Position numbers and translations under genes: made by a program
The notes under the pieces: model-generated
Seen by the model: the letters and a program-made list of their open reading frames with translations, nothing else
Databases searched by the model: none
Told to the model about the DNA's origin: nothing
In this document: positions 1 through 64,000 of the stretch, piece by piece
Layout of the letters: every line of letters begins with the position of its first letter
Position numbering within the stretch: the stretch's first letter is position 1
IMG/VR virus record: IMGVR_UViG_3300006112_000009
Length of the DNA stretch: 64,000 nucleotides
Strand: one strand, 5' to 3'
DNA from: an uncultured virus (IMG/VR IMGVR_UViG_3300006112_000009)
Taxonomy: Duplodnaviria > Heunggongvirae > Uroviricota > Caudoviricetes

Positions 1-12
1 GTTTGCTTTAAG

Positions 13-255
13 ATGGCTGTAACTATAAAATTACCGAACGGGTTAGAATCAAAACAAGAACAGTGGCTTATTAAGAATGTAGGCCCTAGGCTCCATTATA
101 TCCACAATAGTATCGGTGGACAAGGTTGGATCGCAAAAAAACAAAAGGTTATAGTTCAGAATGAGGATGTAGGAACTCACAGTTATAGAGTTCAATGGGA
201 TTTAACTTTCCAAGATGACAAGATGGCAACTTGGTTTACAATCATGTTTTCATAA
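13..255 (+). CDS. small hypothetical phage protein (C-terminal F.D...ATWF motif family)
   Basis: 80 aa ORF; stop overlaps next start (TAATG); C-terminus FQDDKMATWFTIMFS resembles that of the next ORF. Confidence 0.7.
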   Translation: MAVTIKLPNGLESKQEQWLIKNVGPRLHYIHNSIGGQGWIAKKQKVIVQNEDVGTHSYRVQWDLTFQDDKMATWFTIMFS

Positions 256-473
256 TGTTACAAGTTAGATTGATAGACAAGATGCCTAATGAGATTATGG
301 ACATTGTTAGAGAACTTAGGCAACAGGGATATACTCAAGGTACTGATTTTGACTTTGCATACAATAAACCCAGATATGATGACTTGAGCCATGATGCAGT
401 GTATAATAGACATACTGTGTTTACATTCTACAAAGAAGAATTAGCAACATGGTTTAGTTTAAGGTATGAATAA
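255..473 (+). CDS. small hypothetical phage protein, probable paralog of the upstream ORF
   Basis: likely ATG at 255 (TAATG coupling); ends FTFYKEELATWFSLRYE. Confidence 0.7.
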   Translation: MLQVRLIDKMPNEIMDIVRELRQQGYTQGTDFDFAYNKPRYDDLSHDAVYNRHTVFTFYKEELATWFSLRYE

Positions 474-754
474 TGGCAATAGCAGGAATTGGTAATAGTA
501 CAGGTACATTTGCACCATTGCAACATGTAACTCAACCTGATCGCACCTCTTACGAAACAACTAGTCGTGGTCGTATTACTCATAAGATTGATTTGAATTA
601 TCAAAAGGTTGATCCAAATGATTATATCAAATGGTGTCGTAGAAATTTAGGTGAGCGCGGTATTGCTTGGGACTTCTGGTTAGCCGGAAACGTGTTATAT
701 ATTGAAATCTGGGACGACAAGGCAAAGTTTATTTACGAAATGTGGAAGAACTAA
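473..754 (+). CDS. small hypothetical phage protein
   Basis: 93 aa, TAATG coupling; KWCRRNLG..G..WDF and I.D.KA.F.Y..W pattern similar to neighbours. Confidence 0.7.
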   Translation: MAIAGIGNSTGTFAPLQHVTQPDRTSYETTSRGRITHKIDLNYQKVDPNDYIKWCRRNLGERGIAWDFWLAGNVLYIEIWDDKAKFIYEMWKN

Positions 755-1303
755 ATGGCAGCGGACATTATGATTGACATTGAGAGTTTGTCAACAGACC
801 CTTATTGTGTTATACTTACAATTGGTGCAGTGCGCTTTGATCCAAAAGGTACTGGCATCGCTGAGAGATTGGAACTCAGACCAACAATCGAAGAACAGAC
901 AGACACATACAATAGGATAATTGACGATGATACATTACGCTGGTGGGGTGAGCAGTCAGCAGCAGCCCAAGAAGAAGCATTGGGGGACAGAGATAGAATC
1001 TCATTTAAAGAATGCATGGAAAAGTTATATAGCTTTTGTTGGAATCGCCGTGCTGTGTGGAGTAACGGTGCTGCCTTTGACTGCGTGGTTATGGAAACAG
1101 CATGGAAACAACTTGACATGCGAATCCCCTGGCCATTCTGGAGTGTGCGAGATACCCGTACTCTTTACGAAGTGGCTGGGGTCAAACTCAGAGACGGCGG
1201 GCATGTTACTTCTCACAAAGCAGTAGAAGATGCCGAACGACAAGCCATTGTTGTTCAACAAGCATATATGAAAATGATTAAAGCAGGATTAATGACACGA
1301 TGA
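755..1303 (+). CDS. DEDDh 3'-5' exonuclease (DnaQ/RNase T-like superfamily)
   Basis: ExoI DIES, ExoII WSNGAAFD, RDTRT, ExoIII HKAVEDA motifs. Confidence 0.85.
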   Translation: MAADIMIDIESLSTDPYCVILTIGAVRFDPKGTGIAERLELRPTIEEQTDTYNRIIDDDTLRWWGEQSAAAQEEALGDRDRISFKECMEKLYSFCWNRRAVWSNGAAFDCVVMETAWKQLDMRIPWPFWSVRDTRTLYEVAGVKLRDGGHVTSHKAVEDAERQAIVVQQAYMKMIKAGLMTR

Positions 1304-1887
1304 AATTTCAATCAGATATTGATATTGACTTTGGTGATAGGGATAAAATTCTACAACACATCAAATATATCCCTGCAGCAATGCGTAAAGTACAACCTAT
1401 GCGTAAACATTCAACAGGGGTACATATCACAGATGTTCCATATGATGCAATCAATGACATGGCTAACATTGATTATAGTGATGCAGAGAAACGTGGATAC
1501 TTTAAACTAGACTTATTGAATGTTCATATCTATAATCATGTTAAGGATGAACAACATTTAGAACGACTAATGCAGAATCCATTCTGGAGTAAACTAAATG
1601 ACAAAACATTTGTTGAGAAGTTGATTCATTTAAGCAATCACTATAACTCTATTCAACGAATGCCTGAACCAATTGATAGTATTCCTAGACTAGCAATGTT
1701 TCTTGCTATCATTCGTCCAGGTAAAAAACACTTGATTGGATTACCTTGGCGTGAAGTAGCGAAAACTGTATGGGATAAAGATATTGATGGGTACACATTC
1801 AAACGTTCACATTCCTGTGCTTACGCATTATTAGTTGTTGTGCATATGAATTTGTTGACTGAGAATCTAGGGCAGTCGCTTGACTAA
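1300..1887 (+). CDS. DNA polymerase III alpha (DnaE)-like fragment, C-terminal half of a miniature catalytic core
   Basis: DIDIDF (DnaE PDIDIDF), KHSTGV (HAAGV), FKLDLL (KFDFLGL), IRPG, GYTFKRSHSCAYA (YGFNKSHAAAYA) in 195 aa; ATGA overlap with the exonuclease. Confidence 0.85.
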   Translation: MKFQSDIDIDFGDRDKILQHIKYIPAAMRKVQPMRKHSTGVHITDVPYDAINDMANIDYSDAEKRGYFKLDLLNVHIYNHVKDEQHLERLMQNPFWSKLNDKTFVEKLIHLSNHYNSIQRMPEPIDSIPRLAMFLAIIRPGKKHLIGLPWREVAKTVWDKDIDGYTFKRSHSCAYALLVVVHMNLLTENLGQSLD

Positions 1888-2247
1888 AGTGATGCTTTTA
1901 CGCTTGCTCTTGCGTTTACCAAGTTCTAACATGCTACATGTGGGTCCGTGAATAACAGTTAGACTTTTATTATTGAACGTTCGTAAATAGGGTCTAAACT
2001 CGGCCCACTCAGTCTTTAAGAACATATTAATGGGGATCAATCTATTTGATTCCCACCACCATTGATCCCCGAGGTCTAGAAATTTTTGACGTAATATCTG
2101 ATCCACTATCGCACCATAATCATATATAGTGGTAACAACATCATCACGGTTTTGTACAATTCCTACATAATCTTGGCCAGCGTAGGAGCAAACAGTGATG
2201 AATGGATGATTTTCTGATAGTTTTTGAAAGAATTCGTTGTGCATCAA
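1867..2247 (-). CDS. hypothetical phage protein
   Basis: 126 aa ORF with basic C-terminus; late-type GATAAATA on the minus strand at 2266-2273. Confidence 0.7.
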   Translation of the reverse strand: MMHNEFFQKLSENHPFITVCSYAGQDYVGIVQNRDDVVTTIYDYGAIVDQILRQKFLDLGDQWWWESNRLIPINMFLKTEWAEFRPYLRTFNNKSLTVIHGPTCSMLELGKRKSKRKSITLVKRLP

Positions 2248-2330
2248 ATAAAGTAACTCTAGGATTATTTATCTGGGCAATTTTACCATTATATTTAATT
2301 TCTTACTAAATACACTATAGGAGCCAGATC

Positions 2331-3077
2331 GTGTATTCAACCGAAGTTTATTCATACATACCAAGACAAATCGTAGTGATGATCTATGGCAACTCACCTA
2401 GGAGTTACAGTATCGTGTACGCAAAAAATTTAAGATTGCATAAGGGCGTGGATAACAGAATCCAGTTCAAATTCATTAACCAAGAACAAAAACCAGTAGA
2501 CATTACCGGTGCTGAGATTACCATGCGTATCCTTAATAGTGATGGAACTCAGGTCCTAATACAGAAAGCATTGACTCTTGTTTATGCATTAACAGGGTTA
2601 GCTGAACTTCAATTGTTATCGTCAGAACTAGATAGTGTTGAATCACAAAAAGGATACTATTCGTTAGAAATCCCATCAAACAGTTTCAATGTGCCTGTGT
2701 TCTTAGACAATGACAGCGCAGCACGTGGTATCATTTGGATTGAGGATAGTGTGTTACCAAAACATATGCCTAGCATGAATGTTACTATCCCTTCACATCC
2801 TGTTCCACAAAACAACACAGTAACATTTACAAGTAGCACAGTTAGTACATCATATAATCCAAAATTAACTTTGCAAGCATACTACAATAACTTTTCAGGT
2901 ACCGTTCAGGTACAAGGATCAACTATACCAGACAATGACTGGTATAACATCAATGATCCAATCACTTATATTAATCAAGCAAATACTGATTACTACCAAA
3001 TAGAAGGATTCCATCCATATATCAGAGTGCAGTTTAATTGTACTCAGGGCGATGTGACTGACATATTGGCAAGATAA
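2331..3077 (+). CDS. putative virion structural protein (baseplate-upper/Ig-like beta fold)
   Basis: GTG start after AGGAG; beta-rich with KPVDITGAEITM motif typical of BppU-like N-domains. Confidence 0.5.
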   Translation: MYSTEVYSYIPRQIVVMIYGNSPRSYSIVYAKNLRLHKGVDNRIQFKFINQEQKPVDITGAEITMRILNSDGTQVLIQKALTLVYALTGLAELQLLSSELDSVESQKGYYSLEIPSNSFNVPVFLDNDSAARGIIWIEDSVLPKHMPSMNVTIPSHPVPQNNTVTFTSSTVSTSYNPKLTLQAYYNNFSGTVQVQGSTIPDNDWYNINDPITYINQANTDYYQIEGFHPYIRVQFNCTQGDVTDILAR

Positions 3078-3090
3078 AGTCCCAAGACTC

Positions 3091-3119
3091 TTGCTTTCTG
3101 ATACATACTGTAATATAAT
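3091..3119 (+). promoter_or_regulatory. sigma70-like promoter for primase-helicase
   Basis: TTGCTT-17 nt-TATAAT immediately upstream of the primase ATG. Confidence 0.65.
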
Positions 3120-3125
3120 TGTAGT

Positions 3126-4109
3126 ATGTTTGATATTACCTCTTTGATTCCCGGTAGAAAGAAACAGACCCAAAGTGGTTGGATCAGTTTCAATGCTATC
3201 TGTTGTGGTCATAGAGGACATAAACCTGATCGTAGAAGTCGTGGTGGACTTAAACTTGAAGGTAACAATTGGGTCATGCATTGCTTCAATTGTAGTTATA
3301 GTTGTAACTTCACACTTGGTAAACAAATCGGCCCTAAAACAAAACAATTTTTAAAATGGTGTGGGTGTGACGAGACACAGATACAACGTTGGAGCTTAGA
3401 AAGTCTACAGCACAAAGATGCGTTAGACTTGATACAACCACAACACAAAAAAGCACTTAAGTTTCAAAACAAGGAACTACCTGAAAATAGTGAACGATTA
3501 GACAAGAATAACCAAAATCATCAATTGTTCATTAACTACTTAGATAATCGTAGCATAGACCTAAGTAAATATACATTCTATGTCACACCATATGACAAAG
3601 ACAACATCAGAAATCAGCAACGCATTATTGTGCCCTATAACTACAAGAACAAACTTGTGGGCTTTACTAGTAGGTACATTGATGGAAGAATCCCCAAGTA
3701 CATAAACGAACAACAACCAGGTTACGTTTTCAATATTGACCAGCAAAAATATGACTGGCAATATTGTATCGTGACCGAAGGTATCTTTGATGCATTAGCT
3801 ATTGATGGTGTCGCAGTCATGCATGATGATATCAGTCCAGAACAGGCTCAACTGATAGCACAATTAAACAAAAGAGTAATCGTAGTTCCAGACTTTGACA
3901 AGACAGGTCTCAAACTAATTGATAGAGCATTAGAATTAGGATACCATGTTAGTTTACCTAACTGGGGCCCAAACGTAAAAGATGTGAATGATGCTGTAGT
4001 CAAGTACGGAAAATTACCTACTTTACTAGCGATACTACAAAGTGCTACAATGAGCAAAATAAAATTAGAAATGCAGAGGAAGAAAATTGGCAAACAAAAC
4101 GGATTCTAA
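3126..4109 (+). CDS. DNA primase (Zn-binding + TOPRIM; T4 gp61-like)
   Basis: CCGH...HCFNC zinc site; TEGIFDA, PDFD and KDVND TOPRIM motifs. Confidence 0.88.
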   Translation: MFDITSLIPGRKKQTQSGWISFNAICCGHRGHKPDRRSRGGLKLEGNNWVMHCFNCSYSCNFTLGKQIGPKTKQFLKWCGCDETQIQRWSLESLQHKDALDLIQPQHKKALKFQNKELPENSERLDKNNQNHQLFINYLDNRSIDLSKYTFYVTPYDKDNIRNQQRIIVPYNYKNKLVGFTSRYIDGRIPKYINEQQPGYVFNIDQQKYDWQYCIVTEGIFDALAIDGVAVMHDDISPEQAQLIAQLNKRVIVVPDFDKTGLKLIDRALELGYHVSLPNWGPNVKDVNDAVVKYGKLPTLLAILQSATMSKIKLEMQRKKIGKQNGF

Positions 4110-5544
4110 ACAATTAGAATATACACCAGACGTACAGAAATTATTTTTGCGAATGATGTTAACAGACGCGGGTTTATATACTCGTGTTATGAACATTATG
4201 AATAGTGAGAACTTTGATAAGAGCCTACGACCAGTAGCGGAGATGTTTAAAGAACATACTGACAAGTATAAAGTACTTCCAGATAACACTCAAATCAAAG
4301 CAATTACAGGAGTAGAAATTGAACCCATTGAAGACTTAAGTGATGGTCATCACGAGTGGTTCTTTGATGCGTTTGAAGCATTTACAAAACGACAAGAACT
4401 AGAACGAGCAATTCTTAAAGCAGCCGACTTGTTAGAAAAGGGTGACTTTAGTCCAGTCGAGAAACTAATCAAAGATGCAGTACAAATCAGTCTACAAAAA
4501 GACATGGGTACTGATTACTTTTATGATCCTAAAACTCGTATCAACAAATACTTTAACGCAGGTGGGCAAGTAAGTACAGGCTGGCCACAGATGGATAAGA
4601 TTCTCTATGGTGGCATGAGTCGTGGGGAATTGAATATCTTTGCAGGTGGTAGTGGTTCAGGTAAATCATTGGTTATGATGAACTTGGCATTGAACTGGTT
4701 GCAACAGGGAATGAGTGGGGTCTATATCACGTTAGAACTTAGTGAGGAACTAACTAGTTTGCGTACAGATGCCATGTTGACTAGCATGGGCACAAAAGAT
4801 ATTCGTAGGGATATTGATACAACTCACTTGAAAGTCAAGGCTGTTAGTAGAAACGCAGGTAAGTATCGTGTCAAAGCATTACCTGCACAAAGTAACGTCA
4901 ACGATATTAGAGCATATTTGAAAGAAGTACAAATTCAAACAGGTATCAAAATTGACTTTGTAATGGTTGACTATCTTGACTTGGTTATGCCGGTATCAGT
5001 TAAAGTCAATCCCAACGATCAGTTTATCAAAGACAAGTATGTTGCAGAAGAATTACGTAACTTAGCAAAAGAAATGGGTGTTTTATTGGTAACTGCAAGT
5101 CAGTTGAATCGTAGTGCAGTTGATGAAATTGAGTTTGACCACAGTCACATTGCAGGTGGCATTAGTAAGATTAACACAGCAGATAACGTGTTTGGTATCT
5201 TTACAAGTCGTAGTATGCGTGAGCGCGGCAAGTATCAAATGCAATGTATGAAAAGTCGTAGTAGTACAGGGGTTGGTCAAAAGATTGACTTAGACTACAA
5301 TATCGAGACCATGAGAATTACTGACGAGGATCCTGACGGGTATGCTGAACAACAAGCAAAATACAAACCAAGTCCTAGTCCAAATGATATTATGAATCAA
5401 TTAAAACCACATGCTACATTAGTCAGTACATCTCCGGTGATTGACAATGACACAGGGGAAATATTAGAACCTATTCAGAAAAAAGTAGTTGCGGATGTAC
5501 AGGGTTCAAAATTGCAAGCAATGTTGAAACAACTTAAAAAGTGA
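4087..5544 (+). CDS. replicative DnaB-like helicase (T4 gp41-like)
   Basis: Walker A GGSGSGKS, ITLELSE, VDYLDL, TASQLNR, KSR motifs; adjacent to primase. Confidence 0.92.
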   Translation: MANKTDSKQLEYTPDVQKLFLRMMLTDAGLYTRVMNIMNSENFDKSLRPVAEMFKEHTDKYKVLPDNTQIKAITGVEIEPIEDLSDGHHEWFFDAFEAFTKRQELERAILKAADLLEKGDFSPVEKLIKDAVQISLQKDMGTDYFYDPKTRINKYFNAGGQVSTGWPQMDKILYGGMSRGELNIFAGGSGSGKSLVMMNLALNWLQQGMSGVYITLELSEELTSLRTDAMLTSMGTKDIRRDIDTTHLKVKAVSRNAGKYRVKALPAQSNVNDIRAYLKEVQIQTGIKIDFVMVDYLDLVMPVSVKVNPNDQFIKDKYVAEELRNLAKEMGVLLVTASQLNRSAVDEIEFDHSHIAGGISKINTADNVFGIFTSRSMRERGKYQMQCMKSRSSTGVGQKIDLDYNIETMRITDEDPDGYAEQQAKYKPSPSPNDIMNQLKPHATLVSTSPVIDNDTGEILEPIQKKVVADVQGSKLQAMLKQLKK

Positions 5545-5570
5545 TAAATAATAATAGGAAATCTATTTTT

Positions 5571-5834
5571 ATGCAAAAGAAAACCCGCAGTCTCTTAGAG
5601 GAATTAGAGTCAATTGGACAAAACCGTGACACTAAGCACATTATTGAGAGCCGAGCTAATAATATCATTACCAGCGCAATTAATTTGTTAGAAATGATTA
5701 ATAAGCATTATGACACTGAAAAAGCGGCTATATTGGAGCGTAAATTGTTGAACGCAATTAAAGCCAGGGACACAGTTAGATTTTCAAAAAGTATTAGGAA
5801 AAACGATGAAGATCAACGAAGTGATTCTGAATGA
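5571..5834 (+). CDS. hypothetical protein (late)
   Basis: ATG at 5571 after GATAAATA (5543-5550) and AGGA. Confidence 0.65.
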   Translation: MQKKTRSLLEELESIGQNRDTKHIIESRANNIITSAINLLEMINKHYDTEKAAILERKLLNAIKARDTVRFSKSIRKNDEDQRSDSE

Positions 5835-6450
5835 GGGTGTATTTGACCCAATAAAGAAGGCAGCACAAAGCCCTACTGCTAAATCTGTGGGTACTGGAAT
5901 TTCTGCTGCTGCGGATTGGGCCAAATCAAAAGCATATACTCATCTAGGTGGATTAGGTCAATCTCTAGGTTGGCAGGGTTCGGCAGTTCGTCAGCATTAT
6001 TTAAATAAATTTATAAGTGATTATAATCGTTTCAAGTTGTCTGCTCACCGATCAGGCGTGGGTGACGGGGCAATAGGACCGTATATCAGAAGCTATATTA
6101 ACAAATACGGCTGGTCTGTACCTGAAGCAGAAATTGAAAAAATTACTACCTCAGTGGGAAATGATCCAACTAAAGCAGCTAATGCAATGTATATGTTAGC
6201 AGTTCAACAGAAAGCTAACGGAGATTCCAGTGGTTCCGGTGCAGCGACGGCTACGGCTGATAAAGCACCGACTGCTTCTGACCAACCTAGCCCAGTAGCT
6301 ACCGGAGTAATTAGCAAAGTTGCAAGAATGACAGATTTAAACGACATTTCCGATGTTGCTAAAGGTGCGATGCAAAGACTTAATAAACTAGACCGCCGAG
6401 CATATCAGCAACTTAGAAAAGAAGTTATAACTGGTAAAAAAGCAAAGTAA
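5806..6450 (+). CDS. putative head-internal protein with capsid-targeting-like N-terminus
   Basis: starts MKINEVILNE-G; 214 aa. Confidence 0.5.
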   Translation: MKINEVILNEGVFDPIKKAAQSPTAKSVGTGISAAADWAKSKAYTHLGGLGQSLGWQGSAVRQHYLNKFISDYNRFKLSAHRSGVGDGAIGPYIRSYINKYGWSVPEAEIEKITTSVGNDPTKAANAMYMLAVQQKANGDSSGSGAATATADKAPTASDQPSPVATGVISKVARMTDLNDISDVAKGAMQRLNKLDRRAYQQLRKEVITGKKAK

Positions 6451-6524
6451 AACCAAAAAATTTTTAAATAGGCATAAATAAACATAGAGTCTATATGACT
6501 CACAAACTTTAAAAGGAAAATATC

Positions 6525-6911
6525 ATGGCAGATCAAACAAAAGTCCACGGTGACTTTAAACCGGTAATGAACTTTGACACAAATTCATACACAACAGGTT
6601 CATTGAATGACGTAACAACTGGTGTAACAGTACAACCACAAGGTCCTAAGTTAGACTTCTTCACTATCAATGGTGGCGCTAACTGTAACCTAGCTACAAC
6701 TTCTAACGTTGCAGCAGCTATCCAAACTATCCAACAATTGGGTACAGTTTACTTGTACAATGTTAACACATCTTCTACAGGTAACATCAGCATTGCTACA
6801 TACCCAACAGGCGCTTACACAGCAGCAAGTTTGGCATTGGCAATCAACACAGCTATTGCTTCTAACGTTACTAACGGTAACGCAAGTGCATCTACTGGCG
6901 CATCATTCTAA
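6525..6911 (+). CDS. putative small virion structural protein
   Basis: late promoter CATAAATA 6473-6480, AAGGA RBS, T/N/A/G-rich, followed by terminator. Confidence 0.55.
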   Translation: MADQTKVHGDFKPVMNFDTNSYTTGSLNDVTTGVTVQPQGPKLDFFTINGGANCNLATTSNVAAAIQTIQQLGTVYLYNVNTSSTGNISIATYPTGAYTAASLALAINTAIASNVTNGNASASTGASF

Positions 6912-6933
6912 TCTAAAACTTAGATTAATAAAC

Positions 6934-6961
6934 AGGCCCGAGAATTTCTCGGGCTTTTTTA
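6934..6961 (+). terminator. intrinsic terminator
   Basis: AGGCCCGAGA-ATT-TCTCGGGCT hairpin followed by a T run. Confidence 0.85.
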
Positions 6962-6977
6962 CCTCTATAAATACTGT

Positions 6978-7436
6978 ATGAGTTACAGAATCAGATGTTA
7001 CACACTCTTTGATATTACAAAAACCGGTGTACTAAACAGAAAAGCACCGTCAACCTACACAACCGAAGAAATTAAAATTTGGGAACAAAAGCGTAACACA
7101 CAGTTAAACTACGATACGATATTGCAGATTATTTCAATACGTAGTCAACCTGAAAATAACACATCCACTAAAGAAATTTTAGTCAATTTTAAAGAATTTG
7201 AAAATTTTGGGTTCTTATTTGATGACGAAGAGGATCAAAAATGCTGGTACTTTGACTTTGATATTGCACAGGCTAAAGTTTTTTATGATGGGATAGACGA
7301 ATTAGGATCATTGTTTACTGATGCAAACGGTGTCCCCATCATCAAAACCAACACAGCTTGGGATAAACTACCTCAATTTTTAGATACTAGTCCTGAACTA
7401 AAAAACATTCATTTTGAGATATTAAGAGATGAGTAA
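6978..7436 (+). CDS. hypothetical protein
   Basis: 152 aa ORF after TATAAATA at 6966-6973. Confidence 0.7.
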   Translation: MSYRIRCYTLFDITKTGVLNRKAPSTYTTEEIKIWEQKRNTQLNYDTILQIISIRSQPENNTSTKEILVNFKEFENFGFLFDDEEDQKCWYFDFDIAQAKVFYDGIDELGSLFTDANGVPIIKTNTAWDKLPQFLDTSPELKNIHFEILRDE

Positions 7437-7899
7437 AAAGAAATTTGACATGTTGAAAAACATGTTTGACAACAATGATATACAGTCCTTAATTGAGTCC
7501 ATCATCTATGATACAAAAGATGGATATCAATTATTTGGCGAGTATCACATCAAAAAAGTAGGTAATAAGTTTATTGTTACTAAGAACAGAACCGACTTAA
7601 CTGAGATTTTTAGCAATTTAAAAAATGCGATTGTTTGGACTACTATGTACAAACGTGATAAACTTGTGGATGCAAATCGTGTCAAAGACTTAGATATTTT
7701 GCTTGAGGGTGCAGTTGTAAGCTATGAGATTCACAAAAAACTAGCTAAAAAAGCAAAAGACTTAGATACAAAAACACTTCACATAGTCAAATTACAAGAA
7801 GACCAAATGAAGCAAAAAGCTATTATTGAAGAACTAGACCGTTTTGTAATTAATGCTAAAAACTGGCAATACCGTCAGTTCAAAGAAGCAGCAAAATAA
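7429..7899 (+). CDS. hypothetical protein
   Basis: 156 aa ORF overlapping the upstream stop. Confidence 0.7.
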   Translation: MSKKKFDMLKNMFDNNDIQSLIESIIYDTKDGYQLFGEYHIKKVGNKFIVTKNRTDLTEIFSNLKNAIVWTTMYKRDKLVDANRVKDLDILLEGAVVSYEIHKKLAKKAKDLDTKTLHIVKLQEDQMKQKAIIEELDRFVINAKNWQYRQFKEAAK

Positions 7900-7941
7900 A
7901 CAAAGATGATAAATACAATATAAGTTACTTCGGGAAAAACT

Positions 7942-8655
7942 ATGAAACTAACAGAATTTAATATGAAACCAACTCAAGCAGCTAAGAAAGCTCTAAAAGA
8001 ACATTTCAATGCTAACTTAGATGTTGACAGTTTAGGTCTATATGACACTAATCGTATGCTACGTAAAGTCCGTGGTTTTATCGCAGAAATGAAATCTGCT
8101 GGTAAAGTTCACCAAGGCCAAAACAACCCAGCATACTTGAAAGCAGTGTTCATGGAACAAGCATTAGCAAGTCACTTTGCTACATTGAAGGCTTTACCTG
8201 TATATAATCAACGTATCGTTGTAGAAAACGAAGAAGTTGAAAAATCACAAGTTATTTTAGCAGCACAAGAAATGGTTGACAGCCTACAAAAGATGGTTGA
8301 ACAAATTTCTGACATGCTAGTTAAAGAACTTCCAGCAGTTGTTGACGGTGTTAACAGTGAAGTTGGTACTACAGAAGGTGATTCTTTCAATCAACAAGCA
8401 ACTGAAGCATTAAGCTCATTGCAAGGCGCATTGACACAAGCTAAAGCAGGTCTACAAGGTGCATTGGGTGTTATCACCGGTCAAGGTGGTGACATGGATA
8501 TGGGCATGGATGACGGTATGGGCGCAGAACCTACAATGGGTGATGAAGAACTTGGTGGCGACATAGGTGATGACTCTGAAATGGGTGCAGAACCAGAAAT
8601 GCCAGAAGAACCAAGCGAATTGCCTGAGCCAAACGTAGGACGTGCAAAGCGTTAA
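7942..8655 (+). CDS. putative prohead core/scaffold-like protein
   Basis: late promoter 7908-7915; MKLTEF start; helical with acidic D/M/G/E/P-rich tail. Confidence 0.45.
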   Translation: MKLTEFNMKPTQAAKKALKEHFNANLDVDSLGLYDTNRMLRKVRGFIAEMKSAGKVHQGQNNPAYLKAVFMEQALASHFATLKALPVYNQRIVVENEEVEKSQVILAAQEMVDSLQKMVEQISDMLVKELPAVVDGVNSEVGTTEGDSFNQQATEALSSLQGALTQAKAGLQGALGVITGQGGDMDMGMDDGMGAEPTMGDEELGGDIGDDSEMGAEPEMPEEPSELPEPNVGRAKR

Positions 8656-8656
8656 T

Positions 8657-9001
8657 ATGAGACTATTTGAGTTCGCTGACGATGATCCACTACGTGTTAA
8701 GCTGGCTAGCGTAGCTATTCAGCTTAAGTCCAAAATGGCTGAGACAGACGAACCAATGTCAGTTGATGACTTCTTAAATTTACTAAATGATAACGGAGTA
8801 ACGATTGGCAAGTCTGACATATATAATTTGATTAAAAAAGAACCATTAGTCAACATCATTACAGCAATTGAAGGTGATAAAGTTATCTTCAAAGGTCAAG
8901 GTGGCGATGAAGACTTTGGCGATATGGGTGATGAACAGCCCGGGGAGAATGAAAAGATTCTTCAACAGATGGCTAGTAAGCAAACTGCTAAACTAAGTTA
9001 A
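8657..9001 (+). CDS. hypothetical protein (MRLFEF N-terminus)
   Basis: ATG at 8657; acidic C-terminal region. Confidence 0.6.
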   Translation: MRLFEFADDDPLRVKLASVAIQLKSKMAETDEPMSVDDFLNLLNDNGVTIGKSDIYNLIKKEPLVNIITAIEGDKVIFKGQGGDEDFGDMGDEQPGENEKILQQMASKQTAKLS

Positions 9002-9010
9002 CCAATAATA

Positions 9011-9039
9011 TTGTACTACAGAGAAATTTGTAGTACAAT
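9011..9039 (+). promoter_or_regulatory. sigma70-like promoter
   Basis: TTGTAC-17 nt-TACAAT; overlaps inverted repeat TTGTACTACA...TGTAGTACAA. Confidence 0.55.
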
Positions 9040-9045
9040 TTCCAT

Positions 9046-9732
9046 ATGTACATACCAAATAAATTTATTTACGAACCTATTAGTAGAGTTGATACACCAG
9101 AGGGACGTAGATATGCTACACCCGACGGTAACAAACTTCCATCAGTAACTACGATTCTTTCAGCAACTACTCCTGAAGAAAAGAAATTAATTTTACAAAA
9201 CTGGCGTAATCGTGTAGGCCATGCTAAAGCACAAGAGATTACAACAGAAGCCGCAGGTCGCGGTACAAGAATGCACAAGTTCTTGGAAGATTATATCAAG
9301 ACAGGGGTGTTAAATGCATCAGGATCGAATCCCTATAGTATCCAAAGTCACAAAATGGCTGATTCAATTATCAGGCAAGGCTTATCGCAATGCACTGAAT
9401 TTTGGGGTACAGAAGTCCCATTATATTTCCCTGCAGTATACGCTGGAACAACTGACTTGGTCGGTGTCCATGATGGTAGTGAATCTATTATGGATCATAA
9501 GCAGACTAATAAGCCTAAAAAGCGTGAGTGGATTGACGACTACTTTATACAACTTACGGCTTATGCAACAGCACATAACGAACTTCACGGTACAAAAATC
9601 CGCAAAGGCGTCATTTTTATGTGCGATCCGAACGCTATGTACCAAGAGTTTATCATAGAAGGAAATGAGTTTGACAAGTATCAACAAGAGTGGTACAAAA
9701 GACTAGAACAATACTATAGTCAGTTCGTATAA
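9046..9732 (+). CDS. PD-(D/E)XK exonuclease (Cas4/RecB-like phage nuclease)
   Basis: LPSVTTIL, RGTRMH, E..L, AGTTDL, IMDHKQT, QLTAYA motifs. Confidence 0.85.
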   Translation: MYIPNKFIYEPISRVDTPEGRRYATPDGNKLPSVTTILSATTPEEKKLILQNWRNRVGHAKAQEITTEAAGRGTRMHKFLEDYIKTGVLNASGSNPYSIQSHKMADSIIRQGLSQCTEFWGTEVPLYFPAVYAGTTDLVGVHDGSESIMDHKQTNKPKKREWIDDYFIQLTAYATAHNELHGTKIRKGVIFMCDPNAMYQEFIIEGNEFDKYQQEWYKRLEQYYSQFV

Positions 9733-9765
9733 AGGGTGATAAATAATATATCGGACGGATATATT

Positions 9766-11541
9766 ATGCCAATTGTACAAATTTCAAAAATGCAACATAG
9801 AGTCGGAGCACTTTCCGACTTACCTCAACTTGATATAGGTGAGTTAGGGTTTGCAACAGACGAAAATCGTTTATTTATAGGGAATGACCCTATCTTACAC
9901 CCAGTTGGAACTGGTGAAGTAACCAACACTGAGGTATTAACCAGTGATCCAAACTGTTCAATAAGTTTCAGTCAATTAAGTGGAACATTATCAATTGCAA
10001 TAGGTAATTTAAAAATTGTTAATAATACCGGTGACACTACAAACAATAACGGTAAAGTTCTTCAAACTGATGCTCACGGAAATTTAAGCTGGGCTACAGT
10101 ATCAGGTTTGGGTAGTGGTGCTCCTGGTGGCGGCAACACACAAATTCAATATAACTCCAGCACACAATTTGCTGGACAAAGTAATCTAACATACAACGAC
10201 ACTAGTAATACATTAACAACTGATAATATTCATTTGTTTGGTAATTTACTAGCTGCCGGTAATATCTCCTCAGCACGTTTTTCAGGTGACGGTGGAACAT
10301 TAAGCAACATTACTGGTGGTAATGTTACTGGATTTGTTGCTAATGCAAATATTGCAAACACAATACGCAATGCCTCACAACCTAACATCACTAGTATCGG
10401 AACATTATCTAACTTGACAGTTACAGGTAATGTCACAAGTAATGGAAACTTGAAGGTAGCAAACGCATTAAGTGCCAATAACGTTAGTTCATATGGTACC
10501 GGTGGCAATGGATTTGTTGTTGGTAACGGAGCACAGAATCAATCAGCACTTGCATTCGTGCCAACAACTGGTGTTGGTGCTAACATGGCTATTCGTGATT
10601 TTTCAACTGTTCCAAGTTTCATGTACTTTGATGTGTCAGTTGGTGCTAATGCTAATGGACAGTTTGTATTCCGTACAGGTAACGGATTCCACACTTATGC
10701 AACACTTGCAAATTCAGGAACAACATTAGCTAACGGATTAGTAGTTACAGGTAACATTACCGGTAATGTAATTATTGGCAATGGTTCTTCATTGTCAGCA
10801 ATTACAGGAGCAAATGTAACTGGACAAGTTAGTAATAGTTTAATTGCTGGTACAGTTTACACAAATGCACAGCCAAATATTACTAGTGTGGGCACACTTG
10901 CTAACTTGACAGTTACAGGTAACGTACAAGCAACAAATTTCTTAGGCGACGGTGGTTATTTAAGTAATATTCAAGCAGGTAACATTATAGGTAATGTTCA
11001 ACGTGCTAACATAGCTAACTTAGCAGCTACTGCTACTACAGTAGTTGCACCTAATCAACCTAATATTACAAGCGTAGGTCCTCTTGCTAACTTAAGCGTG
11101 TTAGGTAATGTCACAAGTAATGGATTCTATATTGGTAACGGTAGTTTATTGACAGGTACATTGCCAAGTAGATCCAATGTCAGTATAGCAACTGCTAATA
11201 TTGCGAATGCGGTTTCAGCAAACGTTACAATCTCTGCGTATAAAGGTTATGCTTTATATAGTTTACAAACAACGGCTGCTGCTTGGGTAACAATTTATAC
11301 TTCTGTTGCTGCTAGAACGGCAGATGCTTCTAGACCAATTACAAGTGATCCTCTTCCAGGTTCAGGAGTTATTGCTGAAGTTGTTACTGCCAACACTGAC
11401 CCGATTGTGTTTACACCAGCATTGATGGGTTTCAGTAATGAATCAGTTCCTGATGGAAACATTCAATTGAGAGTTAATAATTTAAGTGGTGCTCATCAAG
11501 CTATCACTGTTACATTAACTGTGTTGCCATTAGAGAAATAA
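9766..11541 (+). CDS. tail fibre/spike-like protein
   Basis: N-terminal L..GELGFATDENRLFIG (tropism-determinant-N-like); repeated QPNITSVGTL.NL.V.GNV units; N/G/T-rich. Confidence 0.7.
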   Translation: MPIVQISKMQHRVGALSDLPQLDIGELGFATDENRLFIGNDPILHPVGTGEVTNTEVLTSDPNCSISFSQLSGTLSIAIGNLKIVNNTGDTTNNNGKVLQTDAHGNLSWATVSGLGSGAPGGGNTQIQYNSSTQFAGQSNLTYNDTSNTLTTDNIHLFGNLLAAGNISSARFSGDGGTLSNITGGNVTGFVANANIANTIRNASQPNITSIGTLSNLTVTGNVTSNGNLKVANALSANNVSSYGTGGNGFVVGNGAQNQSALAFVPTTGVGANMAIRDFSTVPSFMYFDVSVGANANGQFVFRTGNGFHTYATLANSGTTLANGLVVTGNITGNVIIGNGSSLSAITGANVTGQVSNSLIAGTVYTNAQPNITSVGTLANLTVTGNVQATNFLGDGGYLSNIQAGNIIGNVQRANIANLAATATTVVAPNQPNITSVGPLANLSVLGNVTSNGFYIGNGSLLTGTLPSRSNVSIATANIANAVSANVTISAYKGYALYSLQTTAAAWVTIYTSVAARTADASRPITSDPLPGSGVIAEVVTANTDPIVFTPALMGFSNESVPDGNIQLRVNNLSGAHQAITVTLTVLPLEK

Positions 11542-11542
11542 A

Positions 11543-12862
11543 ATGATTTTTAAACCACTTATCAACTCTCACAAATTCGTAGCTGATTTTTCTAGTATCA
11601 GTGATGCCGTTGTGAAGGATAACTATCTAACACCTCCTATGATTTCAAAAGCATACAATATGCCTGAAAGTACTGGGTTTAAAGTCACTATTGGAATCAT
11701 CAGCTTGGGCGGAGGATTTTTACAAAGCGATTTAGACAGGTCAATGAGTGACTTAGGTTTAGAATCTCCTTCAATTAATTTCATTTCAATTGACAGTGCA
11801 ACCAATGACTTTGATAATAGTGTTTATAGTATCGAAAACACTTTAGATATTTTTTGCATTGCTAGTATGGTTCCCGATGCAACTATTAATATCTATATTG
11901 CATCCCCTGATATGACTAACAATTCACAAGTTGTATCAGATTTTAATGCTGCTGTGCAACAAGCCATTAACGATGGATGTGATTTGATTAATATCTCTTG
12001 GGGTACTAATGAAGTTGGAGATCATGGTCAACCAGGTGGTGATGTATTTGATACTGTGTTGGCAAACGCAGAAGCATTGGGCATAACAGTTTTTGTTGCT
12101 AGCGGAGATTTTGGATCATACAACCCTACAGTAGACAATTCAGTTAATCCTTTACTTGGTATTGCTCCTGTATATCCTGCAAGTAGCGCAAGAGTAATTG
12201 CTGTTGGTGGGACTTACCTAACCCTTAATACTGATGGTACAAGAAATACTGAGTATGCAGCACAAAACTCAGGTGGTGGTATTAGTAGAATCATACCAGT
12301 ACCAGCATGGCAAGATAAATTGCCGTATATTGGTGCAGGATTGTTGAGTAATACAAGCACTAAGTTAGTCAAGTATGCACTTACTAATAGTCCAAGAGTT
12401 GGTAGAGGTGTTCCTGATTTAGCTGCACCATATTACAATTATGTTTTTTATTTCAACAATGCATTAGTTGCAGCAAACGGCACAAGTGCTAGTTGCCCTG
12501 TAATCTTAGGTATGTTTGCTAGATTCATTTCATTGAATCATGGAAGAAGACCTGCATATGGTGCAAGTACATTTATGACAGAGTTTTATCCCTTTGTTAA
12601 AACTGCATTTTTCAATGCTACGTTTGATAAAACATTTACTAATACAGGTGTGATTGGTAATAGCGACATTACAACAGCTAACATTGCAAACATAAATGCA
12701 GGATATATTTCAACTACTAACAGTTGGAATCCAGTAACTGGATTGGGTGCACCTAACGGTAGAAATCTATATAGATTAACCGGAGTCACTGGACAAACCT
12801 ATCCATACAACAGTTCAAGTAGACCAGGCAACGGTATTCTCTACCCACGTAAACTCGTCTAA
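11543..12862 (+). CDS. S53 (sedolisin/kumamolisin) family serine-carboxyl peptidase
   Basis: TIGIISLGGGF, E..LD (ENTLD), ISWG, ASGDFG oxyanion, PASS..V.AVGGT, RGVPDLA, catalytic GTSASCP, WNPVTGLGAP. Confidence 0.85.
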   Translation: MIFKPLINSHKFVADFSSISDAVVKDNYLTPPMISKAYNMPESTGFKVTIGIISLGGGFLQSDLDRSMSDLGLESPSINFISIDSATNDFDNSVYSIENTLDIFCIASMVPDATINIYIASPDMTNNSQVVSDFNAAVQQAINDGCDLINISWGTNEVGDHGQPGGDVFDTVLANAEALGITVFVASGDFGSYNPTVDNSVNPLLGIAPVYPASSARVIAVGGTYLTLNTDGTRNTEYAAQNSGGGISRIIPVPAWQDKLPYIGAGLLSNTSTKLVKYALTNSPRVGRGVPDLAAPYYNYVFYFNNALVAANGTSASCPVILGMFARFISLNHGRRPAYGASTFMTEFYPFVKTAFFNATFDKTFTNTGVIGNSDITTANIANINAGYISTTNSWNPVTGLGAPNGRNLYRLTGVTGQTYPYNSSSRPGNGILYPRKLV

Positions 12863-12873
12863 TAAGATAAATA

Positions 12874-12951
12874 TTCTAGTACGACTCACATAGGGTGAGT
12901 TTTATGCGGAAGTTCAACCGCGTAGTGGGTTAGAACCCACATTTTCTAGGA
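12874..12951 (+). promoter_or_regulatory. structured 5' leader (three hairpins plus a closing stem over the RBS)
   Basis: GACTCAC/GTGAGTT, TATGCGG/CCGCGTA, GTGGGT/ACCCAC, closed by TTCTAG/CTAGGA; directly after GATAAATA 12866-12873. Confidence 0.6.
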
Positions 12952-12959
12952 GAAATAAA

Positions 12960-14186
12960 ATGGGACGTCCTTTAGCAAAAAGATATTTCGGTAATCTTAA
13001 CACAAACGATACCGGAGATAATGCATCAACATATTCACGTAGTTCACACGAAGGTATCGGTGGTCAAGGTGTTGCAAGTTACGGTACAATCGTAGCAGGT
13101 TCAGGTTGGACAACAATTCCAACTGTTTCATTCAGTGGCCCAACATTGCCAGGTGGACAATCAGTTGCTGGTACAGTACATTACAAAGCATTATCATTCG
13201 CTACAACAGCAAATGGTTCAGGTTATAACGTAGGTGATGTAGTAGAAGTACACACAGGTACTGCAACTACGAAGGCACGTGCAACAGTTGCGGCTATTAC
13301 TGTTGTTACAGCTACAAAACATTTAAACACAGGTACAGGTTACGCTGATGGTGATACAATCACATTTAGTTCAGGTTGGTCAACACCTTGTGTATTGCGT
13401 GTAAATCGTCCAGGTGGCGGTACAGGTAGCGCTGATAACTATACTATTGTTAACCCAGGTGTTCGTAGTTCAGCAGCTCCAACTAACCCAGTATCTCCAG
13501 ACAGTCACACTGGTTCTGGTTCTGGTGCAACTGTTGACTTTGTATTCGGTGCATATTCATTCAGCGCACCAACAGTAGCAGGTGATTACACTACATTCCC
13601 AAGCACAAATAGTGCAGGTGTTTTAGATTCAATTAGTCCAGCAACTGGTACAGGTGCTAAAGCTGATATCACTATGGGTCTATTGAGCATTACCGTAACA
13701 GATCCAGGTTCTGGATACTTAAATGCTGCCGATGCAGCAGTAAGTTTCAGTGGTTCAACTGGTGCAGCAGCTACCGCAGTATTGACTACTGACGATGGTA
13801 CACCATATGATGCAGAAGCATTCCCAGCTATCATTGCATACGCTAAGACTACTTCAGGTGGCACAAACCAAATCGCTGACATCAATCGTCAACGTGGTTC
13901 ACATCGTTATTACGTAACTACAGCAGATGGTTCAGCAGTTTGCCAATTGAAGACAACTGGTGCAGCAAGTTCTGCAGGTGAAATGACTATCAAGGCAACT
14001 GATAGTGCTGGTAAAACATATTATGTTCAAAAATTAACAGCACACAGAGCAACACTAGTTCCTTATGGATCAAGCGGTTGGAACTTCCCATTGGTAAATT
14101 CTCAACCTCAATCAGTTCACTGGACTTTCAGTACTGGCGATACAACATACAACAGTGCTACATCTGTTGTTATCGAAAACGCTTAA
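12960..14186 (+). CDS. virion structural protein (G/T/S-rich, beta-repeat)
   Basis: MGRPL start, repeated ...GSGY... motifs, own late promoter, AGGAG RBS and terminator. Confidence 0.6.
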   Translation: MGRPLAKRYFGNLNTNDTGDNASTYSRSSHEGIGGQGVASYGTIVAGSGWTTIPTVSFSGPTLPGGQSVAGTVHYKALSFATTANGSGYNVGDVVEVHTGTATTKARATVAAITVVTATKHLNTGTGYADGDTITFSSGWSTPCVLRVNRPGGGTGSADNYTIVNPGVRSSAAPTNPVSPDSHTGSGSGATVDFVFGAYSFSAPTVAGDYTTFPSTNSAGVLDSISPATGTGAKADITMGLLSITVTDPGSGYLNAADAAVSFSGSTGAAATAVLTTDDGTPYDAEAFPAIIAYAKTTSGGTNQIADINRQRGSHRYYVTTADGSAVCQLKTTGAASSAGEMTIKATDSAGKTYYVQKLTAHRATLVPYGSSGWNFPLVNSQPQSVHWTFSTGDTTYNSATSVVIENA

Positions 14187-14202
14187 TTAATTTAAGCACA
14201 AC

Positions 14203-14230
14203 AAAAAAGCCGCTTTATGCGGCTTTTTTT
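14203..14230. terminator. bidirectional intrinsic terminator
   Basis: AAAAAAGCCGC-TTTAT-GCGGCTTTTTTT between convergent genes. Confidence 0.85.
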
Positions 14231-14634
14231 ATTAGTTTCTGTAATTTATCTTGTACAACATCAAAGTTAATTGTGTTAAACAATCCCGGGTGTAATGGTT
14301 TTGGATAATGCTCAAACTCTACCCAAGCATAACCACAATGTTCTTCATTTAGTTTAGGGATAAACTCAGCATCTACTTGACAAAAGAATGTGTGGTAGGT
14401 GAAGTTGTTATTTACAAACTTCTGTATTGGAATAAGTTTTGGTTCTTTTGGAAAATAGCCAAGTTCTTCTAAACATTCACGTTCAACACCTTCATACAGT
14501 GTTTCATCTTTTTCAACTTTGCCACCGGGAATGCCCCAGTTGCCTGGGTTTCTTTCATCGTTTCTTAGTAAGTATAAAAATCTATGTGAATCTATAGCGT
14601 AGAAGAAAATGCCTGCGCTAGTATTTGTTATCAT
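14215..14634 (-). CDS. NUDIX hydrolase
   Basis: Nudix box GGKVEKDETLYEGVERECLEELG; LNEEH..YAW. Confidence 0.9.
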   Translation of the reverse strand: MITNTSAGIFFYAIDSHRFLYLLRNDERNPGNWGIPGGKVEKDETLYEGVERECLEELGYFPKEPKLIPIQKFVNNNFTYHTFFCQVDAEFIPKLNEEHCGYAWVEFEHYPKPLHPGLFNTINFDVVQDKLQKLIKKAA

Positions 14635-14653
14635 ACTATGATTTATCTCATAG

Positions 14654-16030
14654 TTAAATGACGATAGAATAATCACCTTCCGAATACCAACCTTCGTAAC
14701 TCTTCATCCATACACCATCAGCCCAACGATATTGAACACCTGAGTATAAGTTAGTAACGAATTGAGTATCGGGGAATAATTGGCTATCAAATGCAACTTC
14801 CCATCTACCTGTATTTGACACATATTGAATAATGTCATTTGGATTTGCAGTTACACTGCCCCATGCAACACTAGTTCCATCTAATCCTTCAACGATTAGA
14901 TAACGTTGACCATCTGCTGCTTCGGGTAATCCATGTTCAATACCACTAGACTCTTGTGGGCCAATAACATGAGGATTGATAACTCTATCCACAGGTGCTA
15001 GTGTGTCTTGTGGTAATGTATCATTGTCAAAACTTAACAACAATATTCTATCATCAGATGGATGTAGAGCAAAGGTTGCAACAATCGGGTTGCTTAGATA
15101 TGGATTGTCTAACCAAATTTGACTACTTGGTTTTATTGTGCCATACACGTTTAGTAAACTTGTCCAGTATAATTGTGTGTTAGGATTTTCTGGCAAGTCA
15201 ATTGCTTCATTGTTTGGATATGAAGGTTGACTGCCCGGTACTAGTTGTAAGCTGTTGCCAATCAATAATACTTTGTATCCATATGGTGTGACTTTTTCTC
15301 GTGTACCTAACAACAACGAATCGTCTTTCATGTCAGTCAATGCATTGCCTTGGAAGATACTATTGATAATCTTATGAATAACACCAAGTTTCTTAACTTT
15401 AGCACTTGAACTTATCCAGACAGGCATGTAGAATTTCCAAGACATTACATCAATAGGATTACCTGAGCCAACAGGAATACTGCGACTACTGAAGGTTAGT
15501 CCATCTTGATATACTACTGATAATGAAGTCCAATCAATAAAGTTATCAGTGCTTTGTAATTCCATTGCAGGATTAAACAATACACCAAGTTGCTCAATCA
15601 ATTCTAGTTTTTGATTGTAGTTAGTTGTCCAAAAGTCTACTGTGATACGCAATGTATACGGTACTGGCATTAGCCTTTCAACTGTAAATGCTTGTCCTTG
15701 GGTGTTTTCAAACTGTTGAGTATCAGCATTGTATGTACGACGGCGAACATTCATTTTATCAATAAAGAATGGATCCTGTGTACGTTTTTGATCGTATTCT
15801 AATCCACTGATATAATAAGTAATCATGGGTGCACTTGGTACGCTGCTTGCACTATTATTAGCAATAATAGTACTTGCTTGACGACTTGAATCTCCATATT
15901 GAATTGGTACACGAACAAGTATAGGATTACCTGCAGGGTCGTTGCCCTTTGTTACTTGCCAGTCGGAAAAAATGCGACCAAATTGAATTAAAAAACGACG
16001 GATTTGATTATCGTAGAAGAATGCTGCCAT
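14654..16030 (-). CDS. tail sheath stabiliser/tail terminator (T4 gp15-like) with C-terminal extension
   Basis: FFYD.QIRRF..QF..IFS, VPI.YG, PVPY.L, Q.LE..EQ....FNP motifs. Confidence 0.75.
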   Translation of the reverse strand: MAAFFYDNQIRRFLIQFGRIFSDWQVTKGNDPAGNPILVRVPIQYGDSSRQASTIIANNSASSVPSAPMITYYISGLEYDQKRTQDPFFIDKMNVRRRTYNADTQQFENTQGQAFTVERLMPVPYTLRITVDFWTTNYNQKLELIEQLGVLFNPAMELQSTDNFIDWTSLSVVYQDGLTFSSRSIPVGSGNPIDVMSWKFYMPVWISSSAKVKKLGVIHKIINSIFQGNALTDMKDDSLLLGTREKVTPYGYKVLLIGNSLQLVPGSQPSYPNNEAIDLPENPNTQLYWTSLLNVYGTIKPSSQIWLDNPYLSNPIVATFALHPSDDRILLLSFDNDTLPQDTLAPVDRVINPHVIGPQESSGIEHGLPEAADGQRYLIVEGLDGTSVAWGSVTANPNDIIQYVSNTGRWEVAFDSQLFPDTQFVTNLYSGVQYRWADGVWMKSYEGWYSEGDYSIVI

Positions 16031-16048
16031 ATAGTACCTTTTAACTAT

Positions 16049-16249
16049 TTAGTGCTTGTGAAATCGCTTAAATGCAGGAAGAGTAGTTTCCTTATCGCAC
16101 ACGCTACAGTACATTTTTATTTTGTTAGGATCTATTCTATCTGCATTATTAAAAGGGTGTTCTTTGTTAGCTAACATTTTTTGTTGTGCTTCTTTAGCTT
16201 TTTGTTTATTTTCTTCTTGTTGAAAAGCATGGGTACCTTTAGATAACTC
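16049..16249 (-). pseudogene. C-terminal remnant of a probable HNH/NUMOD-type homing endonuclease
   Basis: 66-codon open frame ELSKGTHAFQQ...KEHPFNN...YCSVCDK...FKRFHKH directly after and in frame with the neck-gene stop; no start at its 5' end. Confidence 0.5.
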
Positions 16250-18307
16250 TTAATCTACTTGTATTTTTAAGATGTTTGAAAGAGGTTGTTGCTGTGGAAT
16301 TGTTGTACCATCAGTCAATGTAGTTGTTGCAGTGTTATTTACAAATGATCCCATCAATGTTTCACTTGATGTAGGACCTGCTTGTGCTCTAACATTAACA
16401 CCGATACGTACCCATAATGTACCATCATATCTGTATAAGATATTAGGTAGATAATCAGTACGCAAGAAATAGTCGCCTAAATTAGGGTTAGTCGGGAATG
16501 TTATTCCTGATCCAGTTGGTAGTCCGTTTGGAGCAGTACCATCACCGATTAAATATCCATTAGTATAACCAAATCCTTGAGGAGTAAACTGTTTGATATA
16601 TGCAAATCTAGGATCAGCGTCAGCACGATAATCCATGACGTTTTGCTGTATTGGGTTGCCAGTGAAACTTGCACCCAATGTAATGGTCGCACCTACTGGG
16701 ATATTTGCAATAGTTGGCTTGCTAACTGTAATTGTATTAGCAGTTGCATCATATCCTGCTAGTAATGTACCAGGTGCAAATGCATCAATAACTGTAGTCG
16801 CGCCGTTTGTTTCTGATAGTGATGCGTTGATATCTAAATCCAATGAACCCACTTCATCATAATATGTATCTAAGTTCAATGGATCAATTGCTTGTTGTAC
16901 ATGCAACACAGTAGAACCAGTTGGTATAGATTGTGCTGCTATCAAGTAAATACTTGGATATTGGTCAGTATGCGAATATGTATTATCTGCTGTACCGTAT
17001 GGTTCTGTGATAACACTTGTAGCTTTAATTTTAAGTACGGGTGTTGAGTCAACTAATCCAGAACCAGTATCAGTTTTTTCAGGAAGAATTTCTGCTTCTT
17101 GAATGCTGACTTTAACAAATTCTTGCAATGCAACTATATCATCTTCTGTTAGTTTAAACAATTCTTTACGTGCGGCAGCACCGATACGAATTGCTGGACT
17201 AGGATTTTTATATTTAGGATTGTAGACTAAAGCAAGTTCACCCCTAATTGGAGTAGGACTATTTGGATTACTTAAAATTCTAACTGGATTAGCAGGTTGA
17301 CTTCCCTGTGCATCAATTGTTGGTACAAGATATAGTTGACTTCTATCGTACCCATTTTTAGGTACCAATCGTGCTGCTTCTGCAATTGCGGCATCATTTA
17401 TAGCAATGTTTGTGTTGTAACGACTGATAATGTCTGATAGATTATCAGCACTACTCAATTGCCACATAGGTGTGAAATATGTTGCGTTGGTTACAGGAGT
17501 TCCAAAAGGTGGACTACCATTGACCATATAGGTGATACCGTTTTCAGTGACCATTGATCCTGAACTATATGTAGCTGTATTTGAGTATGCCGCACCGGTG
17601 CAAGGTGTACCTGCTGGAATATTACCTAGTGTCGTGTATGTTTTATCACCATACGTAACGGTATAACCTGCAACATACGTACTATTACTATTCCAATTAC
17701 CAAGATAGTTATCTTTGTTAATTGGTTGGCTTAATATTGTGCTAAACTCTTGACTATCAACTAGTGGTTCACACTTGATACGCCACAAGTGCGGATACCA
17801 TGTTTGTGTAAATCCTTCACTAGCAAAGTTAGCATCGGTTACTTGATAGTATCTACGTAATCCAATTGGCAATGTTTCATTCAATGGATGATAGTCAGTT
17901 AAGTGAGGTAGTTCAAACACGTCGCCAACCATCAACTTACGGCCCACAGTATCAATCATATCATTATAATGTACTGTGATAAAGATAATATCGTTGTTTA
18001 GAAACAATCCAAACTGACTTAAATCAAAGTCTAGGTTCTGAACGTTGTAATGCCCACGTAATATATAAATGTCAGGTGCGTAAGTTCTATCACGGTTCTC
18101 TAAAAACAATAAGTCTTGAATTTTAGTAGGATCAAGTGTAGTATTTTGAGGTTGTGTTAAATCGGTACTTGTGCCCTGATTTGAGGGACCCAAATATTTG
18201 TGAATGTATAAATCTGTGGCCCCAACAGTAAACATTTCCTTGATTGTTCTATCAAGGAACTTGAAGTCGTTAGATTTGGTTGGCCTATAAAGCGAGAGTC
18301 TTGGCAT
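16250..18307 (-). CDS. neck protein (T4 gp14-like) with long extension
   Basis: MPRLSLY start at 18307; DLLFLENRDR.Y, DLSQFGLF, GDVFELPH motifs; upstream of gp15-like gene; late promoter 18328-18335 (minus). Confidence 0.65.
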   Translation of the reverse strand: MPRLSLYRPTKSNDFKFLDRTIKEMFTVGATDLYIHKYLGPSNQGTSTDLTQPQNTTLDPTKIQDLLFLENRDRTYAPDIYILRGHYNVQNLDFDLSQFGLFLNNDIIFITVHYNDMIDTVGRKLMVGDVFELPHLTDYHPLNETLPIGLRRYYQVTDANFASEGFTQTWYPHLWRIKCEPLVDSQEFSTILSQPINKDNYLGNWNSNSTYVAGYTVTYGDKTYTTLGNIPAGTPCTGAAYSNTATYSSGSMVTENGITYMVNGSPPFGTPVTNATYFTPMWQLSSADNLSDIISRYNTNIAINDAAIAEAARLVPKNGYDRSQLYLVPTIDAQGSQPANPVRILSNPNSPTPIRGELALVYNPKYKNPSPAIRIGAAARKELFKLTEDDIVALQEFVKVSIQEAEILPEKTDTGSGLVDSTPVLKIKATSVITEPYGTADNTYSHTDQYPSIYLIAAQSIPTGSTVLHVQQAIDPLNLDTYYDEVGSLDLDINASLSETNGATTVIDAFAPGTLLAGYDATANTITVSKPTIANIPVGATITLGASFTGNPIQQNVMDYRADADPRFAYIKQFTPQGFGYTNGYLIGDGTAPNGLPTGSGITFPTNPNLGDYFLRTDYLPNILYRYDGTLWVRIGVNVRAQAGPTSSETLMGSFVNNTATTTLTDGTTIPQQQPLSNILKIQVD

Positions 18308-18358
18308 AGTTTGATCCAATTGTCTTGTATTTATGACTAAAGTATTACCACAAAACAC

Positions 18359-18387
18359 TTGACAATAAATGGAATCTCATATATAAT
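18359..18387 (+). promoter_or_regulatory. perfect consensus sigma70 promoter (early)
   Basis: TTGACA-17 nt-TATAAT. Confidence 0.85.
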
Positions 18388-18412
18388 TGATACATTGTTA
18401 ATAGGAGCATAC

Positions 18413-19570
18413 ATGGCAACTCGCAAGCCGAAACTTACAGGCGATCACTTTGTTAAAGCACTGAACCCAAAACATGCAGATACAAAATACACAGGGGACG
18501 AACCTTTCTTCCCCATGCAGCCACAAAATGAAGACCGTACTATTGCACTTACCCGTGCTTTTACATGGTACCATCACTTCTATGCTAAAAAAGATGCAAA
18601 AGAACTATTGTGTCAGTACTTAGAACTACATAGCCGTTCTGACGAAGCCAAAAAGGTCCGTAGGGTCCATGAAAGTGAATTCCTGATGACACTTTGTTGG
18701 CTAGCCCGCATGAATTTGCGCGGGCTTGAGTTGAGTGAACACGAAGAATTGACACTTGAGAATGAAATTTCGAGATTGGTTAAGTTAGTCAACAAACCTG
18801 AAGTTGTCGAAAAAGAGGAAGTTGTGTCCAATCGTCCCAATGTGCAAGAAATCATGCGAGAAAAAGCACGTGAGGCAGCAGGTGAACTTGAGGGTATGTT
18901 TGACGAGTTTTACGTTGACGGCAAGACCTCAATGAAAACAGTTGATGTTGTTGCAAAATACAATGTCATGTCACAGCATATCCCAATTATCTTAGAAATC
19001 TGGAAAGCGAAAAAGGAAGAGTTTGAAATGTTGTCTGAAACTGACGACCGTGAACTCAAAGAATCCTATGGTAATCTAGGTAAAATTCAGTTGCGTAACA
19101 TTCTTAAATTCATTGAGAATGTCATTGGTGACTTGAACAGTTATATCTCAATTAAGAAAGCAAGCAAGGCTCCGCGCAAACGCAAAGCAGTTCCTGTTGA
19201 GAAGATTGTTGCTAAACTTAAATACTTAAAGGAATTCAAAGATGCAGTCAATAAACTTGACCTCGTATCAGTACACCCTACTAAATTACACGGAGCTAGT
19301 GAAGCATGGGTTTACGACACAGCAAAGCGTAAACTTCACCACTATATCGCCGATGAATACTCAAAGAGTTTCACGGTCAAAGGCAACGCTTTACTTGGTT
19401 TTGACACAAATATTTCCGAAATCAAAACTCTTAGAAAGCCAGGTGAGCAAATTAAGGAAATCATGGGTTCTAAGCCTGCCGCAAGAAAGTATTTCAAAGA
19501 CATTAAAGCAGTCAGTGCGACTCCTAATGGCCGATTCAACGAGAATATGCTAATCCTGCGATGCTTTTGA
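18413..19570 (+). CDS. hypothetical early protein
   Basis: AGGAG RBS then ATG at 18413; about 385 aa, charged, basic C-terminal domain. Confidence 0.75.
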   Translation: MATRKPKLTGDHFVKALNPKHADTKYTGDEPFFPMQPQNEDRTIALTRAFTWYHHFYAKKDAKELLCQYLELHSRSDEAKKVRRVHESEFLMTLCWLARMNLRGLELSEHEELTLENEISRLVKLVNKPEVVEKEEVVSNRPNVQEIMREKAREAAGELEGMFDEFYVDGKTSMKTVDVVAKYNVMSQHIPIILEIWKAKKEEFEMLSETDDRELKESYGNLGKIQLRNILKFIENVIGDLNSYISIKKASKAPRKRKAVPVEKIVAKLKYLKEFKDAVNKLDLVSVHPTKLHGASEAWVYDTAKRKLHHYIADEYSKSFTVKGNALLGFDTNISEIKTLRKPGEQIKEIMGSKPAARKYFKDIKAVSATPNGRFNENMLILRCF

Positions 19571-19586
19571 TTGACAAGGTGTAATA

Positions 19587-19796
19587 ATGAACGAAGCTGA
19601 AAACACTTTTAGGACACTAAAGGAAGAACCACTACTTATTAAAAGTGTGTGGTGCTACTTAGGTGTACATAGGTGGACTCAGTGGAGTAAGCCCATGAAT
19701 CGTATTGAGGGCGCATACAATGTTGACTTGCAAACTAGGACCTGTAGTTGTTGCAATCAGTATAGTGTTAAAGTTTTGAGAAAGACATATAGATGA
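19587..19796 (+). CDS. small hypothetical protein (C..G.H.W..W and C..C motifs)
   Basis: 69 aa; AAGGT RBS; overlaps next gene. Confidence 0.6.
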   Translation: MNEAENTFRTLKEEPLLIKSVWCYLGVHRWTQWSKPMNRIEGAYNVDLQTRTCSCCNQYSVKVLRKTYR

Positions 19797-19996
19797 ACAA
19801 CCGAATTCGAGAATTGCTGACTGAGACCAAACCTTACGGTGTTGGCATTGGGTTGATTTGTATGAATGAAATTGAAAAGTTCGCTGAGTTATTGATTCGT
19901 GAATGTGCTGAGGTTGCCGATAATGCTGATGCTACTAGAGAAAAATGGCAAAGTATTGGCAAATTTGTAAAAGAACATTTTGGAGTTGAAGAATGA
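19793..19996 (+). CDS. small hypothetical phage protein
   Basis: MN.RI.EL ... EKFAELLIRECA ... KEHFGVEE pattern; ATGA overlaps. Confidence 0.7.
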   Translation: MNNRIRELLTETKPYGVGIGLICMNEIEKFAELLIRECAEVADNADATREKWQSIGKFVKEHFGVEE

Positions 19997-20208
19997 TTGA
20001 TCCTAGATCACAGGAAGAAAAATTAGCAAGAATGGATGAGTTGATGAAGCCAATTGAGCAACAACTTATGATGTGTGATGACTATAAAGACCAATTAATG
20101 ATGGCTAGTTCTATGATGGTCACTGCTTGCGATTTATTTACTCAACATATGGGTACAGAAGGTGCGAAAGAAATGTTTACAATTTTTATGGAGAGAAATT
20201 TCAAATGA
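19993..20208 (+). CDS. small hypothetical protein
   Basis: 71 aa, ATGA overlaps on both sides. Confidence 0.6.
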   Translation: MIDPRSQEEKLARMDELMKPIEQQLMMCDDYKDQLMMASSMMVTACDLFTQHMGTEGAKEMFTIFMERNFK

Positions 20209-20642
20209 CAAATCAAGTTGATTTAACAAAATATCAGGGGTTCGTTGAGGCAGTTACTAGTCAGGCTAGTAATGACTTAACAACATTTATGAATCGCTTA
20301 GATTACCTAGATGGTAACTATGTTGAAAACGAGGGTCATGGACCTGATATCAATGTCCCGTTGCTTATCACTGCATGTATGGGTCTTGCCGCAGAAAGTG
20401 GCGAGTTCATTGAAGTGCCCAAGAAAATCATTTTTCAGGGTAAGCCGCTCGATGACGCAGCAGTATTTCATATGATTAGGGAGTTAGGAGATGTGATGTG
20501 GTACTGGATCAATGCATGCCGTGCATTGAATCTTGACCCTAACGAAGTTATTGCAGAGAATGTTAAGAAACTAGAAAGTCGCTATCCAGGTGGCACTTTT
20601 GATGTTCACTATTCTGAAAATCGTCAACAGGGTGATATTTAA
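20205..20642 (+). CDS. MazG-like nucleoside triphosphate pyrophosphohydrolase
   Basis: GLAAESGEF.E..KK, ELGDVMWY, N..KL..RYP motifs. Confidence 0.85.
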   Translation: MTNQVDLTKYQGFVEAVTSQASNDLTTFMNRLDYLDGNYVENEGHGPDINVPLLITACMGLAAESGEFIEVPKKIIFQGKPLDDAAVFHMIRELGDVMWYWINACRALNLDPNEVIAENVKKLESRYPGGTFDVHYSENRQQGDI

Positions 20643-20645
20643 TTA

Positions 20646-20667
20646 AAACGGGCCACAGTGCCCGTTT
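20646..20667 (+). terminator. hairpin, probable terminator or processing signal
   Basis: AAACGGGC-CACAGT-GCCCGTTT. Confidence 0.6.
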
Positions 20668-20673
20668 ATTATT

Positions 20674-21100
20674 AGTTTATAGGTGTCCCAGTACCTTGAA
20701 ATATGGCTATAACCCGTCCTAACCACAGTGACGGTAGAGTGATGACGACTAACATCTAATTTATAGGACTACCCATTTGGATGCCTAAACGCCTTGCCAC
20801 TGCAAGTAACGTTTCCTATATCTTAACGGTTGTGATGTAGTAATACACTTTAAGAATGCCAAAAGATAGTAATTGCGATAGATACTTTTGGGCTGGATAA
20901 CACTTCCCGATGAATCATGTGTTATCATAACAGCGAATGCAGCAAATTCCCTTTACGGGTTAGTGAGACATAGACAATCCTCCACTGTAATATTTGAATT
21001 CATCGTCGCCTAAGTTCCTCAAGAATGTTTTGGTGTGGTAGGTTTATATCTACTCGCCATTGCCTAAGAATATATAACACAACTCCGATACAAATAAACT
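20674..21100 (+). ncRNA. candidate large structured non-coding RNA (about 430 nt)
   Basis: no credible ORF; ends pair (AGTTTAT..GTGTC / GATAC..ATAAACT); nested long-range and local helices; G-U pairs favour the + strand. Confidence 0.6.
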
Positions 21101-21138
21101 CATAGAATTTCCGATAAATAATGTATCCGGAGAGTATA

Positions 21139-21891
21139 ATGAACCTACAAGAATTAAAAGATCAATTATTTCAAAACTTACGATATCGTATGGGTGAAGG
21201 TATAGTTGATATTGAAGCAGATCCAGAGCATTTTGAAGCAGCATATCAATATGCCATTAAAATTTATCGTCAAAGAGCGCAAAATGCTACTATGGAATCA
21301 TACACATTAATGAGCCTAGCGGAGCATGTTGATACATATACCCTACCACAAGAATTTATTAATGTCCGTCAAGTTTTCCGCAGAACGATTGGGTTAGAAA
21401 CTGGCCCTAGTTCTAGTAGCTTTGACCCATTCTCCAGTGCTATCTTAAACACATACCTATTGAATTATAACTACTCAGGTGGATTAGCTACATACGATTT
21501 CTATGCAGGATATATTGAATTAGCCGCACGTATGTTTGGTGGTTATATGATTTATACCTTTAACCCTGTTACTAAACAGATTCGTTTAGTTAGAGATACA
21601 AAGGGATCGGGGGAACAGATTCTTGTTTGGGCTGACATACAACGCCCTGAAGCTGAACTATTACAAGATCCGGGTGCAGGTGTTTGGTTGGGTGACTTTA
21701 CATTATCAACTATCAAAATGATTATCGGTGAAGCACGTGAAAAATTTGGAACTATTGCAGGCCCTGGTGGGGGATCCACATTGAATGGTACCGCATTAAA
21801 AGCTGAAGGTCTAGCACAACAAAATCAACTGTTAGAAGATTTGAAACGCTATGTTGACTATTCACAACCACTAACATGGGTCATTGGATAA
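21139..21891 (+). CDS. neck/head-tail adaptor protein (T4 gp13-like)
   Basis: late promoter 21113-21120; RMG...VD.E, GEAR.KF..IAGPGG...LNG motifs. Confidence 0.75.
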   Translation: MNLQELKDQLFQNLRYRMGEGIVDIEADPEHFEAAYQYAIKIYRQRAQNATMESYTLMSLAEHVDTYTLPQEFINVRQVFRRTIGLETGPSSSSFDPFSSAILNTYLLNYNYSGGLATYDFYAGYIELAARMFGGYMIYTFNPVTKQIRLVRDTKGSGEQILVWADIQRPEAELLQDPGAGVWLGDFTLSTIKMIIGEAREKFGTIAGPGGGSTLNGTALKAEGLAQQNQLLEDLKRYVDYSQPLTWVIG

Positions 21892-21892
21892 T

Positions 21893-23383
21893 ATGAGAGC
21901 AAGTGAGTTCATTGTTGAATATAAACAATATCCTTTGGAAGAGTTTGAGGGTATCAATATGAAACTTAAAGTAGACAACCATGAGTTGATTCTACAGGCT
22001 CTTGACGACTGGGGTAACAAAGTACTAGGTCATGTTAGAATGAACATAGGTGACGGTAGTGAACTAGACCCGCAAGATTTACAAGTTGACGACCGTTACA
22101 GAGGTCAGGGCATTGCAAAGGTAATGTATGATTACCTTAAATCTAAAGGATATGAAATACATCGTAGTCCCGATCAGACAGATGATGGTAAACACTTTTG
22201 GGACAAAAACCGCGGTGAAGAAGGTAATGTTTGGGAAGATGTCTTCGGTTCAAAAGCGCCAAAGCAATTTGAACCTCTGAAAGAGTTTGAGGAAAATAAT
22301 CTAAAACTAGAACCCGAACCGTATGAAGGTTGGACTGGCGAAGGTATTATTGTTCGTGCGTATTTGAGTGACAAAGAAGTAGGGCATGTAATCTTTGAAC
22401 CTACAGAAGATGATGAAACACAATGGTATGCAGTTGATGTTGAAGTAGATGACAACTATCAGCGTAAAGGTATTGCTACATCTATGTATAACTTGGCTAA
22501 GAATATTGCTAAAAAGCGTGGTATAATTATTGTTCGTAGTCATGCACAAAGTCAAGCCGGTCAAGGTCTTTGGCAAGATAAAAAAGTTTGGGAAGATGTA
22601 CCTAAACCTGGACCAAGTTCAGGAGCGCCAAAGCAATTTGGACCTGACGCAAAGATAGAAACTCGCCAAATGACTGTAAAGCAATTAATCTCGTCAGTAC
22701 CAGGCTTGCCCTACTACAACAATGTAGTTGATGATTGGGACGCTAAAGATTACAGTTGGGGTGTTACTAAGAAGGTAATAGAATACGCTACTTACCTAAA
22801 AGAACATCCTGAGAGTTTATCAAAGTTGCCACCTATAATAGTGTTGGACGGTAAGTTTGAAGATGGGGCACATAGAGTATCTGCTATATGGTTGCTACAA
22901 CAAAGAATGGATCCTAAGAATCCTTTATGGGCAAATGCTAAATTGAATGTCCAATTTGTAACGCAAGGTATTACCGAAGCATTTACTAACCCATATAACT
23001 TCAAATGGGAAGAAGGTGAGTACGGTGATTGGGATGCTCTTGCGCCTAGATTGCGATTAGAAATTGGATTCACTAGAGACCATGATTATCCTGACAGGTA
23101 CCAAGTCGAGTTCTGGCGTAACAACAGTATAGGTGTTACTGGTGATGGTGATGCTCAACGTATATTCGCTACTGTATTGGAAGCTATAAAACAGTTTGTT
23201 GACAAAGTTCACCCCGACCAACTACACTTTACAGCAAGTAAGGAAGTAGAAAAAGGTCAGAACCCAGAAAGTCGTGCTAAGTTGTATGACAGAATGGTGC
23301 AACGCTATGCTTCCTCAATTGGATACTCATCACATCGTATGGATACTGGTATGGATATTCAGTACGAACTACATCGTAAATAA
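21893..23383 (+). CDS. modular polyprotein: GNAT + GNAT + ParB/Srx-like + unknown module
   Basis: MRASEFIVE start; V...YRGQGIA and V...YQRKGIA acetyl-CoA motifs; LPPIIV...EDGAHRV; modules separated by VWE/ITE. Confidence 0.7.
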   Translation: MRASEFIVEYKQYPLEEFEGINMKLKVDNHELILQALDDWGNKVLGHVRMNIGDGSELDPQDLQVDDRYRGQGIAKVMYDYLKSKGYEIHRSPDQTDDGKHFWDKNRGEEGNVWEDVFGSKAPKQFEPLKEFEENNLKLEPEPYEGWTGEGIIVRAYLSDKEVGHVIFEPTEDDETQWYAVDVEVDDNYQRKGIATSMYNLAKNIAKKRGIIIVRSHAQSQAGQGLWQDKKVWEDVPKPGPSSGAPKQFGPDAKIETRQMTVKQLISSVPGLPYYNNVVDDWDAKDYSWGVTKKVIEYATYLKEHPESLSKLPPIIVLDGKFEDGAHRVSAIWLLQQRMDPKNPLWANAKLNVQFVTQGITEAFTNPYNFKWEEGEYGDWDALAPRLRLEIGFTRDHDYPDRYQVEFWRNNSIGVTGDGDAQRIFATVLEAIKQFVDKVHPDQLHFTASKEVEKGQNPESRAKLYDRMVQRYASSIGYSSHRMDTGMDIQYELHRK

Positions 23384-23443
23384 CCTAAACACTTTTTATT
23401 GTCACAGCCTTGTAATATAATAAGTATTACGAGGGTTTTTTAT

Positions 23444-24088
23444 ATGATTATAGGTGTTACCGGGTTGATTGGAAATGGTAAAGATACGATTGCAGACTAT
23501 CTTTGCACACATCATAAGTTTAAGCGCATTAGTTTTGCAGCCAGTCTCAAAGATGCAGTAGCAGCAATCTTTGGTTGGGACAGAGAATTACTAGAGGGTA
23601 CGACAAAAAGCAGTCGTCAATGGCGTGAACAAGTAGACCCTTGGTGGAGTGAACGACTAGGTAAAGATATCACACCTCGTTGGATACTACAATATTGGGG
23701 CACAGAAGTCTGTCGTCAAGGCTTTCACGATGATATTTGGGTAGCAAGCGTAGAGAATAAACTACGCCAAGCAAAGGATGATATTGTCATCACCGACTGT
23801 CGTTTTGCTAACGAGATTAAAGCTATCAAAGATGCAGGTGGCATCACAGTACGAGTATCTAGGGGAGACGATCCTGAATGGTATAGTGCAGCAGTTGAAT
23901 ATAACAAGGGACCAAACGGTAATCCCATGTGGGCACTGAGCAAAGCTAAACTAGACAAACTAAAAGTACATGCTAGTGAGTATTCTAGTGTTGGATTAAA
24001 GTATGATTATTACCTAGACAACAATGGAACGATTGATGAATTGCACAATCGTATTAGTCAACTGTTAGATCACCACGACGCCACGTAA
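23444..24088 (+). CDS. deoxynucleoside monophosphate kinase (T4 gp1-like)
   Basis: IIGVTGLIGNGKDT, SFA..LKD, R.ILQ.WGTE, DCRF.NE, HASE. Confidence 0.9.
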   Translation: MIIGVTGLIGNGKDTIADYLCTHHKFKRISFAASLKDAVAAIFGWDRELLEGTTKSSRQWREQVDPWWSERLGKDITPRWILQYWGTEVCRQGFHDDIWVASVENKLRQAKDDIVITDCRFANEIKAIKDAGGITVRVSRGDDPEWYSAAVEYNKGPNGNPMWALSKAKLDKLKVHASEYSSVGLKYDYYLDNNGTIDELHNRISQLLDHHDAT

Positions 24089-24395
24089 CCTCTTTACGTT
24101 TCACTACCTCTATGCAGTTTAGGCAGATAGTTCTTAAATTAGTCATGTTAATGTTCTCTAAGTTCCCGTCAATATGAAACACTGTTAGTTGACTAGTGAA
24201 CAACCCCTTAAAGCCACATAAGTCACATGTGGCTTTTTTCTTGTATGTACCACTTTGCCAATTTGGCTTTCTTGGTTTAAGTTTATTCTTTTTACGACCG
24301 CATTCATCACACGTACTGCGATAGTACGTTTTTTCCTTACGGATATAATTAATCGCACATAGGTTCTTGTTGCAAGTCTTGCATATTGGTCTCAT
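24054..24395 (-). CDS. Zn-finger/HNH-like protein
   Basis: multiple CxxC; HIDGN..N....NL.T.C.NC with the terminal His replaced; late promoter at 24400-24407 (minus). Confidence 0.7.
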   Translation of the reverse strand: MRPICKTCNKNLCAINYIRKEKTYYRSTCDECGRKKNKLKPRKPNWQSGTYKKKATCDLCGFKGLFTSQLTVFHIDGNLENINMTNLRTICLNCIEVVKRKEVTWRRGDLTVD

Positions 24396-24515
24396 GTGAT
24401 ATTTATGCAGAAGACCTTTAAAGGCACGCTAATTGGGTCTTTTTATAAAATTTCGCTAAATATCTATACGTACTAGGGCGTTAACCCTCATAATCATAAC
24501 ATAAAGGAAATTAAC

Positions 24516-27500
24516 ATGGCATTATCATCACCGGGCATTGAGGTAAGTATTAAGGATCAAAGTCAATATTTACCAGCAGCCTCAAGTTCAGTTCCGCTAT
24601 TAGTTGTAGCAACTGCACAGAATAAAGCAAATGCAACAAGCACAACTGGTGCTGTAGCTGCAGGAACAATCAAAGCAAACGCTAACAAACTATATCAAGT
24701 TACAAGTCAAAAAGACATTCTTACATTGTTTGGTAGTCCATTCTTCTATAAAACTTCTAACGGTACTCCTATTCAAGGGTATGAGTTAAATGAATATGGT
24801 TTATTGGCAGCATGGTCATTAATGGGCGTAACAAATAGTTGCTATATCTTACGTGCAGACGTTGATCTAGGATCATTAGTGGGTACATTAAATCGTCCAG
24901 TCGGTCAGCCTGTAGGTGGAACATATTGGTTGAACACGACATCAAGTACATGGGGAATTTTTGAATTCAATGCAACTTCTGGTGTCTTCAATAGTATCAA
25001 CCCTATCGTTATCACTGACACAGCATATATTGATACAAACTCAGGATATCCTAAAGATTCGGTAGGTTCAATTGGTTCTTATGCAGTTTTACCTGATCAA
25101 ATTTCAAATGGTTTGTCAAATAACACAGGTACATATTTCTACAAAACATATCTAAACACTTGGGAAATTTTAGGATCACAAGGATGGAAATCTGGTATCC
25201 CAACAATCGTAGGAGCTGCAAGCAATCCTTCACTAAGCTCAGGTGCATTCAGCATTAACATTAACAACTTGTTCTCACGCACAATTTCTATCAGCAATGG
25301 TGATACAGTTTATACTGTCGCTAGTGCTATTAATAATTTGGGAATTGGTGATTTAACCGCGCGTGTTGATTCTTCAAGCAGACTAGTTATCAGCGTATCA
25401 TCAGTACGTACTAACAGTTCATTGACTTTGGCTAATACATCAAATACACCATTGACAGATTTGGGAATTACTTCAGGTCAAACATACTATGCTGCTGACG
25501 CAGTATTTGCTCCAAGTTCAGGTATGCCTCTATGGACAAATAGTCAAGCTGCACCTCACCCAACTGGTTCTGTATGGGTAAAAACAAGTGCTACTGGTTC
25601 AGGTCTAAACACTGTTCTATCGCAATACAGTGCAACAAATGAAGCATTTGCAAGTGTTGCAGTAAACACATTTGATACATTAGATACTGTATTACCGGGA
25701 TTAGATACATCAGGTGGTCAATCTATTCCAACAGGAACAGTTGTGCAAGTTACTGGTAACCAAACATATGGTCCTGCAGGTATCGCTTACTATGTAAGAG
25801 GTAATACAGGCGCAACTGTTGCAATTGGTACAGCTACAAACGTAAGTGTTTCTTCTCCAGGAAAAACATTAAACGTAGCAGTAACTACACCAGGTGTAAG
25901 CACATTCAGCACACAATATAGCTTCACATTCCACGGTGATGCAGAAACTTTTGTAACTGCATGGCAAGCTACAAATATTCCAAATACAACAGCTTCTATT
26001 GGTGCTGCAGGTGAAATTATTTTAACTCACACATTGGGTGGTGATATTCTTCTTAGTGATTTAGGTACTTCTGGTATTTCTAACGGATTGATTTCTCAAT
26101 TAGGTTTCACTAATGGAACAAACGCAATCCCTCACCCAATCACATTTACTACTACAACAGCTACACATACAACTAACGGGGCAGGTAGTGGTGCAACATT
26201 CAGCATTACAAACAAAGTTGGATACTATACATTCAACCTAACTTCAGGTGGTCATAACTATGCTGTTGGTGACTTGTTAACATTCGTTGGTTCTGAACTA
26301 GCAGGCGTTGATACAGTAAACAATTTAGTATTAAGCGTACAAACAGTAAGTGGTGGTGTAATTACATCAGTTGCTTATCATTCAGGTATGCCTAAAGCTA
26401 ACTATGCTACAAGATTGAGTAACTGGAATGAGTTGTATTATACAGCTAGCCTAGGCGCTCCTGCAACTGCACCAACAGACGGAACAACATGGTTCTACTC
26501 AACTGCAAGTCAAGTTGATATCATGGTTAACAAACACGGTGTATGGAAAGGTTATGGTAACGTAGCATTTGACAATAACGGTCATCCAGCGAATAGCGGT
26601 TCTGTTGGTCAAACTAACTCAACAGGCGTTATCGTTGCAACTAATGCTCCTACAACACAACTTGATGGCAGCAACTTAGTTCCAGGTGATCTATGGTTAG
26701 ATTCTAGTGATTTAGAAAACTATCCAATGATTAGTCGTTGGCAAATCGTTGATGGTACTCCACAATGGGTACTAATTGACACCACAGACCAAACAAGTCA
26801 CAGTGGTATCTTGTTTGCAGATGCTCGTTGGGCAGTAGATGGAAGTGTTGATCCTATCAGCGATCCATATTCATCAATTGCATCACTATGGTCAAGTGAC
26901 TACTTAGACCTAGATGCTCCTGATGCTACATTGTATCCACAAGGTATGTTGTTGTTTAACACACGCCGTTCAGGATATAATGTTAAGAAATTTGTTGCCA
27001 ACTATTTCACACCAGGTAACTTTACAAGTGCAGGAGCATTCAATTCAGGTGCACCGGCAACGATTGGAAATCTACCGCAATACACATACACATGGGTTTC
27101 AGCAAGTGGATTGAAAACTGACGGTTCAGCATACATGGGTCGTAAGGCACAACGTGTAATGGTCGTAGAAGCATTGAAAACAGCGATTGGTACTAATATG
27201 AGTATTCGTGAAGAAGATACATTCTTCAACTTGATTGCTTGCCCAGGGTATCCTGAATTGCAACCAGACATGGTTACATTGAATAATGACCGTAACAACA
27301 CAGCTTATATCTTAGGTGATACACCAATGCGTTTAGCTGATGATGAAACAGCAATTACAAATTGGGCAACTAATGCTATGACAGTTGGTTCAACTGGCGA
27401 AGATGGTTTAGTTACACGTGACGAATATATGGGTATCTTCTATCCAAGTGGTTTAACAACAGACTTGACCGGTGCAAGTGTTGTAGTTCCAGCAAGTCAT

Positions 27501-28088
27501 ATGATGTTGCGTACATTCTTACAGAATGATGCTGTATCATATCCTTGGTTGGCTGCTGCTGGCACACGCCGTGGTACAATCACTAATGCAACAGCAATTG
27601 GATATATTGATGCTGCAACAGGGGAGTTCATCTCTATCAAGAACCGTCAAACAGTTCGTGATGCGTTGTACACTAACCAAATCAACCCATTGGCATACTT
27701 CAGTGGTGTTGGATTGTTGAACTACGGTAACAAGTCTAGTTATGAGTCAAACACATCATTAGATCGTACAAACGTTGGTCGTTTAGTAGCTTATATTCGT
27801 TATAAACTACAAACTGCAACTCGTCCGTTCGTATTTGAACCAAACGATGCACTAACTCGTAGTCAAATCGCAGGGGTTGTACAATCATTGTTTGTTGACT
27901 TAGTTGGCAAACGTGGTCTATATGACTATATTGTTGTTTGTGATGAAACAAACAACACACCAGCAAGAATTGATGCAAATGAACTTTGGATTGATGTTGC
28001 GATTGAGCCAGTGAAAGCTGCTGAGTTTATCTATATTCCAGTGAGAATTGTGAATACAGGTGGAATTGCTGCATTAGCAACTGCATAA
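24516..28088 (+). CDS. contractile tail sheath protein with large insertions
   Basis: LSSPGIEV start; C-terminal PWLAAAG..RG, LY...INP, FVFEPND, VCDETNNT..RID.NEL..D..I.P.KAAEFIYIP. Confidence 0.93.
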   Translation: MALSSPGIEVSIKDQSQYLPAASSSVPLLVVATAQNKANATSTTGAVAAGTIKANANKLYQVTSQKDILTLFGSPFFYKTSNGTPIQGYELNEYGLLAAWSLMGVTNSCYILRADVDLGSLVGTLNRPVGQPVGGTYWLNTTSSTWGIFEFNATSGVFNSINPIVITDTAYIDTNSGYPKDSVGSIGSYAVLPDQISNGLSNNTGTYFYKTYLNTWEILGSQGWKSGIPTIVGAASNPSLSSGAFSININNLFSRTISISNGDTVYTVASAINNLGIGDLTARVDSSSRLVISVSSVRTNSSLTLANTSNTPLTDLGITSGQTYYAADAVFAPSSGMPLWTNSQAAPHPTGSVWVKTSATGSGLNTVLSQYSATNEAFASVAVNTFDTLDTVLPGLDTSGGQSIPTGTVVQVTGNQTYGPAGIAYYVRGNTGATVAIGTATNVSVSSPGKTLNVAVTTPGVSTFSTQYSFTFHGDAETFVTAWQATNIPNTTASIGAAGEIILTHTLGGDILLSDLGTSGISNGLISQLGFTNGTNAIPHPITFTTTTATHTTNGAGSGATFSITNKVGYYTFNLTSGGHNYAVGDLLTFVGSELAGVDTVNNLVLSVQTVSGGVITSVAYHSGMPKANYATRLSNWNELYYTASLGAPATAPTDGTTWFYSTASQVDIMVNKHGVWKGYGNVAFDNNGHPANSGSVGQTNSTGVIVATNAPTTQLDGSNLVPGDLWLDSSDLENYPMISRWQIVDGTPQWVLIDTTDQTSHSGILFADARWAVDGSVDPISDPYSSIASLWSSDYLDLDAPDATLYPQGMLLFNTRRSGYNVKKFVANYFTPGNFTSAGAFNSGAPATIGNLPQYTYTWVSASGLKTDGSAYMGRKAQRVMVVEALKTAIGTNMSIREEDTFFNLIACPGYPELQPDMVTLNNDRNNTAYILGDTPMRLADDETAITNWATNAMTVGSTGEDGLVTRDEYMGIFYPSGLTTDLTGASVVVPASHMMLRTFLQNDAVSYPWLAAAGTRRGTITNATAIGYIDAATGEFISIKNRQTVRDALYTNQINPLAYFSGVGLLNYGNKSSYESNTSLDRTNVGRLVAYIRYKLQTATRPFVFEPNDALTRSQIAGVVQSLFVDLVGKRGLYDYIVVCDETNNTPARIDANELWIDVAIEPVKAAEFIYIPVRIVNTGGIAALATA

Positions 28089-28092
28089 TAAC

Positions 28093-28114
28093 AGTCCCTC
28101 GGAAACGGGGGATT
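28093..28114 (+). terminator. GC hairpin after the sheath gene
   Basis: AGTCCCTCG-GAAA-CGGGGGATT. Confidence 0.55.
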
Positions 28115-28147
28115 ACTTAAGATAAATATATTATAGGAGAATAAAAT

Positions 28148-28777
28148 ATGGCAACAGCCTCACAATCACTGTTCAATATGACCGTTGCATCAGATGCGTC
28201 TAGCAACAACCAAGGTCTATTGATGCCTAAGTTACAATTCCGTTTCAGAGCATTGTTCTTAAACTTTGGTACAGGTGGATCAACAACAGAATTGACTAAA
28301 CAGGTTATGGACATTCAACGCCCACAAGTTCAGTTTGATGAAGTTACATTAGATGTTTATAACAGCAAAGTATATCTTGCTGGTAAACATTCATGGCAAG
28401 AAACGCAAATTAACTTGCGTGATGATGCTCAAGGTAACGTATCTAAACTAGTTGGTCAACAATTACAGAAACAAATGGACTTTGTTGAACAAGCCAGTGC
28501 TGCTACAGGTCAAGATTACAAGTTCCAAATCAACTACGAAGTACTTGATGGTGGTAACGGTACATTGACACCAAACGTGTTAGAAACATGGGAATTGTAT
28601 GGATGCTTCATCAAAACTGCAAACTACAATAACATGGATTATAAAACAAGCGACCCAGCTACAATTCAATTGAGTATTCGTTTTGATAACGCAGTTCAAT
28701 CTCCACTTGGTTCTGGTCTTGGTACAAATATTGGTCGTGCTTTCGGTGGTGCATCAGTAACTGGTATTGGTTCTTAA
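28148..28777 (+). CDS. tail tube protein (T4 gp19-like)
   Basis: follows sheath; PKLQFRFR, AGKH.W, WELYGCF, I..SIRFDNA. Confidence 0.85.
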   Translation: MATASQSLFNMTVASDASSNNQGLLMPKLQFRFRALFLNFGTGGSTTELTKQVMDIQRPQVQFDEVTLDVYNSKVYLAGKHSWQETQINLRDDAQGNVSKLVGQQLQKQMDFVEQASAATGQDYKFQINYEVLDGGNGTLTPNVLETWELYGCFIKTANYNNMDYKTSDPATIQLSIRFDNAVQSPLGSGLGTNIGRAFGGASVTGIGS

Positions 28778-28792
28778 TTAAGAAAGTTATTA

Positions 28793-29956
28793 ATGTCTGG
28801 ATTCATTGAGAACTTATTAACTGATACGGGCAAGGCATTTTTTGGTAATGAATACTTGCGTGACTTTCATCACGCAAGTAAAACATTCAGGACTAATAGC
28901 TATGCTTACTCACCTAAGTTTAAGTTTTTATTTCATGTTTATTTTGAAATCAACCAAGACATTAAAAATGCGTTAATTAACTTCCCTTCTGAAGGGAACT
29001 TTGGATTAGCTGTAAAGACAGTTCAATTGCCAAAGTACACATTCGATTTAGCGGTACTTAATCAATATAATCGTAAACGTATTGTTCAGACTAAGATCAA
29101 ATATGATCCTATCAACATTACGTTTCACGATGACAACGCAAACTTTATACGCAAATTGTGGTTTGCTTATTACTCATACTATTATAAAGACCCAACGCAA
29201 GTAGGTAATGTACCTACTTCTAACTCTTATGGTAGTACATCGCAGCAAAAATATAATCTGAATTCTCGTAACTTATATAATTCAAACATCACAGGTGATG
29301 CTGATTGGGGTTATATAGGGGAATCATTAGCTGGTACTCCAAACAAGATACCATTTTTTAATTCTATTAAAATTTATGGTTTTAATCAACATAACTTCTC
29401 AATGTATCAAATCATTAATCCAATGATTGAAAGTTTCACACATGATACTTACAATTACAGTGAGGGCGGTGGCATCATGGAAAATACTATGACATTGAAC
29501 TACGAAACTGTCAAGTATTACGAAGGTGCAGTTGATGGCAGAAACCCAAGCAAATGGGTACCGGGATTCGGTGAAGACGCACATTACGACACTACATTAA
29601 GTCCAATCGCTCGTCCAGGTTCTAATGCAACTATCTTGGGTCAAGGTGGTTTGGTATCTGCTGCCGGTGGTATCATGGAAGATATTTCTAATGGTAACAT
29701 TATAGGAGCAATACAGAAAACCGGTCTTGCAGTAAATACGTTTAAGAATCCTCAGAACATCCTAAACATTGCTAAAGGCGAAGCATTGGGGATCGCTTCA
29801 AGTATTGTCACGGGTAACTTAGCTGAAAATTCTAATAGAAACAATATATTCCAGTTCCCAACAGCGGATGCGTCAATTGTTAAAAACACTGTTGGAAATG
29901 TCAATGCCGCTGCTAAACCAGTAACTGACGCTATTAGCAATGCAACAAATAGATAA
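28793..29956 (+). CDS. tube-related baseplate protein (gp48/gp54-like)
   Basis: VKTVQLPK, QYNRKR, Y.P..ITFHDD, INP.I..F.HD tube-like fold motifs. Confidence 0.6.
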   Translation: MSGFIENLLTDTGKAFFGNEYLRDFHHASKTFRTNSYAYSPKFKFLFHVYFEINQDIKNALINFPSEGNFGLAVKTVQLPKYTFDLAVLNQYNRKRIVQTKIKYDPINITFHDDNANFIRKLWFAYYSYYYKDPTQVGNVPTSNSYGSTSQQKYNLNSRNLYNSNITGDADWGYIGESLAGTPNKIPFFNSIKIYGFNQHNFSMYQIINPMIESFTHDTYNYSEGGGIMENTMTLNYETVKYYEGAVDGRNPSKWVPGFGEDAHYDTTLSPIARPGSNATILGQGGLVSAAGGIMEDISNGNIIGAIQKTGLAVNTFKNPQNILNIAKGEALGIASSIVTGNLAENSNRNNIFQFPTADASIVKNTVGNVNAAAKPVTDAISNATNR

Positions 29957-29978
29957 TAAATAGCTGTAAAGGTAACAT

Positions 29979-30341
29979 ATGGCTAACATCATTGACGCTC
30001 CAAGAACACAACTAGATTCTACTGTTCGTTTGCTCGATAATTTCTACAACTTTGATTTGGTTGTAGATGCAAACAAATATGATATTGTACATTCATTCTT
30101 TTACGAAATGACTGGGCACGGGGATACAGCAGACAATTTCACACTGTTAATATTTCGTATCGCAACATTCTCAGGTGAAAACCCAATTGATATCTTAAAT
30201 TATTTGGTAGGCAAAACTAAGTTAGAAGTTAATACCTTACTCGCATTCTATCTCAATAGTTTAAAAAGTAAAACTAGTTTGTATGGAGTAAGCACCATAC
30301 CACAGCCAAATAAAAACGTTCAACGCAACATAGTTTTATAA
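29979..30341 (+). CDS. hypothetical protein
   Basis: 120 aa ORF in the tail operon. Confidence 0.65.
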   Translation: MANIIDAPRTQLDSTVRLLDNFYNFDLVVDANKYDIVHSFFYEMTGHGDTADNFTLLIFRIATFSGENPIDILNYLVGKTKLEVNTLLAFYLNSLKSKTSLYGVSTIPQPNKNVQRNIVL

Positions 30342-30793
30342 TGGCCAAGTATGCACAGGGTCAATTTACACCCACTAATCCTCAAAAGTATATAGGCAAG
30401 AACAAGCCTAAGTATCGCAGCGGTTGGGAATTTACATTCATGCAATTCTGTGATAAAAATGACAGTGTGTTACAGTGGGCCAGTGAATCAGTATCAGTCC
30501 CATATCGCAATCCATTGACAGGAAAAATGTCAAATTATATCCCTGACTTTATTGTAATCTATCAAAACAAGTTTGGCAAGCAAATTGCTGAAATGGTAGA
30601 AATCAAACCAAAGAAACAAAGTTTGATTGAAAGTAAGGTTGTTAGTGCTAGAGACCGTGCTGTAGTAGCAGTCAACCACGCAAAGTGGGCAGCAGCAATG
30701 GCATGGTGCAAGCAAGCAGGACTTACTTTTAGAGTCATCACGGAATCCGATTTATTTTACAGCGGCAAAGCGGATTATAAGAAAAAAAGATAA
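30341..30793 (+). CDS. head completion nuclease (T4 gp4-like, TnsA-type)
   Basis: NP.KY.G, YRS.WE..FM..CD, WASE, Y.PDF, EIKP..Q, N.AKW.AA, F.VITE. Confidence 0.85.
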   Translation: MAKYAQGQFTPTNPQKYIGKNKPKYRSGWEFTFMQFCDKNDSVLQWASESVSVPYRNPLTGKMSNYIPDFIVIYQNKFGKQIAEMVEIKPKKQSLIESKVVSARDRAVVAVNHAKWAAAMAWCKQAGLTFRVITESDLFYSGKADYKKKR

Positions 30794-30881
30794 TTACTAA
30801 AACTAAGTATCTCTTGGGACAGAGTAAATTACATTTTGGAAAATAGAAACCGAATAAATACTACTATTATAGGATAGTAGA

Positions 30882-31370
30882 ATGACCAAGAAATTAAGTG
30901 AACTTTTTGACCTACCCCCTTCTGATGATAATGTCAATGAAGATATTATTGAACAAGCTCAAGTTGAAGAAGTCACACAGGAAGCACTTTCAACACTAGA
31001 AAAGATTGAAAACGCATTACCGCAAGTTCGTGGACTAGAAGCCAGCGATACCGAAATGGATACGCTTGCTCAATTAGCAACAGATAGTTACAAAGATTTG
31101 ATGGATTTAGGAATGCAAGTTGACAGTCGTTTTGCAAGTGAAATATTTAATAGTGCAAGTAGTATGTTAGGTCATGCTATCACAGCTAAGACCGCAAAAA
31201 TCAACAAGAAACTTAAGATGCTAGACTTACAAATGAAGAAAGCAGTATTAGATCAAAAAGTTGCTTCAAAATCAGAAGAAATACAAAATATTCCGTTAGG
31301 TGAGGGCAGCTTAGTAGACCGTAATGAACTACTAAGAAGTATCTTGGCAAACAAAAAATCGGAACAGTGA
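30882..31370 (+). CDS. putative terminase small subunit-like helical protein
   Basis: 162 aa helical protein; architecture loosely like T4 gp16; late promoter upstream. Confidence 0.4.
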   Translation: MTKKLSELFDLPPSDDNVNEDIIEQAQVEEVTQEALSTLEKIENALPQVRGLEASDTEMDTLAQLATDSYKDLMDLGMQVDSRFASEIFNSASSMLGHAITAKTAKINKKLKMLDLQMKKAVLDQKVASKSEEIQNIPLGEGSLVDRNELLRSILANKKSEQ

Positions 31371-31396
31371 TAAATAATTAATACAGGAATTTAAAA

Positions 31397-32008
31397 ATGA
31401 AAAGCCTACGTCATTATCTAATGGAAAGTGCAAGAACATATCGTTATACTATCAAAATCGCCGGTGAGGTTGATAAGAACTTTATGGATTTGTTCAAGTA
31501 CAATCTAACCAAATTTGACCCAGTCAAAATTGAAGAACCAAAAACTACACCTATTCAGAAAGCCCCATATGGTTTTCCTGACCTAGAGAACGAGTCAATC
31601 ACGATTATCAAAGCTGAATTTAAATACCCAGCCACTGAGCCAATGATTCAACAAGTTGCTCAACAATTAGGATACAACATCAACAAAGTTCGTGTATTAA
31701 CTACTGATTATGAAGATTCAATTAATAGTGAAGCTGATAAGTATGCAAATCAAATGGATGCAGAAGATAAGCAAGCATTATTGAATACTGAAACATTAGA
31801 AGACAATGGCAAAGAAGCAAGCAAGGAGTATGCAAATCAATATCTTGATCGTGTACTTCCTAAAAAGCCAAGCGTTGCTATTCCTTATGCGGCTAAAGAA
31901 ACTCCTACTCAACCAAACAAGAGTAAAGAAGGTATTAATACTTCTAGCCCAATGAGTAAAATTACTCGCCCTCAACGACCAGCTACTGGTTCTAAAAAGG
32001 CAGGATAA
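31397..32008 (+). CDS. hypothetical head-associated protein
   Basis: late promoter 31369-31376; MKSLRHYLME-S start. Confidence 0.55.
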   Translation: MKSLRHYLMESARTYRYTIKIAGEVDKNFMDLFKYNLTKFDPVKIEEPKTTPIQKAPYGFPDLENESITIIKAEFKYPATEPMIQQVAQQLGYNINKVRVLTTDYEDSINSEADKYANQMDAEDKQALLNTETLEDNGKEASKEYANQYLDRVLPKKPSVAIPYAAKETPTQPNKSKEGINTSSPMSKITRPQRPATGSKKAG

Positions 32009-32247
32009 TGGTGGACTTTACTACTAGTCAATTATCATGGATAGTAGTCGGTGCATGTGGCATCGGTGGTACAGGTTACCTGTCAATGAATACTAATATC
32101 AATGACTTAAATACAAAGACAACAGTTATTCAAGTTAAAGCAGAAAATGCAGAAACAAAGATGAATGACATGGGTAAACAATTAGACAGAATTGAACAAG
32201 CGTTAGTAGTATTACAACAAACGCAAAATAGAAAAGGATCAAAATAA
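32008..32247 (+). CDS. small membrane-anchored coiled-coil protein
   Basis: N-terminal hydrophobic stretch then heptad-like region; TAATG overlaps. Confidence 0.55.
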   Translation: MVDFTTSQLSWIVVGACGIGGTGYLSMNTNINDLNTKTTVIQVKAENAETKMNDMGKQLDRIEQALVVLQQTQNRKGSK

Positions 32248-34583
32248 TGGATTTTAAAAGCCTATTACAGTCATTCAATACATTGAGTGAAGCTGAAACA
32301 AAAGATACAAAGACTGGACGAGTCCATAAAGGTGACTATGGTACTAGCTATGATGCTGGTGAAGAAGGTACAACAAAGAGTGCTGACGCTCCTAAAAAGG
32401 GACGCGGTCGTCCTAAGAAGGGCGCTGACGATTCAGGTGAAGTTAAATCATACGATACCAAATCACTAGGTAATGTATTTGGTGGGGGTGCTAAACCAAG
32501 CAAATCAGTTGGTACAGTTTCTAAAAAGCATTCACTAAAAGAATACATTGAATCTACCGAACAACAGAAAAAGTTTGAATCAGTAAAGGAAGACATTGTT
32601 CCTACAGATGGCACACAACAGGGTCAACAACAAGCAAATGCTGACCAAAAAATGAAGTCTAATTCTATGAATGCTATCAATAAGTTAGCAAATGCAGGAA
32701 TCAAGATTCAAAATAAAACACAAGCCGCAGATACTGCAACTAAGACAGCAACTAACCCCGGTGCTAAACTAACACCACAAGAAAAAGGCATTGATTTGAG
32801 TTTAGCCGGACAAATCAATACATTACTTGCTAAAGGTACAAGTGCTCAAGTTGACCAATTATCTAATCTAGTTAGACAAATGGAAAAGAGTTCAGGCAAT
32901 AGCGTTAATGAAAGCAAAGACGAAGGTAAGCCAGGCAAGAACTTTGCTAAGATTGCTAAGTCAGCCGCTAAAGAATACGGTTCAAAAGCTGCCGGCGAAC
33001 GTGTAGCAGGTGCAGTTCGTGCTAAGTTAATGAAACAAGGTAAACTTGAAGAATCTGCTGAAGAAAAATCATACACATGTGTACATGCTAAAAAAGGTAA
33101 ATGTGAAGTAACTGCTACCACTAGCTATGATGCAGCTAAAAAGGCAGCAGCTAAATGGAAACTCAACAGCACGTCTGGAATTGATGCACACTTAAACACA
33201 ACAAAAGTTGCAGTAGATGAAGCAGCTAAGCCAGACTTCTTAGACATGGACAAAGACGGTAACAAGAAAGAAAGTTTCAAGAAAGCCGTAAATGATAAAA
33301 AGTCTAAAAAGAAAGTAGCTGAAAGTCGTATACACGAAGATTCAGATTACACATATGAAACAGTAGCTAAGGTATTAGCACGTGAGAAGCCAGGCTTGAA
33401 CACTAGTTCTGATGACTTTGCAAGTGCTGTGTACCATGAACTAGTTGCTATTGGTATGACCCCAAAATCAGCACACAATATGTTAAGCTACAATGAAGAT
33501 TTTTTAAGTGATGTTGCTAGTTCATACGAGCACTATCAATCAAATCCAAGTTTGGATGAAGGTGCAACTGAAGATTTTGCACAAAAAGCACCAGAAGTTA
33601 AACCAAGCAAAATGGTTCAAGTTCCTGCTAAACAAGAACCTACACAATGGAGTGTAGATCCAATTAATGCTGCAACAGATAGAGCATACAATTTTATTTC
33701 TAGCTTGAAAAAGCCAAGTTTATTTAAAGAAGGTACAGATATGAAAGATATTCAAATGGAAAGCTGGGAAAAACAATTGTCTAGCTTGTTAAATGAAGGT
33801 ATTACAGTATCAACAAGCACTGGTCAACAAGGTGCTCCTGATAGTGTAAGCATCAATGCAACTGATGCAGACGCAGAACAACTATTGTCAGTACTACGTA
33901 GTGCTGGTGTAGGTGTTTTTGGCGGTAACGAAAAACCAGAAATTGGTTACGGTGTAGCACAAGGCGGCGAAGAAGAAGCTGACGGTACAGGTACAGAACC
34001 AGAAATGAGTCCAGAAGTCGTTGGTGACGGTGATGACATGTTAGCATTGATTAAGAAAATGTCTGGCATTGGTGGAGAACAACCACAAGCTCAAAACAGC
34101 GAAGATTACCAAGACGAAGAAAGTTCAGAGGCAGGTACATTAGAACCAGCTAGTGCAGATGATGAAGAATCTGATGACGAAGAACAAGATTCAGGTGAAG
34201 AGTCAGATGACGAAGAAGAACAAACTGATGAAGGTAACGCTTTCACTGGTAAATTGAAAGACACTCCAAAAGGTGAAGAATTCAAGTTAGGTGACAAAGA
34301 GTACAAAGACACAAGTTCTATCGAAGAAAACGAAGAAATGTGTGACGAGTGTGGTATGATGGAATGCGAATGCGATCATGGCGAAGAAGAACAAGTTACT
34401 GAATGGGCAAATGATGCCGGTGGTGACGCTTCTGCTGATACCGAACTAATGAAGTTAAAGGCTTTGTTGTCTGTTGGCAATGACTTGCACAAGATGAAAA
34501 CATCACAAGCTATGGGTAACCCAGTTCGTGTAACAGAATCTAAGCAAATGATTAACGAATGGAAAAAGTTAAGCGGAATCTAA
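32247..34583 (+). CDS. large acidic head-internal/scaffold-like modular protein
   Basis: 778 aa; many x-x-E sites (LSE, VKE, VNE, LEE, VDE, VAE, LDE, LNE, VTE); D/E-rich tract; KGRGRPKK motif. Confidence 0.55.
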   Translation: MDFKSLLQSFNTLSEAETKDTKTGRVHKGDYGTSYDAGEEGTTKSADAPKKGRGRPKKGADDSGEVKSYDTKSLGNVFGGGAKPSKSVGTVSKKHSLKEYIESTEQQKKFESVKEDIVPTDGTQQGQQQANADQKMKSNSMNAINKLANAGIKIQNKTQAADTATKTATNPGAKLTPQEKGIDLSLAGQINTLLAKGTSAQVDQLSNLVRQMEKSSGNSVNESKDEGKPGKNFAKIAKSAAKEYGSKAAGERVAGAVRAKLMKQGKLEESAEEKSYTCVHAKKGKCEVTATTSYDAAKKAAAKWKLNSTSGIDAHLNTTKVAVDEAAKPDFLDMDKDGNKKESFKKAVNDKKSKKKVAESRIHEDSDYTYETVAKVLAREKPGLNTSSDDFASAVYHELVAIGMTPKSAHNMLSYNEDFLSDVASSYEHYQSNPSLDEGATEDFAQKAPEVKPSKMVQVPAKQEPTQWSVDPINAATDRAYNFISSLKKPSLFKEGTDMKDIQMESWEKQLSSLLNEGITVSTSTGQQGAPDSVSINATDADAEQLLSVLRSAGVGVFGGNEKPEIGYGVAQGGEEEADGTGTEPEMSPEVVGDGDDMLALIKKMSGIGGEQPQAQNSEDYQDEESSEAGTLEPASADDEESDDEEQDSGEESDDEEEQTDEGNAFTGKLKDTPKGEEFKLGDKEYKDTSSIEENEEMCDECGMMECECDHGEEEQVTEWANDAGGDASADTELMKLKALLSVGNDLHKMKTSQAMGNPVRVTESKQMINEWKKLSGI

Positions 34584-34603
34584 TAATAAAAACTCCGCAT
34601 TTT

Positions 34604-34633
34604 AAATAGCTCACTTAGGTGGGCTATTTTTTT
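34604..34633 (+). terminator. intrinsic terminator
   Basis: AAATAGCTCAC-TTAG-GTGGGCTATTTTTTT. Confidence 0.8.
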
Positions 34634-34733
34634 GGACAGTCAACTTAATAAGTACGATAAATACTCAATGAATAACAAATATGAAAAGGTATCATATGAA
34701 TAATTGTAAATTATTAAAACACGGGGTAATAGG

Positions 34734-37700
34734 ATGAGTCAGCAAAATATAGATTTAGGCTCATTTCCAAACGATCCAAATGCGGATCCCATTAGATCAG
34801 CCTTTCAAAAAGTACAAAATAACTTCAACGAATTATACTCAGCTAACCTAGTTACAGGGGTAGCTTCCATCACTGCAGGAACTGGTTTATCTTCAAGGGG
34901 TAACTTGATTTCTGGTAACGTTACTATCTCAGCAAATATTCCTAACATTACTATACAAACTTCTACTAGCTTACAAGTTGGTGTTGGAGTAGCAAATAGT
35001 AACACAGCTACTATCTATTCATATGCTACACCTTTCACATTAGGTCTAGCAAACACAATCTCAACTGTTAATGCTAATTTTTCAGGTAATGTTGCAGTAT
35101 CTAACTTGTCTGTTGCTAACTTTGTTGGTAGTTCTTTGTTACCATATGCAAACGTAACATATGATTTGGGATCACCTGCCCACAGATGGCGAGACTTATA
35201 TTTAAGTGGTAATACTCTTACTATTGGTACTCAAACAATTTCTACTGATGCAAATGGTGTTGTCACTTCAAGTAATATTACTGTTAATGGTAACTTGAAT
35301 GCAGGTAGTGTTTCTGCGACTTACGTTGCCGGCACACTAACATCAAGCAGTCAACCAAGCATTACGAGTGTTGGTACATTAAATAATCTAACTGTTGCAG
35401 GTAACTTAGCAACCGGTGATATGACTGTTACTGGTAATTTGGCTACTGCTAATTTAAGTGCTACTGCATTGAATGTTGTTTCAATCTCAGCAGGTACTAT
35501 TACAGGTAACGTTGTTGTTCCTCCTGGTGGAAATACACAAGCTCCCGGTACCGATTCTCAATTGTTGTTCAACAGTGGTGGTAATACTGCTGCTGCTTCA
35601 GGTGTTACCTATAATACAACTACTGGTTTGTTGTCAATTGTTGGTGACGTATCAGGTGCCAACTTAGTTTCAAGTGGCGCATTGAGTGTTAATTCAAGTG
35701 CAACAATTGGTGGCTCACTAACATCAAACAATTCAATTTACGCTAATTCGGGTAATGTTCAAAGTAACAACGTAATTGCGTTGGGGATTATTTCAGCCAC
35801 ACAAACAATTACAGGTAACGGTATTATATCATCCGGTATACTTACAACAACAAGTGATGCTACTATTGGTGGAAATATTTCGGGTAAGTCATTGATTGCA
35901 AATGGGGTATTACAAGTAACAGGACTTGCTAACTTAGATGGTGGATTGATTACTAGCCAAAGTATTACTTCAAGTACATTAGTTGTCAATGCAGCAATTA
36001 CATCAGGTTCATTGTCAACCGGTACAATTACTTCTAGTTCTGGTATAACTGCTAACAACATCACATCAAATACTTTAATTACTGCCAATCAAATGACAGT
36101 AAACACTTCAATTGCAGCAACTAGTTTGACTGCAAATGGAACAATCACCACAAACATCCTTACTGTTAATAATGCAATCAATGCAAACAGTTTTAGCGCA
36201 TCTGGATCTGTCACTGCAAACATCCTTACTGTTAACAATGCAATCAATGCAAACAGTTTTAGCGCATCTGGCTCTATCACTGCAAACGGATTAGTTGTTA
36301 ATAATGCAATCAATGCAAACAGTTTTAGCGCATCTGGATCTGTCACTGCAAACGGATTAGTTGTTAATAATGCAATTTCTACTAGCAGTTTAACATCAAA
36401 TGGACAAGTAACTACAAGTGGATTAACAGTTAATAATGCAATCTCAGCAAACTCATTGGTAACTAGTGCAGGTATTACTGCAAGTGGGTTAATTGTAAAT
36501 AATGCAATCTCAGCAAACTCATTGGTAACTAGTGCAGGTATTACTGCAAGTGGGTTAATTGTAAATAATGCAATCTCAGCAAACTCATTAACTACTACTG
36601 CGGGTATCTCATCTAATACGTTGATAGTTAGTGCAAATATTACTTCGGGTAATGCAAACGTCACTGGGTTATTGTCTGCGGCAAATTTGGGCATTACATA
36701 TGGTTTATTGGCTCCAAACATTACTGCTAATTCAGGTATCACTACTGCTAATATTAATGCTAATGGAAATGTTTCGTTTACTGGTTCAAATGTAAGTGTT
36801 ACTGGATTCTTGCGTTTAGCTGACGCTAACACATCAAACGTCAACACATCAGGGATACTATCAGTATTTGGTACAGGTAGTAATAACACAGTCATTCAGA
36901 ATGGTAACATCACCACAACCGGAAAAGCTACTATTCAAGGTAATGCAAACGTTGCTAACTTGGGTACATTGCATGTGTATGCAACCGGTAATGTCTACGC
37001 TAACTCAGGATCAATGTTCAGTGTGGATCACACTTTAACTGGAAACTTGTATGCAAACTCTGGTAATATGCAGAGTAATATGGCAATTGTTATCAACAAC
37101 ATTTATTCTTCCTCTGGTAACATCAACGCCAATACAGGTAGTTTCAATGCAGTTTCAGGTAACATCAATGCTAATGCAGGTTACATAAATGCTAACCATG
37201 TTAAAACGTCAGGTAACGTTTATGCTAACTCCGGCGTAGTGTTTGGTGGAATTGTTAACTCATCTGGTAACGTTTATGCTAATACAGGAACTGTGTTTGG
37301 TAATGTAATTAACAGTTTAGGTAACATCATTGCTTCTACTACAATTACTGCAAATAGTCATTTGATTAGTAATGCAAACGTTTATGCAAACAGCGGTTAT
37401 GTATATGCCAATTACTTAAATAGTTTATCTAGTATTTCAAGTAATAATAACATCACTGCAAGTAATGGTAATATCTATGCATCATTGGGTAATATCTACG
37501 CTAACTCAGGTAACGTAAATTCTGTTCATGTTAACTTGTCAGGTAACATATACGCTACGTCAGGTTTTGTTATCGCTAATTCTGCTACAATGAGTGGTAA
37601 TATTAGTGCCAACGGAAACATCACAGGTGCTACTTTGATTGGTTCATTGTTCAGCGGTAACGGAGCTGCATTAACCAACATTCCTAATACAAGCATTGTA

Positions 37701-38648
37701 GGTACAGTTGGAACTGCAAGTTCAGTTGTCAGCGCTACACAAGGTAACATTACAAGTTTACCGAATATTACTTCATTTGGTACAGGTATTACTGTCAATA
37801 CTAGCGCAGGTAATTTGACTGCTAATAGCGTTATTGGTAATCACTATGGAAATTATAGTGGTAATGGTTATGCTATTACTAATGTAAACGGTTCCAACGT
37901 TACTGGTATAGTTGCAAATTCAACATATGCTGCAACAGCTAGTGTTGCTAACGCAGTAGCTTGGGCTAACTTGACGGGTACAGCACCAAATATTAGTTAT
38001 TTTACCAATGACTCAAATTATCAAACATATACAAACATAAGTAATTTTCATTATGTGAATACAACTTCACTGACAAGTACTTTAGCTGGTTATGTCACGA
38101 CTACAGCGTTGTCAGGCTACAACTACCTAACTACTGCGGTTACTTCGCTATCAGGAACTACAAATCAAGTTACAGCGTCATCATCTACTGGCGCAGTAAC
38201 ATTGTCATTGCCACAATCAATAGCAACTTCTTCTCTTGTTCAGTTTGGATCATTTGGAGTAGGTACTGCTGCATCAGGTGTTACGGGTGAAATTCGTGCA
38301 TCTAATAACGTAACTGCATTCTATAGCTCAGATAGTAAGTTTAAAGAAAATATTAAACCTATTAACAATGCATTAGATATTGCAACATCAGTTGGTGGTA
38401 AAACATTTGATTGGACAGATGAATATATCAGTAATCGCGGTGGAGAAGATGGATACTTTGTACGCAAACAAGATTTTGGTGTTATTGCCCAAGACTTATT
38501 GAAGGTATTTCCAATCGCAGTACGTCAACGTGAAGATGGATCACTTGCAGTTGACTATGAAAAACTAAGCGCAGTAGCTTTTGCTGCTATTGCTGAGTTA
38601 AGAGAAGAAGTTAAACAACTTAAACAACAAATCAGAGGTGAAGAATGA
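34734..38648 (+). CDS. long tail fibre with C-terminal intramolecular chaperone (peptidase S74-like)
   Basis: PND..ADPIRSAFQK N-terminus; beta-repeat shaft; SSDSKFKENI...GVIAQD...VDYEKL plus coiled coil. Confidence 0.85.
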   Translation: MSQQNIDLGSFPNDPNADPIRSAFQKVQNNFNELYSANLVTGVASITAGTGLSSRGNLISGNVTISANIPNITIQTSTSLQVGVGVANSNTATIYSYATPFTLGLANTISTVNANFSGNVAVSNLSVANFVGSSLLPYANVTYDLGSPAHRWRDLYLSGNTLTIGTQTISTDANGVVTSSNITVNGNLNAGSVSATYVAGTLTSSSQPSITSVGTLNNLTVAGNLATGDMTVTGNLATANLSATALNVVSISAGTITGNVVVPPGGNTQAPGTDSQLLFNSGGNTAAASGVTYNTTTGLLSIVGDVSGANLVSSGALSVNSSATIGGSLTSNNSIYANSGNVQSNNVIALGIISATQTITGNGIISSGILTTTSDATIGGNISGKSLIANGVLQVTGLANLDGGLITSQSITSSTLVVNAAITSGSLSTGTITSSSGITANNITSNTLITANQMTVNTSIAATSLTANGTITTNILTVNNAINANSFSASGSVTANILTVNNAINANSFSASGSITANGLVVNNAINANSFSASGSVTANGLVVNNAISTSSLTSNGQVTTSGLTVNNAISANSLVTSAGITASGLIVNNAISANSLVTSAGITASGLIVNNAISANSLTTTAGISSNTLIVSANITSGNANVTGLLSAANLGITYGLLAPNITANSGITTANINANGNVSFTGSNVSVTGFLRLADANTSNVNTSGILSVFGTGSNNTVIQNGNITTTGKATIQGNANVANLGTLHVYATGNVYANSGSMFSVDHTLTGNLYANSGNMQSNMAIVINNIYSSSGNINANTGSFNAVSGNINANAGYINANHVKTSGNVYANSGVVFGGIVNSSGNVYANTGTVFGNVINSLGNIIASTTITANSHLISNANVYANSGYVYANYLNSLSSISSNNNITASNGNIYASLGNIYANSGNVNSVHVNLSGNIYATSGFVIANSATMSGNISANGNITGATLIGSLFSGNGAALTNIPNTSIVGTVGTASSVVSATQGNITSLPNITSFGTGITVNTSAGNLTANSVIGNHYGNYSGNGYAITNVNGSNVTGIVANSTYAATASVANAVAWANLTGTAPNISYFTNDSNYQTYTNISNFHYVNTTSLTSTLAGYVTTTALSGYNYLTTAVTSLSGTTNQVTASSSTGAVTLSLPQSIATSSLVQFGSFGVGTAASGVTGEIRASNNVTAFYSSDSKFKENIKPINNALDIATSVGGKTFDWTDEYISNRGGEDGYFVRKQDFGVIAQDLLKVFPIAVRQREDGSLAVDYEKLSAVAFAAIAELREEVKQLKQQIRGEE
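36150..36600 (+). repeat. 63-nt (21 aa) tandem repeats within the tail fibre
   Basis: near-identical units VNNAINANSFSASGS.TAN (x3) and VNNAISANSLVTSAGITASGLI (x2) plus degenerate copies. Confidence 0.85.
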
Positions 38649-39265
38649 TTACATTAGAGATATTACAAAAACTTTGTCCAAAGACAAAAGTACAGACGTT
38701 GCAATTATATGCAACACCCATGCATGAAGTAGCTCAATACTACAACATGTATGACAACATGAAACGTGCAGCAGCATTTGCAGCGCAAACAGCACACGAA
38801 TCAGGTGGTTTTAATTTTGTGAAAGAGAACTTAAACTATTCAGCAGATGGCCTGCAAAAAATATTTCACAAATACTTCCCAGATGCAGGAGTAGCACAAG
38901 AATATGCAAAAAAACCTGAAAAGATTGCTAATCGTGTTTATGCTAATCGTATGGGCAATGGCCCTGAAGAATCAGGTGATGGATATCGTTTCTGTGGTCG
39001 TGGGCTTATTCAATTAACAGGTCGTACTAACTATACTAAGTTTGCACAAGACTTGGGTATCAGTGTTGACGACTGTGTAACATACATGGAAACACCTGAG
39101 GGTGCTGTAAGTAGTGCTGGTTGGTTTTGGGATAATAACAATCTAAACCAATACTGCGACAGTGATGATTTTGTTACATTAACAAAACGTATCAATGGTG
39201 GAACTATTGGTATTGAAGATAGACAACAACATTTTGCACTAGCACTACAGTTGTTACAAGGATAA
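38645..39265 (+). CDS. GH19 chitinase-like endolysin
   Basis: AAFAAQTAHESGGF, ENLNYS, ANRVYANRMGNG, GRGLIQLTGR.NY, SAGWFW, TKRINGG. Confidence 0.92.
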   Translation: MITLEILQKLCPKTKVQTLQLYATPMHEVAQYYNMYDNMKRAAAFAAQTAHESGGFNFVKENLNYSADGLQKIFHKYFPDAGVAQEYAKKPEKIANRVYANRMGNGPEESGDGYRFCGRGLIQLTGRTNYTKFAQDLGISVDDCVTYMETPEGAVSSAGWFWDNNNLNQYCDSDDFVTLTKRINGGTIGIEDRQQHFALALQLLQG

Positions 39266-39266
39266 T

Positions 39267-41417
39267 ATGGCATTACCATACTGGAATACTAACGCAGGTT
39301 CGTTAGGTATATACCCTGCGCAAGATTTGTTACACATTCAATTGAATGGTGGCTCAACCATGTCAGTTGTACTAACATATACATTATTAAATGGTAAGCT
39401 GCCAAACGGTGTGTCATTGAATAATGAAACAGGTGTGATTAGTGGATATCCCCAAGCAGTCGATGCACAAACCACTTATACTTTCACTGTTCGTTTAACT
39501 GACAGTTTAAACAACTTGCGTGACAGAACTTTTAGTATTGACGTATTTGACAGAACCGGTGTGAAAATAACAACACCACCTAGTACTATTATTAATACAT
39601 ATGACAGTAAGTATGTTGATTATCAAATTCAATATGTAAATCCTGCATCTGCATCTAATCTTATTTTTAGTTTGACTGCAGGAACATTGCCTCCGGGACT
39701 GATTCTTACTAGCGACGGCAGAATAATGGGATGGCCAAAACCTCCTACTATTAACAACTCAACACCTACAACTACGTTGTACAAATTTGCTGTAGCATTG
39801 ACTAGCGATTCTGGAAGAGATTCAGTTGTATTGTCAATCAATGTTAGAAACTGGCTATTGGGTAATTCAAGTAACACTAGAATTCCTGCAATCTTAAACA
39901 ATACACCGTTAGAAGTAAGTGATGCAAATGTGGATCCTTATACAAGTTATTACATAACAACTAATAGTTTACCTGATGCAGTATCGGATGAAAAGTACAC
40001 ATTCAAAGTCATTGGATATGATTTTGACAGTAATGATATTCAATATATATTTTCAAACATGCCCCCTGGATTGTCTGGTAATTCACAAACAGGATGGGTC
40101 ACTGGCACCCCTACTGTTGCATACGGAACACTAAGTATTTTTTACTTTACAGTAAGTGTAACTAAAAAATCAACTCCTTCTATTAGTAGCTTACCAATAC
40201 GATATTCACTGGTTATCAATAACAATGTTACTAGAGACATTACTTGGACTACACCTAGTAACTTAGGAACATTGAACAATGGTGACATATCTGAATTAAC
40301 AGTAGTAGCATCATCGGTCAACACGTTGCAATATAACATTGTTGATGGTAAACTACCGCCTAACGTTATTTTGTCAAGCAACGGCAGATTGATTGGAAGA
40401 ATACCATTTCAACCCACTTCAACATTATTGCCAGTAGGTACTACTACAACATTTACATTTACTGTCAGTGCATTTAATCCATTAGCACCATTAGATAGTG
40501 TCAACTGCACGTTTACATTAAATGTATATCAGAAGTATGGTCATCCATACGAAACAGTATACTTAAAAGCATATCCTGACATTGCTAGTAAAAAGATTCT
40601 TAACACATTTTTGACAGACGAAACATTGATACCTACAGAATATTTGTATAGACCAGAAGATACAAATTTTGGTAGAGCAACTGATGTTCGTATTGCACAT
40701 CTTTTTGGTATGTACTCATCTGACTATGATACATATGAAAGTGCAATGACTACAAATCATTATACAAAAAGAATTGTATTAGGTTCACCGCAAACTGCGA
40801 TTACTAAAGATGACAATGACAACATTATCTATGAAGTTGTCTATTGCCCAGTTGTTGATGACTTATCAAATCAAAACGGACAATCTGTGCCACAAGAAAT
40901 TACGTGGAAGAAATTGATTCAGTTGTATGATAATAATTGGGTCACATCAAACAGTGATGACAATACGAGTGAAGATTCAGCATATACAAGCAATACTCCT
41001 CATATTATTCAAAATGTATATCCAAACAGTTTAGTGAACATGCGTAAGCAAGTTACAAGCGTATTGTCACAATATACAGATCAATCATTATTACCTGCAT
41101 GGATGACCAGTCAGCAACCAAACGGTGACACGTTGGGTTACATACCAGTTTGGGTATTATGCTACACATTGCCAGGTTATTCATCAGCTATTGCTGCAAA
41201 CATTGCTGCAAACTGGCCACATACATTTAATGAAATTGATTTTCAGATTGACCGGTATTATATTGACAAATCAGGAACATACAATTGGAATACTCGCTTA
41301 AAGACACCAACATGGATTTCTTTGCCTAGCGCATTCCCCCAACCAAAAGTATTTGGAGCATATGATATTTCAGTTCTTTTCCCTCAAGAAACTATCATAC
41401 CAAATCTTACTACATAA
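39267..41417 (+). CDS. baseplate wedge-like protein with putative Ig (He_PIG) repeats
   Basis: repeated G.LP.G..L...G.I.G.P....Y.F.V units. Confidence 0.7.
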   Translation: MALPYWNTNAGSLGIYPAQDLLHIQLNGGSTMSVVLTYTLLNGKLPNGVSLNNETGVISGYPQAVDAQTTYTFTVRLTDSLNNLRDRTFSIDVFDRTGVKITTPPSTIINTYDSKYVDYQIQYVNPASASNLIFSLTAGTLPPGLILTSDGRIMGWPKPPTINNSTPTTTLYKFAVALTSDSGRDSVVLSINVRNWLLGNSSNTRIPAILNNTPLEVSDANVDPYTSYYITTNSLPDAVSDEKYTFKVIGYDFDSNDIQYIFSNMPPGLSGNSQTGWVTGTPTVAYGTLSIFYFTVSVTKKSTPSISSLPIRYSLVINNNVTRDITWTTPSNLGTLNNGDISELTVVASSVNTLQYNIVDGKLPPNVILSSNGRLIGRIPFQPTSTLLPVGTTTTFTFTVSAFNPLAPLDSVNCTFTLNVYQKYGHPYETVYLKAYPDIASKKILNTFLTDETLIPTEYLYRPEDTNFGRATDVRIAHLFGMYSSDYDTYESAMTTNHYTKRIVLGSPQTAITKDDNDNIIYEVVYCPVVDDLSNQNGQSVPQEITWKKLIQLYDNNWVTSNSDDNTSEDSAYTSNTPHIIQNVYPNSLVNMRKQVTSVLSQYTDQSLLPAWMTSQQPNGDTLGYIPVWVLCYTLPGYSSAIAANIAANWPHTFNEIDFQIDRYYIDKSGTYNWNTRLKTPTWISLPSAFPQPKVFGAYDISVLFPQETIIPNLTT

Positions 41418-41437
41418 ATAGTTAACGGAAAAAGATT

Positions 41438-42415
41438 ATGACAAGCAACATTAACACAAACGGAATTAACACTTCATACCCTACCCCAGGAGTTAATAAC
41501 AGTACTCAGGGTTTTAGAGATAACTTCAATGGTATTGTTAACAACCTAAATACAGCCGCAAGTGAAATCACTGACTTGCAAAACAAAGTGATTGTTAAAT
41601 CAGCACTGAACAACGTACCATTGAATAATGATATGGCAAATACTACTATCAGTAATTGTGTTACTCGTAGTTTTAGAGCAAGTATGTATGATTTGGGTAG
41701 TAGTTTATCAGGAAACGTAACTATTGATGTCAGTAAGGGTGATGTTCAATATGGTGTAGTTACCGGTAATGCAACACTTGTTTTTGGAAGTTGGATGCCT
41801 ACAGGTACTCGAGGTGAGGTTCAACTAAAACTCCAATTTGACACAAACTCATTTGATTATGGAAACACAGTAATCACATTACCAAACACAACATTAAATG
41901 GAAGCACAGGAAACATTACTGCAGGCTTCAAAGATACAGTCAACTCATTAGAGAAGGTTGTTCAAGTACAAACAAGTTCTACCAATGTAAATAATTTCTT
42001 ACGTATTCCTACAGGAACAAGAGAAATGAACTTTGCAGTATATAGTGACGATTGTGGTTCAACACTAGATGCACGAAGTATTGCAACTACACTAAGTATT
42101 AACCGCATTGAAGTTGGATTCCCATTCGTCACTGCAAACTCAGTCACTGGTCAACCAGGAGACGTGAAGGGCGATATGCTGACAGATGGAACTAACTTCT
42201 ATGTATGCACAAACACTTACCCTACAAACGCAGCATTGATACAATATTCAGATACATATGCTAATTTGGTTTCAGCTAACGCTATCATCAATACGGGTTA
42301 TTTTGCCAAAGAAACTGACACTGGTCATTTTAAATTAGGTGATGGTAATACCCACTATACCGCACTAACTTACTATAGAATCTGGAAAGGTATCACGCTA
42401 GAGAACTTGACATAA
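41438..42415 (+). CDS. tail/baseplate-associated protein
   Basis: late promoter 41413-41420; N.TQGFRDNF N-terminus; C-terminal ETDTGHFKLGDG motif. Confidence 0.6.
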   Translation: MTSNINTNGINTSYPTPGVNNSTQGFRDNFNGIVNNLNTAASEITDLQNKVIVKSALNNVPLNNDMANTTISNCVTRSFRASMYDLGSSLSGNVTIDVSKGDVQYGVVTGNATLVFGSWMPTGTRGEVQLKLQFDTNSFDYGNTVITLPNTTLNGSTGNITAGFKDTVNSLEKVVQVQTSSTNVNNFLRIPTGTREMNFAVYSDDCGSTLDARSIATTLSINRIEVGFPFVTANSVTGQPGDVKGDMLTDGTNFYVCTNTYPTNAALIQYSDTYANLVSANAIINTGYFAKETDTGHFKLGDGNTHYTALTYYRIWKGITLENLT

Positions 42416-42451
42416 AATTTTGAGTATCTAAAAACTCAATTAAATATCTCA

Positions 42452-42691
42452 ATGCAACATCCTTTCATTGGCGATTTATCCGAACTTTCTCTTGACGAGG
42501 TTCAAGAGAAAATCTCTCAGCTTACCAAAAATTTGTCTTATGTTTATAGAACCGGCAATAGTCATCTTGCCGGTCAAATGCAAATGGCTTTGGAATCATA
42601 TAAAGCAGAAGCAACTAAACGCCTTGATGCAATGTATAAAAAACAAAACATCAAAGACCGTATTAAAATTGAAAAGAGTGATGAAATATGA
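42452..42691 (+). CDS. small hypothetical protein
   Basis: 79 aa helical protein; ATGA overlap with next gene. Confidence 0.6.
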   Translation: MQHPFIGDLSELSLDEVQEKISQLTKNLSYVYRTGNSHLAGQMQMALESYKAEATKRLDAMYKKQNIKDRIKIEKSDEI

Positions 42692-43287
42692 CAGCTAAGA
42701 TTCAACGAAGTTTTGACTTTTTAGCCGGAGTACACTTTGGTTCAGAGTTCTATTCAAATCTATATGAATTTGATGCCTACTTAAATGTAGAAACAGAATC
42801 AATTGAAGAACAAAACATAGCACTAGAACGTATCAAATACTTTTTAGATTATTGCCTACAGCACTGTATCTTTGTACGTGAAACAGATACCAAAACAATT
42901 GATAAGCTAACTGATGCAGATTTGCGTGTTTGCACATTACCAGAAGATCCGTATGACCAAATTATTGGCATCATGTTGATGCAGAAACTTAATGCAATTG
43001 CAGAGGGTAGATTGGTCATCACTGACATATCTATCACTAGTAGATTAAGTGATGGTGTAACTTGTTTCCATACATTAGAAGATAACATAGGACCATTCAA
43101 GGTGGGCGGATGGTGGGATGACAACAGCCCCATACTAACCGATGTGAAATTGAAAAACAAGAAAGTCATTAAGATTACTAAAAAGAACTTTGAATGGACA
43201 GAGTTTGATTTAGAATGGAACGACAAGCCCAAAACAAAAGACAAAAGTGAAGTTGTATTTGTGAACTTTGACAAACTGGACAAATAA
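42688..43287 (+). CDS. hypothetical protein, possibly a degenerate T-fold (QueD-like)
   Basis: 199 aa; F.AG.H, LQH, EDP.DQ spacing loosely like QueD/PTPS. Confidence 0.55.
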   Translation: MTAKIQRSFDFLAGVHFGSEFYSNLYEFDAYLNVETESIEEQNIALERIKYFLDYCLQHCIFVRETDTKTIDKLTDADLRVCTLPEDPYDQIIGIMLMQKLNAIAEGRLVITDISITSRLSDGVTCFHTLEDNIGPFKVGGWWDDNSPILTDVKLKNKKVIKITKKNFEWTEFDLEWNDKPKTKDKSEVVFVNFDKLDK

Positions 43288-43290
43288 CTA

Positions 43291-43319
43291 TTGCTTTCAA
43301 ACTTACATTCATGTACAAT
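43291..43319 (+). promoter_or_regulatory. sigma70-like promoter
   Basis: TTGCTT-17 nt-TACAAT just upstream of ATG 43326. Confidence 0.6.
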
Positions 43320-43325
43320 AACTGA

Positions 43326-43832
43326 ATGAAGAACGATATCTATGGTAGACAAATATTAAGCGAAGAAGACATTTTCTTAGCGTTCCTTCGTGATCCGGAT
43401 TTCAAAATCAATAACGCATTGATTGAAAAGGAAATCAAGTTTGACCCAATACTTGAACTTGAGAATATACCAATACTAAACAAGTACCATAGTTTGGATA
43501 TCACTGTTGAAGAATTTGACAAGATAAACCAAGACAATTGGTATATGCCTGATGAATACAAGAACATGGACATTGCTGCATGGATTCTTGCTCAATGTAA
43601 AGAAGATTATGAACTTCAACGGGTAGGTGAAGAATTACTACTATATCAGGATCGTGAACTTTTCCCATTACTTTGTTACTGTAAGTACCTAGTTGACACG
43701 ATGCGTAAAAATAACATCGTTTGGGGTGTAGGTCGCGGGTCTAGTGTAGCCAGTTACGTATTGTATCTGATAGGCATACACCGAGTAAATAGTATATTCT
43801 ATGACTTAAGCATAGATGAATTTTTAAAATAG
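43326..43832 (+). CDS. DNA polymerase III alpha (DnaE)-like fragment, N-terminal half of a miniature catalytic core
   Basis: RV.EEL, LVD.MR...I.WGVGRGSSVASYVLYLIGIHRVNS..YDL...EFLK matches DnaE GPGRGSAAGSLVAY.LGIT.VDP..Y.LLFERFL. Confidence 0.85.
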   Translation: MKNDIYGRQILSEEDIFLAFLRDPDFKINNALIEKEIKFDPILELENIPILNKYHSLDITVEEFDKINQDNWYMPDEYKNMDIAAWILAQCKEDYELQRVGEELLLYQDRELFPLLCYCKYLVDTMRKNNIVWGVGRGSSVASYVLYLIGIHRVNSIFYDLSIDEFLK

Positions 43833-43840
43833 GAGTTAGT

Positions 43841-44161
43841 ATGGCATACAGATCAGCACAAGGTAAAATGGTAGACATGTCTATTCTTGCAAAAAAGAAT
43901 GAACAAGTTAGAGCAGTGGGTAATATGGGAGTAAATGCCCGAGGTGATGTTGTAGATAGCAATAATAAAGTTATTCAGAACAGAAATGCTAGTGTCGCAG
44001 GAGCATATAATAGAACAGTTAAACAATATAATCCTTCACATACACAACAAGCACAACCACCGTTAGAAGCAGATTTATCCAAAGAAGAACAACAAATGTT
44101 TGAAGAATTGGATCAAGAAGAAACAGTCAAACCAGTAGTTAAGGAAACTAAAAAGAAATGA
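43841..44161 (+). CDS. hypothetical phage protein
   Basis: AGGAG RBS; YRSAQGK.VDM..L...NE...AVGNM.VNARGD motif. Confidence 0.7.
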   Translation: MAYRSAQGKMVDMSILAKKNEQVRAVGNMGVNARGDVVDSNNKVIQNRNASVAGAYNRTVKQYNPSHTQQAQPPLEADLSKEEQQMFEELDQEETVKPVVKETKKK

Positions 44162-44526
44162 CAAAATTAGCCTTTGAACCTCATAAGGTCAATAAAGACG
44201 AACTAAAACCAATTAAAGATTGGATTGTAGTTACCGAAATGAAATTTGATGAACGTAGAACTCGCTCAGGATTAATCTTGCTTAAAGATGATGCCAAGAG
44301 TTCTGGAATCAGACCACGTTGGTGTAAAATTTACAAGTTTGGTCCCGAGTATACGGGTGATTTGCAAGAAGGTCAATACATTTTGGTAAGTCATGGTCGT
44401 TGGACTCGTGGTATCGACATTGAAGACGAAGAGGGTAAAAAGACATTGCGTAGAGTGGATCCTAATGATATACTCATTGTATCGGATGAACCGATGGATG
44501 ATGAAACAATATCAGATAAGGCATAA
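44158..44526 (+). CDS. GroES-like co-chaperonin
   Basis: LKPIKDWIVV, ERRTRSGLIL mobile loop, GP, G..ILV, DIL. Confidence 0.75.
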   Translation: MTKLAFEPHKVNKDELKPIKDWIVVTEMKFDERRTRSGLILLKDDAKSSGIRPRWCKIYKFGPEYTGDLQEGQYILVSHGRWTRGIDIEDEEGKKTLRRVDPNDILIVSDEPMDDETISDKA

Positions 44527-44527
44527 C

Positions 44528-44902
44528 ATGAAATGGTTTTTTAATTGGATGTTTAATGGCTTACACCAAGCACAACAACAAAAACGGGAAGAAGAAGATT
44601 CGGTTGATAGAGAACAACGCAAAGCAGCAAACGGCATAAGTATTGGTCTAGTAAGTCCAAAACCCTCAAGACGTTTTACTACTGCAGGTCAAAAGGTTAA
44701 CCCCGATGACACTAGTGTAAATTTAAATGCAAATCCAATGCATTTTAAAATCTATCCAGCAACAGGTGGACATATTGTGGAATACATGTACTACAATGAA
44801 AAGAAAGATACACACGATCAGGCACTACATCTTATCCCAAGTGATCTTGACTTAGGTACAGAACTTGCTAAAATTATGACTTTGGAAGCATTGAAACGAT
44901 GA
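44528..44902 (+). CDS. hypothetical protein
   Basis: ATG at 44528; ATGA overlap with the clamp loader gene. Confidence 0.6.
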   Translation: MKWFFNWMFNGLHQAQQQKREEEDSVDREQRKAANGISIGLVSPKPSRRFTTAGQKVNPDDTSVNLNANPMHFKIYPATGGHIVEYMYYNEKKDTHDQALHLIPSDLDLGTELAKIMTLEALKR

Positions 44903-45825
44903 AAAACAACATGTGGGTTGAGAAATATCGCCCGAACAGTATTGATGGTTATGTATTTGTTGACCAACGACAGAAAGAACAAGTAGAGAGTTGGATTAAG
45001 CAAGGTGAGATTCCTCACTTGTTATTGAGCGGTGAACCGGGTACTGGTAAAACAACACTTGCTAAAGTTCTTATTAAAGAATTGGGTATTGATGAATATG
45101 ACGTAATGGAAATCAACGCAAGTCGTGAGAATAGTGTTGATACTGTTAGAGATAAAATCAATGGGTTTGTTCAAACAATGCCTTTTGGTAGATTCAAAAT
45201 CGTATTGTTAGACGAGGCTGATTATCTAAGTCCTGCAGGTCAAGCAGCATTGCGTAATGATATGGAAGCATATTCTATGACTGCACGATTCATTCTTACT
45301 TGTAACTATGAACATCGTGTGATCCCTGCATTGCGTGAAAGTCGTTGTCACAAACTACACATCGCAAAGCCAGACAAGACTGAATTTACAGCACGAGCCG
45401 CAACTGTATTAGTAAGCGAAAACGTTGATTTTGATTTAGATGTACTTGATACATACGTTGGTGGTAGTTATCCAGACTTACGTAAGTGTTTAAATCAACT
45501 TCAAGTAAATAGTAGTACAGGTGTGTTATTAGCGCCCACAAATCAAACAAGCAGTGAGGATGAATTGTTAGTTGAAGCAACACAACTATTCAAGAATGGT
45601 AAAGTACTTGATGGTCGTCAACAATTATTGCAATATTTGAGTTTGTACCCAAGTCGTATTGAAGATGTGTACAAGTGGATGTATAATAACTTAGCTTTGT
45701 GGGGTAACACCCAAGAACAGAAAGACGCTAGTATCATTACTATTCGTAATGGATTGGCAAACTTAAGCCTAGTTGGTATCCCAGAAATATCACTAGCAGC
45801 AACACTTATAGAGTTAACAACATGA
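44899..45825 (+). CDS. clamp loader AAA+ subunit (T4 gp44/RFC small subunit-like)
   Basis: WVEKYRP, GEPGTGKTT, EINAS, LDEADYL, FILTCNY, SRC, DLRK. Confidence 0.92.
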   Translation: MKNNMWVEKYRPNSIDGYVFVDQRQKEQVESWIKQGEIPHLLLSGEPGTGKTTLAKVLIKELGIDEYDVMEINASRENSVDTVRDKINGFVQTMPFGRFKIVLLDEADYLSPAGQAALRNDMEAYSMTARFILTCNYEHRVIPALRESRCHKLHIAKPDKTEFTARAATVLVSENVDFDLDVLDTYVGGSYPDLRKCLNQLQVNSSTGVLLAPTNQTSSEDELLVEATQLFKNGKVLDGRQQLLQYLSLYPSRIEDVYKWMYNNLALWGNTQEQKDASIITIRNGLANLSLVGIPEISLAATLIELTT

Positions 45826-46076
45826 GATATTTACTTATAACATATATTAGAAAACCAAATGGTCAAATTGACGAACAAGTAGAAGTTAGTAAAAAGATTC
45901 GTGAACGAGACATTACTACTTGCAATGTCATTATGGACTTCAAAGAAAAAGTAGTTGAAAAGTGCGTGATTGATAGGTTGAGCGTGAATAAAGATTGGGA
46001 TAGATTGTATGGATATTACCAACCCATTTATAGTTCAATTATTGAAAGACTAGAAGCAGAGGCTTCACAAGAATAA
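45822..46076 (+). CDS. hypothetical protein
   Basis: 84 aa, ATGA overlap. Confidence 0.65.
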   Translation: MRYLLITYIRKPNGQIDEQVEVSKKIRERDITTCNVIMDFKEKVVEKCVIDRLSVNKDWDRLYGYYQPIYSSIIERLEAEASQE

Positions 46077-46100
46077 AAAGGGGCATTAAGCCCCTTTTTT
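46075..46100. terminator. bidirectional intrinsic terminator
   Basis: AAAAAGGGGC-ATTAA-GCCCCTTTTTT between convergent genes. Confidence 0.85.
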
Positions 46101-46884
46101 ATTTAGCGTACAACCTCAGTACGTGTTCGATGATTCTGTGTCTCTGCACATCTTTTAATTCAAAGTGGCACTGTTTGAGACCCGGAATCACCCCCTTCCC
46201 CAACCTATTTTGTAAGTCTAGTAGCCCGTTGTCGGCTGATTTTCTGTCGGCTTGTTCAATGTCACCTGTAATTACAATCTTACTGTTGACGCCGATTCTG
46301 GTCATAATCATTTTGAGTTGACCTGGAGTTGCGTTTTGTGCTTCATCTAATATTATCCAGCTATTCTTAAAGTTTCGACCTCGACAAAATGCTAGGGGCG
46401 CTATCTCGACTATCTGTTCTTCTAACATGTGGGCGATTTCTGTAGCTGTGTAATACTCACGTAAAACATCAAGCAATGGTCTAGTCCATGGTTCCATTTT
46501 CTGATTGATATCGCCTGGTAAAAATCCATGCTGTTCATCGTCCACTGTAACTGCTGGCCTAGTTAGAATAATACGGTCAGTTTCACCTGCTTTGAGTGCT
46601 TTGATAGCAGCTAACATCGCTAAGTAAGTTTTACCTGTTCCTGCTGGTCCACCGACGACTACAATATCTGTATCTTCATCAAGTAGTGCTAGGATGTATT
46701 TTTCTTGATTGACGGACTTGGGCACGAGTGTGATAGGACGTCTATCTAACTTAATACGTGCTTGGTCGAAATTGATTGTTTTTGCTTCCTTTGTGTAAAA
46801 TGTTTGTGTGTCCTGTTTTTTGCTGTGTGAGTATCTAGTATCTTGCTCTTGTTGACGCAGTGCGCCAGTTTTTCTCTTGCTCAA
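46099..46884 (-). CDS. phoH: PhoH-like ATPase
   Basis: GPAGTGKT, RPAV, GFLPG, PLAF.RGR, LDEAQN, TRIG, TGD..Q.D. Confidence 0.92.
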   Translation of the reverse strand: MSKRKTGALRQQEQDTRYSHSKKQDTQTFYTKEAKTINFDQARIKLDRRPITLVPKSVNQEKYILALLDEDTDIVVVGGPAGTGKTYLAMLAAIKALKAGETDRIILTRPAVTVDDEQHGFLPGDINQKMEPWTRPLLDVLREYYTATEIAHMLEEQIVEIAPLAFCRGRNFKNSWIILDEAQNATPGQLKMIMTRIGVNSKIVITGDIEQADRKSADNGLLDLQNRLGKGVIPGLKQCHFELKDVQRHRIIEHVLRLYAK

Positions 46885-47054
46885 AATGCATTCTCCTGTT
46901 GAGTGTGAGTTCTCATAAAACTCAATAATATTTAAAGGTATCTTGTTGCGTGATAGTAGTGTACTTTAAAACCAAAATTTTTTGATAAATATTAGGCTAT
47001 CCCCTGTTTTTCTTTAAAGCTCATTATCATTACAAAGATGATAAATACTAAACT

Positions 47055-47699
47055 ATGAGCAATCCTTCAGACGAATTTTTCAAAGACATTGACTATAAGA
47101 ATATCATTGATAACATCAAAGGTATCTATACCAGTGACGGTTCAATGAGCACACTATTAGATTTTGAGCGTGTCTTAGATGACTGTGACTTATATGCATT
47201 CCGTAACTGGGATATTGGTGAATTAGTGTCAGGTCCTAATATCAAACGATACACAGTAAGTTGTGTATTCATGTACCCACATAAACTTATGCCCAACCCA
47301 AGGGGAGCAAAACGCTTGCTAAAAGTGGGTTGTAACATCAAGTTTAAAAAGACTACTATTAAAGTCCCAGTACAAATCAAAAACCCGGGTGACTACAAGC
47401 CCGGAACACACTACCCTAAAATGGTTGAGCGTGAAGTTTGGTTAGTGTATATTGAAATGCCTAAACAGTTAATGAACGATATCCGTGAAGGATCAATTGA
47501 CTTAGCTGGTCAAAATATTGATTTGGAAGACTTAGATTCAGCATACGATGAAGATTTGGATCAAGAGGGTAATCAAGAGGATGATAATAACCAAGCTCAG
47601 GGTCAGATGCCTGATATGGGAATGGGAATAAATCCTCAAGGAACACCCGGAGCTGGAGCTAACGCTATGGGTAACCCAGTAGGTCAAGGAGGTTTTTAA
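47055..47699 (+). CDS. hypothetical protein (late)
   Basis: late promoter 47040-47047; LLDFERVLD..DLYAF.NW motif; acidic/G-rich tail. Confidence 0.7.
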   Translation: MSNPSDEFFKDIDYKNIIDNIKGIYTSDGSMSTLLDFERVLDDCDLYAFRNWDIGELVSGPNIKRYTVSCVFMYPHKLMPNPRGAKRLLKVGCNIKFKKTTIKVPVQIKNPGDYKPGTHYPKMVEREVWLVYIEMPKQLMNDIREGSIDLAGQNIDLEDLDSAYDEDLDQEGNQEDDNNQAQGQMPDMGMGINPQGTPGAGANAMGNPVGQGGF

Positions 47700-48277
47700 T
47701 GAGAAAATTATTGAACGAAGGTCTTGACCACAAAGACATGGTAAATCAAATTCAACCAATGTTAACAATAGATGAATACTCTGCTAAATCAGGTAGTGAT
47801 GCTAATCTAATTACATTGGCATTTACATTGAAAAGTAAACAAGCAGCAGAAGATTTGGTAGATTGGTTCTATCATGGCTATGATTGGATTGTAGATGCAC
47901 AAGTAAGTGACGGAGAAGTTAGTCCAGGTAAATATCTAGTGTTTGTTGAAATTAATCGTAGAACAAACGCACCTGGAAGAATCGTTGAACTAATTGAAGA
48001 TTTAGAAACACTAACTGATTTAGATAGTGAAGAATGGACTATTGAAATTGATGATAAAGAATATGCAGCAGTTGAAGAAGAAATAGGACCTCACATTATT
48101 CAAAGCCCACACTTGTATCGTGAACAGTTTCCTGAAGAAGATTCAGAAGACACCGAAACAGAAAAAGATAGTGAATTAAGTGAAATGCGTATTCAAGCAG
48201 GATTAGAATTACCAAAAAAATACAATGGTAAAAAAGACAGTATATTACAAGATTACTTAGCAAAGGCAGGATTATAA
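47699..48277 (+). CDS. hypothetical protein
   Basis: MRKLLNE-G start; TAATG coupling. Confidence 0.7.
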   Translation: MRKLLNEGLDHKDMVNQIQPMLTIDEYSAKSGSDANLITLAFTLKSKQAAEDLVDWFYHGYDWIVDAQVSDGEVSPGKYLVFVEINRRTNAPGRIVELIEDLETLTDLDSEEWTIEIDDKEYAAVEEEIGPHIIQSPHLYREQFPEEDSEDTETEKDSELSEMRIQAGLELPKKYNGKKDSILQDYLAKAGL

Positions 48278-48278
48278 A

Positions 48279-49016
48279 ATGGCAACATTACTAGCACAGA
48301 AATCAGGTACAACTGACAATGCGATAGCAAAGAGTGACGATCACCATGATGCATTAGCAAGTGATCCTACAGTTAGTGCATTCCCATCAGGAAGTGCATT
48401 CGGCTCAACAACACCAGCTGCATCTACAGCAGCAAGCACAAGTTCATTCGGAGGGTCTTCAAGTGGATTCGGATCAACAACAAGTACAAGTTCAGCAGGA
48501 GGCTTTGGCAGCTCCTCAAGTTTCGGTTCAACAACGTCCAACTCTTTCGGAGCATCAACGTCAGCAACAGCAGGCGGTTTCGGAGCTTCAACTGGATTTG
48601 GAGCAGCTTCAACTGGATCAACAGGTTTCGGCGCGTCAGGCGGGATGAGTGGTGGAATGCAACAAAGTTCTTTCCAATCAGTTCAAAATCAAGGAGAATC
48701 ATTGAAGTCAGGCGGCGGCGCAATGAGTGAAGGTGGAGAATCTACAGTCAAGCTAGACAAAGATGCCACTGACTGGATCAACAAAAAGATGCGCCCAATG
48801 ATGGGTTGGATCTACATGTTGACATGCACTTGCGACTTTGTATTGTTCCCAATCTTATGGTCAGTATTACAAGCAATGACACACGGTAATGTAACTAGTC
48901 AATGGCAACCATTGACACTGCAAGGTGCAGGATTGTATCACATTGCAATGGGTGCAGTTCTAGGTATCGCAGCTTATGGTCGCACAAAAGAAAAGGTTGC
49001 CGGCGTAGCTTCATAA
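48279..49016 (+). CDS. holin-like membrane protein with FG-repeat low-complexity N-terminus
   Basis: C-terminal W....RP..GW.Y, two hydrophobic helices, G..AYGRT.EK (3TM holin-like); S/T/G/F-rich region. Confidence 0.65.
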   Translation: MATLLAQKSGTTDNAIAKSDDHHDALASDPTVSAFPSGSAFGSTTPAASTAASTSSFGGSSSGFGSTTSTSSAGGFGSSSSFGSTTSNSFGASTSATAGGFGASTGFGAASTGSTGFGASGGMSGGMQQSSFQSVQNQGESLKSGGGAMSEGGESTVKLDKDATDWINKKMRPMMGWIYMLTCTCDFVLFPILWSVLQAMTHGNVTSQWQPLTLQGAGLYHIAMGAVLGIAAYGRTKEKVAGVAS

Positions 49017-49019
49017 ATA

Positions 49020-49048
49020 TTGACGAATAGCACCTAACGTGCTATACT
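49020..49048 (+). promoter_or_regulatory. sigma70-like promoter for dnaJ-clpA
   Basis: TTGACG-17 nt-TATACT. Confidence 0.7.
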
Positions 49049-49057
49049 AATAATATT

Positions 49058-49864
49058 ATGAGTGACTATTATCAAACCCTCGGGGTAGCTAACAATGCTA
49101 CCCCTGAAGACATTAAAAAAGCATATCGTAGAATGGCTGGCATTCACCACCCAGACAAGGGTGGTGATACTGCCCAGTTTCAAAAAGTTCAAGAGGCATA
49201 CGAAACCCTCTCTGATCCACAAAAACGACAACAATACGATAATCCAAATCCATTCGGTAACGGGCAAATGCCCGGTGGATTCCAACAAGGATTCCCCGGT
49301 GGATTTAGTTTCCAAATGGGTGGATTTGGTATGGATGATATCTTTAGCCAGATGTTTGGTCATCCGGGACAACGTGGTCGTCCACACCAACCCAGCTATC
49401 GCACAGTTGTTTGGGTAAGCATAGAACAGGTATACAATGGTGGCGAACAACTATTACAGATGCAGGGACAATCTAATCCAATTAAGATTGATATTCCGCG
49501 TGGTGTTGATGATGGACAAACAATGCGTTATGATAACCTCATCAAAGATGGTATACTAATCGTAGAGTTCAGAGTATACCCCAATGCCAAGTATCAACGT
49601 AATGGTCCGCACCTGCATTCAGTGCAGGATGTAAATGTTTTGGATTTGATCGTTGGTGGTAAGTTTGATTTTACTACAGTTTCGGGTGATAAAGTTGAAG
49701 TAACCATTCCACCCAATACACAACCTGGATCACAACTACGTTTAGCAGGCAAGGGCTTACCGATTAATAACGGATTTGGTGACCAAATGATATTGATGAA
49801 ACCATTTATCCCTGCTACAATAGATTCACGCATTAAAGATGCAATCACGCAATATCGTAACTAA
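49058..49864 (+). CDS. dnaJ: DnaJ/CbpA-like co-chaperone (J-domain, G/F region, C-terminal domain, no zinc finger)
   Basis: DYYQTLGV, IKKAYR, HPDKGG, AYETLSDP.KR..YD, LRL.GKG. Confidence 0.9.
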   Translation: MSDYYQTLGVANNATPEDIKKAYRRMAGIHHPDKGGDTAQFQKVQEAYETLSDPQKRQQYDNPNPFGNGQMPGGFQQGFPGGFSFQMGGFGMDDIFSQMFGHPGQRGRPHQPSYRTVVWVSIEQVYNGGEQLLQMQGQSNPIKIDIPRGVDDGQTMRYDNLIKDGILIVEFRVYPNAKYQRNGPHLHSVQDVNVLDLIVGGKFDFTTVSGDKVEVTIPPNTQPGSQLRLAGKGLPINNGFGDQMILMKPFIPATIDSRIKDAITQYRN

Positions 49865-49875
49865 GGAAAACAACC

Positions 49876-52149
49876 GTGCATTCACCAGAAATTGAGTCAA
49901 TTATTGAACATGCAATTGGCTTTGCAAAAGATCGCAATCACGAATATTGCACTGTAGAACATTTATTGTTGTCATTAATCACGCATTCTCCATTTAAAAA
50001 ATGTTTAGAGAGCTATGGCATTGATACTAACTTAATGATTAAGGAAGTGACACAATATGTTGATAGTTTACATGCCATCAGAATGAACCTTCAACCCGGA
50101 GAAACAGTTCAACCTCGCAAAACAAATGTTTTAGAACGAGTTATGAACCGTTCAGTCACGCAGGTTTTGTTTACTGGTCGTAAACAAGTTACAACCATTG
50201 ATTTGTATCTAAGCATTGCAGCAGAAGGAAATAGTCACGCACACTATTTCTTGTTGAAATATGGTATCAACAAACCAGAATTTGTTCCATTCTGGCAGAA
50301 AACTTATAAAGGTGAAAATGCAATTGTTAAACTCAGTGACGAACAAGCAGACGAAATTCTAGAAGAATACACAACCAATCTAACTAATCTTGCTAGAAAT
50401 GGTAAACTTGAACCAATGATCGGTCGTAGTAAAGAAGTTGATGATATTGTTAATGTATTAGCAAAACGATTCAAGAGTAACGTATTGATGGTGGGTGATC
50501 CTGGTGTCGGTAAAACTGCTATTGTTGAAGGTATCGCACAACAAATTGCATTAGGCGATGTTCCTGAATTCTTAGTTGGACATGATGTTTACAGTTTAGA
50601 AGTTGGTTCATTGGTTGCAGGTAGTAAATATCGCGGTGACTTTGAAGAAAAGGTCAAAGCAATCATTGACGCACTAACTACTAAAAAGAAAGCAATTTTG
50701 TTTATTGACGAAGCACATACCATGCGTGGTGCAGGATCAAGCAGTCAAAGTGGTCCAGACTTTGCTAACATGATTAAACCAGCAATTACTAAAGGTAACT
50801 TGAAAGTTATTGCTAGTACAACATGGGAAGAATTCTACGAAAGTTTTGAGAAGGATCGTGCGTTGATGCGCCGTTTCTACAAAGTTTCAGTTGATGAGCC
50901 AAGTTATGATTCAACTATTCGCATTCTAAGTGGATTGAGTGAACGATTGGACGACTTCCATAATGTTAAAATCACTGATGAAGCAATTACAGCAGCAGTT
51001 GATTGTTCCACTCGCTATATTCATGACCGTAAGAACCCAGACAAGAGTATTGACTTGTTAGACGCTGCATGTGCCAAACAACGTGTCGCTGGTAATGAAG
51101 GTGCAGTCATTACTAAAGACTTGATTTTTGACCAAGTTGAACGTATCGCAGGAGTTCCCGCAGATAAACTTAAAGACAATAACTATGAACGTATCCAAAA
51201 CTTAGATACAAACATCAAAGATAAGTTGTATGGACAATCAGAAACAGTTGACCAAGTACTAGATCGTGTCTATGTTAGCTTTGCAGGTATTGGTAATACG
51301 ACTAAACCAATGGCAAGTTTCCTGTTCTTGGGCCCAACTGGTACAGGTAAAACTGAACTAGCACGGTTATTGAGCAAAAACTTAGATATGCCATTACTCA
51401 AATATGATATGAGTGAATATGGTGAGAAGTTTAGTGTAAGTAGTTTGATTGGCGCACCCCCTGGCTATATTGGCTTCGGTGAAGGTAACTTAGGTGGCGG
51501 ACGACTAATCAATGATTTGAGTAAGAACCCGCATAGTATTTTGTTATTTGATGAAGTTGAAAAAGCTCATCCAGATATCTTCAACATCTTTTTGCAATTG
51601 CTTGATGAAGGTAAAATTACTGGTTCAAATGGTAAAGAAGTCAATGCTAAAAACTGTATTGTTATTATGACAAGTAACTTGGGTAGTGCTGATAGCGAGA
51701 AATCAGTTATTGGTTTTGGTAACACAGAGCGTACAGGTGAAGATGATAAAGCATTGAAAGAATTCTTTAAACCAGAGTTTCGCAATCGCATTGACTTGAT
51801 TTGCAAGTTCAACAAACTTGACAGCCTTGCTATCAAGAAGATTGTAGTTAAATTTACTGATGACTTGAAAAAGTCACTGAAAGATACGCACGACATTTCA
51901 ATGGCATTAAGTGAACCAGTCATTGATTACTTAGCAGAACAGGGCTACGATAGTAAGATGGGCGCACGTCCTCTTGCACGTAAAATTGATGAACTAATTC
52001 GTGTTCCATTGAGTAAGAAGATTCTTTTTGAACGTATTAGAAGTGCAAATATTACTGTAGTGATGAATGACGGTAAAGTTGATTTTGAAGTACATCAAAA
52101 AATGATTGCAGAAGTAGGCGAAGATGGCATTATTAAAATCAGCAACTAA
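49876..52149 (+). CDS. clpA: ClpA-like ATP-dependent unfoldase
   Basis: Clp N-domain (EHLLL), GDPGVGKT, FIDEAH, GPTGTGKT, DMSEY, FDEVEKAH, IGF loop, GARPL; no ClpB middle domain. Confidence 0.9.
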   Translation: MHSPEIESIIEHAIGFAKDRNHEYCTVEHLLLSLITHSPFKKCLESYGIDTNLMIKEVTQYVDSLHAIRMNLQPGETVQPRKTNVLERVMNRSVTQVLFTGRKQVTTIDLYLSIAAEGNSHAHYFLLKYGINKPEFVPFWQKTYKGENAIVKLSDEQADEILEEYTTNLTNLARNGKLEPMIGRSKEVDDIVNVLAKRFKSNVLMVGDPGVGKTAIVEGIAQQIALGDVPEFLVGHDVYSLEVGSLVAGSKYRGDFEEKVKAIIDALTTKKKAILFIDEAHTMRGAGSSSQSGPDFANMIKPAITKGNLKVIASTTWEEFYESFEKDRALMRRFYKVSVDEPSYDSTIRILSGLSERLDDFHNVKITDEAITAAVDCSTRYIHDRKNPDKSIDLLDAACAKQRVAGNEGAVITKDLIFDQVERIAGVPADKLKDNNYERIQNLDTNIKDKLYGQSETVDQVLDRVYVSFAGIGNTTKPMASFLFLGPTGTGKTELARLLSKNLDMPLLKYDMSEYGEKFSVSSLIGAPPGYIGFGEGNLGGGRLINDLSKNPHSILLFDEVEKAHPDIFNIFLQLLDEGKITGSNGKEVNAKNCIVIMTSNLGSADSEKSVIGFGNTERTGEDDKALKEFFKPEFRNRIDLICKFNKLDSLAIKKIVVKFTDDLKKSLKDTHDISMALSEPVIDYLAEQGYDSKMGARPLARKIDELIRVPLSKKILFERIRSANITVVMNDGKVDFEVHQKMIAEVGEDGIIKISN

Positions 52150-52849
52150 TTCACCGGGCGTTGACCTGCAAGAGTACCGTGACGAGTTGTACTATAGTCA
52201 ATATCAGTACCGTTGCAGGATCACGATACCTCACTTTCGTAAGGCACAATACTATACACCAGATGATTTTGAACAAGTATTATTATACCCTAAGAATAGT
52301 AAAAAATTCTCTAGGTTTGATAAGGATGAGAGAGACATTCTCACTCAACACTTACCTAGCATCAAAAAAGTATTGCAGTATAGAATTGACAGTAAAAAGA
52401 ACAAGGCTAGCAAAGTTCGCGGGGAATATGATACTATCTCTATATTCAGCAATGACCTACAATCACTGCATGATAATTTTGATAACTTAACAGATGCGTG
52501 TGTTGACTTTACTGAGGTTATCACTACCGGGTATTCGGGGGTCAAAACTTTTGCAAATGAACCTAAACACAAGTATAGAATTTATTTCAAAAGCAAACGA
52601 ATCCCAGAAGACTTCAAAGATGGATTGAAGAAAATCTTAACTACTAACACACAATTGAGACCAAGTCCTGCTCTTAAAATGTGGTTAGATCAGAAAGAAG
52701 ATAGTCAATGGTACTGGAATTTCCGTTACATGTCTAGCAGTTACTTTATTGACTATAATGACGAGAGTTATCTTAGCTATTTGGCACTAATGTATGACGG
52801 TATGCTGGGTAGAAAGTACAAATTGGAAAAGCGAGCCGATATCGTCTGA
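52124..52849 (+). CDS. hypothetical protein
   Basis: 241 aa ORF overlapping the clpA end. Confidence 0.65.
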   Translation: MALLKSATNSPGVDLQEYRDELYYSQYQYRCRITIPHFRKAQYYTPDDFEQVLLYPKNSKKFSRFDKDERDILTQHLPSIKKVLQYRIDSKKNKASKVRGEYDTISIFSNDLQSLHDNFDNLTDACVDFTEVITTGYSGVKTFANEPKHKYRIYFKSKRIPEDFKDGLKKILTTNTQLRPSPALKMWLDQKEDSQWYWNFRYMSSSYFIDYNDESYLSYLALMYDGMLGRKYKLEKRADIV

Positions 52850-52883
52850 GCATGATAAATACTCTATTAATGGAGTATTTACC

Positions 52884-53045
52884 ATGGCAAAGATTATTGA
52901 GAACGTACTAGTTGTTAAAGTCAGCAAACTAGTAAAAGAGGGAGCGGATGAGAATCTGATTCCACAAGACACCCAACAAGCATTAGAACAAGTCGCCCAA
53001 GAATTATTGGGTGATTCCGTCATTGTAGAAGTGGAACGAGCATAA
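52884..53045 (+). CDS. small hypothetical protein
   Basis: late promoter 52854-52861, GGAG RBS, ATG 52884. Confidence 0.65.
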   Translation: MAKIIENVLVVKVSKLVKEGADENLIPQDTQQALEQVAQELLGDSVIVEVERA

Positions 53046-53395
53046 TGGCACAAGCAACTACATTACTTTTGTTGCCGCAAGTTTCTTACGGAGACAGTAG
53101 CGTAGTATCCGGAACGATCACGGGTACGCAACAACAGGCAGCATCTTATTACATGGGTAATAAAGACTGGCAGACTGTCTCTTGGACATTGACAAATGTA
53201 ACAGCACTAATTTCAATACAAGCTACACTAACAGAAAATCCATCTGAAAGTGATTGGTTTACTGTATACAATTTAAGTTGTTCTACAATTAGCCAATCAA
53301 GTTTTACTAACATTCAAGGTAACTTTGTTTACATGAGAGCTAAAATAACCGGCTTTACGATTGGTGTTATTCAAAATATTAAGGTTAGTTATTAA
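53045..53395 (+). CDS. small beta-rich virion protein
   Basis: IQATL...P...DWF and GNFVYMRA resemble the C-terminal domain of ORF 2331-3077. Confidence 0.55.
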   Translation: MAQATTLLLLPQVSYGDSSVVSGTITGTQQQAASYYMGNKDWQTVSWTLTNVTALISIQATLTENPSESDWFTVYNLSCSTISQSSFTNIQGNFVYMRAKITGFTIGVIQNIKVSY

Positions 53396-53396
53396 T

Positions 53397-54116
53397 ATGA
53401 AATTGTTTGAAGGTGGAAATGTTGTACCCAACGCAGTAGCAATTAAGAAAGAAAACTTTCCTAGGGCTGTTGCAAACCTACAGAGTATTTTACCTAAAGG
53501 AATACATCTATATCCTATCGGTAGCGCAGGACATAAAGAAATTAGTTCTGACATTGATGCGTTGATTGATGCCGGTGAACTAATGACAGTTTTCCCTGCA
53601 AAAGAATTAAAACTAAGTCGTAAAGCATTAGAAGATTATCTAAAAGACAAAGGCTTATTTGCCGCACGTACTGGTGTAAGCGTTCACGTTGGTGTACCAA
53701 CTGGAGTAGGTAACGAGATTGTTCAAGTTGACTTGATGGCAGTTGAAAACGCTAACGCGGCACAGCCATTACATACTCACGATTACACTGATCCAACTAT
53801 GAAAGGTGGAACATTACATGCGATGTGGGCAGATTTAGCCAACATGAGTCATGTTGAAGGTCATCCTAGCTTAATGATGAGTCCTTATAAGGGACTAGTT
53901 GATAGAGCGACTAAAGAACTAGTAACTAACAACAAGGATCAAATTGCTAAAATCATCATTGGACCCACAGCAAGCGCAGATGATATGGGTAATCCAACAA
54001 AGATGATGAAAGCATTGCAACAATATCCTGACAAGTACAACGCAATCAAAGAGAAATATTTTGGTACTCCAACTGTACAAGAATGGTTCCGTAATACATT
54101 GGATATGTTGAAATGA
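53397..54116 (+). CDS. Pol-beta superfamily nucleotidyltransferase
   Basis: GSAG....SSDIDALID and VQVDLM; MKLFE-GG start. Confidence 0.65.
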   Translation: MKLFEGGNVVPNAVAIKKENFPRAVANLQSILPKGIHLYPIGSAGHKEISSDIDALIDAGELMTVFPAKELKLSRKALEDYLKDKGLFAARTGVSVHVGVPTGVGNEIVQVDLMAVENANAAQPLHTHDYTDPTMKGGTLHAMWADLANMSHVEGHPSLMMSPYKGLVDRATKELVTNNKDQIAKIIIGPTASADDMGNPTKMMKALQQYPDKYNAIKEKYFGTPTVQEWFRNTLDMLK

Positions 54117-55264
54117 AAATCAAAGAATTTATAACAGAAGCCGCAGCACCTAGTATTGGACGTAAGTATCAACACATTGAAGACTTAGTACTAAGTCATG
54201 GTTCTAGAGGTGGTATGCATGCCATTGAACGTATGTACCATATGGGACAAGAAGGCGGTCACATTGAATTGAAATGGGATGGCATGCCTGTTGTATATTG
54301 GGGTCGTGATGAAAAGGGAACATTCAGAATGATTCCTAAGAATGCATGGGCATATATCAAACGTGGTCAAATGCAAACTAAGAGTGGAGCACCTACATTA
54401 CCCAACAGCCCAGAAGATGTGATGAAGTTTGTAATGGGTACAGGATCTGATGATAGTTCAGGTCGTGCTGGCTTTGCTAGACAATTGGCACAATTATGGC
54501 CTATGTTTGAAAAGATTAGTCCTGAAAAAGGATACATCGAAGGTGGGTTGTTGTTCTATCCAGGCACTAAACCTGACGGTGAGTCAGCAATGCCAGTGTT
54601 CAACAAAGAAATGAACACATATGACTTTACACCAAACATCACATCATTTCATGTACCAGTAGATAGTAAGTTAGGTCAGAAGATTCAACATGCTAAAATG
54701 ATGGTAGCCGCAACAGGTTATTATCCTACAATGGATAGTGATGAGACACGTTATCCTGGAATTGAAAAACTAAGCCAACCGGGTATATTAGTGCAAGGTA
54801 CAACATATGTTGAAGAACCAGTTAGTGCCGATGATGCAGGGTTACAGAAATTAAGTCAATTCATTCAAAAGAATGCACAGTTAATTGATAATTATCTAGC
54901 TCCTAAGAAAGGTGTTAGTAAACCAGGTGGCATATTATACACATACTTGAACCAACATTTGCGTATCAAGGGATTACTAAAAGACTTTCCAACATGGGCA
55001 CAGGCTAATTTAAGTGCAGGACAATCATTAGTAATGTTACAAGACCAGCAAGGATTGAAGGCAACACTTGGTGCTGTTGAAGCATTAGGTAACGAAAAAC
55101 AAAAGATAATAAATATTCTTAGTCAAGGCTTACATGGTGGCATTAAGCAAACTAAACCTGAAGGGTATGCACAAGCACACCCAGGTGCTAAGTTTAAGAA
55201 TGATATCCCAGATCAATTTGTTAAGATGATTGACCAAGGTAATTGGTCACCGAGAAAATTATGA
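54113..55264 (+). CDS. ligase-like (KxDG) protein with capsid-targeting-like N-terminus
   Basis: MKIKEFITE; HIEDL, LKWDG, FTPN, PEGY, VK..D motifs. Confidence 0.55.
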   Translation: MKIKEFITEAAAPSIGRKYQHIEDLVLSHGSRGGMHAIERMYHMGQEGGHIELKWDGMPVVYWGRDEKGTFRMIPKNAWAYIKRGQMQTKSGAPTLPNSPEDVMKFVMGTGSDDSSGRAGFARQLAQLWPMFEKISPEKGYIEGGLLFYPGTKPDGESAMPVFNKEMNTYDFTPNITSFHVPVDSKLGQKIQHAKMMVAATGYYPTMDSDETRYPGIEKLSQPGILVQGTTYVEEPVSADDAGLQKLSQFIQKNAQLIDNYLAPKKGVSKPGGILYTYLNQHLRIKGLLKDFPTWAQANLSAGQSLVMLQDQQGLKATLGAVEALGNEKQKIINILSQGLHGGIKQTKPEGYAQAHPGAKFKNDIPDQFVKMIDQGNWSPRKL

Positions 55265-57981
55265 TACAACGTACAGGAAATAAAAGAGTTGCAGTAGTAG
55301 GATGGGGCCGTGGCATGGGACACAAAGGTCACATGTACTTGGCTAGTTCAGTCATTACTAAAGCACAATTAATGGGTGCAGACCCGTATTTCTTTATCAG
55401 CAAAACCGTTGGTAAAGATGATCCTTTATTTCCAGAAGAAAAAGTAAAAATCTATCAAAAAGTATTCCCGCAAAATGCTAAGATTTTTCAACCACAAGGT
55501 AACTTGAATCAAGCATTAACAGAGTTGGCAGAAGATGGATATCAAGGTGTAGTATTAGTTGTTGGTGCAGATCAAAAAGAAGCATTCAAATACTTAGAGA
55601 AACCAAACAAAGAAGGTGTACCTATCTATAAATCAATGGGTTTGAAAAAACTAAAAGTTATCAGTAGACAAGAAACAGGTGATAGTAGTGCTAATTTAGA
55701 AGGTCCACGTGCCACACCAATGCGTGAGATACTATTGCACCCAGAAGCAAGTGAAAAACAAAAATTCAAAGTATGGCGTGATGCTATGCCTGATGCACTA
55801 GGTGATAAAGAAGTCATGGATTTGATGCATAAAGCTGAAGCACGATTGATGGGTTCAGTTGCTAAGAAAAAGAAAATTAAAGAGTTTGTTGAAAAAGTAA
55901 AACCATTACTTAGTGAAGCATCACCAGAGCAAAAAACAAAAATATTCAACATGCTCAAAGAATACAAAGATAGTTTAGAAGAAACACGTATCTTTAATCC
56001 AAAGTCACTAGTTAATGTATATTATGTTTCACCTAATGGCAATCGTCATAAGTTAGCAAAAAGCATTCCGTATGATTTGGTTGAGAAACTATTACATGCA
56101 TTGAAAGTTAAAAAGAATATTGACATTCACATGGATGATGTCGAAGTTCGTCCTGCTGACCCCTCACAATATACAGTGAGCACCAGTCAGTTTGATGAAG
56201 GTTCAGAAGAAGCATTACAATATGCAACTAAAGCACATGCTGGGCAAACTCGTTCAGGTGGTGATCCATATATCAGTCACCCAGTTCGTGTAGCTAATCA
56301 TATCAAGCAATTTAAAAAATCACATAACCTAGATGCATTAATTAGTGCAGCATACTTACATGATACAATTGAAGATACTGACACAACACAAGAAATCTTA
56401 CACGATTTGTTTGGCGGATTAGTTGCTAGTCTTGTAATGGAACTTACAAGCGATCCAGAACAAATTAAAAAGATGGGTAAGGCTCAATATCTAGCACACA
56501 AAATGGCTGCAATGAGTAGCTATGCACTAGTTATCAAACTTGCTGATAGATTAGATAATGTGAAAGATATCACTACTGCTAAGACTCCTGAATGGAGACA
56601 CAAATATGCAACTGAGACTAATCACATCTTAGATTACATTGAGAAGCATCGTGCTTTATCAGGTACACATAACAAGTTGATTGGTATGATTCGTGCTAAG
56701 TTAGCTGATATTGACAAGCCACAACAAGATGTAGCGGAAGGTGTATTGGACAAATTCATCAAACCCAAGATGAAATTCAACATAGAAACAGCAGGTGAAG
56801 AACTTTATGTTGATGTTACATTGGGAGAAAAACAAGTGGCAGGCTTTACATTTGATATGATCGGCGATGATCTTGAAGCACAGGATATGTCTGTAAGTCC
56901 TGAATTCAGAGGGCAAGGCATCGCTCAAACAGTGTATGATATGCTCAAAGCAAAAGGCTTTAGAATCAATCGTAGTCAACACCAAACAGATGACGGTAAA
57001 CATTTTTGGGACAAGAATAAAGGCGCTGGCTCTAAAGTTTGGGAGCAAGGTGTAGCAGAAAGCAATGATGAAGTTTGGGGTCCACAAGGAAATTTCGCTG
57101 GTGATACAAAGGTTGAATTAGGTAATGTATCTATAAAACCTATCAATAAGGGCGATATGGTCAAGTATTTTGGTGAAACTGCACAAGTTGTTGAGTTATC
57201 TAAAGACAGAAAAGTTGCTAGGATAACATTTAAGAATAGAGCACTAACTCAAAATGTTAAAACATCGGATTTAACTAAGTTAGGTCAAGGTGTAGCAGAA
57301 GGCAAGAACATGCCAGACTTAGAACATGTTGGCGAAAGAGTAGTATCTGTTATGGATGCTGAACGCAGACTTGCCCATGGAGATAGAATATTTGCGTTCC
57401 ACGAAATGGATGAAGAGCCGTTTGAGATTCACAATGTCGGTGAGTTGGCAGGATATGATGCTGAACAGTTATTGGCAGTACCACAAAGTGTAGCGGAAGA
57501 AGCAGACGAACAAAAAAGCTCAAATGTCTTTCAATCTATGGGTAGTCAATTAATTGCTATGGGTAATGATGCTGATAAAATTAAAAGGCATGACCCATCA
57601 GTTATTGAAAAAGCAATTGATGCTAAATTAGAAAAAATCAATGATCCAAAACTTACACATGTTACGAAATCCTTTTTGAGTAAAGTTGTTAAGTTCAATA
57701 GAAGTAATCCAAAAACAATGGCAGCAATATTTGGATTTACCTTCTCTATTATTGCTAGAGTATCAATGCAATTTAGTCATAATATGGGACTTAGTCCAAC
57801 ACAAGCAACATTACTAATAGAAGCATTATTGCCTACATTGGGTAATTTTTTGGGTTACATTGTCAATGGGTTTAGTGTAAAAGACAGTGTACAAGCTGGA
57901 TTGATTGCTGGAACAATTGGCGTCGGCGGCACCTTGGCTGCAAGCGGTGCATTGTCTGAAGATTATTTAGACGAAAAATAA
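55261..57981 (+). CDS. modular polyprotein: cytidylyltransferase-like + HD (p)ppGpp-hydrolase-like + GNAT + further modules
   Basis: GRGMGHKGH (HxGH), VVGAD; HAGQTR..G.PY..HP, LHDTIEDT, IKLADRLDN; FRGQGIA; Q(G/D/S)VAE linkers. Confidence 0.75.
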   Translation: MIQRTGNKRVAVVGWGRGMGHKGHMYLASSVITKAQLMGADPYFFISKTVGKDDPLFPEEKVKIYQKVFPQNAKIFQPQGNLNQALTELAEDGYQGVVLVVGADQKEAFKYLEKPNKEGVPIYKSMGLKKLKVISRQETGDSSANLEGPRATPMREILLHPEASEKQKFKVWRDAMPDALGDKEVMDLMHKAEARLMGSVAKKKKIKEFVEKVKPLLSEASPEQKTKIFNMLKEYKDSLEETRIFNPKSLVNVYYVSPNGNRHKLAKSIPYDLVEKLLHALKVKKNIDIHMDDVEVRPADPSQYTVSTSQFDEGSEEALQYATKAHAGQTRSGGDPYISHPVRVANHIKQFKKSHNLDALISAAYLHDTIEDTDTTQEILHDLFGGLVASLVMELTSDPEQIKKMGKAQYLAHKMAAMSSYALVIKLADRLDNVKDITTAKTPEWRHKYATETNHILDYIEKHRALSGTHNKLIGMIRAKLADIDKPQQDVAEGVLDKFIKPKMKFNIETAGEELYVDVTLGEKQVAGFTFDMIGDDLEAQDMSVSPEFRGQGIAQTVYDMLKAKGFRINRSQHQTDDGKHFWDKNKGAGSKVWEQGVAESNDEVWGPQGNFAGDTKVELGNVSIKPINKGDMVKYFGETAQVVELSKDRKVARITFKNRALTQNVKTSDLTKLGQGVAEGKNMPDLEHVGERVVSVMDAERRLAHGDRIFAFHEMDEEPFEIHNVGELAGYDAEQLLAVPQSVAEEADEQKSSNVFQSMGSQLIAMGNDADKIKRHDPSVIEKAIDAKLEKINDPKLTHVTKSFLSKVVKFNRSNPKTMAAIFGFTFSIIARVSMQFSHNMGLSPTQATLLIEALLPTLGNFLGYIVNGFSVKDSVQAGLIAGTIGVGGTLAASGALSEDYLDEK
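56725..57499 (+). repeat. four dispersed linker repeats CAA(G/A)(G/A)TGTAGC(A/G)GAA encoding Q-x-V-A-E
   Basis: 56725-56739, 57046-57060, 57286-57300, 57484-57498; the middle two are identical over 15 nt. Confidence 0.85.
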
Positions 57982-58031
57982 TTTCACCCCCTCTTTATTG
58001 TGTAAATATCTTTATCTTTAAAGAGGACCTT

Positions 58032-59018
58032 ATGGCAACAAAGAAAACTAAATCAGAAGCAAAAACAGTACCAATCGAAAAGGTACAAGAAATTGCTGAA
58101 CAAGCACAACAAGAACAAAAACCCGCAGATGGTCAAGTTCAAGTTAACGTAGATTATCTACGCACAACCAAAGTACATATCGCTATGCCATGTTATGGTG
58201 GTATGTTGACTGAATCTACATTCATGTCATTCATCAAGTGGGCAAATACTGCTCGTCAATTGGGTATTGATTGGACATTGGAAACAATGGTCAACGAATC
58301 ACTTATCAGTCGTGCTCGTAACACACTAACTGCAAAATTCTTAGACCAACAAGATTCAACACACTTGTTCTTTGTTGACGCTGACATTGGTTGGGAACCA
58401 TGGCACTTGTTAGTGTTAATTAACCGTGACGTTGACGTTATCGGCGGACTATACCCAATGAAAACAATGCCAATCAAGTGGGTTGTTAATGGATTTGAAG
58501 GTGCAGAAGAAGGACCTGATGGCTTGCAAGAAGTAAGTAAAGCAGGTACAGGTTTCTTGTTAATGAAGAAACATGTATTTGAAAAAATGAAATCACATCC
58601 AGCAGTTAAACCATACAAGAACGATATCGGTCTTGATCCAAAATATGACCAACACTTGAAAACATACTTTGATACAGCAGTACGTCAAGGTCGTTACTAC
58701 AGTGAAGACTGGACATTCTGTGAAAACTGGCGTGATATCGGTGGTAAGATTTGGGTTGACAAACGTGTACTATTGCGTCACAGTGGTAGTTATGTTTTCT
58801 GTATGGAAAATCAACAACACTTGATGGACACAATTGGTCCAATGTATGCACAAGAGCAAGCAAACAAAGCTCAACAAGCAGCACAGCTACCAGAAACACC
58901 GGTAGTGAAAACAGTTGCAAAACCTGCAACTAAAACTGCTACTAAAACAGTTGCAAAGACAGTAGCTAAAGCTCCTGTCAAAACAGCACCAAAAGCTAAA
59001 GCAGCAAGCAAGAAGTAA
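58032..59018 (+). CDS. GT-A fold glycosyltransferase-like protein with K/A/T-rich tail
   Basis: IAMPCYGG, ESLISRARN, FVDADI (DxD), GTGFLL, SEDW.FC. Confidence 0.75.
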   Translation: MATKKTKSEAKTVPIEKVQEIAEQAQQEQKPADGQVQVNVDYLRTTKVHIAMPCYGGMLTESTFMSFIKWANTARQLGIDWTLETMVNESLISRARNTLTAKFLDQQDSTHLFFVDADIGWEPWHLLVLINRDVDVIGGLYPMKTMPIKWVVNGFEGAEEGPDGLQEVSKAGTGFLLMKKHVFEKMKSHPAVKPYKNDIGLDPKYDQHLKTYFDTAVRQGRYYSEDWTFCENWRDIGGKIWVDKRVLLRHSGSYVFCMENQQHLMDTIGPMYAQEQANKAQQAAQLPETPVVKTVAKPATKTATKTVAKTVAKAPVKTAPKAKAASKK

Positions 59019-59037
59019 TCAATCTTCTTTCCAATAC

Positions 59038-59072
59038 AGGGCTGGCTCAGGAAACTGGGTCAGCCCTTTTTT
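59038..59072 (+). terminator. intrinsic terminator
   Basis: AGGGCTGGCTCAG-GAAA-CTGGGTCAGCCCT followed by a T run. Confidence 0.88.
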
Positions 59073-59085
59073 GATAAATATAAAT

Positions 59086-59952
59086 ATGAATCTACGAGAA
59101 TTTGACGAATTTAGACTTTCAGATGCTATTCACTTCCATGATGAATTAAATCCAGCCTTATTTAACGGCGACCACATGAAAGATGATGTAAAAGTGCAAT
59201 TACTTAATATTGCAGAAGACTTTATTGACCACTTGGGTATTAAGGGTCTAGACATTCAAGATATTACAGTAAGTGGTTCAAGTGCGGCTTTCACATACAC
59301 TAAACATTCAGATATTGATTTGCATATCTTAGTAGACTTCAATCAATTTAAAGATGACGACATTTATCGTGAATTGTTTGACGCTAAAAAAGTTGTATAT
59401 AATGACACACATGATATCACAATAGGTGGATTTCCTGTAGAATTATATGTACAAGATATAAATCAACCTGTCATTAGCTTAGGTGAATACAGCGTATTAA
59501 ATGACAAGTGGATCAAATTACCAAGAAAACGCAGAGCAAACTTTGACCAATATGCTACTAAACTGAAATTTGATAAACTTTACAAACTAGCAGAATTTGC
59601 CTATAAGTCACATAATGCGTCAAAAATTCAGCATATTTTGCACACGATCAAACGTTATCGTCAAGCAGGATTAGACATGAACGGTGAGTTTGGTCCTGAG
59701 AACCTAGCATATAAAGCATTGCGTAGCAAGGGAATCATTGCTAAGTTATATGATAGATTGCAAGATTTGCATGATAAAAGATTGAGTTTACCTGAATGTT
59801 CAGGATATATTCCAAGCGAAAGTCAAAAGAATGACCCTCGTTGGGAACGAGCATTGAGTGTAGACGTACACCCAAATACAATGAAGAAGCAAGCTAAGAA
59901 GTTTGGTTGGAAGATTAAACGAAACGGTATTCCACCAACGCTTAGACCTTAA
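59086..59952 (+). CDS. Pol-beta superfamily nucleotidyltransferase
   Basis: GSSA...Y...SDIDLHI, PVELYVQD, GEF..ENL.YK.LR; MNLREFDE start; late promoter 59073-59080. Confidence 0.75.
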   Translation: MNLREFDEFRLSDAIHFHDELNPALFNGDHMKDDVKVQLLNIAEDFIDHLGIKGLDIQDITVSGSSAAFTYTKHSDIDLHILVDFNQFKDDDIYRELFDAKKVVYNDTHDITIGGFPVELYVQDINQPVISLGEYSVLNDKWIKLPRKRRANFDQYATKLKFDKLYKLAEFAYKSHNASKIQHILHTIKRYRQAGLDMNGEFGPENLAYKALRSKGIIAKLYDRLQDLHDKRLSLPECSGYIPSESQKNDPRWERALSVDVHPNTMKKQAKKFGWKIKRNGIPPTLRP

Positions 59953-59960
59953 GGAAGATT

Positions 59961-62900
59961 ATGGCACTTATTAAACCACCAACAGTTGACACAACACAAG
60001 ATCCTGCATTTGGTACTAAACAGGTAATCAATAGATCGCCTAACAATACAGGTGTTGTTGGACAACTAATTGACACTACATACATTGACAAAAAAGCAGA
60101 GATTATTAATGAACCAGGCGGCAACGTTGGTATGGTTCAATTTAATGTAGGTGGTAGTTTTGGTGGTGACAGAAGTTTTGTATATAACTTAAACACAAAG
60201 ACATTGAGTATTGCCGGCAATATTTTATTAGGTGGATATATCAATGGACGTATCACAACTAATTTATACAACTTAAAAGTTGCAGGTGGACTTAGTGGAC
60301 AAATACTAACAACCGACGGCAATGGTAATTTAAGTTGGCAAAATCAAGCACAATTGCAGTATAGCAACAGCAACGTTGCATCGTTCTTACCAACACATAC
60401 TGGAAATATTACTGGCAATAATATGCACCTTTCAGGCGGTGCTTATGTGCATGATATCATTACTAGCAATGTAACTACAAGTAATTTAACTATATCCGTA
60501 GGTGGTAATGTTAATTTAGATGTATCGCAATTACAAATGACAGGCGGTGCATCAGGTCAAGTATTAACAACTAATGGTAGTGGTAATTTGATTTGGAAAT
60601 ACCCAAACTCACTAGAATCATTCTTGACTTTGGGCAATACACCAATCACCTTAGCACAAGGCGGAACCCATGATGTTTGGACTGGGCCATTTGATGTTAC
60701 ACCTAATGTGGTAGGTGGTTTTGTTAACAGTGATAGTTCTAACAATGCATTGATGACATTCAGTACTGTTGGTTCTAACAACATGAGTATTGCACTTGAC
60801 GGTAGTTTGTTTGTTGGTGACAATATTGCAAATTATGATTTTGGTCATGATTATAATACAGGCGGATGGGTAGTTTCTCAAAATGGTTTGATTATGACAG
60901 ACCAGGCAGCAAGTATTATATTCCCTGACACTACAGTACAAGAAACAGCTTATCTTGGATACGAAGCAATCATTAGCGAAACGAATCCAGGTAATCTAGT
61001 TGATGGTAAAATTTGGTTTGATAGTAATGAAGGTCGTGCATTTGTAATGTATAATCAACAGTGGGTTGATATGAACCCACAGATTGCACCTAATCCTGAT
61101 TTAAATGCAAACTCAATTACATTTGAAGACGGTAGTGTATTAACTACAGGTAATATTCAGGGTAGTTCTTATTCAAATAGCAATGTTGCAAGTTATCTAC
61201 CAACTTACACTGGTAATATTTCTGCAAACAATGTATTGTTATCAAATACATTAGTTACTAGTTCAATTCAAGGTAATACAGGTCTTGTTATAAATTCAAC
61301 TGATACTATGAACCTGTTGGTTAATAATGTAAGTGGTATCGAAGTGACCAGTGGCTCTGTGGGACTATATGCTCAAAATATATTGTCACTACAATTAGAT
61401 GGAGCCAACGCAGATTTTAGAAATCAACACGTTAATAATGTCAACTCACTTAATGTAAATGGTAACATTACGGGAAACTACATTATTGGTAATGGTAGTC
61501 AATTAACAGACATAGTTACATCTAAATTAACTAATACTACACAAACATTTGTATTGAATAGTGATGGATCGTTTGGTGTAAAAGATAGTGGTAGTGCGAC
61601 TAACTTCAACCTTGACCAAACAACTCCTAACATTGATTTAAGAACAACTAGTGGCACTGGATTCTTTACTACAGGATCCAACATCACATTCAGAGCCGGT
61701 GGCTCAAAGAATTGGATCTTTGACAATAGTGGTAATTTAAGTACTCAGGGTAGCGTTAAAGTTGGTGCAACTAATGGCAATATTGTAGTAGGTGATGCTA
61801 CTGCTACTGGTTCGCCTGGATTAAGTTCAACTACAAGTGTAACATTAACTGCTAACAGAGATGGTAATGCAACATCTTGGGTATTCAGCAACGAAGGTTC
61901 ATTGATACTACCAGGACCAGCTGTTGGTCAAACAAGCTATAGTAGAATTAAAACTGATGGTGCTTTCTTAAATCTTGACGTACAATATGGTAGTCTTGAT
62001 GATGTATATGATGGTGCTCGTGTAGGAACTAATAGCACAGACCCATTCGACATTGTAACAGACTTCAATGGTGCTCGTAATACATGGCGTTTTGATTCTA
62101 ATGGTAATTTGAATTTACCACCAACTAATAGTATCGTTGCTCAAGGTACACCGCAAGTTGGATATCATATAATAGTTACTGATGACTTTATCGAGCTTCA
62201 AAGTGCGGCTGATGGTAGCGGTGGAGACCAAACATACGTTACATGGGACGCCGGCGCCTCTAGTTTCGTCAATCAAATCTGGACTCCATGGTGTGTTGGT
62301 CAACCTGACGCAATGGTAGGTTGGACTATCACTTCTTCTGATAACGTTGTTACTAATATTATAGCCGCTAACAACTACGGGCAACAATATACAATTGAAG
62401 TGGATCATTATGGCATAGGATCATATCCATTCACATTCCAAAGTCCAGACTATGTAGCTGGTTCACCTAACCCAGTCAACATAGCAACTAACTCACATAA
62501 CTGGGTATTCGGAGTAGACGGTAATCTTTCAGTACCCGGAAACATTAATGTATCTGGTACTGCAAGTCCTGCTCCAAGTCTCAATGGATTTTCATCGGTA
62601 ACATTAACTGCTAATTTGAGAGCCGCAAATATATACACTGACAACTATTATCTAGCGAACGGTGATCCTCTACCATTGGTATCAGGTTCAAGTAACGTAA
62701 CGACTACAGGTAATGTAACTGCAGGTAATGTTATTGCTGGAAACTTTACTGGTAACGGCAGTCAATTAACAAGTATCAGTGGTGCTAATGTAACCGGAAC
62801 TGTAGCTAATGCAACATATGCATTAAATGCAGGCAATGCATACCATGTAGCGGCAGCAAATATTACAGGTACAATATCATTTGCAACACGTTCTTCTGTT

Positions 62901-64000
62901 GCTGATTCTGCGAATAGTGTAAGTGGAAGTAACGTTTCAGGTCCGGTGGCATATGCAACTGTTGCAAACAGTGTGGCTGCTGCCAACGTATCAGGATTAG
63001 GTAATCTAGCATTATTAAACAAAGACGGTAACGCAAGCAACATCCTGTATGGTAACGGTGTGTTTGCCAGTGCACCATCAGGTGGTGGAGGTATTGGTGC
63101 AATCAATGAAGTATTAATAGTAAATGCGGTAGCACCTTCAACTAGCTATACTAACGCAACTGTAACGCAATGGTCGGCATCTTATACAGGGTCAGGTGGT
63201 CAATTACTTGTATCTGCAAGTATTACCGCATTCTCTGGGGCTAGTGGAGCAACAAGAAATTGGTATTTGCAAAAGAACGGATCTACCGTAGCTACCGGAT
63301 CGTTCTACTACAATACAGCAAACGAGCATACTAATCTTCCAACAATAAATTACGTAGACACAACTGGCAGTTCAACATTGGCTACTTGGTCTATTTTTGT
63401 AGGATCCGGATTAACTGTTGATGGAGGTGACCGCGCTACGATTCGTGTCACTGAATATAGCGGACAACTAAACTATGCTAATAGTAATGTAACAACATTG
63501 TTATCAAGTTTTGGTAGCAGTAATATTAGTACTAGCGGTAATATTACTGCAGGATATTTAATAGGTAATGGTAGTCAACTAACTGGGTTACCCGCAAGTT
63601 ATGCCAACACAAACGTAGCAGCTTATCTTCCAACATATACCGGTAATGTAACCGCAGGTAATATTAGTGTTACTGGAACAATCACTGGCGGCGGCATTAG
63701 AAAAACTACAGCAACTACAGCACCAAGTAGTCCTACAGTAGGTGACCAATGGTACAATAGCTCAACTGATATATTGTATCAATATATCAATGATGGTGTA
63801 AGTAGTTATTGGTTAGACATTGCAGGACCGGGCTATAGTAATCCACAAAACGTTACAAAGGTATCTAATTTTGTTAATGCAGGTACATTCGTGGTATTGG
63901 ATAATTTAAAAGCAACAGTTACTACATCAGGTAATCGTGGATTAGCTATCGCATCAGTATCAGGCACTTTTAATTGTTATATAGGTGGTTATGGAGCGTA
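59961..64000 (+). CDS. very long tail fibre-like protein (partial, runs off the window)
   Basis: AAGGA RBS, ATG 59961; start and last codons are in the same frame and the ORF track reports no stop; GQ.LTTDG.GNL.W, Y.N.NVA..LPT.TGN and W.F...G.L repeats. Confidence 0.75.
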   Translation, partial: MALIKPPTVDTTQDPAFGTKQVINRSPNNTGVVGQLIDTTYIDKKAEIINEPGGNVGMVQFNVGGSFGGDRSFVYNLNTKTLSIAGNILLGGYINGRITTNLYNLKVAGGLSGQILTTDGNGNLSWQNQAQLQYSNSNVASFLPTHTGNITGNNMHLSGGAYVHDIITSNVTTSNLTISVGGNVNLDVSQLQMTGGASGQVLTTNGSGNLIWKYPNSLESFLTLGNTPITLAQGGTHDVWTGPFDVTPNVVGGFVNSDSSNNALMTFSTVGSNNMSIALDGSLFVGDNIANYDFGHDYNTGGWVVSQNGLIMTDQAASIIFPDTTVQETAYLGYEAIISETNPGNLVDGKIWFDSNEGRAFVMYNQQWVDMNPQIAPNPDLNANSITFEDGSVLTTGNIQGSSYSNSNVASYLPTYTGNISANNVLLSNTLVTSSIQGNTGLVINSTDTMNLLVNNVSGIEVTSGSVGLYAQNILSLQLDGANADFRNQHVNNVNSLNVNGNITGNYIIGNGSQLTDIVTSKLTNTTQTFVLNSDGSFGVKDSGSATNFNLDQTTPNIDLRTTSGTGFFTTGSNITFRAGGSKNWIFDNSGNLSTQGSVKVGATNGNIVVGDATATGSPGLSSTTSVTLTANRDGNATSWVFSNEGSLILPGPAVGQTSYSRIKTDGAFLNLDVQYGSLDDVYDGARVGTNSTDPFDIVTDFNGARNTWRFDSNGNLNLPPTNSIVAQGTPQVGYHIIVTDDFIELQSAADGSGGDQTYVTWDAGASSFVNQIWTPWCVGQPDAMVGWTITSSDNVVTNIIAANNYGQQYTIEVDHYGIGSYPFTFQSPDYVAGSPNPVNIATNSHNWVFGVDGNLSVPGNINVSGTASPAPSLNGFSSVTLTANLRAANIYTDNYYLANGDPLPLVSGSSNVTTTGNVTAGNVIAGNFTGNGSQLTSISGANVTGTVANATYALNAGNAYHVAAANITGTISFATRSSVADSANSVSGSNVSGPVAYATVANSVAAANVSGLGNLALLNKDGNASNILYGNGVFASAPSGGGGIGAINEVLIVNAVAPSTSYTNATVTQWSASYTGSGGQLLVSASITAFSGASGATRNWYLQKNGSTVATGSFYYNTANEHTNLPTINYVDTTGSSTLATWSIFVGSGLTVDGGDRATIRVTEYSGQLNYANSNVTTLLSSFGSSNISTSGNITAGYLIGNGSQLTGLPASYANTNVAAYLPTYTGNVTAGNISVTGTITGGGIRKTTATTAPSSPTVGDQWYNSSTDILYQYINDGVSSYWLDIAGPGYSNPQNVTKVSNFVNAGTFVVLDNLKATVTTSGNRGLAIASVSGTFNCYIGGYGA

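Follow-up and report, generated by a model that had tools for sequence, protein, structure and literature searches.

A predicted two-chain minimal family C (Pol III alpha) polymerase core encoded by two distant genes of a freshwater phage

The window analysed here is the whole 64,000-nucleotide stretch of an uncultured Caudoviricetes virus (IMG/VR record IMGVR_UViG_3300006112_000009). Two separate regions of it hold the genes under study and their neighbours:

755..1303, + strand: stand-alone DEDDh-type 3'-5' exonuclease (Rv2179c-like; PF16473, E 3.7e-34)
1300..1887, + strand: putative C-half of a split mini Pol III alpha, a 195-aa ORF matched by phrog_11778 ("DNA polymerase", E 2.9e-54), by a PDB profile search and by structure
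1867..2247, - strand: convergent 126-aa ORF (phrog_11637); it has a WWWESNR motif, and its C-terminal tail is basic
3126..4109, + strand: DnaG-type primase (phrog_47, E 6.1e-38)
4153..5544, + strand: DnaB-type helicase (phrog_19, E 5e-65; PF03796, E 4.8e-19)
43326..43832, + strand: putative N-half of the split mini Pol III alpha, a 168-aa ORF matched by PF07733, by phrog_11127 (E 7.5e-39) and by structure
44899..45825, + strand: RFC-like clamp-loader ATPase (phrog_168, E 1.1e-70), about 1 kb downstream of the N-half

The two putative polymerase ORFs lie on the same strand with 41.4 kb between them, and each has its own start and its own stop. Their separation ranges from 13 to 47 kb on related contigs and from 31 to 224 kb in cultured phages; in PA5oct the pair is gp264 and an N-half gene at about 187.6-188.0 kb. 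As the earlier note had described from the letters, the 168-aa ORF carries GVGRGSSVASYVLYLIGI and ends in YDLSIDEFLK, and the 195-aa ORF starts with MKFQSDIDIDF and contains HSTGVH, KLDLL, RPG and YTFKRSHSCAYA. The T4-type late promoter TATAAATA has 3 matches in the window against 6.7 expected, none of them near either half. The 24 runs listed are all freshwater or lake DNA metagenomes, with no RNA run listed among them, and no cultured phage copy reaches 60% identity to the copies of this freshwater member.

The N-half is recognised directly by Pfam as DNA_pol3_alpha (PF07733, over residues 97-167; E 1e-08 and 35.6 bits, where the cut-off is 23.9), and its profile matched only Pol III alpha in the PDB, in an alignment that reaches residue 167 of 168. 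Residues 69-168 make up the opening section of the palm and include the nucleotide-binding loop WGVGRGSS, which is invariant in 52/52 N-halves. In the AF2 model (pLDDT 89.1), VIA-align places this region on residues 278-393 of E. coli alpha with Z 8.7 and rmsd 2.6 over 92 aligned residues, and the N-half reaches Z 10.4 with the M. tuberculosis enzyme (5lew). Five family C entries occupy the range Z 6.5-10.4 and the next, unrelated row falls to Z 3.0. Residues 1-68 are a variable N-terminal extension for which VIA-align found no DnaE counterpart or fold relative. The C-terminal end reads EF[LI][KR] in 52/52 sequences and in at least 10 of 15 MAG loci.

For the C-half, Pfam returned no family at E<=1, and its sequence similarity to DnaE is weak. 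A profile built from 81 homologues retrieved only Pol III alpha chains from the PDB (9 distinct sequences, best E 2.4e-5), in three collinear stretches of E. coli alpha: 399-418 with the DxD motif, 539-641 from KxD to RPG, and 739-767 with NKSH. The profiles of both halves match Pol III alpha only, and collinearly. Profiles were required for this, in that single-sequence phmmer against the PDB found no DnaE match for either half; the NCBIfam scores of the halves are 10.7-26.2 bits against family cut-offs of at least 434, and in Foldseek neither half had a match at E<=0.001. To the earlier note, the three catalytic aspartates had appeared intact. D6, D8 and D71, which align to E. coli D401, D403 and D555, are invariant in 81/81 aligned C-halves together with K69, R139 and P140, and K168 and H171 are nearly invariant. 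These residues map to palm strands bearing DxD (D6, D8) and KxD (K69/D71) and to fingers reduced to a helical core with R139-P140 and K168/H171. The AF2 model (pLDDT 94.9, pTM 0.88) aligns over C-half residues 1-195 with E. coli alpha 397-787 at Z 8.3, with the Taq enzyme (3e0d) at Z 9.1 and with PolC (3f2b) at Z 9.9; 13 family C entries lie at Z 6.1-9.9, followed by an unrelated row at Z 3.8.

Where the first half ends on DnaE, the second begins. On E. coli alpha, the N-half profile stops at residue 392 and that of the C-half begins at 399, so the two halves abut, as had been proposed. An intein cannot be present, because the DnaE-like alignment fills the N-half to residue 167 of 168 and the C-half from residue 4, with no spare residues at either of the ends that face each other. 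The same split ends are found in 52/52 N-halves and 81/81 C-halves. P0273 is a natural 375-aa protein in which both halves are joined in DnaE order and which matches TIGR00594 positions 302-417 uninterrupted across the junction (E 7.6e-15). P0273 is a singleton cluster on a 2415-bp ENA contig and has no DNA match in IMG/VR or JGI metagenome contigs; the AF2 models were made of the separate halves, not of this fused form. Longer (fused) relatives of the C-half were not found at E<=0.001, which is weak evidence given the type of search. Taken as a pair, the two ORFs are almost certainly the N- and C-halves of one two-chain minimal family C (Pol III alpha) core.

How small this core would be is clear from comparison with DnaE and PolC (2hnh, 3e0d, 5lew, 3f2b). 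The palm with DxD and KxD and all three aspartates, the GRGS loop, RPG and KSH are shared in the same order, at Z 8-10. However, DnaE and PolC are single chains of 900-1200 aa with PHP, thumb, most of the fingers, clamp-binding/HhH and OB domains, whereas the phage halves are two chains of 363 aa combined that lack these parts and cover E. coli residues 278-787 in compressed form. The earlier note had listed PHP, most of the thumb and fingers, HhH and OB as absent. The N-half, which has no PHP domain, aligns only from E. coli residue 278 onward. The thumb is deleted: only some 25 residues, a short helix plus a strand, separate C-half D10 from H37, and the C-half profile jumps from E. coli residue 418 to 539. 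The C-half stops at the equivalent of residue 787, and with it go the clamp-binding/HhH and OB domains; the alignments of N-halves and C-halves show no conserved clamp-binding peptide at a terminus. PHP (PF02811) was detected in 0/5 relatives' genomes, with a control positive in 14/14 genomes, and the Pfam scan of 62 window ORFs found neither PolB nor PHP.

The earlier note had envisaged a non-covalent heterodimer, and this is what structure prediction returns. The complex of N-half and C-half was predicted with ipSAE 0.90, 0.90 and 0.89 against 0.00 for the best control, with about 170 contacts, at least 97% of them common between runs, and a partner pLDDT of at least 88. In the predicted interface, N-half W133/G134 contact C-half residues 9-11 beside the DxD strand. 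The ipSAE mark was passed by 116/157 solved complexes and 2/215 mismatched pairs, counts that serve only as a rough guide here because our own alignments were used. We read the passing score as a likeness, whose source may be the model's memory of single-chain DnaE structures. On the predictions, it is nonetheless very probable that the chains bind one another.

Purifying selection acts on both halves. The C-half gave dN/dS values of 0.065-0.195 in the 36/57 comparisons with unsaturated synonymous sites, and the N-half gave 0.045-0.18 in 6/55 such comparisons; the other pairs, with pN of at most 0.41, were synonymous-saturated, except for one identical C-half pair. The halves also travel together. 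Phage records number 96 for the C-half and 95 for the N-half, in the same genera; long contigs with a C-half carry exactly one N-half in 5/5 cases, and long contigs with an N-half carry a C-half in 4/5, making 9/10 for both sets together. A partial Klebsiella phage, phiKp_21, was considered as a record with the C-half only and was rejected, as it carries both halves. PF07733 occurs once per genome in 5/5 relatives' genomes, with no other Pol III piece. Co-occurrence, split point and dN/dS are what the earlier note had suggested checking in related phages.

Both halves sit in clusters of replication genes. The primase and helicase genes begin two genes downstream of the C-half. A primase match follows the C-half in 4/4 cultured relatives, and a helicase or helicase-type ATPase is annotated next to it in PA5oct, Atu_ph07 and PBECO4. 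On the other side of the pair, the order N-half, small ORF, GroES/gp31-like gene, clamp loader is kept in the IMG/VR and MAG loci that reach that far. A family B polymerase, which the earlier note had suggested looking for, is present in 5/5 relatives' genomes, in frames of 916-1010 aa or in two pieces; PA5oct and Atu_ph07 have it in two open frames. We infer a family B polymerase for the source phage as well, because the evidence lies in the genomes of its relatives.

Two smaller genes adjoin the C-half. The convergent 126-aa ORF overlaps it by 21 nt at the 3' end and adjoins it in 84/84 loci, at no more than 60 nt in 81 and at about 690 nt in 3. It is 75-87% identical where the C-half is 69-78% identical and is found in 89 phage records of the same genera; Pfam, NCBIfam, the PDB profile search and the ESM Atlas gave no match. 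This ORF may be part of the mini-polymerase system, for which we consider it a candidate only. The exonuclease on the other side was proposed earlier as a separate proofreader, its gene overlapping the C-half. The overlap is there, four nucleotides long (ATGA at 1300-1303), and the exonuclease lies upstream of the C-half in 73/80 close IMG/VR loci, abutting it in 35 and 20-2181 nt away in 38. As a fixed partner, however, the proofreader does not stand: it is absent within 3.5 kb of the C-half in 4/4 cultured relatives and neither PA5oct nor Atu_ph07 has it anywhere in the genome (it is present in 3/5 genomes overall). In another lineage it sits near the N-half. The exonuclease is a lineage-specific neighbour and no constant part of the system.

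The earlier note implied that such an arrangement was new. In fact, Iyer, Anantharaman, Krishnan, Burroughs and Aravind had already reported this split minimal Pol III alpha in 2021 (Viruses 13:63, PMC7824862) and, in the sections of the paper available to us, describe it in group 2.2 jumbo phages beside a family B polymerase. According to these sections, stand-alone, distant genes encode an N-terminal unit that binds NTP and a C-terminal unit that binds Mg2+ and template, and no other Pol III domain occurs in group 2.2 phages. The two-gene layout and both units reappear here: the two ORFs stand alone and far apart; the N-half brings the NTP-binding palm unit (PF07733, the GRGS loop, the match to E. 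coli 278-393); and the C-half brings the Mg2+/template-binding unit (DxD, KxD, the match to E. coli 397-787). A family B polymerase without any other Pol III domain is seen in 5/5 relatives' genomes, and the 62 window ORFs scanned with Pfam show neither PolB nor PHP. Judged against the same sections, the system belongs to the same phage group (relatives of Rak2, PA5oct, Atu_ph07 and PBECO4), with no essential difference. We therefore take the two ORFs, as part of one overall explanation that we regard as probable, to encode both subunits of this "split minimal DNA polymerase III alpha", as it occurs in jumbo phages of the Rak2/PA5oct-like group 2.2. Relative to what those sections contain, the fused form, the exonuclease linkage and the convergent 126-aa neighbour are added here. 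The literature searched held no bench test of the split minimal Pol III alpha and no biochemical, genetic or expression data on the pair; gene-level expression data for PA5oct may exist.

Polymerase genes in pieces are also known from elsewhere. In the same phage group, PMC6892783 reports that the family B polymerase of MIJ3 (PA5oct-like) is fractured by a split intein and an HNH endonuclease. That split is recent, local and tied to a mobile intein/endonuclease, whereas the split of the mini Pol III alpha, on the present comparison, is ancient, intein-less and at one fixed position throughout the family.

A family C polymerase from two distant genes likewise exists in cyanobacteria, where dnaE-n and dnaE-c encode split-intein halves that are ligated to a full-size chain by trans-splicing. 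The phage halves are not of this kind. The cyanobacterial halves are ligated, whereas the phage N-half ends at its last DnaE-like residue, the C-half starts 5 residues before DxD, and neither is a split-intein half, which leaves non-covalent association as the only option for the phage proteins. For a possible role, Bacillus subtilis DnaE offers a model: it is a family C enzyme that works beside a different main replicase, as the RNA-primer-extending partner of PolC. That DnaE is full-length and clamp-binding, however, and nothing found here ties the phage pair to RNA primers.

To explain these results we propose a composite enzyme. The data show its homology and split point, its conservation, the co-occurrence of the halves and a predicted fold with its interface, whereas assembly in vivo, catalysis and role are what we infer. 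The N-subunit would contribute the GRGS loop that binds the nucleotide, along with the palm's helical part; from the C-subunit would come the metal-binding aspartates D6, D8 and D71, the lysine K69 and a reduced core of the fingers (R139, K168, H171). The chains would be made separately and assemble, with no intein involved, into one Pol-beta-like palm. Since such an active site would be composite, neither chain should work alone. With thumb, PHP, clamp-binding, HhH and OB parts missing and a separate family B replicase present, the mini enzyme would most likely be a distributive accessory polymerase, performing templated short-patch DNA synthesis such as primer extension, gap filling or repair. 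We lean towards an active templated DNA polymerase, and we hold the overall explanation, a two-chain, active accessory mini polymerase, to be the probable one. The proposal does not explain how primer-template DNA is gripped, as no thumb, HhH, OB or clamp motif is there to do so.

The lost grip is also what gives the foremost rival its appeal, namely that the heterodimer is a Pol-beta-fold nucleotidyltransferase working without a template, on untemplated tails, on RNA or modified-base substrates, or towards a signal or counter-defence product. The duplex-holding thumb, HhH, OB and clamp-binding parts are all missing, the palm of family C polymerases has, according to PMC7824862, the Pol-beta-like nucleotidyltransferase fold, and the Foldseek rows that follow the family C polymerases include the MenT1 nucleotidyltransferase toxin, at a prob of at most 0.12. 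However, the fingers core, which goes with the palm in no polymerases but those of family C, is kept over the whole of C-half 1-195, with R139-P140 invariant, both genes sit in replication gene clusters, and no structural match to a non-polymerase nucleotidyltransferase rises above noise. We consider this rival unlikely. That the pair is a catalytically dead scaffold or regulator in the phage replisome would suit an enzyme so extremely reduced, whose activity is a prediction, but the metal-binding aspartates and the nucleotide-binding loop are invariant in 81/81 and 52/52 sequences, the pattern expected from selection on catalysis, and this makes the scaffold improbable. Slightly more improbable still is a mini enzyme that, in place of the family B polymerase, acts as the main phage replicase: it is conserved group-wide and lies beside primase, helicase and clamp loader, but it lacks every known processivity element, including a conserved terminal clamp-binding peptide, and a full-length family B polymerase is encoded in 5/5 relatives' genomes. 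Decaying debris of a captured bacterial dnaE, which small proteins, scattered genes and a C-half with no Pfam match might call to mind, is scarcely credible against intact frames, one split point in all lineages seen, strong purifying selection, confident models and matching-length protein clusters numbering at least 7974 and at least 8000 for the two halves; the earlier note's suggestion that the genes are not decayed agrees with this selection and with the invariant catalytic residues.

Within the preferred reading of an accessory polymerase, a more specific and speculative picture can be drawn, which we hold to be about as doubtful as the nucleotidyltransferase. The mini enzyme could be the primer-extension polymerase of the phage, working with the neighbouring DnaG-type primase and DnaB helicase and passing a short piece of DNA on to the family B replicase. 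Labour would then be divided as with Pol alpha, or as with B. subtilis DnaE, within a hybrid replisome of bacterial and archaeo-eukaryotic style, with the DEDDh exonuclease as a trans proofreader in some lineages and the always adjacent, basic-tailed 126-aa protein as the DNA grip. The same tentative picture takes the fused P0273 as a hint that the split might be evolutionarily reversible.

With the split minimal Pol III alpha already published, the value of the present work lies in confirmation and in details for bench work, namely the fused form, the interface residues and the neighbours. If active, the pair, with its roughly 360 aa divided between two chains, would be the smallest family C polymerase known and would define what the bacterial replicase minimally needs for catalysis. 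It would also offer a natural example of a polymerase whose active site is shared between two polypeptides, and one replisome would then combine a bacterial-type polymerase with a family B replicase of archaeo-eukaryotic type. In freshwater and other metagenomes the family is very abundant and, given the large counts of protein clusters, such a putative enzyme is widespread.

Two plus-strand open reading frames of the window, both present as the earlier note had described them, together make up a split, miniature form of the family C DNA polymerase III alpha subunit (DnaE):

43326-43832, plus strand: N-half, 168 aa
1300-1887, plus strand: C-half, 195 aa

The N-half matches the Pfam family DNA_pol3_alpha above cut-off (E 1e-08, residues 97-167) as well as phrog_11127 (E 7.5e-39). 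The C-half finds no Pfam family at E<=1 and matches phrog_11778 ('DNA polymerase', E 2.9e-54). As single-sequence queries against the PDB neither half matched DnaE, and therefore we built profiles from 52 N-halves (A1: the window, 48 of 55 distinct IMG/VR sequences and three database proteins) and from 81 C-halves (A2: the window, six IMG/VR sequences and 74 representatives chosen from 150 listed at 50% identity, roughly full-length sequences being retained and fragments excluded). Against the PDB, A2 retrieved Pol III alpha chains only (nine distinct sequences, best E 2.4e-5), and its match on E. coli alpha consists of three collinear stretches:

E. coli 399-418: MPDFDVDF strand, with D401 and D403
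E. coli 539-641: KFDFLG (K553, D555) through RPG
E. coli 739-767: FNKSHSAAYA

The best nine matches of A1 are likewise all Pol III alpha chains (E 0.01-0.17), and the aligned part spans E. coli residues 346-392, terminating at ...FERFL. By these profiles the N-half ends at residue 392 and the C-half starts at 399, about six residues further on, so that the halves abut as had been claimed; neither protein carries surplus junction residues for an intein, in agreement with the intein-less split that the earlier note had proposed.

Structure models give the same picture of a reduced core. AF2 models the C-half with confidence (pLDDT 94.9, pTM 0.88), and the top 13 Foldseek rows for this model are all Pol III alpha (best E 1.5e-3, none at or below 0.001). 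In VIA-align, C-half residues 1-195 superpose on E. coli alpha 397-787 with Z 8.3 (rmsd 3.9, 189 aligned), and on Taq 3e0d and PolC 3f2b with Z 9.1 and 9.9, the first unrelated row standing at Z 3.8. In the N-half model (pLDDT 89.1), residues 69-168 superpose on E. coli alpha 278-393 with Z 8.7 and on M. tuberculosis DnaE1 with Z 10.4, and the row after these has Z 3.0; residues 1-68, variable in sequence across A1, have no structural match in the same comparison. Overall, 295 residues of the two halves span what occupies 510 in E. coli alpha: the thumb, there an insertion between 418 and 539, is cut to about 25 residues in the C-half, and between RPG and NKSH the fingers are for the most part missing.

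What remains is strongly conserved. D6, D8, K69, D71, R139 and P140 are invariant in all 81 C-halves of A2, and D10, H37, G40, K168 and H171 are kept in at least 90% of them. In A1, WGVGRGSS is invariant and EF[LI][KR] forms the C-terminal end, each in 52 of 52 N-halves. Relative to the window, dN/dS is 0.065-0.195 in 36 of 57 distinct C-half relatives; one further pair is identical and the remaining 20 are synonymous-saturated (pN 0.16-0.22). For the N-half, six of 55 relatives give 0.045-0.18 and the remaining 49 pairs are saturated (pN at most 0.41). Both halves are under purifying selection and are not debris, and these values bear out the earlier view that the genes have not decayed.

The halves also travel together, as expected of parts of one enzyme in the earlier note. 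Of 50,697 phage records, 96 contain the C-half and 95 the N-half, in the same genera, and a partial Klebsiella phage record suspected of being the discordant one carries both. In IMG/VR there are 265 relatives of the C-half and 92 of the N-half; the best 80 of each have five contigs in common, where the halves lie 35-43 kb apart. Exactly one N-half was found in each of five further contigs (133-260 kb) picked for the C-half, and a C-half in four of five (111-352 kb) picked for the N-half, the exception being a contig of a divergent lineage rated 35% complete. In GTDB species representatives the N-half motif occurs at 15 loci, all of them in MAGs of scattered phyla and none in an isolate genome. 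Where the sequence extends past the N-half, phage gene order is seen at every locus except one on a short contig; this distribution fits a phage-specific family. On one IMG/VR contig of 117.7 kb (L140 and L141) there are two copies of the N-half neighbourhood, near 18-27 kb and 91-99 kb, which face opposite ways and have identical protein sequence; the cause may be faulty assembly or a long inverted duplication.

A natural fusion of both halves exists in P0273, a 375-aa, 50%-identity representative. Over residues 77-180 it shares 40% identity with the N-half (E 6e-17), the C-half is matched by residues 190-371, and its alignment to DnaE model TIGR00594 (positions 302-417, E 7.6e-15) runs unbroken over the junction, where the linker has 10 residues and bacterial DnaE has eight. 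P0273 is a singleton from a 2415-bp ENA contig, was not found in IMG/VR or JGI metagenome contigs, and may be either a real lineage or an assembly artefact. For the separate chains, complex prediction with A1 and A2 gave ipSAE 0.90, 0.90 and 0.89 (best control 0.00), a score that, since full-length DnaE structures are solved, measures likeness to the intact enzyme and is not proof of binding. As a yardstick, only rough here because custom alignments were used, 116 of 157 solved complexes pass the ipSAE mark, as do 2 of 215 mismatched pairs. A large interface is confidently predicted, with about 170 contacts (at least 97% common to runs; partner pLDDT at least 88): N-half W133/G134 would lie against C-half residues 9-11, beside the DxD strand, and N-half 65-74 would meet C-half 43-47 and 65-67.

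Immediately upstream of the C-half lies the gene that the earlier note took for a separate proofreader:

755-1303: Rv2179c-like DEDDh exonuclease (PF16473), ATGA overlap with the C-half

Such an exonuclease is upstream of the C-half in 73 of the 80 closest IMG/VR loci (best 80 of 265, not de-duplicated), abutting it in 35 and standing 20-2181 nt off, with other genes between, in 38; six of the other seven have less than 2 kb of upstream sequence, and one has 4 kb in which none was found. In the four cultured relatives (PA5oct, Phosso, Atu_ph07 and PBECO4) there is no exonuclease within 3.5 kb upstream of the C-half; PA5oct and Atu_ph07 lack PF16473 anywhere in the genome, and in PBECO4 it lies about 38 kb from the C-half. 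A more divergent lineage (3 of 80 IMG/VR and 2 of 15 MAG loci) has a PF16473-type exonuclease 1.3-1.7 kb downstream of the N-half, not upstream of the C-half, between the GroES-like gene and the clamp loader:

L173: 5044-5565
L175: 4425-4946
L146, L159 and L160: near 5.7-6.4 kb

The family occurs in 516 phage records, mostly of small phages. Given its absence from PA5oct and Atu_ph07 and its variable linkage elsewhere, the exonuclease is only facultatively linked; at most it would be an optional partner acting in trans, and it is not a defining proofreader.

A constant companion is found on the other side:

1867-2247, minus strand: 126-aa ORF (phrog_11637), convergent, with a 21-nt overlap with the C-half 3' end

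All 84 of 84 loci have it next to the C-half; it is better conserved (75-87% identity where the C-half has 69-78%) and is confined to the same phage group as the halves (89 records). An invariant WWWESNR-type motif and a basic tail (KRKSKRKSITLVKR) mark the protein, for which no family or fold match was found. In L008 (4613-5278) and L007, a 221-aa ORF with an HNH-endonuclease-like motif sits between the two genes and looks like a homing-endonuclease insertion at a gene boundary; L013 has a comparable insertion of about 680 nt. The L008 C-half is 98% identical, but its final seven residues differ.

The window comes from an uncultured freshwater jumbo myophage (G+C 37.9%), and the runs containing its DNA are freshwater or lake metagenomes. 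It encodes T4-like structural proteins (tail sheath, tail tube), T4-like replication and other functions (DnaG-type primase, DnaB-type helicase, RFC-like clamp loader, dNMP kinase), and MazG, NUDIX, PhoH, DnaJ and a ClpB-like ATPase. Among its genes are:

30341-30793, plus strand: TnsA-like endonuclease N-terminal domain protein, amid tail genes (PF08722, E 1.4e-19)
49058-52149, plus strand: DnaJ-type co-chaperone (PF00226 and PF01556), then ClpB/Hsp104-like double AAA+ ATPase (phrog_4871, E 1e-224)
55261-57981, plus strand: protein of 906 aa that has an HD_4 phosphohydrolase domain and, at its N-terminus, a weak cytidyltransferase-like region (phrog_990, phrog_395)

Around the C-half, gene order is conserved in all four cultured relatives, with the convergent ORF of about 120 aa followed further downstream by a primase match, and is unchanged at the IMG/VR C-half loci. 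A virion protein is annotated between these two in all four (matching the window's in two), and a helicase or helicase-type ATPase beside the primase in three. Neighbours of the N-half are two small ORFs and a GroES/gp31-like gene, after which comes the clamp loader.

Both proteins are homologous and collinear to the family C palm/fingers core, with catalytic and nucleotide-binding motifs intact and a fixed split point. We propose that the chains assemble into one Pol-beta-like palm, in which the GRGS loop of one and the three aspartates and Arg/Lys/His of the other would form a single composite active site, and that the enzyme would add dNTPs to a primer on a template. A non-templating nucleotidyltransferase is less likely, as is a dead scaffold. 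A role as main replicase is also less likely: a family B polymerase is encoded in all five relatives' genomes (two IMG/VR contigs rated complete, PA5oct, Atu_ph07 and PBECO4), none of which has a PHP domain. In these five, the sole PF07733 match of each genome is the N-half, and the DnaE fingers model gives sub-threshold matches only, at the C-half of two. No family B gene lies within the 64-kb window. The family B polymerase occupies two open frames in PA5oct (217.6-221.4 kb, 825 and 379 aa) and Atu_ph07 (212.3-213.7 kb, 578 and 418 aa). For the PA5oct-like phage MIJ3, such a division is explained in PMC6892783 by a split intein that carries an HNH endonuclease, a different, local kind of split.

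What the earlier note observed is real and its interpretation holds at its core, but the split mini Pol III alpha had already been published by Iyer et al. (PMC7824862). They equate the two proteins with the NTP-binding and Mg2+/template-binding subdomains and propose a role in synthesis of one strand or repair; no bench test was found in the literature. Added here are the fused form P0273, the structural ranges and predicted interface residues, the facultative exonuclease linked to either half depending on lineage, and the invariably adjacent 126-aa gene. Because its thumb, clamp-binding and OB domains are missing, the split enzyme would be distributive, serving as an auxiliary of the family B replicase, and gene order alone, with the C-half near primase and helicase, suggests that it acts in primer extension or gap filling.

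Follow-up and report, generated by a model that had tools for sequence, protein, structure and literature searches.

Large RNAs with an intricate and strongly conserved tertiary architecture are, to our knowledge, rare, and the few that are known are ribozymes, cores of ribonucleoproteins or, recently, RNA-only cages. Judged by their general features, the closest analogues in kind of the element described here appear to be ROOL (RF03087) and GOLLD (RF01998), which like it are hundreds of nucleotides long, contain many helices and pseudoknots, are carried by phages in a patchy distribution, come mainly from metagenomes, and have neither a dedicated protein partner nor an established function. 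Cryo-EM structures of GOLLD and ROOL are reported in a work the title of which names RNA-only complexes (10.1101/2024.12.08.627333), and homo-oligomeric complexes stand in the title of PMC12585600. However, our element matches neither of the two models, it is smaller (about 410 nt) and has no adjacent tRNA genes; its occurrence is so far limited to contigs of uncultured jumbo myophages of freshwater type.

Two other kinds of phage RNA invite comparison. Phage group I introns are similar in size, have a compact pseudoknotted core and GNRA-capped peripheral hairpins, and, at a precise site, are present in some related phages and absent from others, whereas the element is intergenic, has another pseudoknot topology, matches no intron model of Rfam and has no identifiable P1 with a U.G splice site or G-binding P7. 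The pRNA of phi29 is likewise a phage-encoded structured RNA without an ORF, whose loop-to-loop/strand pairings, like those proposed below, could be intermolecular, and in most members the element stands beside head-tail connector genes; nevertheless the element is more than twice the length of pRNA, shows no homology to pRNA and belongs to another phage group, its association with the neck gene fails in divergent members, and no evidence of a packaging role was seen. Candidate structured RNAs from the same data source (IMG/VR), and objects of the same kind, namely covariation-supported intergenic motifs in uncultured phages, were catalogued in PMC10690425. This catalogue may include the element; two of its signature motifs are absent from the six supplementary files of that article that were searched. 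The literature, searched also by the signature motifs, gave no description of the element, only an unrelated primer match.

The window analysed is the whole 64,000-nt stretch of the IMG/VR record IMGVR_UViG_3300006112_000009, and its source is an uncultured freshwater jumbo myophage. The element is found in an intergenic stretch between the genes of a MazG-like pyrophosphatase and a head-tail adaptor (neck) protein (Table 1). According to the neck protein, the closest cultured relatives belong to the genus Asteriusvirus, jumbo phages of E. coli, with just 37.8% identity, and the gene order adaptor, dNMP kinase, sheath is common to them and the window; the element-bearing related metagenomic records reach sizes up to 267-364 kb. 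The ATG at 21139 is probably where the neck gene truly starts, and tblastn matches begin at residue 7-8. The late-promoter-like box in front of it, GATAAATA, was counted 13 times in the window, where 4.0 occurrences are expected. The first-pass annotation had described an ORF-free gap here, and indeed 20643-21120 holds no ORF of at least 100 aa on either strand; its description as the largest such gap does not strictly hold, positions 1-754 of the window being likewise without an ORF of that length.

Table 1. Positions in the window of the structured element, its predicted helices and motifs, and the neighbouring features
Feature	Position	Strand	Basis or support
MazG-like pyrophosphatase gene, upstream neighbour	20127-20642	+	PHROG 229, E 1.8e-46; Pfam MazG, E 6.8e-08
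Terminator-like G+C hairpin after MazG, its U-rich tail entering the conserved block	20646-20667	+	sequence scan
Structured RNA, conserved core (about 408 nt)	20668-21075	+	nhmmer 20666-21075; alignments A1, A2; 95-pair model
PK0, 5' arm (5' tail UUAGUU, partner of the H4 apical loop)	20672-20677	+	5/6 pairs changed on both sides
H-type pseudoknot: S1 AGGU 20681-84/ACCU 20693-96, interleaved with S2 20688-91/20703-06	20681-20706	+	
Hairpin H3, CCGUC/GACGG	20714-20734	+	99.4% of cells paired; 2 pairs compensatory
Hairpin H4, stem GATG/CATC	20741-44/20753-56	+	segment folded alone
PK0, 3' arm (within the H4 hairpin loop)	20747-20752	+	
Three-way junction H5, UAUAGGA/UCCUAUA (20762-68/20814-20)	20762-20820	+	99.8% paired; 5/7 pairs compensatory
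Optional peripheral hairpin with GUAA (GNRA-type) tetraloop	20836-20847	+	in 18/63; 100% paired; 3/4 pairs compensatory
Hairpin H7, CCAAAAG/CUUUUGG	20859-20891	+	99.8% paired; 6/7 pairs compensatory
Hairpin H8, GCUG/CAGC and GAUAACAC/GUGUUAUC	20892-20934	+	10/12 pairs compensatory
PK2, 5' arm (H8 apical loop CGAUGAAU)	20908-20915	+	98.2% paired; 5/8 pairs compensatory
Three-way junction H9, CAAA/UUUG (20943-46/20993-96)	20943-20996	+	hairpins 20949-59 and 20962-86 inside
PK2, 3' arm (AUUCAUCG, one base 3' of H9)	20998-21005	+	
Conserved single-stranded motif CCUCAAGAAU, first copy	21017-21026	+	alignment A2
Hairpin H11	21031-21059	+	one-sided changes only; 66% paired in MAFFT columns
Conserved motif CCUAAGAAU, second copy, 3' limit of conservation	21063-21071	+	alignment A2
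Late-promoter-like GATAAATA 21113-20, RBS GGAGAG 21129-34, ATG 21139 (3' of the RNA)	21113-21141	+	
Head-tail adaptor (neck) protein gene	21121-21891	+	
Tail sheath gene	24516-28088		

Homologues were collected by two scans. An invariant 19-mer of the element was encountered at 67 viral and 40 metagenome loci, and a second, degenerate motif in 108 stretches, 76 of which fit the family profile (27 of these 76 with variants of the 19-mer). After removal of duplicates 63 distinct full-length sequences were at hand, and a further 17 raised their number to 80 distinct homologues, all from uncultured phage contigs and metagenomes and 58-98% identical to the window. Three bacterial MAGs and, among the metagenome contigs, about ten were discarded as chance matches of the 19-mer, the similarity being confined to the word itself, and so were the 32 matches of the second motif outside the profile, which are due to chance or coding sequence. 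The window carries one copy of the element according to nhmmer. Alignability is lost beyond about 20668 and about 21075, the flanks not being alignable among the loci. Among GenBank phages no blastn match was found to the element of the window or to two divergent members, and a 261-nt gap upstream of the adaptor gene in an E. coli Asteriusvirus bears no likeness to it. The unpaired loops and junctions are very strongly conserved, although the neck proteins of the carriers are only about 70% identical.

A consensus model of 95 pairs in 21 helix segments was derived from RNAalifold, a scan of column pairs and inspection, and the pairs were counted on A2, a plain MAFFT alignment of 63 sequences that was not fitted to structure. 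The model was built from the same 63 sequences that score it, which favours the model, and the margin is nonetheless large: 90.4% of the cells are paired (33-44% when the partners are slid by 1-3 columns), 64 of the 95 pairs changed on both sides (17-26 when slid in the same manner, 44.1 +/- 2.8 in shuffles), and there are 666 compensatory cells (66-157 when slid, 185 +/- 14 in shuffles). None of 500 shuffles attained any of five covariation measures. The lower pairing of H4 (48.6%), of the inner stem 20793-806 (72.8%) and of H11 can be attributed to length variation, which misaligns the columns. The + strand, which had been assigned in the first-pass annotation from G-U pairs, is favoured by 293 G.U cells versus about 106 A.C cells, and the flanking genes are also on the + strand. 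Compensatory cells that keep Watson-Crick and G.U pairing, together with this strand bias, are the signature of a folded single strand.

The first-pass annotation had named folding energy, as well as conservation and covariation at homologous loci, as means of checking its proposal of a large structured phage ncRNA. Conservation and covariation were both found, in 63-80 homologues. The minimum free energy, on the other hand, is no better than that of shuffled sequences (-94.2 versus -91.4 +/- 6.3 kcal/mol, z -0.45 on the + strand; z +0.70 on the - strand), which taken by itself would have counted against that proposal, and the minimum free energy fold of a single sequence retrieves just 47 of the 77 nested consensus pairs. 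The structure is thus better than chance by covariation and not by folding energy, and the comparative evidence outweighs the energy.

The predicted fold consists of about 17 helices and three pseudoknots and is backed by compensatory changes. At its 5' end the conserved tail pairs with the apical loop of H4 (PK0), with compensatory versions such as UUGGUC/GACCAA, CUGAUUA/UAAUCAG and UGACCG/CGGUCA. The H-type pseudoknot that follows has changes on both sides in 3 of the 4 pairs of S1 and in all 4 pairs of S2, its variants including GGGC/GCCC, AAGU/ACUU and CCGC/GCGG. When folded alone, each of the 56 distinct versions of the H4 segment forms just one hairpin, and the stem sequences among them are manifold. 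H5 encloses a mini-hairpin (20773-80) and a hairpin (20788-20813), and its junction strands GGACUACC and GAUGC.UAAAC are near-invariant. The 19-nt loop of H7, AUAGUAAUUGCGAUAGAUA, is near-invariant as well, and H8 directly adjoins H7 without a linker. For PK2, which joins the apical loop of H8 to the strand after H9, divergent members have UUAUGAAAG/CUUUCAUAA and CCGUGGUGG/CCGCCACGG; both PK0 and PK2 exist in several independent compensatory versions, including wholesale replacement in divergent members. Within H9, the 12-nt loop ACAUAGACAAUC (20968-79) of the hairpin 20962-86 shows no variation among 63 sequences and hardly any among 80.

The earlier helix map survived in part. Its helices corresponding to H3, to H5 with the two enclosed hairpins, to H7 and to H8 (given as GCTG-GATAACAC/GTGTTATC-CAGC) hold and covary. 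The hairpin at 21031-59 (H11) was also recovered, with changes on one side only: its 3' arm AUCUACUCGCC is invariant and its 5' arm variable. TCTTAA/TTAAGA (20821-55) turned out merely to bracket an optional insertion that is absent from 45 of the 63 sequences. The long-range helices had to be abandoned. The outer one (20674-87 with 21087-100) comprises only about 7 bp in the window, conservation ceases at about 21075, before the 3' arm is reached, and the 5' arm pairs instead with the H4 loop; for CTTGA/TCAAG, variation of the 5' arm is not compensated in TCAAG, which is invariant; and the arms of GTGATGACGA/TCATCGTCGC are used elsewhere, in the local GATG/CATC hairpin seen in all 56 segments and in the pseudoknot of the H8 loop. 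Likewise, the 3' arm of the pseudoknot suggested between ACAGTG and CACTGT belongs to the covarying hairpin 20962-86. Several further pairings were rejected as well. A 5'/3' closing helix AGGUA/UGCCU proposed by RNAalifold gave way to the local S1, which covaries in divergent members where the distal pairing fails; a pairing of the H4 loop with GUUG 20830-32 was dropped once the 5' tail emerged as the covarying partner of the loop; the 5' GUCUAU was tried as a partner of the invariant loop AUAGAC, where mismatches are frequent and compensation is absent; and in a P7-like GACUA/UAGAC the A of GACUA is already part of an H5 pair and covaries there.

No coding function could be assigned to the element. 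No frame is conserved among the homologues, the longest stop-free run being 40-96 codons on a strand that varies by member, and no conserved ORF appears under code 11, code 4 or TAG=Q. In the conserved core there is no + strand ORF of at least 60 aa under code 4 or TAG=Q; one code-4 + frame (21078-21260) lies past the core and enters the neck gene. In tblastn with the ORFs of the other occupants of the site, just a spurious 96-aa frame came up; this frame, in one homologue (L071), matches other loci only piecewise and with frame-switching.

Known RNA families were compared by cmscan with all 4227 models of Rfam 15, including group I and II introns, RNase P, tmRNA, GOLLD, ROOL, OLE, HEARO, raiA, riboswitches and small ribozymes, none of which matches the element. 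For 20500-21300, at E up to 10, just two noise matches were returned, with 16-17 bits against cut-offs of 48 and 70, and one more noise match, at E up to 1, came from six other loci, of which three are divergent homologues and three had matched the 19-mer by chance. In line with the earlier remark that tRNA and tmRNA hallmarks are missing, ARAGORN found no such genes in the 64-kb window and none in three related loci. By this comparison the element would represent an RNA class absent from Rfam, which agrees with its earlier designation as a rare or new class. Elsewhere in the window, the sole Rfam match at gathering level is freshwater-2 at 12884-12962; the freshwater motifs are not mentioned in the main text of PMC5737381. 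RNAs that accompany particular proteins were considered as well: omega RNA, bridge RNA and retron msr were rejected, as there is no adjacent IscB/TnpB, IS110 recombinase or reverse transcriptase. The neighbours of the element are MazG, the neck protein or small ORFs without a Pfam match, and no protein recurs across the contexts.

The genomic position of the element was mapped with the neck protein as a handle, which gave 80 related loci, and 81 with the contig of the window itself. MazG and the neck gene are both present in the same order in 76 of the 81. The length of the intervening gap has a bimodal distribution, with 43 of these 76 loci at 31-91 nt and the other 33 at 230-904 nt; 11 of the 33 inserts are this RNA, 71-100% identical to the gap of the window. 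The other inserts include a 2OG-Fe(II) oxygenase (Pfam, 1.1e-14), a small ORF, and a family of ORFs of 191-222 aa with only a sub-threshold match to MutH (E 0.0053). At loci without the RNA, the distance from the MazG stop to the same promoter and RBS hairpin is about 15 nt. The RNA sits in an accessory-gene slot, extending from MazG to the late promoter of the neck gene, which is otherwise empty or filled with protein morons.

The 5' side of the element bears on how the RNA would be made. No convincing promoter of its own was detected, just a weak sigma-70-like match (9/12). Since the conserved 5' tail takes part in the fold through PK0, transcription must start upstream of about 20668. The DNA 5' of the element is unrelated among the loci: in the window there is the MazG stop followed by the terminator-like hairpin, in L160 the MazG stop without a hairpin, and in some loci a small ORF that ends a few bases 5' of the element; similar upstream hairpins occur at many, not all, homologous loci. 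This unrelatedness argues for co-transcription with the upstream gene, perhaps followed by processing, over a dedicated promoter. The + strand would accordingly be transcribed either with the upstream gene or through a leaky upstream hairpin; if efficient, the terminator-like hairpin would prevent co-transcription.

Taken together, the data argue for a real, self-contained and independently folding RNA of a new class, about 410 nt long (20668-21075, + strand), which probably acts in trans, and they have to be weighed against other explanations. The position of the element suggests a cis-acting part of the late structural operon, a leader or a processing or stability element on transcripts which read through into the neck gene: in 58 of 66 loci it is co-oriented and 50-150 nt upstream of that gene, no terminator follows it in the window, and the lack of a detectable promoter of its own fits this as well. 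Nevertheless the neck gene has a late-promoter-like box and a free RBS hairpin, which intervene between the RNA and the ATG and are identical in loci without the RNA, no expression platform of the element pairs with the RBS, and 43 of the 76 related loci manage without it; on the same grounds, and for want of a 3' terminator, a riboswitch or leader was rejected. Furthermore, one relative has an additional gene between the element and the neck gene, a 277-kb relative carries the RNA at about 30 kb and its neck gene as far off as 252 kb, in G002 the two are about 55 kb apart, and in the most divergent group (L093, L099 and L184) the element is flanked by unrelated small ORFs. Because the neck gene has its own promoter, the placements may be distant or unrelated and no protein recurs beside the element, we read it as a self-contained accessory RNA and not as a leader, and a cis-acting role seems unlikely.

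A new large ribozyme that releases itself from the upstream transcript by cleavage or processing at its sharp 5' limit, or a mobile, intron-like RNA that has settled in an intergenic hot spot, would account for the multi-pseudoknotted core, the invariant junctions and loops and the optional GNRA-capped hairpins, for the abrupt onset of conservation a few bases before the PK0-paired tail, and for the presence/absence polymorphism at a precise site which also hosts the possibly endonuclease-like ORF with the weak MutH match. Short motifs of the element presumably resemble group I core elements, although the one pairing that they suggested is contradicted by the covariation of H5, and a CUGAUGA-like loop sequence was noted too. 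This explanation appears rather unlikely to us, given that no ribozyme or intron model of Rfam matches at E up to 10 and that the element, much larger than known self-cleavers, lies between the MazG stop and the neck-gene promoter and not inside a gene, both flanking genes being intact with or without it (about 15 nt remain when it is absent). The supported helices do not give the order P3-P4-P6-P7-P3'-P8-P7' of group I; instead of P3/P7, the crossing ones form an H-type knot of 26 nt and two knots between a loop and a strand. The hammerhead-like C(U/C)GAUGAA stretch is the apical loop of H8, engaged with 20998-21005 in PK2, and no hammerhead model of Rfam matches. Covariation is blind to whether a pairing is intra- or intermolecular, and the 8-bp PK2 (or PK0) could therefore be formed between molecules, giving a ring or cage; such an RNA-only homo-oligomer would be in keeping with the large size and ornate build of a phage-borne RNA that has no associated protein, features shared with ROOL and GOLLD, for which RNA-only or homo-oligomeric complexes are reported under the titles cited above (10.1101/2024.12.08.627333; PMC12585600). 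With no homology to ROOL, GOLLD or OLE and no tRNA genes nearby, we regard this as quite improbable. It is very improbable, finally, that the conservation is incidental and the element is not an RNA, being instead a DNA-level site (replication origin, recombination or packaging site) or a decayed gene: the slot is recombination-prone, but the compensatory cells spread over 21 helices, the + strand bias and the lack of any conserved frame, apart from the spurious 96-aa one, speak against it.

For the trans-acting RNA that we prefer, the strongly conserved loops and junctions, the three pseudoknots, the abutting helices and the GNRA-capped arms are features that characterise large RNAs whose tertiary core is compact and whose working surface is specific. 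In the core H7 would be stacked on H8, and H9 on PK2. The working surface might consist of the unpaired loops that do not vary and of the two copies of the CCU(C)AAGAAU motif, and it might bind a conserved partner of the host or the phage, or join copies of the RNA to each other. As an accessory RNA, the element would act in trans instead of serving the neck gene as its leader. The candidate roles suggested by these features are the binding of a conserved partner, self-assembly and catalysis. The first-pass annotation was in this way confirmed in part as to its observations, and its interpretation as a large RNA of a rare or new class is supported by the comparative analysis.

In a more far-reaching and tentative reading, which we consider possible and hold with low confidence, the element would be the founding member of a new class of large jumbo-phage RNAs, either a ribozyme or self-assembling by way of its loop-to-strand pairings, and a mobile 'RNA moron' vying with protein morons for the same site. 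The 80 natural variants, the covariation-resolved fold with three pseudoknots and the clean single-copy slot make the element directly testable, and it could disclose a new RNA function in the conflict between phage and host. It also indicates that the 'moron' slots of phages are able to hold RNA cargo in place of protein genes.

The site between the MazG and neck (head-tail adaptor) genes, at window positions 20643-21120 and in loci L003-L081, is a hypervariable cargo slot. It was found empty (31-91 nt) in 43 of the 76 related loci, and where occupied it carried the conserved structured RNA, a 2OG-Fe(II) oxygenase, a small ORF or a member of an ORF family of 191-222 aa. No family assignment was obtained for these last ORFs, which gave only a MutH-like match below threshold; on the basis of this match they may encode a free-standing endonuclease.

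The RNA itself also varies among its carriers. In some family members (L138, L084, L082, L169 and relatives) an additional hairpin, often capped by a GUAA-type loop, is inserted in hairpin H4, and the sequence that pairs with the 5' tail in PK0 is retained. Since the window's versions of hairpin H7 and of the optional GUAA-capped hairpin resemble those of distant members and not those of the nearest relative, L140, sequence comparison suggests that the RNA variants exchange modules. In the homologue alignment the 12-nt loop at 20968-20979 is invariant apart from positions 20969 and 20974, which covary (C/A in 71 sequences, U/U in 6); this joint change could reflect either a non-canonical pair or shared ancestry.

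The listed start of the neck ORF, ATG 21121, overlaps a promoter-like box, the alignment of neck homologues begins only at residue 7-8, and a GGAGAG ribosome binding site lies 5' of the in-frame ATG 21139, which is the likelier start of the gene. In the 277-kb relative, the homologue of the neck gene (L195, G002:C1:252339-253094) contains one in-frame TGA, which could be a sequencing error, the mark of a broken gene or a case of stop-codon recoding.

Selected features of the window and occupants of the MazG-neck slot in related loci
Feature	Position or loci	Strand	Score
2OG-Fe(II) oxygenase in slot	L015, L049		
Small ORF bearing PWKKWFAWYPVKI motif in slot	L017, L041, L072		
GATAAATA sites (examples)	5543, 7908, 9738, 21113, 28121, 31369, 34656, 59073		
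Freshwater-2 RNA motif (RF02980)	12884-12962	+	67.6 bits, E 3.7e-08

The box GATAAATA is present in 13 copies in the window, as against 4.0 +/- 1.9 expected, and all copies except one (12/13) are on the + strand. ORFs start shortly 3' of several of these sites, and in loci related to the 21113 site a hairpin contains both the box and the ribosome binding site. A late-promoter-like copy (12866-73) stands immediately 5' of the freshwater-2 motif, the 3' end of which reaches into the start of ORF 12960-14186; owing to this position and overlap, the motif appears to form the leader at the 5' end of a late transcript. GATAAATA is probably the late promoter of the phage group to which the window belongs.

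What the first reader, a model, noticed from the sequence alone, without database searches (positions are those of the whole stretch)
21893..23383. Second polyprotein (GNAT-GNAT-ParB-like-unknown) sharing a module with the first
Seen: it starts MRASEFIVE and modules are separated by VWE-DV, VWE-DV and QGITE-A. Its first GNAT (QDLQVDDRYRGQGIAKVMYDYLKSKGYEIHRSPDQTDDGKHFWDKNRGEEGNVWE) is clearly paralogous to the GNAT 35 kb away (QDMSVSPEFRGQGIAQTVYDMLKAKGFRINRSQHQTDDGKHFWDKNKGAGSKVWE), with similarity stopping at the VWE boundary. Exact DNA repeats GTTTGGGAAGATGT (22229-22242, 22586-22599) and AGCGCCAAAGCAATTTG (22255-22271, 22624-22640) flank the second GNAT. Inference: this is within-genome evidence that modules move between carrier genes at E-terminated junctions.
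Basis: partly seen in the sequence, partly recalled or inferred. Interest (0 to 1): 0.78.

Follow-up and report, generated by a model that had tools for sequence, protein, structure and literature searches.

The report
Shuffled capsid-cargo polyprotein of giant phage
A gene of an uncultured freshwater giant phage strings four small enzyme-like modules behind a T4-style "load me into the head" tag, and wild relatives swap, add or drop these modules at short joints that look like head-protease cutting sites, so it is probably a changeable kit of proteins delivered with the DNA, though no cut or packaging has been measured.

Summary
ORF 21893-23383 (+, 496 aa) is leader MRASEFIVE, then GNAT, GNAT, a weakly ParB/Srx-like module and a DUF6934 module. 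I find the last to have a GNAT-like fold. The joints are NVWE|D, KVWE|D and QGITE|A, and both DNA repeats are exact.

- Among 120 listed homologues the modules occur in other orders and with unrelated partners.
- Syntenic close relatives lack the last module from within 11 nt of the QGITE joint.
- Five relatives lack the second GNAT between the repeats.

Best mechanism (about 0.6, inferred): a T4-type capsid-targeting leader loads the chain into the prohead. A gp21-type (Peptidase_S77) protease, present in 4 of 5 relatives' records, cuts after [V/I/M/L]-x-Glu into modules of about 12-15 kDa that leave with the DNA.

New here: the consensus joint is also conserved as DNA (GGT GTG GCG GAA, with rare codons), which suggests it doubles as a recombination joint.

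No cleavage, packaging or enzyme activity has been measured, and the window's own protease gene is not in view. The scan's earlier AI notes give the same reading on other genomes. My four literature searches found no paper describing it.

The parts
21121..21891 (+). Upstream neck / head-tail adaptor gene. Its stop lies 1 nt before the polyprotein's ATG.
   Evidence: phrog_211 head-tail adaptor Ad2, E 5.8e-22. ORF coordinates.
21893..21919 (+). Leader MRASEFIVE (aa 1-9), a putative capsid-targeting sequence ending in an I-V-E cut site.
   Evidence: T4 IPIII and IPII start MKTYQEFIAE|A. 72 of 118 M-starting sequences carry the same leader pattern.
21920..22237 (+). Module A (aa 10-115): short GNAT ending NVWE. 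It is the paralogue of the GNAT at 56740-57045.
   Evidence: Pfam Acetyltransf_1 23.1 bits (cut-off 20.7) on the module alone. 59% identity over 61 aa to the second polyprotein.
22229..22271 (+). First copy of the linker repeats (GTTTGGGAAGATGT and AGCGCCAAAGCAATTTG), encoding VWEDV..APKQF.
22238..22594 (+). Module B (aa 116-234): second GNAT ending KKVWE, 33% identical to module A.
   Evidence: Pfam Acetyltransf_1 41.2 bits. Pairwise alignment. Absent in P0010, P0011, P0019, P0022 and P0028.
22586..22640 (+). Second copy of the linker repeats, encoding VWEDV..APKQF.
22595..22978 (+). Module C (aa 235-362): flexible linker DVPKPGPSSGAPKQFGPDA, then a compact domain with FEDGAHR, ending QGITE. 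It is the most widely shared cassette, 80-97% identical in 20 of the 21 other viral-contig versions aligned with it (64% in L034).
   Evidence: pLDDT 85.6; best matches are ParB/Srx folds, weak.
22979..23380 (+). Module D (aa 363-496): DUF6934-like with a GNAT-like predicted fold. It is absent from the syntenic gene of the closest relatives.
   Evidence: pLDDT 88.1; 13 Foldseek hits at E<=1e-3; every match in the list shown at that level is an acetyltransferase.
23444..24088 (+). Downstream dNMP kinase gene, the conserved flank of the variable slot.
   Evidence: phrog_139, E 3.2e-48. Homology with relatives resumes at 23441.
54113..55264 (+). Leader-tagged (MKIKEFITE|A) DUF6267 protein, overlapping by 4 nt the start of the other polyprotein.
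55261..57981 (+). The other polyprotein (906 aa, no leader): cytidylyltransferase-like, HD_4, GNAT and three further segments. Its joints are QQDVAE|G, KVWE|QGVAE|S, GQGVAE|G and PQSVAE|E.
56740..57045 (+). GNAT module of the other polyprotein, the paralogue of module A.

Best explanation
The gene encodes a capsid-cargo polyprotein of a T4-core jumbo myovirus.

Shown:
- It is a chain of four independently folding modules of 106-134 aa: GNAT, GNAT, a ParB/Srx-like module and a GNAT-like DUF6934 module.
- The chain sits behind a 9-residue leader.
- Every module ends in [V/I]-x-Glu.
- In nature the same modules are reassorted, gained and lost at these joints.

Inferred:
- The leader works like the T4 internal-protein capsid-targeting sequence and takes the chain into the scaffolding core of the prohead.
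- The gp21-type (Peptidase_S77) prohead protease removes the leader after I-V-E.
- The same protease cuts the chain after V-W-E, V-W-E and I-T-E.
- The 12-15 kDa products stay in the head with the DNA and enter the host at infection. There the acetyltransferase-type and ParB/Srx-type modules would act on host or defence targets.
- The consensus joint, conserved as DNA as well as peptide, also serves as a short homology at which recombination swaps modules between genes and phages.
For: Leader:
- MRASEFIVE|Y matches T4 IPIII/IPII MKTYQEFIAE|A.
- In T4 the first 10 residues suffice for capsid targeting, and gp21 cuts after L/I-X-E (passages of PMC9026906).
- The leader pattern heads 72 of 118 M-starting sequences, whatever the first module is.

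Joints:
- Upstream of module C, P1 is Glu in 54 of 57 cases and P3 is V/M/I in 53 of 57.
- Downstream of module C, P1 is Glu in 71 of 72 and P3 is V/I/M in 71 of 72. P2 and P1' vary, and the neighbouring modules differ.
- Module D follows a Glu in 39 of 39 distinct versions, and in six of them it follows an EF-type leader directly.
- The joint motif occurs 324 times in 122 proteins, against 29.3 (sd 4.8) after shuffling. The median segment is 128 aa.
- The joints lie in low-confidence, non-regular segments of the models.

Protease:
- Peptidase_S77 scores above its cut-off in 4 of 5 relatives' records, including both near-complete 355-kb genomes. In the two head regions read in full (L048; G003 coordinates) it lies by the gp23-like capsid gene.
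- The relative's capsid protein carries YLAE|S ahead of the conserved core. T4 gp23 loses 65 residues ending LTE.

Context and precedent:
- The gene starts 1 nt after the neck gene.
- In cultured T4-like Vibrio phage nt-1 the module D homologue follows NLTE|A, and the neighbouring ORF starts MIEFLTE|A.

Turnover:
- Contigs of other freshwater runs leave the window at 22969 and run on as GTGGCGGAA... in 3 of 4 runs laid.
- One contig joins 21879 to 23393 without the gene.
Against: - No cleavage, packaging, ejection or enzyme activity has been measured for any member.
- The window's own genome is not held, so its protease is unseen. The nearest larger relative fragment (75.9 kb) has no S77 match.
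- [ILV]-x-E is a short motif. Six further such sites lie inside the modules.
- 46 of 118 relatives lack the leader but keep the joints. These include the window's 906-aa polyprotein and L021 and L024.
- The T4 late-promoter word TATAAATA is not enriched: 3 found against 6.7 expected.
- The joint is conserved as DNA with rare codons, so part of the peptide conservation could be hitch-hiking on recombination history.
- VWE may simply be the last strand of this GNAT subfamily.
Confidence: 0.6

Rival explanations
1. It is an uncut multidomain 'polyvalent' effector. The chain acts, and may be packaged, as one protein. The joints are only flexible linkers, and their sameness reflects repeated recombination at the same DNA joint.
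For: - Phage polyvalent proteins with GNAT and ParB-like domains are described and predicted to be packaged, some as full-length chains (passages of PMC5512222; PMC7824862).
- The joint is conserved at synonymous sites: GCG 52% against 6% background, and the pair GTG GCG in 82 of 181 flank clusters.
- The combination GNAT-GNAT-ParB-like-DUF6934 recurs in P0008 and P0032 at only 32-39% identity, which fits modules that work together.
Against: - Joints with quite different DNA (VWE, ITE, INE, MTE, VNE, LTE) still keep a hydrophobic P3 and Glu at P1 while P2 varies. That is the pattern of a protease site, not of a DNA joint.
- Single-module genes with only a leader exist (L059; L028).
- No MuF, portal or metallopeptidase domain typical of described polyvalent proteins was found.
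Confidence: 0.2
2. The chain is cut at the joints, but in the cytoplasm by another protease and without capsid loading. It would then be an ordinary viral polyprotein strategy for co-expressing small enzymes.
For: - Leaderless polyproteins carry the same joints.
- The window encodes its own chaperone-type proteins: ClpA/B-like at 50035-52149 and a possible J-domain protein at 49058-49864 (my reading of the N-terminus; no family named by a call).
Against: - Cutting after Glu with a hydrophobic P3 is the known rule of T4-type head proteases, and relatives encode one.
- The ClpA/B-like protein has AAA domains but no protease domain.
- The leader closely resembles the T4 capsid tag.
Confidence: 0.08
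3. The joint is first of all a nucleic-acid signal, for example the target of a dedicated recombination or homing activity, or a translational pause built of rare codons. The Glu-ended peptide would then be a by-product.
For: - At the joint GGT, GTG and GCG are used in 97%, 72% and 83% of 81 contexts, against 45%, 17% and 8% background.
- The bias persists with one representative per flank cluster.
- An HNH endonuclease gene lies at 24054-24395.
Against: - The window's own joints use other codons (GTT TGG GAA, ATT ACC GAA, GTA GCA GAA) yet keep the peptide rule.
- No recombinase is linked to these genes in the loci I read.
- The two roles do not exclude each other.
Confidence: 0.07

Closest known systems
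Phage T4 internal proteins IPI-III and Alt: capsid-targeting sequence plus gp21 processing
   Same: A leader of about 10 residues ending EF-I-x-E (MKTYQEFIAE in T4). Cutting after L/I-X-E by a Peptidase_S77 head protease. Small products that ride in with the DNA. A fast-evolving, host-conflict repertoire (passages of PMC9026906, and PMC3012670).
   Different: T4 internal proteins are single small proteins cut once. Here one leader heads a chain of four or more unrelated modules with internal cut-site-like joints, and the modules are reshuffled among genes and phages. P3 is mostly Val. The extended consensus KQGVAE is also fixed as DNA.
Polyvalent proteins of phages and conjugative elements (Iyer et al. 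2017, PMC5512222)
   Same: Many effector domains, including GNAT and ParB-like ones, on one polypeptide. Late or virion gene context. Predicted delivery with the DNA. Extensive domain mosaicism.
   Different: In the passages I read processing is ascribed to embedded metallopeptidase domains, not to the prohead protease. No capsid-targeting leader and no regular Glu-ended joints are described there. None of their anchor domains (MuF, portal-linked, MPTase) is present here.
Ejection / inner-body proteins of phiKZ-like giant phages (phiKZ, 201phi2-1, SPN3US)
   Same: Many head-internal proteins are cut after Glu by the prohead protease and ejected into the host (passages of PMC9026906; abstracts of PMC5694885 and PMC10052503).
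   Different: A different phage lineage and motif (S/A-X-E). In what I read (passages of PMC9026906; abstracts of PMC5694885 and PMC10052503) they are not described as chains of shuffled enzyme cassettes behind a T4-type leader.
Phage P1 Dar system protein DdrB (ParB-like domain packaged in the head)
   Same: A ParB-like domain protein that is processed and carried in the capsid as an anti-defence cargo (passages of PMC5512222).
   Different: No sequence relation to module C was shown here. P1 uses other targeting, and processing is presumed to be autoproteolytic.

Membership tests
T4-type capsid-targeted, gp21-processed internal head proteins | N-terminal leader of about 10 residues resembling the IP capsid-targeting sequence and ending in [L/I]-x-E | tested here: met
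   MRASEFIVE|Y against T4 MKTYQEFIAE|A. The leader is shared by 72 of 118 M-starting sequences.
T4-type capsid-targeted, gp21-processed internal head proteins | The phage encodes a Peptidase_S77 (gp21-type) prohead protease | tested here: inconclusive
   The window's own genome is not held. The protease is found above cut-off in 4 of 5 relatives' records, including both near-complete genomes.
T4-type capsid-targeted, gp21-processed internal head proteins | The protein is present in the head and cut after Glu | not testable with these tools
   Needs virion mass spectrometry. No RNA or protein data are at hand.
T4-type capsid-targeted, gp21-processed internal head proteins | Late expression with head genes | tested here: inconclusive
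   The gene starts 1 nt after the neck gene. The T4 late-promoter word is not enriched: 3 found against 6.7 expected.
Polyvalent proteins (Iyer et al. 2017) | Two or more distinct effector-type domains on one polypeptide of a tailed phage, in a virion-gene context | tested here: met
   GNAT x2, a ParB/Srx-like module and a GNAT-like module next to neck and sheath genes.
Polyvalent proteins (Iyer et al. 2017) | Presence of their recurrent anchor or processing domains (MuF, portal-linked, metallopeptidase) | tested here: not met
   No such Pfam or PHROG hit in the 496-aa protein.
GNAT acetyltransferases (modules A and B) | Match to Pfam GNAT models above the curated cut-off | tested here: met
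   Acetyltransf_1 scores 59.2 bits on the whole protein, 23.1 bits on A alone and 41.2 bits on B alone, against a cut-off of 20.7. RGQGIA and QRKGIA fit the acetyl-CoA loop motif, which I recall and did not take from a call.
ParB/Srx fold (module C) | Match to Pfam ParB_N | tested here: not met
   No Pfam family at E<=5. ParB_N hits in relatives lie in other modules.
ParB/Srx fold (module C) | Structural similarity to solved ParB/Srx domains | tested here: inconclusive
   Model pLDDT is 85.6. In Foldseek all ten top-ranked rows are sulfiredoxin or ParB-N, with a best E of 0.03. In VIA-align the top 9 rows are sulfiredoxins, ParB-type proteins (PadC, KorB, pNOB8 ParB-N) and others that I recall as ParB/Srx-like (SerK, Osa, SbnI, Atu1540), at Z 5.3-3.8, which the tool rates as middling. 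FEDGAHR resembles the family's DGxHR loop, which I recall.
DUF6934 / GNAT-like fold (module D) | Pfam DUF6934 above cut-off; GNAT-like structure | tested here: inconclusive
   DUF6934 scores 24.8 bits against a cut-off of 27. Model pLDDT is 88.1. 13 Foldseek hits at E<=1e-3 (every match in the list shown at that level is an acetyltransferase), at TM 0.37-0.47.

The most novel reading that the evidence does not exclude
The Glu-ended joint is a dual-purpose element. As peptide it is the head protease's cut site. As a roughly 15-nt DNA word (CAA GGT GTG GCG GAA, kept with otherwise rare codons between unrelated modules) it is the crossover point that makes each module a mobile cassette. Giant freshwater phages would then run a protein-level 'integron': one leader, any number of exchangeable cargo cassettes, all loaded into the head and released as separate small proteins.
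Probability: 0.3. Interest if true: 0.85.

Novelty: new variant of a known kind. Interest (0 to 1): 0.68.

Why it matters
If the reading is right, T4-core giant phages have turned the internal-protein trick of T4 into a general delivery platform. One nine-residue tag and a five-residue joint would let a phage load an arbitrary, rapidly reshuffled set of small enzymes into the capsid and release them in the host at the moment of infection, before any phage gene is expressed.

That would explain a large block of 'hypothetical' mosaic genes in environmental jumbo phages. It would give a rule for predicting virion cargo from sequence alone. It would point to candidate first-strike host-takeover or anti-defence enzymes, here three GNAT-fold modules and a ParB/Srx-like one. 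It would also offer ready-made parts (tag and joint) for packaging foreign proteins in phage heads.

The DNA-level conservation of the joint makes the question of how protein modules are exchanged between viral genes directly testable.

Tried and rejected
- Own genome: not held. G001 is only a 20.7-kb identical fragment.
- Megablast of 12 kb against cultured phages: no match.
- tblastn of the protein against cultured phages: only module D hits, in KVP40-like Vibrio phages.
- Profile search of module C against PDB sequences: nothing meaningful, best E 0.033 to an unrelated helix.
- Pfam on module C: nothing at E<=5.
- hhalign of module C against the ParB-like third module of P0032: only 26 columns around the DGxHR stretch, E 0.057.
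- T4 late-promoter word: not enriched.
- MAFFT alignment of T4 gp23 with the relative's capsid protein: it places a gap over the propeptide, so the equivalence of LTE65 and YLAE42 is plausible but not shown.
- Sequencing runs: no RNA holder listed, so nothing can be said on expression.
- Contig joints other than 21879->23393 have an unknown 'between' and come from more distant relatives at 85% likeness. I do not use them.
- Module D as a single query in viral contigs found only the window's own fragment. An alignment query was needed.
- tRNA scan of the window: none found.
- I first took the 704-aa 'ATP-dependent protease' PHROG hit as a possible alternative protease. Pfam shows only ClpA/B-type AAA domains.
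- I considered the idea that the window's 383-aa leader-tagged gene and the leaderless 906-aa gene are fused by frameshifting, but did not test it.
Full report
**1. The observation**

ORF 21893-23383 (+) encodes 496 aa starting MRASEFIVE. [ILV]-x-E sites lie at residues 7-9, 113-115, 232-234 and 360-362. Six other such sites lie inside modules.

Pfam finds GNAT models over cut-off: Acetyltransf_1 at 59.2 bits for the whole protein, 23.1 bits for module A alone and 41.2 bits for module B alone. GNAT-A matches the GNAT inside ORF 55261-57981 at 59% identity over 61 aa (E 2e-21), and the alignment stops at VWE. GNAT-A and GNAT-B are 33% identical.

In the six-frame translation of the whole window VWE occurs 3 times, APKQF twice and QG[VI][AT]E 3 times, all within these two genes.

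**2. Context**

The window is part of an uncultured jumbo myovirus. Its 1190-aa tail sheath is 43-45% identical to those of Atu_ph07, Phosso and the PA5oct group. PHROG hits show a T4-like replication and tail gene set. There is no near match among cultured phages.

The polyprotein gene starts 1 nt after a neck/adaptor gene and is followed by a dNMP kinase gene, an HNH gene and the sheath gene. The window's own genome is not held. Holders of this DNA are freshwater metagenomes.

**3. Relatives show rampant module reassortment**

The protein search gave 558 proteins at E<=0.001 among 4304 candidates in the 272-868 aa length band, and 120 were listed. I mapped those 120 onto the query.

- 46 hold only module C, joined to unrelated partners. 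By their Pfam labels these include chitinase, deaminase, nucleotidyltransferase, NUDIX and ASCH domains.
- Of 33 that hold both C and D, D precedes C in 15 and follows it in 18.
- Homology ends pile up at q115, q362-369 and q495. Homology starts pile up at q1, q232-234 and q360.
- In an all-against-all comparison of 122 proteins, 8.4% of 2983 internal homology ends fall exactly on an [ILVM]-x-E end, against 1.7% of random positions. Within 2 residues the figures are 24.7% against 8.2%.

**4. The joint as a peptide**

| Position | Instances | P1 | P3 |
|---|---|---|---|
| Upstream of module C | 57 | Glu in 54 | V/M/I in 53 |
| Downstream of module C | 72 | Glu in 71 | V/I/M in 71 |

The downstream consensus is KQGVAE followed by G, N, D or A. 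Beyond P1' the sequences diverge because the neighbours differ.

Module D is preceded by Glu in 39 of 39 distinct versions from viral contigs. In two of these the match starts one residue in. In six it follows an EF-type leader directly, for example RAKEFIVE|AFDQPY.

A joint-like motif occurs 324 times in the 122 proteins, against 29.3 +/- 4.8 in shuffles. Segments between joints have a median of 128 aa. These counts include homologous copies and are not independent.

In the structure models the joints fall in low-confidence, non-regular segments. These are residues 1-19 and 124-128 of module C.

**5. The leader**

T4 IPIII and IPII, read from NC_000866, begin MKTYQEFIAE|A. The window gene begins MRASEFIVE|Y, and its neighbour at 54113 begins MKIKEFITE|A.

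The review PMC9026906 (passages read) makes four relevant points:
- The first 10 residues of IPIII suffice for capsid targeting.
- Processing depends on positions 8 and 10.
- gp21 cuts after L/I-X-E.
- IPI is small enough to pass the portal while still folded.

Of the 118 sequences that begin with M (120 homologues plus the two window proteins), 72 carry M-[RK]-x(2,3)-[EDQ]-[FILVM]-[ILVMFT]-x-E, whatever module comes first. The loci of relatives hold runs of further genes with such leaders.

**6. The protease**

Peptidase_S77 is found above its cut-off in 4 of 5 relatives' records searched, including both near-complete genomes of about 355 kb. In the two head regions read in full (L048; G003 coordinates) it lies by the gp23-like capsid gene.

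In G002 the head cluster reads portal, small protein, acidic protein, protease, scaffold, capsid protein. The capsid protein carries YLAE|S some 23 residues before the conserved RR..P..IA core. T4 gp23 loses its first 65 residues (passage of PMC9958956), and these end in LTE. The alignment cannot fix the equivalence of the two sites.

The fifth record, the 75.9-kb fragment closest to the window, has no S77 match.

**7. DNA level**

Given the shared peptides, identical codons at VWED and APKQF have probabilities of 0.127 and 0.038, or 0.005 jointly, under the window's codon usage. Both copies use GCG, which codes only 5% of Ala here. Relatives spell APKQF with other codons. The two copies are therefore identical by descent within this lineage.

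The repeats are copies of the inter-module linker. Relatives with leader-GNAT-VWE|[D/G/A]VPQPG..AP[K/T]QF-module C (P0010, P0011, P0019, P0022, P0028) show the arrangement without GNAT-B. L013 is a gene of leader-GNAT-B-module C whose module C is 93% identical to the window's. The window gene looks like a join of an A-C type and a B-C type gene within the linker.

Separately, the consensus joint is conserved at synonymous sites. Over 81 distinct joint contexts the codon use was as follows:

| Codon at the joint | Use at joints | Background |
|---|---|---|
| GGT | 97% | 45% |
| GTG | 72% | 17% |
| GCG | 83% | 8% |

Taking one representative for each of 181 clusters of flanks (<40% identical), GTG is 59% against 19% and GCG is 52% against 6%. 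The pair GTG GCG occurs in 82 of 181 clusters.

Four-fold sites inside module C vary freely among the same loci. I infer that crossovers recur inside the joint. A nucleic-acid function cannot be excluded.

**8. Gain and loss in close relatives**

Three syntenic loci (L003-L005, 87.5-94.7% nt identity over the flanking genes) carry a 395-aa version. Homology with the window runs to 22989, which is 11 nt past the Glu codon of QGITE, and resumes at 23441. Module D and the spacer (451 nt) are replaced there by about 174 nt that add a 33-aa tail. The direction, gain or loss, is unknown.

Contigs of four other freshwater runs were laid at 85% likeness.
- They show 3- to 10-fold more summed depth over module C in three of the four runs (X4, X7, X9; flat in X3).
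- They show loose ends at 22969 that continue GTGGCGGAA... in 3 of 4 runs.
- One contig (depth 4.65, 39 letters on the shorter side) joins 21879 to 23393 with 22 other letters between, so the whole gene is absent from it. The tool warns that such joints may stem from other organisms.

**9. What the modules are**

- Modules A and B are short GNATs.
- Module C has no Pfam or PDB sequence match. Its model (pLDDT 85.6) matches sulfiredoxin and ParB N-domains best in two aligners, but weakly: Foldseek E 0.03 and VIA Z 5.3-3.8 for the top nine rows. The family identity of SerK, Osa, SbnI and Atu1540 as ParB/Srx-like is recalled. Canonical ParB_N hits in relatives lie in other cassettes.
- Module D is sub-threshold for DUF6934. 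It folds with pLDDT 88.1 into a GNAT-like fold, with 13 Foldseek hits at E<=1e-3 (every match in the list shown at that level is an acetyltransferase), at TM 0.37-0.47.
- In cultured Vibrio phage nt-1 the module D homologue is the second half of ORF252, after NLTE|A. ORF253 starts MIEFLTE|A.
- P0008 and P0032 keep the combination GNAT-GNAT-ParB-like-DUF6934 at 32-39% identity, with a different third module. This hints that the modules co-operate.

**10. Mechanism**

Shown: the modular anatomy, the leader, the P3/P1 rule at every joint, module exchange, gain and loss at the joints, a T4-type head protease in relatives, and the DNA-level conservation of the joint.

Inferred: capsid targeting, cutting by the prohead protease, retention in the head, delivery with the DNA, and action on host targets. 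Precedents named in PMC7824862 (passage) are the phage GNAT Rac acting on RNA polymerase, and GNAT domains in injected polyvalent proteins.

Product sizes of 106-134 aa fit passage through the portal and tail. This is by analogy with IPI.

**11. Limits**

- No measurement of cutting, packaging or activity exists.
- The window's own protease is unseen.
- 46 of 118 relatives, including the window's 906-aa polyprotein and L021 and L024, have joints but no leader.
- The T4 late-promoter word is not enriched.
- The cut-site motif is short.

**12. What is in print**

The T4 capsid-targeting system, gp21 specificity, phiKZ-type ejection proteins and polyvalent proteins are all published.

Four full-text searches returned no paper that describes leader-tagged, protease-jointed, shuffled polyproteins in T4-core jumbo phages. 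The library lacks most subscription journals, and I read passages only, no supplements.

Earlier AI notes of this scan give the same reading for other genomes. I formed my reading before seeing them and do not count them as evidence.

Noticed in passing
window 54113-55264: A 383-aa protein with leader MKIKEFITE|A and a Pfam DUF6267 hit. It contains ELKWDGMP, which looks like the KxDG nucleotidyl-transfer motif of ligases (motif recalled). Its stop overlaps by 4 nt the start of the leaderless 906-aa polyprotein.
   Followed up: partly
window 5806-6450, 7942-8655, 8657-9001, 53397-54116, 59086-59952: Further genes start with leader-like M[KR]xxE[FV] N-termini (MKINEV, MKLTEF, MRLFEF, MKLFEG, MNLREF). 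7942-8655 hits a PHROG annotated as virion structural protein. 59086-59952 has a weak nucleotidyltransferase hit. The window may hold a wider set of head-targeted proteins.
   Followed up: partly
window 49058-49864 and 50035-52149: A ClpA/ClpB-like double-AAA+ protein (704 aa). Just upstream is a 268-aa protein whose N-terminus looks like a J domain (my reading; its PHROG hits carry no function). The phage appears to bring its own chaperone pair. The same ClpB-like gene sits upstream of the leaderless polyprotein in L021 and L024.
   Followed up: partly
window 20650-21120: A gap of about 480 nt with no ORF longer than 64 aa, between the MazG gene and the neck gene. Its content is unexplained. 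No tRNA was found anywhere in the window.
   Followed up: no
window 1300-1887 and 43326-43832: Two separate small ORFs hit different DNA-polymerase PHROGs (phrog_11778, phrog_11127) about 41 kb apart. This suggests a split or fragmented polymerase gene layout.
   Followed up: no
relatives' proteins P0003, P0010, P0015, P0020, P0023, P0040, P0044: A recurrent C-terminal basic cassette of about 55 aa follows a VAE joint (NFADGKNPGRKG...HWLANMKAGRAKAKK). It could be a DNA-binding internal protein analogous to the basic T4 internal proteins. It is absent from the window gene.
   Followed up: no
window 59961-63998: A tail-fibre-like ORF of more than 1346 aa with repeated NSNVASYLPTYTGNI-type units runs off the end of the window.
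   Followed up: no
L131 (Vibrio phage nt-1) 2919-4429: In this cultured T4-like phage, ORF253 starts MIEFLTE|A. ORF252 is a two-part protein whose second part, the DUF6934 homologue, follows NLTE|A. This phage is a tractable system for testing the cut-site idea.
   Followed up: partly
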